Of a stretch of 30,570 nucleotides of DNA, positions 1-30,570 are shown piece after piece. Below the pieces are notes generated by a model. That model was given only the letters and a program-made list of their open reading frames with translations, was not told the origin of the DNA and did no database searches. The stretch comes from a virus (lineage: Duplodnaviria; Heunggongvirae; Uroviricota; Caudoviricetes): the IMG/VR virus record IMGVR_UViG_2617270980_000010; one strand, written 5' to 3'. How positions within the stretch are numbered: the stretch's first letter is position 1; each line of letters begins with the position of its first letter. Both the position numbers and the translations under genes were made by a program.

Positions 1-237
1 ATGGAACTGTTTGTCATTTCTTCAAAACTCCCTTTGCGTAAACGCATTAAACTGGTCATCCCACTTTTTAAGGGCGTTATGACCATCCTCTGTGGTTACA
101 ACTGGTCGCTTAAATTCAGGCCTGCCGGGAAAGCGCAGGCCGACGGGTTAAGCTTTGACGTCTATCAGGACGACGTTACATCGCAAGATGCGCTTATCGT
201 CCTGGTCGATAGCAAACGGACTATGCTGCCTGATTAG
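1..237 (+). CDS. hypothetical ORF at window edge; may be spurious or overlap the attL arm
   Basis: Open frame of 78 codons starting at position 1. No recognisable motif. P2 has no gene between the int 3' end and attP, so this may be noncoding attachment-site DNA or host flank. Confidence 0.2.
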   Translation: MELFVISSKLPLRKRIKLVIPLFKGVMTILCGYNWSLKFRPAGKAQADGLSFDVYQDDVTSQDALIVLVDSKRTMLPD

Positions 238-240
238 TTA

Positions 241-1221
241 TCAAACCGTTAAACCTCCCTTTAGTGGGTTTAACGCTACTGCGTTTTGCAGGTAATCAGG
301 CGCAAGGTGCGCGTAGGCCATCGTCTGCTGAATGCTCGCGTGTCCGAGAATCTGCTGCAGCGCAATAATATTGCCCCCGTTCATCATGAAATGGCTTGCG
401 AAGGTATGGCGCAGAATATGGGTTGCCTGATTGGGTGGGATATCAGGTTTCACTCTGCGTAAAATTCCGCAAAACTTCTCATAATCGACCTTGAACAATT
501 TAGCACTGGCCTCCTCTTTAACTTTCTTCTCCAGCTCCTCAGAAATCGGCACGGTTCGCTTTTTGCCGTTTTTGGTTTTCAAAAAGGTAACCCTGCAGCT
601 TGTTATCTGCGCTGGTTTCAGCGTGGCAACTTCTGTCCATCTTCCGCCTGTGCTCAGGCACAAAAGCGCGACCAGTAAGTCATCACCAACCAAAACACTC
701 AACAGCTTCTCAATTTCTGATTTCTCCAGAAACGTCATTTCCGGGTTGGCTTCCGCCAGCGGCGGCAGTCCATGAATCGGATGTTTCCCGGAAAATTCAT
801 CTAGCTGGATTAGCTTGGTGAACATGCCCGATAAGCGGTACATGTCACGATTTATCGTCGCTGCGCTGATGCCATCGCGTAGACGAACAGAGCGGTAATC
901 CATCAGGCATTTTTTATTTAACCTGCTGACCGGTATGTCACCCAATCCGCTGATGGTGTTGCGCAAATGCCCTCGCTCTTTTTCTCCGTGTTCGTGATTC
1001 TGGCCGTGATACTTCCACCATGCCTCTAACAGCTCTGACAGGGTGCGGCGGTCTGTTCGCTGGCCTGCCCATTCTTTCTGGCTGGCGTTGGCGATTGTGT
1101 ATCGCTCAAATGCTACAGCCTCAGCTTTTCTTTCAAACTTCCTGCGGATGCGTTTTCCGTCGCGGCCGCGAGGTCTAATGTCCACTTCATAGCGACCATC
1201 ATCGAGCTTCTTAATTGGCAT
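241..1221 (-). CDS. int: tyrosine site-specific integrase (P2 Int family)
   Basis: Translation carries the tyrosine recombinase signature (R in LSTGGRWTEV, HILRHTFASH, nucleophile Y in MAYAHL) and an N-terminal IKKLDDGRYEVDIRP as in P2 Int. Start placed at the internal Met (MPIKKL) preceded by GGAGGG; the ORF track extends to 1251. Confidence 0.93.
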   Translation of the reverse strand: MPIKKLDDGRYEVDIRPRGRDGKRIRRKFERKAEAVAFERYTIANASQKEWAGQRTDRRTLSELLEAWWKYHGQNHEHGEKERGHLRNTISGLGDIPVSRLNKKCLMDYRSVRLRDGISAATINRDMYRLSGMFTKLIQLDEFSGKHPIHGLPPLAEANPEMTFLEKSEIEKLLSVLVGDDLLVALLCLSTGGRWTEVATLKPAQITSCRVTFLKTKNGKKRTVPISEELEKKVKEEASAKLFKVDYEKFCGILRRVKPDIPPNQATHILRHTFASHFMMNGGNIIALQQILGHASIQQTMAYAHLAPDYLQNAVALNPLKGGLTV

Positions 1222-1290
1222 AAGAAAGCCCTCCGGCGCTGTACTCACCATCTTGGTAACAAATGGTGAAAATGTAATGTTTGTAGAGAG

Positions 1291-1611
1291 TTAACCAGTC
1301 TGTTTCTCGGAGTGGTCTGATTCTGTTGATTCTTGCCCAATGTGTGCGAAAGCCGGTGCTATCTGACCAGCTTGCGGGGCTGTCTCATCGGTCATTATCC
1401 AGAGCGTATATTTTTTGAATAACGCCGTATTCACTATCTGCGTAACGATTTGGATCCCCGGTTCTCGATGTTCACCTTCATAGTTTTTTAGAGTGCTTAT
1501 TGCCAACCCTGTTAGCTCGCAAAACTTTGCTTGAGTAAGCCCTTCCGCCTTTCTAATTGCGCGGAGCTTCTGAGACATTTTCATTTGACATGATTCCCAA
1601 TTGCAGACCAT
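1291..1611 (-). CDS. C: immunity repressor, HTH (P2 C-like)
   Basis: About 100 aa with an HTH segment (LTQAKFCELTGLAISTL) and a C-terminal KYTLWIMT...GQIAPAFAHIGQ resembling P2 C as recalled. Alternative starts at 1584 or 1578 are possible. Confidence 0.75.
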   Translation of the reverse strand: MVCNWESCQMKMSQKLRAIRKAEGLTQAKFCELTGLAISTLKNYEGEHREPGIQIVTQIVNTALFKKYTLWIMTDETAPQAGQIAPAFAHIGQESTESDHSEKQTG

Positions 1612-1737
1612 ATTCCCTCAAAAGGTGTGCAGATGAGAACCTTTTAAGGCGCATAAACCAGTCCCCAAAAGGACGGGGGCGACTTAGAAGGGACTGGATC
1701 TAACAAGGGTAACACGAAAGCAAAAAGGGGCTAACCA
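1612..1737. promoter_or_regulatory. lysis/lysogeny switch region (Pc/Pe-type promoters and operators) between repressor and cox
   Basis: Intergenic region between the leftward repressor gene and rightward cox; positionally equivalent to the P2 Pe/Pc switch. Individual -10/-35 boxes were not assigned. Confidence 0.5.
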
Positions 1738-2010
1738 ATGGAAGCCAATGATTATGTGATTCAGTACCCGCTTGACGCGGTGCATACGGTGAAGTTTGCC
1801 GAGTTGCTTGGTAAGCCAGAATCGGCAGTTACCAAGATGGTCAAAGAGAATAAATTGCCAGTTATCGAGCTTCGGGATCCAAGTAAGCCGAATGCTCGCG
1901 CCGGTGAAAAGTGGGTTTTCATCCCGGAATTTAATCGCGCAGTTCGTGAGGCGTTCTACAACCGACCGGTAGAACAGCGTGACGCGTGGCTGCTTTGGAT
2001 GGGGCTTTGA
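1738..2010 (+). CDS. cox: Cox-like excisionase / transcriptional regulator
   Basis: 90 aa, first gene of the early rightward operon. Contains KLPVIEL, AGEKWVF and a C-terminal DAWLLWMGL resembling P2 Cox as recalled. Confidence 0.8.
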   Translation: MEANDYVIQYPLDAVHTVKFAELLGKPESAVTKMVKENKLPVIELRDPSKPNARAGEKWVFIPEFNRAVREAFYNRPVEQRDAWLLWMGL

Positions 2011-2012
2011 TT

Positions 2013-2189
2013 ATGAATGAGCCTCGTTGCATTGCTCAGTTATTGCGTAACGAGAGCCCGAGGGCGATGGATTTCACTATCACCCACGGCAGAGGGCGCA
2101 AGGGCATCATCATCCGCACCAAAAAACCGAGCGCTATAAGCGCCGTTTTTGCTTTTCTGAAATCCCGGAGGTTCTGGAAATGCCTGTAA
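2013..2189 (+). CDS. small hypothetical early protein (P2 orf78 position)
   Basis: ATG 2 nt after the cox stop, 58 codons; assigned by position only. Confidence 0.35.
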   Translation: MNEPRCIAQLLRNESPRAMDFTITHGRGRKGIIIRTKKPSAISAVFAFLKSRRFWKCL

Positions 2190-2680
2190 TGACACTCGGT
2201 ATCGTGGAGAAACAGCCAGCAGCTCTGCGCGGTCTGATTGGTAAATATCTGGCCGCGCCTCGCTGGCAGGATAGCTGCGACTTTTACAATCAGATGATGG
2301 AACGTGAGCGCCTGACCGTTTGTTTTCATGCTCAGTTAAAGCAGCGTCACGCGACGATGCGTTTTGAAGAAATGAACGATGTAGACCGTGAGCGATTAGT
2401 TTGCGCTATTGATGAGCTGCGTGCTGCATTTTCCAGACGTCGACAGGTTGGCGCGAGTGAGTATGCGTATATTAGTTTTTTGACGGTCAGCCAACGCCGC
2501 ACTTTGTTTATGCATGCCGGATTAACTGAAAAAGAATTTAATCAGCCTTACTGGCGTATTAATGAAGATTCCTGTTATTGGCGTGATGCCTTATTTCGTG
2601 CATTGCGAGAGCTTTTTAATTTATTTGAATATGCACCAACAATATTAACTTCGGTAAAGCCTGAGCAATATCTGCATTAA
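2180..2680 (+). CDS. early-operon protein at the position and size of P2 replication protein B
   Basis: 166 aa, GGAGG 9 nt upstream; same position and length as P2 gpB. Sequence identity to gpB was not verified. Confidence 0.5.
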   Translation: MPVMTLGIVEKQPAALRGLIGKYLAAPRWQDSCDFYNQMMERERLTVCFHAQLKQRHATMRFEEMNDVDRERLVCAIDELRAAFSRRRQVGASEYAYISFLTVSQRRTLFMHAGLTEKEFNQPYWRINEDSCYWRDALFRALRELFNLFEYAPTILTSVKPEQYLH

Positions 2681-2743
2681 ATAAACAACCGTAGTTTTTT
2701 ACGCACTTAATTGTGCTGGGCTTCTTTTTGTCTGGAGAAAGTC

Positions 2744-2968
2744 ATGCATACAGTAACAGGAAAGCAGCGCAGTAACTTCTCATTAATGTTGCAACAGGCG
2801 CGAGCCGAAGCACAGGCCGATGCGGCCACGCGCTTTTCCTCTCATCTGGACGGTTTAATCCGTCATATAGCTGGCGCAGATTTGTCGCGCGTGGAGATTG
2901 TCGAGTTACTCAGTCAGGAATCCATCAAGTTCCATAATATCGGTCTTTCTCGCGGGGAGTCTCTTTAA
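2744..2968 (+). CDS. hypothetical early protein (P2 orf80 position)
   Basis: ATG at 2744 preceded by GGAGAAA; 74 aa; the stop overlaps the next start. Confidence 0.5.
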
Positions 2969-3264
2969 TGTCTCTGATGCACTCCGTATTACTTAATAAC
3001 TGGCTAAAGATTGCGGTTATGAAAAACGGTGAATTATCGCTTGCTGACATTAAGCGCGATAAAGAAACCGGAGCAATGACGGAATCAACCATCGCTATTT
3101 ATTCGAGTGAATTAAACCTCCTGACGGATGTGGTCAATTTGCTTGTGAAACGCGCCGTTTTTCATAAGCAAATCACCACCGTCGATGAATTATCGAAATT
3201 AACCATTGAGCTGACCGGTTACTGCGTCGGTGAGTTTAAAAAGCTGAACAAAGAGAGGAGCTAA
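2968..3264 (+). CDS. hypothetical early protein (P2 orf81 position)
   Basis: 98-aa ORF translationally coupled to its neighbours. Confidence 0.5.
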   Translation: MSLMHSVLLNNWLKIAVMKNGELSLADIKRDKETGAMTESTIAIYSSELNLLTDVVNLLVKRAVFHKQITTVDELSKLTIELTGYCVGEFKKLNKERS

Positions 3265-3268
3265 ATCA

Positions 3269-3493
3269 ATGCCGGATTATATGGATCACATTCAGGAGCG
3301 ACAGACGGAATCACTGACTCGCCAGATTAACGCCGCTCGGGTGAAGCCGTGCGGCGCTGCTGCGTTGGTTTGCGAAGAATGTGACGCACCAATCCCTGCC
3401 GACCACCGTGCGGCATATCCGTCGGCGACACGCTGTGTCTACTGTCAGTCAGCGCTTGAGTCAAAAGCTAAACACTTTCGGGGGCAGGCATGA
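3269..3493 (+). CDS. TraR/DksA-family C4 zinc-finger protein (P2 orf82-like)
   Basis: 74 aa with a four-cysteine motif (C..C..CxxC...CxxC) in CGAAALVCEECDAP...RCVYCQ. Confidence 0.7.
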   Translation: MPDYMDHIQERQTESLTRQINAARVKPCGAAALVCEECDAPIPADHRAAYPSATRCVYCQSALESKAKHFRGQA

Positions 3494-3765
3494 GCATTCG
3501 TATCGAGATTGGCGAGCGCTATGTCGTCACAAGTGACCGTTTTCAGTTCATTTTGCAGGAGAAAAAGACCGCCGAAACAGGGAAGAGTGCCGGTAAAGAG
3601 TGGCTGGATGTTGTCGGCTATTACCCCAAATTAAACCAGCTCGTTTCTGGTCTGATTCATCACGATATTTTGAGCGGCAACGCTGTCTCTTTTGAAGCGC
3701 TGAGCGCTCAGGTTGAGCTGCTCGGTCAGCAGTGTTTACGGGCTTTTGACGCAAATGGCCGTTGA
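3490..3765 (+). CDS. hypothetical early protein (P2 orf83 position)
   Basis: 91-aa ORF, start overlapping the previous stop (ATGA). Confidence 0.5.
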   Translation: MSIRIEIGERYVVTSDRFQFILQEKKTAETGKSAGKEWLDVVGYYPKLNQLVSGLIHHDILSGNAVSFEALSAQVELLGQQCLRAFDANGR

Positions 3766-6043
3766 TATTCGGGGGCGTTCTGCCCCTACACCGCCACCAC
3801 CATTTGCAAAAGGCACCGGCAAAGAGTTTGCCGGTGTTTACTCATGGAACGCGCCGCGTGAGGCTATTGGGCGCGAGAGACCCCTTACACGTGACGAGCT
3901 GCGTCAGGTGCAAGGCGTTTTATCCAAAATTGACCGCCTGCCTTACTTTTTAAGTTCTCTGTTTACCTCGCGCTATGAATATATCAGGCGCAACAAAAGC
4001 CCTGTGCATGGGCTGTATTTCCTCAAGTCGACATTTCTGCGCCGGTTGTGGCCGCGCATTGAGCGGGTTAATCAACGTAACGAAATGAATACAGAGGCGT
4101 CGCTGCTGTTTCTTGCTGAAAGTGAGAGTTACGCGCGCCTGCCGGGGATGAACGATAAAGAGCTGAAAAAATTTGCGTCTCGTATCGCCTCGCAGCTTTT
4201 CATTATGTACGAGGAGTTAAGCGACGCATGGGCTGAGGCGCACGGTGGCAAAGAGTCGCTTTTTACCGATGAGGCTCAGGCGCACCTGTACGGTCATGTT
4301 GCTGGCGCAGCTCGTGCTTTTAATGTTGCCCCGCTTTTCTGGAAGAAATACCGCAAAGGCCAGATGACAATCCGACAGGCATTTTCCGCCGTCGCTCGAC
4401 TGATTAACGATGAATGGTGGACTATCCAGCTTAAGGCGCAGCGCATGCGCTGGCATGAAGCGCTGCTGATTGCTGCAGGTGAGGTGAATAAAGACCGCTC
4501 GCCGTATGCCAGTAAACACGCCGTCCGTGATGTGCATGCACGTCGCCTGGCAAATCTTGAATACCTGAAATCCTGCGAGCTGGAAAACAAAGTTACCGGC
4601 GAACGTATCGACCTTATCAGCAAAGTGATGGGGAGTATTTCCAATCCTGAAATTCGCCGCATGGAACTGATGAACACCATCGCGGGGATTGAGCGTTATG
4701 CCGCTGCTGAGGGTGATGTCGGTATGTTTATCACGCTGACTGCACCGTCGAAGTATCACCCGACACGTCAGGTCGGGAAGGGTAAAGATAAGACTGTACA
4801 GCTTAATCATGGCTGGAATGGTGAGGCTTACACTCCGAAGGATGCGCAGCGTTACCTTTGCCGTATCTGGAGCCTGATGCGTACCGCTTTCAAAGATAAT
4901 GATTTGCAGGTTTACGGTATGCGTGTTGTCGAACCGCACCACGACGGGACGCCGCACTGGCACATGATGCTGTTTTGCAAGCGCCAGCAGCGCAAAGAAA
5001 TTACCGAAATTATGCGTCGTTATGCTCTCAAAGAAGATGGCGACGAGCGCGGTGCAGCTCGCAACCGCTTTCAGGCTAAGCACCTGAACAAAGGCGGTGC
5101 GGCCGGGTACATCGCGAAATACATCGCCAAAAATATCGACGGTTACGCACTTGATGGCGAGCTCGATAAAGATACCGGCAAGCCGCTCAAAGATACCGCC
5201 GCCGCTGTTACTGCATGGGCGTCAACGTGGCGAATACCTCAGTTTAAGCCGATTGGTCTGCCGACGATGGGGGCTTACCGTGAGCTGCGCAAGCTGCCTC
5301 GCGGGGTCAGTATTGCTGACGAGTTTGACGAGCGTGTCGAAGCAGCACGCGCCGCGGCTGATGGCGGCGATTTCGACCTGTATATCACCGCTCAGGGCGG
5401 CGCAAATGTCCCGCGCGACGGCCAGACCGTCAGGGTCGCCCGTAGCGTCAGTGATGAGGTTAACGACTACGAAGAGGATATCGAGAGGGTGGTCGGTATT
5501 TACGCGCCTCACCTCGGCGCGCGTCACGTTCACATTACCCGGTCATCAGAATGGCGCATCGTTCCAAAGGTTTTGGCCGTTGAGCCTTTGACCTTAAAAA
5601 GCGGCATCGCCGCGCCTCGGAGTCCTGTCAATAACTGTGGAAAGCTCACCGGCGGTGACGTTCCAGTTATGACCCCAACACCGTCTGAGCACGCCGCAGC
5701 GGTGCTAAATCTCGTTGATGACGGGGTTATCGCATGGGATGACCCCGAAGTCGTGACGGCGCTCAGAGATGCATTAAAACACGACGCGCCACAGCAAAAT
5801 CGCCAGCAAAGAAGCGGAGAGCCGTTAAAACCGCATGACGTCGCCCCATCAGGCAGGCTGACTAAATCCGAGCGCGCGCAAATACCGAGCATTCGCTTTG
5901 ACCTTGCGCAGCATGGCATCACCCCGAAACGCTGGGAGCTTGAGGCGCTGGCGCGCGGGGCGTCCGTGACATACGACGGGCAGAAATTCACATATCCGGT
6001 TGCTGATGAGTGGCCGGGGTTCTCAACAAATCAACAATGGTGA
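3755..6043 (+). CDS. A: replication initiation endonuclease gpA (rolling-circle initiator)
   Basis: About 762 aa from MAVDIRGR. Conserved P2 gpA blocks recalled: NAPREA.GRERPLTRDE, VVEPHHDGTPHWHMMLF and GYIAKYIAKNIDGYALDG. Confidence 0.9.
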   Translation: MAVDIRGRSAPTPPPPFAKGTGKEFAGVYSWNAPREAIGRERPLTRDELRQVQGVLSKIDRLPYFLSSLFTSRYEYIRRNKSPVHGLYFLKSTFLRRLWPRIERVNQRNEMNTEASLLFLAESESYARLPGMNDKELKKFASRIASQLFIMYEELSDAWAEAHGGKESLFTDEAQAHLYGHVAGAARAFNVAPLFWKKYRKGQMTIRQAFSAVARLINDEWWTIQLKAQRMRWHEALLIAAGEVNKDRSPYASKHAVRDVHARRLANLEYLKSCELENKVTGERIDLISKVMGSISNPEIRRMELMNTIAGIERYAAAEGDVGMFITLTAPSKYHPTRQVGKGKDKTVQLNHGWNGEAYTPKDAQRYLCRIWSLMRTAFKDNDLQVYGMRVVEPHHDGTPHWHMMLFCKRQQRKEITEIMRRYALKEDGDERGAARNRFQAKHLNKGGAAGYIAKYIAKNIDGYALDGELDKDTGKPLKDTAAAVTAWASTWRIPQFKPIGLPTMGAYRELRKLPRGVSIADEFDERVEAARAAADGGDFDLYITAQGGANVPRDGQTVRVARSVSDEVNDYEEDIERVVGIYAPHLGARHVHITRSSEWRIVPKVLAVEPLTLKSGIAAPRSPVNNCGKLTGGDVPVMTPTPSEHAAAVLNLVDDGVIAWDDPEVVTALRDALKHDAPQQNRQQRSGEPLKPHDVAPSGRLTKSERAQIPSIRFDLAQHGITPKRWELEALARGASVTYDGQKFTYPVADEWPGFSTNQQW

Positions 6044-6048
6044 TTGAA

Positions 6049-6225
6049 ATGGCTGATTTTGCATCGACAAATAGAACCGCTAGTTTTGAGGAATGGCACG
6101 AGCAATTAATAGATTATGCAGAGCTGCGCGGCGGTAGCGCTTCTGACGCGGATGCATGGAGAGAAGATTATGATTCTGGCCGAAGTGTTGCGGATGCCTG
6201 GCATGATGCATGGGGGGATGACTGA
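6049..6225 (+). CDS. small acidic hypothetical protein (P2 orf91 position)
   Basis: ATG at 6049 with GGTGA 5 nt upstream, 58 codons. The ORF-track start at 6010 lies inside gene A. Confidence 0.4.
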   Translation: MADFASTNRTASFEEWHEQLIDYAELRGGSASDADAWREDYDSGRSVADAWHDAWGDD

Positions 6226-6461
6226 TGCATGTAATTCGAGGTGAAATACCGCAGCACCAGACCAGAAATATTAAGTTAATGGCTATCGTTCATCGCCTGC
6301 AGCAGATAATGGTCAATGAGAATTTGACCCCCGCCGAGCTGGTCGGGTGCGCCGAAATAGTCAGGGATAATTACGGCAGGCTGTACGATATTAGTAATCC
6401 GAAAATTGAGGCGTTTACACCGGCGAGAGGTCCGATTATTCCGCCGCCCCGCCGACCATAG
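6225..6461 (+). CDS. hypothetical protein in the old/tin cargo slot
   Basis: 78-aa ORF whose ATG overlaps the previous stop (TGATG). No recognisable motif. Confidence 0.45.
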   Translation: MHVIRGEIPQHQTRNIKLMAIVHRLQQIMVNENLTPAELVGCAEIVRDNYGRLYDISNPKIEAFTPARGPIIPPPRRP

Positions 6462-6743
6462 CAAACGCCGCCGGTGCTGAAACTCGCTTTCAGTGCTGGC
6501 GGGGTTGAACAACGAGCCCCGCGAGGCGTTAGCCTGCCCCGTTGAGACCGACCCAAACCGGCACGATTAAAACCGGTTTTATTATGCCATTTTCCCGCGA
6601 TTTCCCCGTTTTTTAGCCGTGCATGCAACAGGTGCATGGTTTTGCATGCGTCAGGCTTGCACGTTCTGGCCGTGCGCCGCCAGAGCTGGCGCGGATCCAG
6701 AGTGGTCATGCAACTGCATTAAAACCGACCCATAAAGCGGGCA

Positions 6744-6762
6744 GGCGTGGCGGGGAAAGCAT
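6744..6762. other. cos cohesive-end sequence GGCGTGGCGGGGAAAGCAT
   Basis: Seen directly at 6744..6762 in the GC-rich noncoding stretch just beyond the portal gene, where P2-family cos lies. From memory it matches the 19-nt cohesive end of the P2/186 family (186-type variant). Confidence 0.6.
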
Positions 6763-6906
6763 TGCGCGCCAGCGGGGGGGCGTAATAATAAAAATTATCG
6801 TCTGAGCGCGTCGTGATGGCGCTGTCGTGGTTGCTGTCGGCTCGTTGGTGGTCTGGCGTGGTCGTGCGCGTGTGGCGCGTCTGAGGCGTGATGGTTTCGG
6901 GGTATG

Positions 6907-6928
6907 AAAAAGCCGCCATGCTGGCGGC
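6907..6928 (-). terminator. rho-independent terminator of the P-Q late operon
   Basis: On the minus strand, hairpin GCCGCCA-GC-ATGGCGGC followed by a T5 run, immediately downstream of the portal stop. Confidence 0.55.
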
Positions 6929-6939
6929 TTGAGGGGGAG

Positions 6940-7962
6940 TTATTCCGGGTTATCGAGGGTGTACTCTTTGAACCTGATGACCTCCATGCCGAGCCAGTCG
7001 TTTACCTCCCTGAACCTGTCCTGCAGGGGTGACAGCTCGTTACGCACAAATACCTTTGCCACCTTCTCAACGTCACCGAGTGAACCGATATTCTCGGGCT
7101 TGCCGCCCATGAGCTGGAAAGGTACGCGGTGCGCGTCCATCAGGTCGGCGGCACTGGCTTTCTTGATGTTGAAAAAGTCATCCTTTGTGGCGACCTCGCT
7201 CAGTGGCACGATTTTGATGCCGTCCGGTTTTCCGCCGGGAGCGTAGAAAAACAGGTTCTTAAAGTTGCCGAGACCTTTCGAGTTGCGCATCGCCTCGCGC
7301 AGCGATTCGACGTCGGTCGCACTTTGCGCCGGGTCGGTCACATACATGATGTAACCCGCGTGCGCGCCGTTCTGGTAATACTTGCGGCGGAACAGCGTCG
7401 CGGATTCATTCAGCCAGGCAGAATTAAGCGCGCTGAGATATTCGGGCAGGCCGTAAATCTCCTGATTAATGTCGGGCTCCAGCAGGTGAAACACGGTATC
7501 AGGCGCGAACTCATGCGGTAGAGTGAAGTTTTCCACAAACCAGAAAATCGAGTCGTCGACCCCGCGCCGGGTGTATTTGGCCGGTGAGGCCAGTAGCTTG
7601 ATTAACTGGCCGGTGATGCTGTGGCGCTGCTCAAGAAAGGCATTGCCGAAAACCAGATAGTCGAGTGCAAAGCGGCTGAAATCCTGACGGGATAGCAACG
7701 GGTGCGGAATGTAGGTGCTCGCGAGCACGTTACGCTTAACGTAAATCGGTGAGCTGTGATGTACAGCAGAGCGCAGGCTCTTTGCCAGCCCGGAGAAGCT
7801 GACCGGCGGCTCGTACCATTTGCCGTTACTGATGCACTCGACGTAATCCAGAATATCGCGCTTATCGAGCACCGGCACCGGCTCGCCGAAGGTGAACGCC
7901 TCCATTTTTTGCGGGGCGCTAGCGGTCGTGGCGACTGTTTTGCGTGGCTTGCGCTTGCTCAT
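6940..7962 (-). CDS. Q: portal protein gpQ
   Basis: 340 aa; N-terminus MSKRKPRK...AFTFGEPVPVLDKRDILDYVECISNGKWYEPPV matches P2 gpQ as recalled. Confidence 0.93.
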   Translation of the reverse strand: MSKRKPRKTVATTASAPQKMEAFTFGEPVPVLDKRDILDYVECISNGKWYEPPVSFSGLAKSLRSAVHHSSPIYVKRNVLASTYIPHPLLSRQDFSRFALDYLVFGNAFLEQRHSITGQLIKLLASPAKYTRRGVDDSIFWFVENFTLPHEFAPDTVFHLLEPDINQEIYGLPEYLSALNSAWLNESATLFRRKYYQNGAHAGYIMYVTDPAQSATDVESLREAMRNSKGLGNFKNLFFYAPGGKPDGIKIVPLSEVATKDDFFNIKKASAADLMDAHRVPFQLMGGKPENIGSLGDVEKVAKVFVRNELSPLQDRFREVNDWLGMEVIRFKEYTLDNPE

Positions 7963-8705
7963 GCTGCCACCTCACCCGCTGCAACAGCGAAAGACCAGTC
8001 GCAGCCAAACAGCAGACGATAATCATCGTCGCTGTATTCGCGTTTAATTTCCTCGGGCGCAAAGAGATTACACCCGCGCTGGCATGCTGCATCCAGAGTG
8101 ACCGACTGACGCCAGACACCATCTGTGCAGAATACGCTGTCGCCGGTATTGATTAGCGGTGACGGTCGGTGCTTGCGGGTTGTGCCGTTCCATACCCTGA
8201 ATGCTGCGTAGCTGTCTGATGGTGTGGTGAACATCGTCAGATTGTGGCGTTTATGACTGGCGATAGCTGCCGCGATTTTTGCCGCATTTCGCGGGTTACT
8301 GAACCAACCGAACTCATCAAGGTAGACGTTACCCGCCAGCGCGGCGCAATGGGATTCCTCGCCGACAAAGCTGATAACCGCGCCGTCGTCGAGCTGCAGG
8401 GTGTGGCCGTTGCTTGTCATACGGACACCAACGCGCGCCGAAAGGTTACTCATGTACATCAGCGCCACGCGCGCATGCTCAATAGTGTGAGCAAACCAGA
8501 CCTGATTATCACCCGTTGTCAGTGCATCGAGCAGCGCCTCACGGCTAAAGAGCTGCGTTGCGCCAATCTGGAGCGATTTGGTGATGCTGCGGTCGATATT
8601 GAGTTTCCCGACACGCAACCATGTTACCTGATAGTCAAAGCTGTCATTGTGCAGAATATCGGCCATTGCCTGAATCTGGCTTTGTGAGAAAACGTTATTT
8701 TTCAT
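7959..8705 (-). CDS. stand-alone paralog of the terminase ATPase core, inserted between P and Q
   Basis: 248 aa. Aligns by eye at roughly 30-35% identity to residues about 120-375 of the adjacent terminase P (shared FxYQ, KSxQIGAT, FSREALL, TG.NQ, Walker-B-like Y.DE.W, DG.WRQ..T, GC.LF). Its ATG overlaps the P stop (TAATG) and its stop overlaps the Q start. Confidence 0.7.
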   Translation of the reverse strand: MKNNVFSQSQIQAMADILHNDSFDYQVTWLRVGKLNIDRSITKSLQIGATQLFSREALLDALTTGDNQVWFAHTIEHARVALMYMSNLSARVGVRMTSNGHTLQLDDGAVISFVGEESHCAALAGNVYLDEFGWFSNPRNAAKIAAAIASHKRHNLTMFTTPSDSYAAFRVWNGTTRKHRPSPLINTGDSVFCTDGVWRQSVTLDAACQRGCNLFAPEEIKREYSDDDYRLLFGCDWSFAVAAGEVAA

Positions 8706-8707
8706 TA

Positions 8708-8911
8708 ATTAAACTCCAGAATAGATTTGGGCTGCATGCCGCTACCGGCGGAAAGCGGTTCGTTTAACAGGGCGTGCATGGTCGCCCATGCAATATCGGC
8801 TTGACTGGCTTCCTCGGTGCGGCTGGCCTCGTAGGTGGCGCTGCGCCCGCTGCTGGTCATGGTTTTGCGGATGGACATAAACGACTGCGTGACGTCGGTT
8901 GCCCCGGCGTC
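8708..8911 (-). pseudogene. P: in-frame 3' remainder of terminase P beyond the internal stop
   Basis: Hand translation of the minus strand in the same frame past the TAA gives DAGATDVTQSFMSIRKTMTSSGRSATYEASRTEEASQADIAWATMHALLNEPLSAGSGMQPKSILEFN, stop. This is the expected terminase C-terminus. Confidence 0.7.
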
Positions 8912-10474
8912 TTACTCCAGACAGCCGCGGCGAATGGTGTCTTTTGCCTTTAGCACCATCGCGGTTTTCATTTCAGGCGTGTAACGGATGCCGCGTGCCG
9001 CCGGGTAGAATGAGCGCACCAACTGGAATACGCCGAGACCGAGGCCGGTTGCGTCAATGCCGATGTATTCGACGTTGTATTTCTCGGTCAGTTTGCGGAT
9101 GCCCTCAGCCTGAGCGGCAAAGTCCATGCCTTTCCACTGGTGGCGCTCCAGCATGCGGAATTTGCCACCCGAGACCACCGGCGGCGCGAGCACAACGCAC
9201 CCGGCACTGTCGCCGGTGTGTGACGGGTCGTAGCCAATCCAGACAGGTCGCGAGCCGAACGGATGGTCGGCGAACGGGGCAAAGTCCTCCCATTCCTCCA
9301 TCACATCGACCATGCAGCGCTGCAGCTCCTCGAACGGGAATACCGACGCCTTATCGTCGACAAACTCGCACATAAACAGGTTCTTAAAGTCCTCATCACT
9401 GTTTTCGCGTTTGAGCTGGTCGAGGTCGAACAGGGTGCAGCCACCGGCAAGGGCATCCTCAATGGTGACAATCTGCCGCCACTGGCCATCGTCGCAGAGC
9501 TGACCACCGGCGAGCGCGCTGTGACTGATGTCGATTTCGATGCGGTCGGTAATGCGGCTGCGCCCCTTGTTGAACAGCTCGCCAGACCAGAAGGGGTAAG
9601 CGCCGTGCGCCAGCGTTGAAGGTGTTGAAAAGTAGGTTGAGCGCAGGTGCTTCTGCGAGGCCATGCCCGACGCGACTTTGCGCAGCTTCTGGAAATTCGG
9701 GATCCAGAATATTTCATCGACATACAGGTCGCCGTTATGGCTCTGCGCAGTGTTGGAATTGGTACCGAGAAAAATCAGCTTTGCGCCGTTGTTGCCGATG
9801 ACAATCGGGTCGCCGGTCAGGTCGACGTCGACCAGTCGCGCAAACTGGATGATGTATTCACGGAACACGTAAGCCTGCGTTTTGCTGGCCGACAGAAAAA
9901 TCTGGTTATGGCCGGTCTTGAGCGCGCGCAGCAGCGCCTCGCGGGAGAAATAGAACGTCGCGCCAATCTGGCGGGATTTGAGAATGTCGCGAATACGGTG
10001 CGCCAGTCCTGCGCGGTACCACTGCAACTGGTATTCGAAAGACTGGTCGAAAAATAATTCCTCCAGTTTTTCGATAGCCTCGTCGCTGAAAAAGTTCTTT
10101 TTCGGCTTCTTACGTTCGCCCTTGTTACGGTTGGCGACATTGGGGTTAAGGTCGACCTCGTTCCCGGTCTGGCTGTAGCGGTTAACGCGCGCCAGTCGCT
10201 CAATCTGCCGCCCGAGCAGGTCAATCTCTTTGAAGTCGCCGCCTGACTTTTGCGGCTTGGCGATAAGCTGAATCAGGCGCGCCTCAAGGCTGCTTTCAAC
10301 GCGGGAAATCGGTGCGATGCCGTCCCAGCCGTCGCGCTGCTTCCAGCTCTGCACGGTCGGGCGCTTGACCTGCAGCATTTCGGCAATCTGTGGCACGGAA
10401 AACCCCTGCCAGTAAAGCAGCGATGCCTGCCGTCGCGGGTCATGCAACAAGGTTGTATCGGTGGAAATGGTCAT
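8912..10474 (-). CDS. P: terminase ATPase subunit gpP, truncated after 520 codons by an in-frame TAA
   Basis: N-terminus MTISTDTTLLHDPRRQASLLYWQGFSVPQIAEMLQ and the rest match P2 gpP as recalled (590 aa). The ORF ends ...RRGCLE at a TAA on plus 8912..8914. Confidence 0.85.
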   Translation of the reverse strand: MTISTDTTLLHDPRRQASLLYWQGFSVPQIAEMLQVKRPTVQSWKQRDGWDGIAPISRVESSLEARLIQLIAKPQKSGGDFKEIDLLGRQIERLARVNRYSQTGNEVDLNPNVANRNKGERKKPKKNFFSDEAIEKLEELFFDQSFEYQLQWYRAGLAHRIRDILKSRQIGATFYFSREALLRALKTGHNQIFLSASKTQAYVFREYIIQFARLVDVDLTGDPIVIGNNGAKLIFLGTNSNTAQSHNGDLYVDEIFWIPNFQKLRKVASGMASQKHLRSTYFSTPSTLAHGAYPFWSGELFNKGRSRITDRIEIDISHSALAGGQLCDDGQWRQIVTIEDALAGGCTLFDLDQLKRENSDEDFKNLFMCEFVDDKASVFPFEELQRCMVDVMEEWEDFAPFADHPFGSRPVWIGYDPSHTGDSAGCVVLAPPVVSGGKFRMLERHQWKGMDFAAQAEGIRKLTEKYNVEYIGIDATGLGLGVFQLVRSFYPAARGIRYTPEMKTAMVLKAKDTIRRGCLE

Positions 10475-10639
10475 TGATGCCTCGCCGTAGTGGATTCAGG
10501 GCAAGGCTACTTAATGGCCGTCAGTGATTCGCTAAGGTGCTGTTGTGTGGGCGGTTGTCCAGTCGTCATTGGTGGTCTGGTGTGTCCTGAGTCTGGAAAC
10601 TGGCGGTGACCAGTAACCCCAACCTCAGGACTCCTGACA
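10475..10639. promoter_or_regulatory. divergent late promoter region (P_P leftward, P_O rightward)
   Basis: Intergenic region between divergent P and O, as in P2. Ogr-type upstream elements could not be assigned confidently by eye. Confidence 0.45.
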
Positions 10640-11494
10640 ATGGCAAAAAAAGTCTCAAAATTCTTTCGCATCGGCGTCGAGGGTGACACCTGCGACGGCC
10701 GCATTATCAGCGGTAACGATATTCAGGAAATGGCCGAATCGTTTGACCCTCGCGTCTACGGTTGCCGCATTAACCTTGAACATATTCGCGGTCTCTTTCC
10801 TGATGGCGACTTCAAACGCTTAGGCGATGTGGTTGAACTGAAAGCCGAGAAGATTGACGACGATTCCGCGCTTAACGGCAAATGGGCGTTGTTCGCCAGA
10901 ATCACACCGACCGATGACCTGATTGCGATGAATAAAAAATTGCAGAAGGTCTACACCTCAATGGAAATTCAGCCGAATTTTGCCAATACCGGCAAATGCT
11001 ACCTCGTCGGCCTTGCGGTCACCGATGACCCGGCGAGCCTCGGCACTGAATACCTCGAATTCTGCCGCAACGCGAAGCACAACCCGCTGCAGCGCTTTAA
11101 GGCCAACCCTGAAAACGTCTTTTCCGCTGCCACGCTGGCCGAACTGGAGTTTGAAGACGCTCCCGACACGGTGCTCAACAGCCTGGCAGATAAGGTGAAA
11201 GCCATTTTCAGCCGTAAGCAGGTCAGCGACGATGCGCGCCTGAATGATGTGCATGAGGCGGTGACCACCGTCAGCGAGCATGTGCAGACCAATCTGACCG
11301 CGCAGGATAAGCGCATTTCCGATATGGAAACCGCGTTTGCCACTTTCAAACAGGAACTGACCGGCAAGGTTGATGAAACCAGCCAGGCATTTTCCGCCCT
11401 GAAAACCACCCTCGACAAAACCGAAAGTTTCAGCCAGCCGCGACGCACGAAAGCCAGCGGCGGTGGCGGCGATGAGCTGCTGACCGACTGCTGA
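10640..11494 (+). CDS. O: capsid scaffolding protein gpO
   Basis: 284 aa, same length and position as P2 gpO. Confidence 0.88.
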   Translation: MAKKVSKFFRIGVEGDTCDGRIISGNDIQEMAESFDPRVYGCRINLEHIRGLFPDGDFKRLGDVVELKAEKIDDDSALNGKWALFARITPTDDLIAMNKKLQKVYTSMEIQPNFANTGKCYLVGLAVTDDPASLGTEYLEFCRNAKHNPLQRFKANPENVFSAATLAELEFEDAPDTVLNSLADKVKAIFSRKQVSDDARLNDVHEAVTTVSEHVQTNLTAQDKRISDMETAFATFKQELTGKVDETSQAFSALKTTLDKTESFSQPRRTKASGGGGDELLTDC

Positions 11495-11569
11495 TAAACC
11501 GCAGACCGAAACCGGGCGGCAACCCCGCCCGATGCTGTGACTAACCGATTAATTCAAACAGGAAATACT

Positions 11570-12637
11570 ATGCGTCAGGAAACCCGTTTTAAGTTCAATG
11601 CCTATCTGACCCGCGTTGCCGAGCTGAACGGCATCAGTGCTGATGACGTCGACAAAAAATTCTCCGTCGAGCCGTCCGTCACGCAAACGCTGATGAACAC
11701 CGTGCAGGCGTCATCCGCGTTTTTGCAGACGATTAACATTCTGCCGGTCGCAGAAATGAAGGGTGAGAAAATCGGCGTAGGCGTGACCGGTACCATCGCC
11801 AGCACGACCGACACCTCGGGCGATAAAGAGCGCCAGACCGCAGATTTCACCGCGCTTGAGTCCAATAAGTACGAGTGCAATCAGATTAACTTTGATTTCC
11901 ACCTGACCTATAAACGCCTCGACCTTTGGGCGCGTTTTCAGGACTTCCAGCGCCGCATCCGCGACGCCATTGTCCAGCGTCAGGCACTCGATTTCATCAT
12001 GGCCGGGTTCAACGGTACCACCCGCGCTGATACCTCTGACCGTGTTAAAAACCCGATGCTGCAGGATGTGGCCGTCGGCTGGTTGCAAAAGTACCGCAAC
12101 GAAGCCCCGGCACGCGTGATGAGCAACATCACCGACGCTGACGGTAAGGTCGTTTCAGCGGTGATTCGTGTCGGTAAGAACGGCGACTATGAGAACCTCG
12201 ACGCGCTGGTGATGGACGGTACCAACACCCTGATTGACGAAATTTATCAGGATGACCCGAAACTCGTTGCTATCGTTGTTCGTAAGCTGCTGGCCGACAA
12301 ATATTTCCCGCTGGTGAACAAACAGCAGGAAAACACCGAGTCGCTCGCGGCGGATATCATCATCAGCCAGAAGCGCATCGGCAACCTGCCAGCCGTGCGC
12401 GTGCCGCACTTCCCGGCGAACGCGGTATTCGTGACCACGCTGGAAAATCTCTCTATCTACTTCATGGATGAGAGCCACCGCCGCAGCATTGATGAGAACC
12501 CGAAAAAAGACCGCGTGGAAAACTACGAGTCGATGAACATCGACTATGTGGTCGAGGCGTATGCCGCCGGGTGCCTGCTGGAAAACATCACCCTGGGCGA
12601 TTTCACCGCACCTGCAGCACCGGAAAGCGGAGAGTAA
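11570..12637 (+). CDS. N: major capsid protein gpN
   Basis: Start at MRQETRFKFNAY with AGGAAA Shine-Dalgarno. Conserved blocks QDVAVGWLQKYRNEAPARVMS and SQKRIGNLPAVRVP as in P2 gpN. Confidence 0.9.
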   Translation: MRQETRFKFNAYLTRVAELNGISADDVDKKFSVEPSVTQTLMNTVQASSAFLQTINILPVAEMKGEKIGVGVTGTIASTTDTSGDKERQTADFTALESNKYECNQINFDFHLTYKRLDLWARFQDFQRRIRDAIVQRQALDFIMAGFNGTTRADTSDRVKNPMLQDVAVGWLQKYRNEAPARVMSNITDADGKVVSAVIRVGKNGDYENLDALVMDGTNTLIDEIYQDDPKLVAIVVRKLLADKYFPLVNKQQENTESLAADIIISQKRIGNLPAVRVPHFPANAVFVTTLENLSIYFMDESHRRSIDENPKKDRVENYESMNIDYVVEAYAAGCLLENITLGDFTAPAAPESGE

Positions 12638-12641
12638 GCCT

Positions 12642-13391
12642 ATGACGAGCCCCGCTCAACGTCACATGATGCGGGTCTCGGCCTCTCAAGCCGCGCAGCG
12701 GGAACAAGCCCCGCTGAGCCACGCAACCGCCTACGAGCAGATGCTGGTAAAGCTGGCCGAAGACCGCCGCACGTTAAAAAACATCCGTTCAAACGAGCGT
12801 AAAGCCGAGAAAAAGCGCGAGCTGCTGCCGTTCTATGCGCCGTGGGTTGCCGGTGTGCTGGCTGATGGCCGTGGTGCGCAGGATGACATTCTGATGACCG
12901 TCATGCTGTGGCGTCTCGATGCCGGTGATATCGCTGGCGCGCTGGAAATTGCCCCCTACGCGCTGAAATACGGCCTCACTTCTGACCATCGCCGCACGAC
13001 GCCTTACATGCTGGTTGAGGAAGTGGCGCTTGCCGCGCAGCGCCTGCGCGATGCCGGTGAGCCTGTCGACCTCGCATTATTGCAGACCACCCTCAGCCTG
13101 ACCGACGGTGCTGACGTTCCCGATATGGTGCGCGCTCGTCTGCATAAGGTGACTGGCCTGACCCTGCGCGATACCAGTCAGAGCGCCGAAGCGCTGGCGC
13201 AGTTTCAGCGCGCGATGCAGCTCGACCGCAATGCCGGTGTGCGCAAAGAGATTGAGCGACTGGAACGCGCATTGAAGCCAAAGCCAGATGCTGCACCCCG
13301 TAAAACGACTAAACCGCGCACGCGCAAACCTGCCACCAAACCGGCGGCAAAGCGCGGGCGTCCACCAAAGGCGGTAAAAACCGCTGGTTAA
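12642..13391 (+). CDS. M: terminase endonuclease (small) subunit gpM
   Basis: ATG at 12642 just after the N stop, 249 aa, basic C-terminal tail; position and size of P2 gpM. Confidence 0.85.
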   Translation: MTSPAQRHMMRVSASQAAQREQAPLSHATAYEQMLVKLAEDRRTLKNIRSNERKAEKKRELLPFYAPWVAGVLADGRGAQDDILMTVMLWRLDAGDIAGALEIAPYALKYGLTSDHRRTTPYMLVEEVALAAQRLRDAGEPVDLALLQTTLSLTDGADVPDMVRARLHKVTGLTLRDTSQSAEALAQFQRAMQLDRNAGVRKEIERLERALKPKPDAAPRKTTKPRTRKPATKPAAKRGRPPKAVKTAG

Positions 13392-13484
13392 CAGAACGCT
13401 CCCCGAGCCGGGCGGCACGCCGGTCAAAGCGGGTTTTGACCCTGACGGCGACCGGCGTCCACCGCCCAACCTAATGAGGTTGTC

Positions 13485-13994
13485 ATGACGACAGTAATAC
13501 TGAATCAGCCCGACGAACCGCAGGACGTACCGGGTGTGGTGATTCCCGCACCGGAGACGGGCGACGCAGTGATTAAAAACACGTTCTTTTTCCCTGATGT
13601 GGATCCGAAGCGCGTGCGTGAGCTGATGCGCCTTGAGCAGACGGTTTCCGATGCGCGCCTGCGCAACGCCATCAAGACCGGCATGGCGGAAACCAATGCG
13701 GAGCTTTATGACTACCGGCTGCGCCAGATTGCCGCCGGGTTTAAGACACTGGCCGACGTGCCTGACGCCGAGGAAATCGACGGTGAGAATGTGCGCATTT
13801 TCCACTACCTGAGCGCCGTGACGGCGATGGCAACCGCCACCCTGTATGAGCGTTATCGCGGGGTTGAGGCCACCGGCAAGGGTGACAAAAAAGCCGACAG
13901 CGTCGAAACCACCATTGATGACCTGTGGCGGGATATGCGCTGGTCGGTATCGCGCCTGCAGGATAAGCCGCGCTGCATCGTGGGGCAGCTCTGA
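13485..13994 (+). CDS. L: head completion/stabilisation protein gpL
   Basis: 169 aa with KNTFFFPDVDPKRVRE and GDKKADS...WRDMRW as in P2 gpL. Confidence 0.88.
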   Translation: MTTVILNQPDEPQDVPGVVIPAPETGDAVIKNTFFFPDVDPKRVRELMRLEQTVSDARLRNAIKTGMAETNAELYDYRLRQIAAGFKTLADVPDAEEIDGENVRIFHYLSAVTAMATATLYERYRGVEATGKGDKKADSVETTIDDLWRDMRWSVSRLQDKPRCIVGQL

Positions 13995-14197
13995 TGAAAG
14001 TCTACGCGATGCAGGGCGACACCCTCGACGCGCTTTGTGCCCGGTATTATGGGCGCACTGAGGGCGTGGTCGAGACGGTGCTGCAGGCTAATCCCGGCCT
14101 GTCTGAGCTGGGCGTCATTCTGCCGCATGGCACGGCGATTGACCTGCCAGACGTTGAAACATCACCCACGGCGGAGGCCCTGAACCTATGGGACTGA
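13994..14197 (+). CDS. X: tail protein X (LysM-like)
   Basis: 67 aa, same size and position as P2 gpX. Confidence 0.8.
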   Translation: MKVYAMQGDTLDALCARYYGRTEGVVETVLQANPGLSELGVILPHGTAIDLPDVETSPTAEALNLWD

Positions 14198-14409
14198 GTA
14201 TGGAAAAAATCACCACGTTTATCGCCTACTGGCTGGCCGTTGGGCTGGCGTATTTCGGGGCAATGTCGCCCGAAAAACTGGCGCTGTATGTGGGTAGTCT
14301 GTGCGCCATTTTTACGGCGGCGGTAAATTTCTGGTACCGACGCAAAACCTTTCGTTACCTGACCGAAATGGGAATCGACAAAGGGGTGACCCGTGAGCTC
14401 AATCGTTAA
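14188..14409 (+). CDS. holin (probable pinholin, two TM segments)
   Basis: 73-aa protein with two hydrophobic segments and a charged C-terminus, directly upstream of the endolysin. Confidence 0.65.
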   Translation: MGLSMEKITTFIAYWLAVGLAYFGAMSPEKLALYVGSLCAIFTAAVNFWYRRKTFRYLTEMGIDKGVTRELNR

Positions 14410-14902
14410 ACGTTGCAGTGTGGCCGCAGTGCTGGCGCTGGCGGCACTGATGCCTGATTTTCGTCTGCTGAATACCTCGCCTGATGGTCTGGCACTGATT
14501 GCCGACCTCGAAGGGTGTCGCCTGGCACCTTACCAGTGCAGCGCGGGCGTGTGGACGTCAGGCATCGGCCACACTGCAGGGGTGGTACCGAAACGCGATA
14601 TCACTGAGCGCGAAGCGGCGACAAATCTGGTCGCCGACGTGCTGAATACTGAGCGCCGTCTCGCGGTCTGCGTGCCGGTCACCATGCCGCAGCCGGTTTA
14701 CGACGCGCTGGTCAGTTTCTCTTTTAACGTCGGCACCGGCGCGGCCTGTCGCTCGACGCTGGTCTCTTACATCAAGCGTCATCAGTGGTGGCAGGCATGC
14801 GACCAGCTCACCCGTTGGGTGTACGTCAACGGGGAGCGTAGTACCGGCCTCGAAAATCGACGCCAGCGTGAGCGTGCTTACTGCCTGAAGGGGGTGAAAT
14901 GA
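14393..14902 (+). CDS. SAR endolysin (T4-lysozyme-like glycoside hydrolase)
   Basis: GTG start after AGGGG. N-terminal hydrophobic signal-anchor (VAAVLALAALM) followed by an E-x8-C-x5-T catalytic pattern (DLEGCRLAPYQCSAGVWT), as in SAR lysozymes such as P1 Lyz. Confidence 0.85.
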   Translation: MSSIVKRCSVAAVLALAALMPDFRLLNTSPDGLALIADLEGCRLAPYQCSAGVWTSGIGHTAGVVPKRDITEREAATNLVADVLNTERRLAVCVPVTMPQPVYDALVSFSFNVGTGAACRSTLVSYIKRHQWWQACDQLTRWVYVNGERSTGLENRRQRERAYCLKGVK

Positions 14903-15312
14903 AAGTGTTAGCCGTGCTGTTAGTGTTGTCCGTGCTCGGGCTGCTGTGGTTGCGCCATGAGAACGGCAATTTAACCCGCTCCTTTGAGACAGCAAACCGC
15001 GTCGCGAGCGAACAAAAGACGACGATTGGCATGCTGAAAAATCAGCTCAGTGTTGCCGGTCAGATTGCCAGACGTAATGAATCTGCGCAGGTGGCACTGC
15101 GTGAACAGCTCGAAAAAGCTAGCGAGGAAGCCAGCCGCCGCGAGCAGACGATAACGAGGTTACTTAATGAAAATGAAGCCTTTCGCCGCTGGTATAACGC
15201 TGCTTTGCCTGATGTTGTGCGTCGGCTGCACACCCGCACCGCCTGTGCCAGCGCCGGTGATTGTGGTCAGCGGATGCCCGAGGGTGAGCCTTTGCCCGAT
15301 GCCGGGAAGTGA
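14899..15312 (+). CDS. lysB: LysB (i-spanin, Rz-like)
   Basis: 137 aa with an N-terminal TM helix and a coiled-coil-like charged body, immediately after the endolysin. Confidence 0.8.
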   Translation: MKVLAVLLVLSVLGLLWLRHENGNLTRSFETANRVASEQKTTIGMLKNQLSVAGQIARRNESAQVALREQLEKASEEASRREQTITRLLNENEAFRRWYNAALPDVVRRLHTRTACASAGDCGQRMPEGEPLPDAGK

Positions 15313-15457
15313 CCCGAAAACCAATGGCGACCTGAGCGCGGATATCCGCCGCCTTGAGGGCGCGCTGACCGCCTGCGCGCTGCAGGTTAAAACCGTCAAA
15401 CACTGTCAGGATGAACTCGATGCAGAAGCACAAAAGCCTGCGCAAAGCGCTGATTAA
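15167..15457 (+). CDS. lysC: LysC (o-spanin lipoprotein, Rz1-like) overlapping lysB in another frame
   Basis: 96 aa with a signal peptide, lipobox-like LCVGC and a proline-rich segment, embedded in and extending past lysB. Confidence 0.75.
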   Translation: MKMKPFAAGITLLCLMLCVGCTPAPPVPAPVIVVSGCPRVSLCPMPGSDPKTNGDLSADIRRLEGALTACALQVKTVKHCQDELDAEAQKPAQSAD

Positions 15458-15887
15458 CGCCGTGCCGCAGCTCCGAAACAACCCCGATATGCTGCGCCTG
15501 TTTGCCGACAACGGCCATACCGATTCCCGACTGGCGAACTCGCTGTCGTTTGAAAAGGTGTACGTGCTTAACGTGGTGGTGACCGACTTCACCGGCGACC
15601 TCGATTTGATATTCGTGCCGGTGCAGGCGTGGCTGCGTGAACATCAGCCGGACATTATGACCACCGACGACGGGCGGGAAAAAGGATTCACCTGGATTAT
15701 TGATATCAATAACGACGATTCGCTCGATATCAGTATCAGCCTGAGGCTCACCGAGCGCACGCTTGTCAAAGAGGTCGACGGCGCGCTGCACGTCAGCTAT
15801 GCCCATGAGCCGCCACTGCCTGAGCCGGTGACGCGCCCGGTTGCTATGTATGCAAATGGTGAATTAGTGAGCCAGTGGGATGAGTGA
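15411..15887 (+). CDS. R: tail completion protein gpR
   Basis: 158 aa, position and size of P2 gpR. Confidence 0.85.
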   Translation: MNSMQKHKSLRKALINAVPQLRNNPDMLRLFADNGHTDSRLANSLSFEKVYVLNVVVTDFTGDLDLIFVPVQAWLREHQPDIMTTDDGREKGFTWIIDINNDDSLDISISLRLTERTLVKEVDGALHVSYAHEPPLPEPVTRPVAMYANGELVSQWDE

Positions 15888-16329
15888 ATTAACCGCGCTG
15901 CAGGAACGCCTTGCCGGTCTGATTGCCAGCCTGTCACCGGTGGCGCGTCGGCAAATGGCGGCTGAGATTGCGAAAAAGCTGCGTACCAGTCAGCAACAGC
16001 GTATCAAGCGCCAGCAGGCACCCGACGGCACCCCGTATGCGGCGCGAAAGCGCCAGCCGGTGCGGAGCAAGAAAGGTCGGATTAAACGTGAAATGTTCGC
16101 CAAACTGCGCACCAGTCGCTTTATGAAAGCCAAAGGCAGCGACAGTGCGGCGGTGGTGGAGTTTACCGGCAAGGTGCAGCGCATGGCGCGGGTGCATCAG
16201 TACGGCCTCAAAGACCGGCCAAATCGCAACAGCCGGGATGTGCAGTACGAGGCGCGCCCGTTGCTTGGTTTCACCCGCGACGATGAGCAGATGATTGAAG
16301 ACGTCATTATCAGGCACCTCGGCAAATAA
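15880..16329 (+). CDS. S: tail completion / virion morphogenesis protein gpS
   Basis: 149 aa, start overlapping the R stop; position and size of P2 gpS. Confidence 0.85.
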   Translation: MSELTALQERLAGLIASLSPVARRQMAAEIAKKLRTSQQQRIKRQQAPDGTPYAARKRQPVRSKKGRIKREMFAKLRTSRFMKAKGSDSAAVVEFTGKVQRMARVHQYGLKDRPNRNSRDVQYEARPLLGFTRDDEQMIEDVIIRHLGK

Positions 16330-16397
16330 ATATTGTGTGAACCACCACCGGAGCCGCGCGAATTGGCGCGACTCCAGACCAGAGGCATCCTTGCACT

Positions 16398-17039
16398 ATG
16401 AATACGTTATCCACGATACAGGAGCTCGCGCGCGCGATTCGCAACCTCATCCGCTCAGGTGTGGTGACTGAGGTTGATACCGTGCAGGGGCTGTGCCGCG
16501 TACAAAGCGGCGGGATCCAGACCACATGGCTGAACTGGCTGACCACCCGCGCCGGTCGTTCGCGTACATGGTGGGCTCCCTCGGTCGGTGAGCAGGTACT
16601 GCTGCTGGCGATTGGTGGCGAGCTTGATACCGCTTTCGTGCTGCCGGGGATTTTCTCAGACGATAACCCCGCCCCGTCTGCCTCAGCGGATGCGTGGCAT
16701 GTGGTGTTCCCTGATGGCGCGGTTATGGAGTATGAGCCGGAAACCGGTGCGCTGACAGTCAGCGGCATCAAAACTGCCGACGTGACGGCATCGGAGTCCA
16801 TCACCGCCACCGTGCCGGTGGTGCTGGTTAAAGCGGCAGAGCGTATCACCCTCGACACCCCAGAGGTGGTCTGCACCAACAAACTGACGACGGCGACGCT
16901 TGAGGTGCAGAAAGGCGGCACCATGCGAGGAAACATCGAACATACCGGCGGCACGTTGAAATCAAACGGTGTGCAGGTTGATGACCACGGTCACGGTGGC
17001 GTGCAACAGGGCGGGAGCTGGACGGAGGACACTAAATGA
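16398..17039 (+). CDS. V: baseplate spike gpV
   Basis: 213 aa, P2 gpV-like including a C-terminal histidine cluster (HGHGG). Confidence 0.88.
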   Translation: MNTLSTIQELARAIRNLIRSGVVTEVDTVQGLCRVQSGGIQTTWLNWLTTRAGRSRTWWAPSVGEQVLLLAIGGELDTAFVLPGIFSDDNPAPSASADAWHVVFPDGAVMEYEPETGALTVSGIKTADVTASESITATVPVVLVKAAERITLDTPEVVCTNKLTTATLEVQKGGTMRGNIEHTGGTLKSNGVQVDDHGHGGVQQGGSWTEDTK

Positions 17040-17383
17040 CGGCGCGCTATATGGGGATGAACCGCAATACCGGCATCGCTATCCGTGACAGTGAGCATAT
17101 CAGCCAGAGCATGCGCGACATTCTGCTGACGCCGGTCGGCTCGCGAGTAATGCGTCGTGAATATGGCTCGCTTTTGTCGGCGCTGATTGATATGCCACAA
17201 ACCCCGGCGCTCAGGCTGCAAATCATGGTGGCGTGCTATTCCGCGATCCAGAAGTGGGAACCACGTATCAGGCTTACATCCATCAGCTTTGAGCACGGCG
17301 ACACTGGCGAAATGTATGTCGATATTACCGGGATGCGTACCGATACAGGTGCGTCAGTTTCAACCACTGTTTCACTGAGTTAA
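17036..17383 (+). CDS. W: baseplate wedge protein gpW (gp25-like)
   Basis: 115 aa, identical length to P2 gpW, overlapping the V stop. Confidence 0.88.
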   Translation: MTARYMGMNRNTGIAIRDSEHISQSMRDILLTPVGSRVMRREYGSLLSALIDMPQTPALRLQIMVACYSAIQKWEPRIRLTSISFEHGDTGEMYVDITGMRTDTGASVSTTVSLS

Positions 17384-17389
17384 ATCAAT

Positions 17390-18298
17390 ATGGCAACCGT
17401 TGACCTGAGTCAGTTACCCGTTCCCGACGTGGTTGAGGAGCTGGACTATGAAACCATTCTTGCGGAGCGTATTGCGACGTTGATTTCGCTCTATCCCGAA
17501 GACCAGCAGGAGGCTATTGCCCGGACGCTGACACTTGAGTCGGAGCCGATTGTTAAGCTGCTGCAGGAAAACGCCTACCGTGAAGTTATCTGGCGTCAGC
17601 GGGTGAACGAAGCCGCGCAGGCGGTAACGCTGGCCTATTCCTCCGGTAACGACCTCGACGTCGTGGCCGGGAACAACAATACCAAACGCCTGACCATCAC
17701 CCCGGCGGATGACACCACCATCCCGCCGACGCCTGCCGTTATGGAATCCGATACCGACCTGCGTCTGCGCACGCAACAGGCGTTTGAAGGCTTGAGTGTT
17801 GCGGGGCCGGTCGGTGCATATGAATATCACGGGCGCAGCGCTGACGGGCGAGTCGCTGATGTGTCGGTCACCAGTCCGTCGCCAGCCTGCGTGACGATTA
17901 CGGTGCTATCGCGTGAGGGTGACGGCACTGCCAGCCATGAACTACTGGCGATTGTTGATAAAGCGCTGAACGCCGAAGATGTGCGGCCGGTGGCCGACCG
18001 GGTAACTGTCCAGTCAGCCGAGATTGTGCCGTACCAGATTGACGCGACGCTCTACGTTTACCCCGGCCCGGAATCCGAACCCATCCGACAGGCATCAGAG
18101 CAGAAGCTGCAGAGCTATATCAGCGCGCAGCACCGCCTCGGGCGTGATATCCGTCTGTCGGCCATTTACGCGGCGCTGCATGCTGAGGGGGTGCAGCGTG
18201 TCGAGCTGGCATCACCGCAGGCCGACATTGTGCTGAGTAAGTCGCAGGCGTCGAACTGTACCGAATACCAGATAACTATCGGGGGCTCGGATGAGTGA
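17390..18298 (+). CDS. J: baseplate protein gpJ
   Basis: 302 aa, identical length to P2 gpJ. Confidence 0.88.
   Translation: MATVDLSQLPVPDVVEELDYETILAERIATLISLYPEDQQEAIARTLTLESEPIVKLLQENAYREVIWRQRVNEAAQAVTLAYSSGNDLDVVAGNNNTKRLTITPADDTTIPPTPAVMESDTDLRLRTQQAFEGLSVAGPVGAYEYHGRSADGRVADVSVTSPSPACVTITVLSREGDGTASHELLAIVDKALNAEDVRPVADRVTVQSAEIVPYQIDATLYVYPGPESEPIRQASEQKLQSYISAQHRLGRDIRLSAIYAALHAEGVQRVELASPQADIVLSKSQASNCTEYQITIGGSDE

Positions 18299-30570: not shown

Follow-up and report, generated by a model that had tools for sequence, protein, structure and literature searches.

In phage P2, the interval between the replication gene A and the portal gene Q carries tin and old and is a recognized hotspot of variable gene content. 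What does it mean when this interval is nearly empty in a P2-like prophage, and are the few genes present in it cargo at all? The hotspot is the tin-old "TO region" of P2, with the order gpA-cos-gpQ (Rousset et al., 2022; PMC9122126), and the locus was described in Odegrip et al. (2006), as cited in PMC9122126. We analyzed it in a window of 30,570 nucleotides, by which we mean the whole stretch of DNA under analysis. The window is a P2-like prophage with the usual gene order (int, C, cox, B, orf80-83, A, cos, Q, P, O, N and onward). Its early region is of the P2 type, with Cox, RepB and DUF2732/DUF5405 genes, and a fieF-type cation-efflux gene lies at its right end. Over the searched stretch, 5500-7400, the window shares 99.9% identity with a prophage in E. 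coli strain 600029 (NZ_CM128582.1) whose insertion site adjoins cpxP. Two ORFs outside the interval were also inspected. A 248-aa extra terminase-like ORF was considered as a novel insertion and rejected, being standard in phage 186 and its relatives (92% amino acid identity). A 404-aa ORF in the Z/fun position (20683-21897, minus strand) has sub-threshold Pfam matches and gave no match in a PADLOC search.

The two anchors of the slot are clear. Gene A (3713-6043, plus strand) matches Pfam Phage_GPA (E = 1.9e-116) and is called a replication endonuclease in the record of E. coli 600029. It forms the left anchor and is also the last conserved gene of the early operon, ending with TGA at 6041-6043. 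The right anchor is gene Q (6940-7962, minus strand), which is annotated as phage portal protein, matches Pfam Phage_portal (E = 1.5e-12) and has its stop at 6940. The distance from the A stop to the Q stop is 896 bp. The first 418-bp segment is fully taken by two small ORFs, which we call ORF58 and ORF78 after their lengths in amino acids, and the other 478 bp (6462-6939) are non-coding, with a GC content of 59.6% against 53.7% for the whole window. An earlier note on this DNA had described the interval in the same way, as a 58-aa and a 78-aa ORF followed by about 480 bp of GC-rich non-coding DNA with cos, and had equated it with the known tin/old hotspot of P2. Coordinates and content match, the gpA-cos-gpQ position agrees, and there is no cargo system here.

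The emptiness of the slot was assessed by its length. We took 80 loci encoding a relative of the window's Q protein, one per species' genome, and located the true A and Q stop codons and the cos 19-mer in each; both anchors were found in 76. The A-to-Q interval in these 76 P2-like prophages of other species ranges from 1189 to 6735 bp with a median of 3249 bp, so that the 896 bp of the window is shorter than all of them. The median agrees with the published mean of 3.2 kb for the hotspot in E. coli, calculated from 18,150 loci (Rousset et al., 2022; PMC9122126). The distance from Q to cos has a baseline of about 149-180 bp (median 177.5 bp over the 76 loci) and exceeds 300 bp in 33 of the 76; at 177 bp, the window is at baseline. 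The cos-to-A distance is 700 bp in the window and runs from 427 to 4951 bp across the sampled loci. An A-to-Q interval below that of the window, 682 bp, is present in E. coli CAVP776, a prophage locus without ORF58 and ORF78; where these two genes would be, about 200 bp of unrelated sequence contain an unannotated 62-aa ORF with a hydrophobic N-terminal portion. The description of the slot as nearly empty is thus backed by its length, and with both points of cargo insertion vacant, as shown below, the slot is better called empty.

The 478 bp of non-coding DNA are functional backbone, made of the cos arms and of hairpin and terminator elements, rather than spare DNA. Homology to many E. coli prophages starts exactly at 6459-6462 and runs through Q, at 91-96% in the closest relatives. 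Directly 3' of the ORF78 stop, at the left edge of this conserved cos-side block, lies a plus-strand hairpin with a 15-bp stem and no U-tail (6468-6502). The RNA fold of 6455-6620 has an energy of -55.6 kcal/mol (z = -2.67), and the hairpin sequence is near-identical in CAVP776, where homology returns at about 6454-6462. This hairpin may be an RNA 3' end or a stability element. RNA folding also gave a weak terminator-like hairpin on the plus strand (6555-6585; 7-bp stem, 11-nt loop and U-rich tail), a candidate terminator of the early operon that was not flagged in the consensus terminator scan.

The functional cos region, with its packaging-signal arms, follows at 6608-6790 and is defined by blocks common with P2 and the satellite P4. 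In the alignment to the P2 and P4 cos junctions, the common blocks extend from about 6613 to past the cohesive-end 19-mer. A core at about 6706-6770 is present in all compared loci, and the left limits of homology, taken from about 80-85 loci, cluster at about 6708 (the commonest), 6678, 6606-6615, 6550-6555 and 6462. The 19-mer itself, GGCGTGGCGGGGAAAGCAT (6744-6762, plus strand), has a single exact occurrence in the window and is carried by relatives at the equivalent place. It differs at two positions from that of P2, GGCGAGGCGGGGAAAGCAC, which was taken from the cosL and cosR features of the P2 record. We take the 19-mer and the packaging module to be of the 186 type. Between cos and Q, the minus strand has the intrinsic terminator of the P-Q operon, tQ (6906-6932), with the stem AAGCCGCCA/TGGCGGCTT followed by TTTTT, which aligns with the annotated tQ of P2. 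A 66-aa CDS across cos (6719-6919, minus strand), which is a PGAP call and is named "aI protein" in SW9, was rejected as spurious: only its cos part is conserved, and most relatives have lost the ORF or carry frameshifts in it. The best result of an Rfam scan of 5900-7100 was a plant microRNA at chance level, with 23.8 bits against a gathering score of 70.

The positions where cargo enters this locus were seen in close relatives. Salmonella assemblies whose early operon ends in A-ORF58-ORF78 were found via a 62-aa form of ORF58, described below, and compared with the window by blastn. Eight such relatives with an identical A-ORF58-ORF78 block have at least four different fillings, and six of them carry inserts at either or both of two points. 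The first point is left of cos (6534-6549) and is vacant in the window. It is occupied in L098, L099, L100 and L102, in which homology to the window breaks off at 6533-6538 and returns at 6548-6550, with about 0.75-1.7 kb inserted. The second point is between cos and the Q terminator (6773-6902), where the window has a short, gene-free filler of ancestral type. Instead of this segment, L097 and L101 have 1.3 kb that encode a 405-aa nSTAND1 NTPase, and L102 has 1.6 kb with ORFs of 272 and 241 aa; an nSTAND1 gene is also found between cos and Q in E. coli TK3888. Inserts on either side of cos indicate that the hotspot is really two separate sites, both vacant here. ORF58 and ORF78 are unchanged in the Salmonella relatives while the cargo differs. 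With both cargo points vacant, the prophage therefore carries neither a lysogenic-conversion nor a defence system here.

The locus is the same as the TO region of P2 in being anchored by A and Q, in adjoining and containing cos and in having a gene content that differs among close relatives. It differs from the TO region in that it has no cargo, no minus-strand genes with their own promoter and no match to a defence model. An anti-phage or lysogenic-conversion system was looked for and not found, since neither ORF matched in PADLOC and both insertion points are vacant.

The vacancy itself could have two histories. The empty state may be derived, with cargo recently deleted from a once-occupied slot, in which case the prophage would be in decay and not a phage that is minimal by nature. 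Some signs of decay are present, as the terminase gene P of the window is cut short by a stop at 8912-8914 when compared with the 99.9%-identical prophage of strain 600029, which for its part has an IS1 inside gene B; moreover, close relatives carry cargo at both points. However, the empty layout is not confined to this element. It recurs in at least two Salmonella assemblies (L096 and L103), which are collinear with the window across 5900-7100 at 93-94% identity and are equally empty. In E. coli, cos blocks without an interruption form a minority but recur, in at least eight genomes (600029, 81EVA and six among the matches listed). The filler at 6773-6902, which is missing from cargo-bearing alleles, aligns partly with the equivalent segment of P2, and this fits an ancestral unoccupied state. 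A repeat search found short two-copy families only, with no deletion scar or flanking direct repeat. We consider recent loss of cargo unlikely, and an allele that is unoccupied without such a loss is the reading we follow.

The remaining content of the slot is the two ORFs, and the second of them had been proposed as the only candidate cargo. ORF78 (6225-6461, plus strand) starts with ATG at 6225, ends with TAG at 6459-6461 and encodes a basic protein (pI 9.6). It matches phrog_11386 over its full length (E = 1.5e-41), with residues 1-68 aligned to profile positions 1-68 of 69. Searches by tblastn found homologues in 37 of about 183 P2-like phage records, including gp92 of Wphi and gp37 of PSP3, to which ORF78 is also alike in position and strand. 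The core KLMAIVHRLQQIMVNENLTPAELVGCAEIVRDNYG is conserved and forms a two-helix core, with a conserved PPRRP tail, and AlphaFold2 predicted a helical hairpin (pLDDT 75). The dN/dS values of 0.03-0.17 indicate purifying selection. The family comprises 193 protein clusters, in which every name is "hypothetical". Since the Wphi orf92 and PSP3 orf37 family is without known function, membership in it gives no mechanism for ORF78.

The position of ORF78 is more telling than its name. In all records inspected, the gene is on the A strand, behind the first cassette after A. That cassette is orf91, encoding a DUF3850 protein, in phages of the P2/Wphi type, and tumA-tumB/DinI in those of the PSP3/SW9 type; here, ORF78 follows ORF58 and not orf91 or tumA-tumB as in the Wphi- and PSP3-type phages. 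The view of the earlier note, which makes ORF78 the single accessory gene in the slot and counts ORF58 as unremarkable backbone, is already largely refuted by these comparisons, and we regard it as very improbable. The position and strand of ORF78 are the same in the Peduovirus (Wphi) lineage as in the Eganvirus (PSP3, SW9) lineage. In several relatives the gene directly joins the left cos arm, and in the closest relatives it remains unchanged while their cargo varies. It is ORF58, not ORF78, that has no homologue in other P2-like phage records. ORF78 could still be called accessory in the widest sense, as it is absent from P2 itself and present in only 6 of the 76 loci of other species.

Hence the proposed assignment is reversed: ORF78 belongs to the Wphi orf92/PSP3 orf37 family and is constant where cargo changes. 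It is a P2-family gene that recurs in a fixed position and not lineage-specific cargo. The earlier note had added that its view would fall if ORF78 were a backbone gene in all relatives. The recurrence and the fixed position were borne out, whereas universality was not. Of 5426 complete E. coli genomes, 457 contain ORF78 DNA, usually behind the orf91/DUF3850 gene; this is about a quarter of the E. coli genomes matching the region. The gene is thus present in a minority of P2-like elements, and the label "backbone" holds within sub-lineages only.

ORF58 has a different distribution. It occupies 6049-6225 on the plus strand, with ATG at 6049, TGA at 6223-6225 and a Shine-Dalgarno-like GGTGA motif 5 nt upstream of the start. 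Translation could also begin at an in-frame ATG at 6037, which overlaps the A stop; the resulting 62-aa form is the one that other pipelines call. The protein is acidic (pI 4.1), with 15 acidic and 4 basic residues. AlphaFold2 gave a three-helix bundle (pLDDT 87.7, pTM 0.72), and dN/dS of 0.05-0.13 in divergent pairs indicates purifying selection. ORF58 matches phrog_519, a family of unknown function, through its C-terminal part only (E = 1.7e-18). In tblastn searches across phage records, no homologue was found in any P2-like phage record, and the homologues were in 184 other phage records, of Stx and lambdoid phages, Rac, many Salmonella phages and Vi1-like phages; the Vi1-like carriers are Klebsiella and Serratia phages of about 157 kb. 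ORF58 DNA is present in 1643 of 5426 E. coli genomes at identities of 80% or below. Among the E. coli rows inspected, the context was either a lambdoid nin-like array beside a DUF7167 gene or a plasmid of about 60 kb beside a DUF1187 gene, and only strain 600029 had ORF58 in a P2 context. The DUF1187-linked plasmids with ORF58-like genes are of the IncI2 type, and one of them is pMCR-1. The order A-ORF58-ORF78 is also found in a Scandinavium prophage (L041).

The small ORFs of the lambdoid nin/ea arrays and the DUF1187-linked ORF of IncI2 plasmids are likewise 58 aa long and have 58-66% amino acid identity to ORF58. They also start in tight overlap with the preceding gene. The upstream partner differs, being a 60-71-aa DUF7167 or DUF1187 protein in the lambdoid and IncI2 copies and the P2-like replication protein A here. 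Homology to the lambdoid and plasmid copies starts at the ORF58 start codon, and homology to other P2-like prophages returns at the ORF78 start codon. These breaks indicate that ORF58 is a cassette that replaces orf91 at gene boundaries. Orf91 of P2, a DUF3850/ASCH-like protein of 109 aa, has the same position, from the A stop to the orf92-family gene. ORF58, a phrog_519 match, is unrelated to it in sequence and about half as long (58 against 109 aa). Neither ORF58 nor ORF78 had any Pfam match at E <= 0.1, DUF3850 and ASCH included, and tblastn of P2 Orf91 against the window found nothing. ORF58 is thus the foreign cassette, a widely travelled phage and plasmid protein in the place of P2 orf91.

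Sequence and structure searches gave no functional assignment for either protein. No match to ORF58 or ORF78 was found in Pfam, NCBIfam, PADLOC or PDB sequence searches, whether they were searched singly or as family alignments. The fold search with the ORF58 model gave no PDB match with E < 1 and, in BFVD, uncharacterized phage proteins only; the ORF78 model had no match in PDB. The statement that the two ORFs have no recognizable motifs therefore holds for Pfam, NCBIfam, PADLOC and PDB but not for PHROG, in which both match families of unknown function.

The arrangement of the two genes suggests how they may be expressed. Both are on the strand of A, and the start of ORF58 is 6 nt past the A stop, or overlaps it if the ATG at 6037 is used. 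The stop of ORF58 and the start of ORF78 overlap as TGATG. A simple consensus promoter scan of the plus strand in 5900-7100 found no promoter-like site, and the counts of the promoter and terminator scans were not above shuffled expectation; a promoter within the 3' end of gene A may have escaped so simple a scan. The one promoter-like site, on the minus strand (6464-6435) with a 9/12 match, was not counted as evidence. No LexA box (CTGT-N8-ACAG) was found in the whole window. The same strand as A, the coupled starts and stops and the lack of a detected promoter or LexA box point to early-operon expression in lytic growth. ORF58 and ORF78 would be transcribed from the early promoter together with A and translated by coupling. 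By comparison, old and tin of P2 lie on the minus strand, where the P2 record maps separate transcription starts for them beside cos, and they are expressed in the lysogen from their own promoter; ORF58 and ORF78 lie on the opposite strand to those genes, that of A, with no promoter of their own detected. The two genes more likely serve the lytic cycle of the phage itself than protect the lysogen. Small single-gene defence and exclusion proteins exist, and the size of the ORFs alone is no bar to such a role.

An operon in this place after A is known from phage 186 and PSP3, in which the SOS operon (tum, or tumA-tumB/DinI) has the same post-A position and strand as ORF58 and ORF78. In PSP3 and SW9, the ORF78-family gene is just after the SOS operon. 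No tblastn match to DinI or TumA was found in the window, nor is there a LexA box, and so the pair does not resemble a 186-type SOS operon in content.

The tight coupling of the pair also raises the possibility that the slot is occupied after all, by a minimal system. ORF58 and ORF78 would then form a compact two-gene module, either a toxin-antitoxin system or a small pair for defence or counter-defence. The layout is like that of type II toxin-antitoxin genes, with an acidic protein upstream (pI 4.1), a basic protein downstream (pI 9.6) and the TGATG overlap, and the pair recurs in Salmonella and in the Scandinavium prophage. The two genes are nearly always found apart, however, which disfavours the toxin-antitoxin reading; they are joined in 1 of 5426 E. 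coli genomes. The usual partner of ORF78 is a DUF3850 or DinI gene, and that of ORF58 is a DUF7167 or DUF1187 gene in lambdoid prophages and plasmids. Searches of Pfam, NCBIfam and PADLOC gave no toxin, antitoxin or defence model for either protein, and no promoter of the pair's own was detected. Together, these observations make a dedicated two-gene module very improbable.

The reading that best accommodates the results is that the window carries the known cos-proximal hotspot of P2-like phages in an unoccupied form, composed of two small early-operon genes and of packaging and transcription signals, and we consider this probable. ORF78 is a gene of the orf92/orf37 family that many P2-like phages keep at this position, and ORF58 has been substituted, precisely from one gene boundary to the next, for the orf91 (DUF3850) cassette that is usual there. 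Earlier work had already described the locus, how variable it is and how close it lies to cos, and the allele is an ordinary one.

The function of ORF58 invites one further suggestion. It may act in counter-defence or host takeover as a broadly mobile factor, recruited by the P2 early operon in replacement of orf91. The basis for this is its confidently predicted, very acidic three-helix fold, the purifying selection and the range of its carriers, which include lambdoid prophages (in about 30% of E. coli genomes), lytic Vi1-like phages, IncI2-type plasmids and this P2 lineage. In all of them, the family is set in early-expressed arrays of tightly overlapping small genes. We offer this as a speculative and rather improbable proposal. 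If it is true, the "empty" defence slot adjoins an offensive gene and not a defensive one.

For the P2-like phages, the allele described here is a clean empty reference. It fixes the cargo points to about 15 bp left of cos and to a replaceable segment of 130 bp right of it, and it can aid automated delimitation of cargo in P2-like prophages, although its practical value is small. ORF58 is a member of a very widespread, uncharacterized family of mobile small proteins and a possible candidate for counter-defence screening. The locus also advises caution, in that not every gene between gpA and gpQ is hotspot cargo: orf91, orf92 and the tum-type genes are part of the early operon, share the strand of A and behave as backbone of their lineages.

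Across the whole window, the prophage is a mosaic that joins a P2-type early region to a cos 19-mer (6744-6762) and a packaging module of the 186 type. The early region carries Cox, a C-type repressor and orf80-83, and no LexA box, tum or DinI was found in it. The 186-type packaging module includes a 340-aa Q, the portal protein, and an extra 248-aa ORF (7959-8705, minus strand) between P, the terminase large-subunit gene, and Q. This ORF is a paralogue of the P ATPase domain, with 36% identity to P residues 125-371, and the similarity extends over the part of P where the Walker motifs would be expected. The possibility that the ORF is a novelty was ruled out by its presence in phage 186, PSP3, EtG, and SW9, whose counterparts show 87-92% amino-acid identity. 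Unlike the window, P2 and E. coli CAVP776 do not have the ORF. Its annotation apparently goes no further than 'terminase large subunit'.

The P ORF itself (8912-10474, minus strand) ends at a premature stop at 8912-8914. The codon is TAA in the window, whereas it is TAC (Tyr) in E. coli strain 600029, whose prophage is 99.9% identical to the window over the region searched (5500-7400). The stop leaves a window P product of 520 rather than 589 aa, with a shortened nuclease domain. A second substitution in P, His to Gln, lies near the premature stop. Either packaging is defective in this prophage or the stop is a sequencing error. We also compared gene B of the window (about 2180-2680) with positions 3283-3980 of the strain 600029 locus (L002). 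IS1 interrupts gene B of the prophage in the 600029 RefSeq genome, whereas the B ORF in the window is intact (166 aa). The window thus derives from another isolate or assembly of this prophage lineage.

At cos, PGAP calls a 66-aa hypothetical protein (WP_032237112.1; 6719-6919, minus strand) that spans the site. The ORF is preserved in the closest relatives only, and its SW9 equivalent carries the label 'aI protein'. The call is probably spurious, the conserved part being the cos sequence itself. Short motifs of the cos core, ATTAAAACCG and ACCGACCCA (6718-6732), recur about 150-180 bp leftward (6542-6575), and these leftward copies directly adjoin cargo insertion point 1 (6534-6549), which is unoccupied in the window. 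Chance could explain the repeats, or they could be left over from earlier recombination close to cos.

Elsewhere in the prophage, a 404-aa ORF (20683-21897, minus strand) lies in the Z/fun position, with the tail-fibre genes on one side and FI, the sheath gene, on the other; it is the likely accessory gene of the prophage. Its Pfam matches, to N6_N4_Mtase (22.4 bits; cut-off 26.7) and DUF6492, are all sub-threshold, and PADLOC gave no match. Near the right prophage end, a 138-aa ORF (28965-29381, minus strand), with no match in Pfam or PADLOC, directly precedes a host gene for fieF-type cation efflux, which lies from 29650 on.

The two small ORFs of the A-to-Q interval, ORF58 (6049-6225) and ORF78 (6225-6461), are replaced in CAVP776 by about 200 bp of unrelated DNA (3550-3738 of its locus, L003). 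This DNA contains an unannotated 62-aa ORF with a GTG start, 3 nt after the A stop, and the ORF has a hydrophobic N-terminal stretch. A small membrane protein may still be present in a slot annotated as empty.

What the first reader, a model, noticed from the sequence alone, without database searches (positions are those of the whole stretch)
7959..8705. Extra gene between terminase P and portal Q encoding only a terminase ATPase core
In P2 the P and Q genes are directly adjacent. Here a 248-aa ORF is inserted with perfect translational coupling on both sides. It aligns over its whole length to the central ATPase region of the neighbouring terminase at only about 30-35% identity, so it is an old, diverged paralog and not a recent duplication. 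It keeps the P-loop-like KS.QIGAT and Walker-B-like DE but lacks the N-terminal region and the whole C-terminal nuclease portion. A nuclease-less terminase ATPase could redirect or poison packaging, in the way satellite and island elements hijack helper terminases.
Basis: partly seen in the sequence, partly recalled or inferred. Interest (0 to 1): 0.8.

Follow-up and report, generated by a model that had tools for sequence, protein, structure and literature searches.

The report
Phage 186 gene W, terminase paralog
The extra gene between the terminase and portal genes is real, but it is the already catalogued gene W of coliphage 186, an ATPase-domain-only copy of the large terminase that belongs to many P2-like phages and whose biochemical job is still unknown.

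Summary
A 248-aa ORF (7959-8705, minus strand) lies between the P-type large terminase and the Q-type portal. It shares overlapping stop/start codons with both and is 36% identical to residues 125-371 of the neighbouring terminase.

The window is a 186-like (Eganvirus) prophage, not P2. The ORF is 92% identical to the GenBank-annotated "W protein, similar to Orf12" of phage 186 (PSP3 gp2). So the gene is already known, though it has not been studied biochemically.

- **Selection:** W is under purifying selection (dN/dS 0.14, against 0.04 for P and Q).
- **Fold:** it folds as a complete gp17-type ATPase domain (pLDDT 95).
- **Wider family:** standalone 220-285-aa copies were found between terminase and portal at all 8 distant P2-like loci checked.
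- **Origin:** some copies resemble their own terminase far more than any other W, which suggests repeated duplication.
- **Catalytic residues:** all six are intact in 61 of 61 full-length terminases but in only 15 of 36 standalone copies.
- **Dispensability:** close relatives lacking W form plaques.

The poison or hijack reading is not supported. An auxiliary subunit of the phage's own packaging machine is the most likely role.

In this window the terminase carries a premature stop (Tyr521) and W carries a Walker-A Arg45Leu change.

The parts
7959..8705 (-). Gene W ortholog: 248-aa standalone large-terminase ATPase domain
   Evidence: ORF. 92% aa identity to 186 W protein AAC34147.1. Pfam Terminase_6N only. 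phrog_3746. AF2 pLDDT 95.3. Best fold matches are the ATPase domains of T4 gp17, D6E and P74-26. dN/dS 0.14.
8556..8579 (-). Walker A motif KSLQIGAT (aa 43-50). Codon 8571-8573 (CTC) is Leu45 where the rest of the family has Arg.
   Evidence: Sequence. Alignments. Arg is present in 61/61 full-length terminases and 32/36 standalone copies.
8313..8330 (-). Walker B and catalytic glutamate, NVYLDE (aa 126-131)
   Evidence: Sequence. D130 and E131 are invariant in the enterobacterial W family.
8217..8228 (-). C-motif-like TTPS (aa 160-163)
   Evidence: Alignment with the terminase STPS.
8705..10474 (-). Large terminase (P2 P / 186 Orf12 homolog), 589 codons, interrupted by an in-frame TAA
   Evidence: Translation. 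Pfam Terminase_5, Terminase_6N and Terminase_6C. 98.6% aa identity to 186 Orf12.
8912..8914 (-). Premature stop codon TAA replacing Tyr521 (TAC) of the terminase
   Evidence: TAC in the 99.9%-identical prophage of E. coli 600029 and Tyr in 186.
6940..7962 (-). Portal protein (P2 Q / 186 Orf2 homolog), 340 aa. Its start overlaps the W stop.
   Evidence: ORF. Pfam Phage_portal. 186 annotation.
8714..8717 (-). GGAG ribosome-binding site for W, inside the end of the terminase gene
   Evidence: Sequence.
7970..7973 (-). GAGG ribosome-binding site for the portal gene, inside the end of W
   Evidence: Sequence.

Best explanation
The ORF is the ortholog of coliphage 186 gene W (shown). It is an exact copy of the ATPase domain of the P-type large terminase, with neither the N-terminal HTH/small-subunit-binding region nor the nuclease domain (shown). 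It is co-transcribed and translationally coupled with the terminase and portal in the late head operon (coupling shown; single operon inferred from the 186 annotation and the lack of internal promoters).

Most likely it is a positively acting auxiliary component of the phage's own DNA-packaging machinery. On this reading it is a nucleotide-binding partner that associates with the terminase, or with the terminase-portal complex, through the same ATPase-domain contacts that terminase subunits use with each other. It would tune assembly or activity of the motor or the cos-cleavage complex rather than translocate DNA itself (inferred).

Catalysis appears to be secondary to binding, because many family members have lost catalytic residues while the fold, the length and the Walker-A-proximal segment are kept. 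Its contribution can be bypassed, because near-identical phages lack it.
For: - **Identity:** 92% aa to 186 'W protein; similar to Orf12' and 87% to PSP3 gp2, in the same position with the same overlaps. EtG annotators also call it 186 W-like.
- **Real, selected gene:** all 9 close orthologs are intact at 248 aa, with dN/dS 0.141 against 0.039 for both P and Q. The 90% cluster has 553 distinct sequences across Escherichia, Salmonella, Citrobacter, Cronobacter and Pectobacteriaceae.
- **Fold:** the AF2 model has pLDDT 95.3 and pTM 0.92. It matches the gp17, D6E, P74-26 and Sf6 ATPase domains.
- **Conserved module:** the P-W-Q order with 1-4 nt overlaps holds in Yersinia Duonihilunusvirus, Pectobacterium prophages and six metagenomic or genomic P2-like loci, 8 of 8 checked.
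- **Operon:** there is no sigma-70-like promoter on the minus strand inside P-W-Q. In 186 the B-dependent promoter p12 lies upstream of Orf12 and the terminator tW after the portal.
- **The terminase keeps the catalytic role:** K, R, G, T/S, D and E are intact in 61/61 full-length terminases but in 15/36 standalone copies (Fisher p = 6e-12).
- **Nucleotide or metal binding probably still matters:** in one subclade the Walker-A Thr-to-Asp change covaries 9/9 with loss of the Walker-B Asp.
- **The Walker-A-proximal 60 aa are the most constrained part:** in L021, pN is 0.034 there against 0.31 elsewhere, with synonymous sites saturated in both.
- **Repeated origin implies a benefit:** W is 53-63% identical to its own terminase in L017, L020 and L021, against at most 46% to any other terminase and at most 40% to any other W.
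Against: - No direct evidence of any physical interaction or activity exists.
- Plaque-forming Eganviruses whose P and Q are about 96% identical lack W entirely (Yersinia MHG phages, SEN1, FSL SP-004). Only 8 of 5426 complete E. coli genomes carry P-W-Q. W is therefore not generally required.
- W evolves about 3.6 times faster at non-synonymous sites than P and Q, a pattern also seen in accessory or conflict genes.
- That 186 W is an essential head gene rests on the GenBank gene name plus my recollection of Hocking & Egan 1982 and Portelli et al. 1998. Neither paper could be read here.
- Amber mutations in W could be lethal only through polarity on the translationally coupled portal gene.
- The GenBank record puts /gene=W on both the W and portal CDSs.
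Confidence: 0.45

Rival explanations
1. Packaging poison or hijacker: a nuclease-less ATPase that caps or poisons terminase rings, or redirects packaging, as satellites do to their helpers.
For: It lacks the nuclease and N-terminal domains. In principle it could co-assemble with terminase ATPase domains. Catalytic residues are degenerate in many homologs.
Against: It is encoded by the phage itself, between its own terminase and portal. It is co-expressed with them in autonomous, plaque-forming phages. The synteny is old and stable. The window is a complete prophage, not a satellite. The late-operon position means it is made only when the phage packages its own DNA.
Confidence: 0.05
2. Counter-defence protein: a diverged terminase ATPase look-alike that shields the real terminase from host sensors that recognise terminase ATPase domains (Avs1-3, Upx).
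For: Presence is patchy among near-identical phages. Evolution is faster than in the neighbours. Catalytic residues are relaxed. Origin is recurrent. Terminase ATPase domains are a documented immune target.
Against: An isolated terminase ATPase domain is sufficient to activate EcAvs2 and Upx. The T4 standalone terminase-ATPase paralog vs.8 is toxic with EcAvs2 (bioRxiv 10.64898/2026.04.30.721860). Such a protein is therefore more likely a trigger than a shield. The gene is embedded with overlapping codons in the core head operon, not in a known P2 variable hotspot.
Confidence: 0.12
3. Nearly dispensable duplicate kept mainly as a translational relay: the ORF persists because portal translation is coupled to the gene upstream of it, and the protein itself contributes little.
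For: W-less relatives couple the portal start directly to the terminase stop (TAATG) and are viable. Constraint on W is relaxed. This window's allele has lost the Walker-A arginine yet occurs on 53 contigs.
Against: A dN/dS of 0.14 is clear purifying selection on the protein. Length and fold are preserved down to about 25-30% identity. No ortholog examined is disrupted. Independent re-creation of the same architecture is hard to explain without a benefit from the protein.
Confidence: 0.13

Closest known systems
Coliphage 186 W protein (AAC34147.1) and Salmonella phage PSP3 gp2 (AAN08364.1)
   Same: 92% and 87% aa identity over the full 248 aa. Same position between the P and Q homologs, with the same overlapping stop/start codons. 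This is the same gene.
   Different: The window allele has Leu instead of Arg at Walker-A position 45. Its neighbouring terminase carries a nonsense codon.
P2 gpP / 186 Orf12 large terminase (Pfam Terminase_5 + Terminase_6N + Terminase_6C)
   Same: Homologous over the whole ATPase domain (36% identity, E = 3e-45). The adenine-binding YQ, Walker A, Walker B-Glu and C-motif are all shared.
   Different: W has no N-terminal HTH region and no RNaseH-like nuclease domain. It evolves faster. Its family tolerates loss of catalytic residues, whereas full-length terminases do not.
Phage T4 vs.8, an uncharacterised standalone protein homologous to the gp17 ATPase domain
   Same: A second, ATPase-domain-only terminase paralog encoded by a phage that also has a complete large terminase. 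Walker A and B motifs are retained and the function is unknown (bioRxiv 10.64898/2026.04.30.721860, read).
   Different: It belongs to an unrelated phage lineage. No sequence comparison with W was made here. It is not reported to lie between terminase and portal.
Phage phi29 gp16 / phi28 gp11 packaging ATPases
   Same: Packaging ATPases of the same ASCE fold that work without nuclease activity. They appear among the fold matches (ranks 29-31).
   Different: They are the sole motor ATPase of their phages and are only distant structural matches. W coexists with a complete terminase.
Phage lambda gpFI (functional analogy only; my own knowledge)
   Same: A non-structural accessory factor of cos-type packaging. 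It aids the terminase-prohead interaction, is scored as a head gene genetically, and can be bypassed by compensatory changes.
   Different: There is no sequence or fold relationship. The analogy is a lead, not a test.

Membership tests
Phage 186 gene W orthologs | Full-length high identity to AAC34147.1 (248 aa) | tested here: met
   tblastn gives 92% identity over residues 1-239. Global alignment gives 92.3% over 248 aa.
Phage 186 gene W orthologs | Located between the P2-P homolog and the P2-Q homolog on the same strand, with overlapping stop/start codons | tested here: met
   Window coordinates compared with the 186, PSP3 and EtG annotation.
Phage 186 gene W orthologs | Required for head morphogenesis (defined by amber mutants) | not testable with these tools
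   Rests on the GenBank gene name and my recollection of Hocking & Egan 1982 and Portelli et al. 1998. The papers are not held.
Large terminase subunit (TerL, gp17/gpP type) | ASCE ATPase domain (Pfam Terminase_6N) with a gp17-like fold | tested here: met
   Pfam 79.2 bits against a cut-off of 22. Foldseek top hits are the T4 gp17 ATPase domain, D6E, P74-26 and Sf6.
Large terminase subunit (TerL, gp17/gpP type) | Complete catalytic set: Walker A K/R/G/T, Walker B Asp, catalytic Glu | tested here: inconclusive
   K43, G48, T50, D130 and E131 are present, but R45 is Leu in this allele. Arg is invariant in 61/61 full-length terminases.
Large terminase subunit (TerL, gp17/gpP type) | C-terminal RNaseH-like nuclease domain (Terminase_6C) | tested here: not met
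   No Terminase_6C hit. The protein ends at the ATPase-nuclease linker.
Large terminase subunit (TerL, gp17/gpP type) | N-terminal gpP-type HTH / small-subunit-binding region (Terminase_5) | tested here: not met
   Absent. W begins at the position equivalent to terminase residue 125.
Satellite or island packaging hijackers (SaPI TerS, PICI Rpp, and similar) | Encoded by an element that lacks its own virion genes and depends on a helper | tested here: not met
   The window runs from an integrase (241-1251) through replication, head, tail and tape-measure genes to a host cation-efflux gene. The whole length matches autonomous Eganviruses.
Satellite or island packaging hijackers (SaPI TerS, PICI Rpp, and similar) | Changes the packaging specificity of, or blocks, a helper terminase | not testable with these tools
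   Needs genetics or biochemistry.
Anti-defence decoys against terminase sensors | Inhibits activation of Avs or Upx by the terminase | not testable with these tools
   Indirect evidence only. ATPase domains alone activate EcAvs2 and Upx, which argues against a decoy role.

The most novel reading that the evidence does not exclude
W-type proteins are partner subunits that build a heteromeric packaging enzyme, pairing a catalytic large terminase with a frequently non-catalytic ATPase-domain paralog. This arrangement has been invented several times by partial tandem duplication within P2-like phages. It would be comparable to the catalytic/non-catalytic paralog pairs of F1-ATPase or clamp loaders, and would be an exception to the homo-pentameric terminase motor model.
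Probability: 0.2. Interest if true: 0.75.

Novelty: already known. Interest (0 to 1): 0.33.

Why it matters
For this window the practical result is a correction. The 'inserted' gene is a named gene of a model phage, so it is not a discovery and not a satellite-like weapon.

The broader pattern is still worth a specialist's attention. I found no biochemical study of W in the searchable library. Here the gene turns out to belong to a large family of terminase ATPase-only paralogs that always sit between terminase and portal. The family seems to have arisen more than once, and it tolerates loss of catalytic residues that the true terminase never loses.

If W is a genuine subunit or regulator of the packaging enzyme, 186 offers a ready genetic system to study how a second ATPase-fold protein modulates a viral DNA-packaging motor.

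Tried and rejected
- **Literature.** Nine full-text searches and several look-ups found no paper in the held library that discusses 186 W. Portelli 1998 and Hocking & Egan 1982 are not held. A tenth search failed on a term shorter than 3 characters.
- **First AlphaFold run.** With only the 23 close W sequences the model was poor (pLDDT 57). It was replaced by a 69-sequence alignment (pLDDT 95).
- **P-W fusion by frameshifting.** Rejected. The W frame has a TAA two codons upstream of its ATG (8709-8711), so there is no open overlap.
- **Recombination scar or pseudogene.** Rejected on the intact orthologs and dN/dS.
- **Recent gene conversion** as the reason some W copies resemble their own terminase. 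Not supported in L021, where synonymous sites are saturated (pS 0.72) even in the 95%-identical segment. Ancient conversion cannot be excluded.
- **Decoy against Avs or Upx.** Downgraded after reading that ATPase domains alone activate these sensors.
- **NCBIfam** has no model for W.
- **Internal promoter for W.** None found.
- **The NJ tree** is only a rough guide. No maximum-likelihood tool was available.

Full report
**1. The observation**

The ORF is present as described. It spans 7959-8705 on the minus strand and encodes 248 aa.

- Its ATG shares a base with the TAA that ends the upstream terminase reading frame (TAATG).
- Its TGA overlaps the portal ATG (ATGA).
- Each start has a GGAG or GAGG motif at a suitable distance.

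BLASTP against the neighbouring terminase gives 36% identity over W residues 2-237 and terminase residues 125-371, E = 3e-45. Pfam sees only the Terminase_6N ATPase domain in W. The neighbour has the gpP-type N-terminal HTH (Terminase_5), Terminase_6N and the RNaseH-like nuclease Terminase_6C. In P2-type phages the terminase stop is followed directly by the portal start. The factual part of the finding is therefore confirmed.

**2. What it is**

The window is not a P2 but a 186-like (Eganvirus) prophage. The 3.6-kb portal-to-terminase block is 95-96% identical to phages EtG, 186 and Midge, and 92% identical to PSP3, SI22 and SW9. All of these contain the extra gene.

- In the phage 186 GenBank record the gene is annotated "W protein; similar to Orf12". 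It lies between Orf12 (the P2 P homolog) and Orf2 (the P2 Q homolog).
- The B-dependent promoter p12 lies upstream of Orf12 and the terminator tW lies after the portal.
- PSP3 calls it gp2, "similar to 186 W; similar to orf3". EtG annotators say the same.
- The window protein is 92% identical to 186 W.
- NCBI's pipeline names it "terminase large subunit domain-containing protein". PHROGs has a family for it, phrog_3746.

The gene, and its resemblance to the terminase, have been on record since the 186 sequence was deposited. That sequence is cited as Portelli et al., Virology 1998, in the reference list seen.

From my own knowledge, the letter-named genes of 186 were defined by conditional-lethal mutants, and W was grouped with the head genes (Hocking & Egan 1982). 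I could not read either paper here, so this point is recollection and not a tool result.

**3. It is a functional gene**

- All nine close orthologs examined are intact at 248 aa.
- Across them dN/dS is 0.141 for W, against 0.039 for both terminase and portal. That is clear purifying selection, but about 3.6-fold more relaxed than on the neighbours.
- At the same phage divergence the terminase and portal stay 68-75% identical, while W drops to 46-49%.
- The 90%-identity cluster holds 553 distinct sequences from Escherichia, Salmonella, Citrobacter, Cronobacter and Pectobacteriaceae.
- With a deep alignment, AlphaFold gives a confident model (pLDDT 95.3, pTM 0.92). Its best PDB matches are the ATPase domains of T4 gp17, D6E, P74-26 and Sf6 terminases.
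- W starts at the linker after the terminase N-terminal region and ends at the ATPase-nuclease linker, so it is a precise copy of one whole domain.

**4. The wider family**

A word-indexed protein search found 245-254-aa relatives down to 49% identity in Enterobacter, Edwardsiella, Hafnia and Pectobacterium. A profile search of 1.84 billion representative proteins returned 468 hits. Among the 113 with a near-complete domain, 36 are standalone proteins of 222-284 aa and 61 are full-length terminases.

I checked genomic context for eight distant standalone members. These were a Yersinia Duonihilunusvirus, a Pectobacterium prophage and six genomic or metagenomic contigs. In all eight the gene lies directly between a gpP-type terminase (full-length wherever the contig allows) and the portal. 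Where the contig extends far enough, the O-N-M head genes lie on the other side. Stop and start codons usually overlap by 1-4 nt.

P-W-Q is therefore a recurring architecture of Peduoviridae and not a peculiarity of this prophage.

**5. Origin**

In the 186, Yersinia and Pectobacterium lineages W is about 36% identical to every terminase, including its own. That indicates an old split.

In three other lineages (L017, L020, L021) W is 53-63% identical to its own neighbouring terminase. It is at most 46% identical to any other terminase and at most 40% identical to any other W. In the rough NJ tree those copies nest among full-length terminases.

The simplest reading is that the ATPase domain has been duplicated into the P-Q junction more than once. 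In L021 residues 15-75 of W are 95% identical to the terminase although synonymous sites are saturated (pS 0.72; pN 0.034 against 0.31 for the rest). This is not recent gene conversion. It shows that the adenine-binding and Walker-A segment is the most constrained part of W.

Ancient conversion cannot be excluded, and no maximum-likelihood phylogeny was possible with the tools available.

**6. Catalytic residues**

All six canonical residues are intact in 61 of 61 full-length terminases but in only 15 of 36 standalone copies (Fisher p = 6e-12). The six are the Walker A Lys, Arg, Gly and Thr/Ser, the Walker B Asp and the catalytic Glu.

Nine of the 21 incomplete copies form a subclade. In it the Walker A Thr is replaced by Asp, and in all nine the Walker B Asp is replaced by Ser, Gly, Ala or Pro. 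Eight of the nine keep the catalytic Glu. This looks like a relocated metal ligand and suggests that nucleotide-metal binding is still needed there.

The remaining third appear genuinely degenerate. The terminase, including in W-carrying genomes, always keeps the full set. The terminase thus remains the motor, and W can work without efficient hydrolysis in many lineages. The enterobacterial 186-type W proteins keep every catalytic residue, except for the change noted in section 9.

**7. Dispensability**

- Many Eganviruses whose terminase and portal are about 96% identical to the window lack W: fourteen Yersinia pestis phages, SEN1, FSL SP-004 and others. These were isolated as lytic phages (abstract of PMC11126057).
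- In complete E. coli genomes only 8 of 5426 carry P-W-Q, although 1611 carry related P2-like terminase-portal blocks.
- W-plus and W-minus versions differ by W itself plus the first 20-28 codons of the portal. That region is a variable basic tail that also differs in P2. Identity resumes at the motif AFTFGEP.
- In W-minus phages the portal start is coupled directly to the terminase stop.

If W amber mutants of 186 are lethal, polarity on the coupled portal gene is a live alternative to a requirement for W protein. The GenBank record places /gene=W on both CDSs.

**8. Mechanism**

What is shown is identity, fold, selection, operon position, conservation of architecture and relaxed catalytic constraint. 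What is inferred is the role.

I commit to an auxiliary, positively acting component of the phage's own packaging machinery. It would be a nucleotide-binding, ATPase-fold partner of the terminase that influences assembly or activity of the cos-cleavage and translocation complex. Its contribution would be bypassable (confidence about 0.45).

The rivals fare as follows.

- **Poison or hijack:** contradicted by the gene being an old, syntenic, co-expressed part of autonomous phages and by the window being a complete prophage.
- **Immune decoy:** fits the patchy distribution and fast evolution. However, isolated terminase ATPase domains are sufficient to activate EcAvs2 and Upx, and T4's own standalone terminase-ATPase paralog vs.8 is toxic with EcAvs2 (bioRxiv 10.64898/2026.04.30.721860).
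- **Relay only:** the view that the protein hardly matters is opposed by dN/dS, by preservation of the fold down to about 25% identity, and by repeated re-creation of the same architecture.

**9. State of this particular copy**

The window is 99.9% identical to a prophage of E. coli strain 600029, with three differences in 3.6 kb. One difference turns terminase codon Tyr521 (TAC) into TAA at 8912-8914. This removes the last 69 residues of the nuclease domain. The codon is Tyr in strain 600029 and in 186. Unless this is a sequencing error, this prophage probably cannot package DNA.

Separately, W in both strains has Leu45 (CTC, 8571-8573) in place of the Walker-A arginine. That arginine is invariant in all 61 full-length terminases and in all other 186-type W proteins. 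This exact allele is present on 53 public contigs.

**10. Verdict**

The proposed anti-packaging role is not supported.

The residual interest lies in the unstudied biochemistry of W and in the family-wide pattern found here: architecture conserved at every locus checked, probable repeated origin, and catalytic decay restricted to the standalone copies.

Noticed in passing
window 8912-8914 (minus strand), inside the terminase gene 8705-10474: In-frame TAA replaces Tyr521 (TAC) of the large terminase and splits it into 520-aa and 57-aa ORFs. The 99.9%-identical prophage of E. coli 600029 and phage 186 both have Tyr. This prophage is probably packaging-defective, unless it is a sequencing error.
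   Followed up: yes
window 8571-8573 (minus strand), W codon 45: The Walker-A arginine is replaced by leucine (KSLQIGAT). Arg is invariant in 61/61 full-length terminases and in all other 186-type W proteins. The allele is shared with strain 600029 and seen on 53 public contigs.
   Followed up: partly
window 7880-7962 (portal N-terminus) compared with L004 1500-1586 and L022 3437-3520: W-plus and W-minus Eganviruses also differ in the first 20-28 portal codons, a variable basic tail. Identity resumes at AFTFGEP. It is unclear whether this is only a recombination boundary or is functionally linked to W.
   Followed up: partly
L021 4001-4753 against 2245-3987 (a P2-like prophage in genome record CP120233.1): W residues 15-75 are 95% identical to the co-resident terminase although synonymous sites are saturated (pS 0.72). 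The rest of W is about 50% identical. This points to very strong protein-level constraint on the Walker-A-proximal segment, or to ancient conversion.
   Followed up: partly
proteins P0040, P0041, P0048, P0063, P0074, P0086, P0110, P0116, P0135 (standalone W-like subclade): The Walker A Thr-to-Asp change covaries 9/9 with loss of the Walker B Asp (to Ser, Gly, Ala or Pro). It looks like a relocated metal ligand. Six of these also lack the Arg of the conserved W-R-Q motif that is invariant in full-length terminases.
   Followed up: no
window 20683-21897 (minus strand): A 404-aa ORF on the opposite strand within the tail-gene region. It has only sub-threshold Pfam hits (N6_N4 DNA methylase, DUF6492) and may be a cargo gene.
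   Followed up: no
window 241-1251 and 29650-30570; cos near 6462: The window spans essentially the whole prophage. It runs from the integrase at the left to a host cation-efflux (FieF-like) gene at the right. Matches to linear Eganvirus genomes begin at about 6462, which marks the cos site between the replication gene and the portal.
   Followed up: partly
L004 1-102 (E. coli SA53-3, next to a W-minus Eganvirus prophage end): A SIR2-family protein gene lies just beyond the small ORF downstream of the portal. It is likely defence cargo in the known variable region near cos.
   Followed up: no

What the first reader, a model, noticed from the sequence alone, without database searches (positions are those of the whole stretch)
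8909..8914. In-frame TAA truncates the terminase ATPase subunit, with conserved C-terminal codons still open downstream
The terminase frame stops after 520 codons at TAA (plus 8912..8914), but the same frame then stays open for another 67 codons encoding a sequence that matches the expected terminase C-terminus and ends exactly at the start of the next gene. From memory the equivalent P2 codon is a tyrosine, so this looks like a single TAY-to-TAA change. It is either a sequencing error, a recent inactivating mutation that makes the prophage packaging-defective, or a stop that is read through. It is notable given the extra ATPase paralog directly downstream.
Basis: partly seen in the sequence, partly recalled or inferred. 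Interest (0 to 1): 0.6.

Follow-up and report, generated by a model that had tools for sequence, protein, structure and literature searches.

The report
Nonsense mutation truncating a prophage terminase
A single-base change has put a real, inherited stop codon into the DNA-packaging enzyme of a P2/186-like prophage of E. coli, cutting off part of its DNA-cutting active site, so the prophage most likely can no longer package DNA: an ordinary case of prophage decay.

Summary
On the minus strand the large-terminase gene (10474..8705) carries an in-frame TAA at 8914..8912 (codon 521). P2, 186, PSP3, EtG, Midge and 13/13 other relatives have TAC/Tyr there. The former frame stays open for 68 codons (not 67) to the natural TAA, which overlaps the ATG of the next gene.

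It is not a sequencing error. The same 520-aa product is recorded on 11 contigs and under three GenBank protein accessions from E. coli isolates. One other assembly differs from the window at three other sites yet shares the TAA.

The closest complete genome (14 SNPs in 26.8 kb) has the intact 589-aa gene, an allele seen on 457 contigs.

The stop falls inside the RNase H-like nuclease domain. It removes a helix, the beta-hairpin and the last helix with the family-invariant GHAD motif. That motif aligns with H427/D429 of the G20c terminase, where D429 is indispensable for cleavage. A second lineage-specific change in the dead tail turns the invariant His558 into Gln.

Nothing supports readthrough. 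The downstream ATPase-only paralog is a normal gene of viable 186-like phages and has no nuclease domain.

Verdict: recent inactivating ochre mutation, ordinary, low interest.

The parts
8915..10474 (-). Truncated large-terminase ORF (P2 gpP / 186 Orf12 homolog), 520 codons: HTH (Terminase_5, residues 12-69), ATPase (Terminase_6N, 164-386) and the first ~110 of 155 profile positions of the RNase H-like nuclease domain (413-520).
   Evidence: The exact product is deposited as KDT36797.1 / KDU58329.1 / KDZ92288.1.
8912..8914 (-). Premature ochre codon TAA at codon 521. The ancestral codon is TAC (Tyr); the change is G>T at plus-strand 8912.
   Evidence: 13/13 outgroups carry G; P2 Y521; the column is aromatic, F/Y/W, in 47 of 53 homologs.
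8708..8911 (-). Former codons 522-589 (68 codons), now downstream of the stop. In the intact protein they encode helix 526-533, beta-hairpin 535-550 and the last helix 560-569 with the R552 / G-H558-A-D560 active-site motif.
8801..8803 (-). Former codon 558: CAC (His, invariant in 53/53 diverse homologs) changed to CAA (Gln) by a second lineage-specific G>T at plus-strand 8801.
   Evidence: It is seen only together with the TAA.
8708..8878 (-). 57-codon ORF starting at the internal Met533 of the old frame. Gene callers list it as a separate gene ('putative terminase, ATPase subunit', KDT36798.1). It has no Shine-Dalgarno sequence upstream.
8705..8707 (-). Natural terminase stop TAA, overlapping the ATG (8705..8703) of the next gene (TAATG). 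A GGAG lies 8 nt upstream of that ATG.
   Evidence: same layout in 186, EtG, PSP3 and Midge
7959..8705 (-). 248-aa ATPase-only terminase paralog (Terminase_6N). It is 35% identical to terminase residues 125-371 and keeps KSxQIGAT and DE motifs. The 186 record annotates it as 'similar to Orf12' and the PSP3 record as 'similar to 186 W; orf2'.
6940..7962 (-). Portal protein (P2 gpQ homolog), last gene of the same operon. It may suffer polarity from the upstream stop (inferred only).

Best explanation
A recent, genuine G:C>T:A transversion changed Tyr521 (TAC) of the large terminase to an ochre stop (TAA) in a P2/186-like prophage sitting between cpxP and fieF of an E. coli clone. The 520-residue product keeps the HTH and ATPase domains. 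It loses the last third of the RNase H-like nuclease domain, including the His558/Asp560 metal-binding pair. It therefore should not cut cos DNA, and the domain probably cannot fold. The prophage is then predicted to be packaging-defective and to survive only by vertical inheritance. The tail is decaying neutrally and has already picked up H558Q. Shown here: the mutation, its polarity, its presence in several assemblies, and the location and conservation of the lost residues. Inferred: loss of nuclease and packaging activity, and a possible reduction in expression of the downstream paralog and portal.
For: Ancestral state. TAC is found in 186, EtG, PSP3 and Midge, in P2 and in 13/13 outgroup loci.

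Intact relatives. The closest genome, E. coli 600029, differs by 14 SNPs in 26,806 nt and has an intact 1770-nt gene. That intact allele is recorded on 457 contigs across Enterobacteriaceae. The 120 best 90%-identity clusters are all 589-590 aa. All 53 diverse homologs extend 59-84 residues past column 521.

The mutation is real. The exact 520-aa product is recorded on 11 contigs and under 3 GenBank protein accessions, with two isolate names shown (3-475-03_S4_C2, 3-105-05_S1_C1), and is also held in the Logan and ENA collections. The IMG/VR contig L006 shares the TAA but differs from the window at 3 other sites.

Function lost. Terminase_6C covers residues 413-571 in the intact protein but only profile positions 1-110 of 155 in the truncated one. 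H558 is invariant, and D560 and R552 are conserved in at least 96% of 53 homologs of 31-50% identity. The AF2 model (pLDDT 90.8) places the stop inside strand 519-522, ahead of a helix, the beta-hairpin and the last helix. The fold matches T4, D6E, Sf6 and HK97 TerL and the G20c nuclease (TMt 0.72). A profile-to-PDB alignment puts 'GHaD' on G20c 'GHDD' and 'iDttG' on 'ADTWG' (E 5e-6). G20c D294, D347 and D429 are indispensable and H427 mutants are impaired (PMC5389553). SPP1 His400 and Asp403 likewise (PMC2685612).

Second hit. H558Q sits in the tail, in the same lineage only.
Against: There is no experimental or read-level data. All carriers appear to come from one isolate collection, so they are independent libraries but perhaps not independent laboratories. 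Loss of activity is inferred from homology to G20c and SPP1; no P2-family terminase nuclease has been dissected here. Very low natural UAA readthrough cannot be excluded. Polarity on downstream genes is speculative: the untranslated 207 nt are only mildly C-rich (C 67, G 55) and the next gene has its own GGAG.
Confidence: 0.85

Rival explanations
1. Sequencing or assembly error: the true codon is TAC and the terminase is intact.
For: Two window-specific T>G differences at 6776 and 6779 create a G7 run and look like possible platform errors, so the assembly may not be perfect. The carriers appear to come from one project.
Against: The TAA sits in a non-repetitive context (GGAGTAAGACG). It is present in three deposited assemblies, and the protein is also held in the Logan and ENA collections. 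One assembly differs from the window at three other positions yet shares the TAA. It co-occurs with other shared lineage SNPs at 3587, 8801, 10403 and 13985.
Confidence: 0.03
2. The stop is read through (leaky termination or a host ochre suppressor), giving enough full-length terminase for a viable phage.
For: The downstream frame is still open and 67/68 identical to the intact allele.
Against: With 14 SNPs in 26.8 kb the mutation is too young for an open frame to mean anything. No relative has a stop here. From my own knowledge (Poole, Brown & Tate 1995), UAA followed by G is an efficient E. coli terminator. The 131 nt around and after the stop fold no better than shuffles (z 0.34). The window holds no tRNA gene. 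Any readthrough product would carry Gln at the invariant His558.
Confidence: 0.04
3. Split enzyme: the 520-residue fragment and a 57-residue peptide re-initiated at Met533 (ATG 8878) reassemble into an active nuclease.
For: An in-frame ATG lies 11 codons after the stop, and gene callers list the 57-aa ORF. Re-initiation after nonsense codons is known in E. coli (own knowledge).
Against: There is no Shine-Dalgarno sequence before ATG 8878. Residues 521-532, part of a strand and a helix, would be missing from both pieces. The peptide carries H558Q. No relative has such a split.
Confidence: 0.03
4. The truncated, nuclease-dead terminase has been kept for a new role, for example as a dominant-negative poison of the packaging motors of superinfecting P2-like phages, rather than being neutral debris.
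For: Two of about nine lineage-derived changes fall in the ~210 nt that encode the nuclease C-terminus, and one hits an invariant catalytic-site residue. The ATPase and HTH domains remain intact.
Against: Only a handful of near-identical assemblies carry it, with no spread and no convergence in other lineages. Two hits are too few for a selection test. A second hit in an already dead tail is what neutral decay predicts.
Confidence: 0.04

Closest known systems
Large terminase gpP of phage P2 and Orf12 of phage 186 (Peduoviridae; Pfam Terminase_5 + Terminase_6N + Terminase_6C)
   Same: 88% identical to P2 gpP over the whole former reading frame and ~95% DNA identity to 186 and EtG. It has the same operon: terminase, ATPase paralog (186-type), portal, divergent from scaffold/capsid.
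   Different: Codon 521 is TAA instead of TAC, so the product is 520 rather than 589-590 residues and lacks the end of the nuclease domain. Former codon 558 is Gln instead of the invariant His.
Structurally characterised terminase nucleases: G20c / P74-26 TerL (PDB 5M1F, 5TGE), SPP1 G2P, T4 gp17
   Same: The intact homolog is predicted to have the same RNase H/RuvC-like fold (TMt 0.72 to the G20c nuclease). Its profile aligns D474 with G20c D347 and H558/D560 with H427/D429.
   Different: Sequence identity is only 10-20%. The P2 family has an extra N-terminal HTH domain. The equivalence of catalytic residues is by alignment and was not tested biochemically.
Defective ('grounded') prophages inactivated by point mutations or IS elements
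   Same: A single inactivating lesion sits in an essential morphogenesis gene of an otherwise complete prophage. The nearest relative carries a different lesion, IS1 in repB.
   Different: It is very young, with one nonsense plus one missense change. There are no deletions, and every other gene still matches an intact relative.

Membership tests
P2 gpP-type large terminase | N-terminal gpP-like HTH domain (Pfam Terminase_5) | tested here: met
   Residues 12-69, E 7.5e-27
P2 gpP-type large terminase | ATPase domain (Terminase_6N) with Walker-type motifs | tested here: met
   Residues 164-386, E 5.6e-60. KSRQIGAT and VDE are visible in the translation.
P2 gpP-type large terminase | Complete RNase H-like nuclease domain (Terminase_6C) with all metal-binding residues (D416, D474, H558/D560) | tested here: not met
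   The truncated ORF reaches only profile position 110 of 155. H558 and D560 lie after the stop, and H558 is also mutated to Q. It is a disrupted member: a pseudogene of this family.
P2 gpP-type large terminase | Full length of about 589-590 residues, ending at the start of the next gene | tested here: not met
   520 codons. The 120 best clusters are 589-590 aa, and all 53 diverse homologs extend 59-84 residues beyond column 521.
Nonsense-inactivated prophage gene (pseudogene) | Sense codon at the site in all close and distant relatives | tested here: met
Nonsense-inactivated prophage gene (pseudogene) | The stop is real, meaning it is reproduced in separate assemblies or isolates | tested here: met
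   Raw reads were not inspected.
Nonsense-inactivated prophage gene (pseudogene) | Loss of the encoded activity (cos cleavage, packaging, plaque formation) | not testable with these tools
   Inferred from the loss of residues equivalent to G20c H427/D429 and SPP1 H400/D403.
Programmed stop-codon readthrough / recoding | The in-frame stop is conserved among relatives | tested here: not met
   No relative has it
Programmed stop-codon readthrough / recoding | Leaky stop context, stimulatory RNA structure or cognate suppressor tRNA | tested here: not met
   UAA-G context, fold z-score 0.34, no tRNA gene in the window. Host suppressors are not testable.
186-type (Eganvirus-like) packaging operon | ATPase-only terminase paralog inserted between the terminase and portal genes | tested here: met
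   7959..8705, Terminase_6N only. Collinear with 186, PSP3, EtG and Midge. P2 itself lacks it.

The most novel reading that the evidence does not exclude
The double hit on the nuclease C-terminus (Y521* plus H558Q) reflects selection rather than neutral decay. Under this reading, a nuclease-dead terminase that still has its HTH and ATPase domains is expressed when a related phage trans-activates the resident late promoters. It then poisons the invader's packaging motor, making it a domesticated anti-phage decoy.
Probability: 0.03. Interest if true: 0.55.

Novelty: new member of a known kind. Interest (0 to 1): 0.12.

Why it matters
Mostly as annotation hygiene. The two ORFs deposited as separate 'terminase' proteins (520 aa and 57 aa) are one broken gene, and the prophage should be scored as probably defective despite looking complete. 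It is a clean, datable example of the first step of prophage decay: its nearest relative is broken elsewhere, by IS1 in repB. It also identifies GHAD (H558/D560) as the likely third catalytic element of P2-family terminases. None of this would surprise a specialist.

Tried and rejected
1. A single-sequence phmmer of the intact terminase against PDB sequences gave only noise. The profile of 53 homologs was needed.

2. Exact-pattern scans for the TAA allele found nothing in one-genome-per-species contigs or in JGI metagenomes, so the allele has no spread beyond the clone. IMG/VR holds one carrier.

3. A look-up for a Y521/Q558 intermediate found none, so the order of the two mutations is unknown.

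4. The consensus promoter/terminator scan of 6800..10700 gave nothing above shuffles.

5. The RNA fold after the stop showed no structure, and there are no tRNA genes.

6. A literature search for the isolate names and for the 186 paralog gave nothing useful (one search failed on term length).

7. The SNPs at 20268, 20469, 20474 and 25651 could not be polarised. The cargo region occurs in only one other complete E. coli genome, and no outgroup aligned at 25651.

Full report
**What the window is.** The window is a complete P2/186-like prophage. Positions 1..20474 are 100% identical to contig JNMX01000008.1 of the draft E. coli genome GCA_000700685.1. The same prophage lies next to cpxP in E. coli strain 600029, with 14 mismatches in 26,806 aligned bases plus an IS1 in repB that the window lacks. 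The 3' end of the window looks like the host cation-efflux gene fieF, identified from the ORF translation and from memory.

The packaging operon is on the minus strand. It holds the large terminase (10474..8705), a 248-aa ATPase-only paralog (8705..7959) and the portal gene (7962..6940). It is divergent from the scaffold and capsid genes.

**Observation.** The terminase frame stops at TAA (plus strand TTA, 8912..8914) after 520 codons. The same frame then stays open for 68 codons, not 67, down to the natural TAA at 8707..8705. That stop overlaps the ATG of the paralog (TAATG), exactly as in 186, EtG, PSP3 and Midge.

- The tail is real terminase sequence: Pfam Terminase_6C positions 115-154, E 1.2e-7.
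- Relatives have TAC at this codon: 186, EtG, PSP3 and Midge, 13 of 13 outgroup loci, and P2 gpP, which reads LEY521D.
It is G>T at plus-strand 8912.

**Is the stop real?** It is real.

- The exact 520-aa product is recorded on 11 contigs.
- It is deposited three times in GenBank (KDT36797.1, KDU58329.1, KDZ92288.1). Two isolate names are shown, E. coli 3-475-03_S4_C2 and 3-105-05_S1_C1, and the protein is also held in the Logan and ENA collections.
- An IMG/VR prophage contig from another assembly (L006) carries the TAA but differs from the window at 1255, 6776 and 6779.
- The context is not repetitive.
- The allele is rare. There was no hit in one-genome-per-species contigs or JGI metagenomes.
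- The intact ancestral allele, identical apart from Y521 and H558, occurs on 457 contigs in several Enterobacteriaceae.

Read pile-ups were not available. The carriers seem to come from one isolate collection, so a small residual doubt remains.

**What is lost.**

- In the intact protein, Pfam finds Terminase_5 (12-69), Terminase_6N (164-386) and the RNase H-like Terminase_6C (413-571). The truncated product reaches only profile position 110 of 155.
- In an alignment of 53 full-length homologs of 31-50% identity, H558 is one of 15 invariant columns. D560 (51/53, the other two Glu) and R552 (51/53) are nearly invariant. The consensus is GHADxAWAIMHAL. Every homolog extends 59-84 residues past column 521.
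- An AlphaFold2 model of an intact 98%-identical homolog (mean pLDDT 90.8) shows the stop inside strand 519-522. It precedes helix 526-533, the beta-hairpin 535-550 and the final helix 560-569.
- The model matches T4 gp17, D6E, Sf6 and HK97 large terminases, and the isolated G20c nuclease (TM 0.72 normalised to the target).
- A profile search against PDB sequences aligns the family's 'iDttGiG' with G20c 'ADTWGVG' and 'GHaD' with G20c 'GHDD' (E about 5e-6). This gives D474 = D347, H558 = H427 and D560 = D429.
[quoted passage not shown] In SPP1, His400 and Asp403 bind the metal next to the beta-hairpin and are required (PMC2685612).

By inference, the 520-residue protein lacks an essential metal ligand and about a third of the nuclease fold. 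It should not cleave cos.

**A second hit.** Polarising the 14 differences from strain 600029 with outgroups shows that the window lineage is also derived at 8801 (G>T). This changes former codon 558 from CAC (His) to CAA (Gln), the invariant histidine. The change is found only together with the TAA, and no Y521/Q558 intermediate is on record. This fits a tail that is no longer under selection. It also means that even a readthrough product would be impaired.

**Rivals.**

- *Readthrough.* There is no conservation of the stop. The context is UAA-G. The RNA downstream has no structure (z 0.34) and the window has no tRNA gene.
- *Re-initiation at Met533 (ATG 8878) giving a complementing 57-aa peptide.* There is no Shine-Dalgarno sequence, residues 521-532 would be missing from both pieces, and the peptide carries H558Q.
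- *Compensation by the paralog.* It aligns only to ATPase residues 125-371 at 35% identity and has Terminase_6N only. It is a standard gene of isolated 186-like phages. It neither explains nor rescues the truncation.
- *Polarity on the paralog and portal genes.* This is possible but speculative. The 207 untranslated nt are only mildly C-rich, and the paralog has its own GGAG.

**Comparison and novelty.** This is a disrupted member of the P2 gpP large-terminase family, inside a 186-type packaging operon. As a phenomenon it is the familiar first step of prophage decay. Its nearest relative is independently broken by IS1 in repB. No new mechanism is involved. The public records list the two pieces as separate proteins, and nothing I saw marks them as one broken gene.

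**Verdict.** The stop is real, recent, clonally inherited and almost certainly inactivating. It is ordinary. Interest 0.12.

Noticed in passing
window 3587, 6776, 6779, 8801, 8912, 10403, 13985, 20268, 20469, 20474, 22256, 22882, 25651, 27949: Of the 14 SNPs separating the window from the E. coli 600029 prophage, 10 are transversions of the two 8-oxoG ('GO system') classes. Seven are A:T>C:G, including three synonymous GGT>GGG. Three are G:C>T:A, including the Y521* and H558Q changes. Only 4 are transitions. Where outgroups allow polarisation, the window lineage is the derived one. This hints at a mutT/mutY-type mutator episode or oxidative damage in the host lineage.
   Followed up: partly
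window 6776 and 6779: Two T>G differences 3 nt apart turn GTGGTGG into a G7 run. Both are synonymous in the 66-aa ORF. They are present in the window and in GCA_000700685.1 but absent from the otherwise near-identical IMG/VR contig L006 and from all outgroups. This may be a platform error rather than a mutation.
   Followed up: partly
window 20499..21897 (minus strand): A cargo locus lies between the tail-fibre and tail-sheath genes, the position of the P2 Z/fun hotspot. It holds a 404-aa ORF and a 59-aa ORF. There is no PADLOC hit and only sub-threshold Pfam matches (N6_N4_Mtase, DUF6492). Among 5,426 complete E. coli genomes it is found only in strain 600029. It could be an uncharacterised anti-phage or moron gene.
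   Followed up: partly
window 7959..8705 (minus strand): The ATPase-only terminase paralog between the terminase and portal genes keeps Walker-like motifs (KSLQIGAT, LDE). It is conserved in 186, PSP3, EtG, Midge, SW9 and SI22 but absent from P2. Only 8 of 238 matching E. coli genomes cover the terminase-paralog junction. I found no described function for it.
   Followed up: partly
L005 26621..27898 (E. coli 600029), corresponding to about window 2495..2503: The closest relative of this prophage has an IS1 inserted in replication gene B, with a 9-bp overlap in the alignment consistent with a target duplication. The window copy has repB intact. The two sister prophages therefore carry independent inactivating lesions.
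   Followed up: partly
window 28965..29381 (minus strand) and 29650..30570: After ogr at the prophage end lies a 138-aa ORF with a signal-peptide-like N-terminus and no family match. The window then runs into what looks like the host gene fieF (identified from the translation and from memory, cut at the window end). With cpxP on the other side in strain 600029, the prophage appears to sit between cpxP and fieF.
   Followed up: no
window 20268 and 27949: Two further non-synonymous differences from strain 600029: G20W in a 55-aa ORF after the tail fibre and S162F in the gpD homolog. N33S in a DUF5405 protein (3587) is a third. None is an obvious knockout.
   Followed up: no
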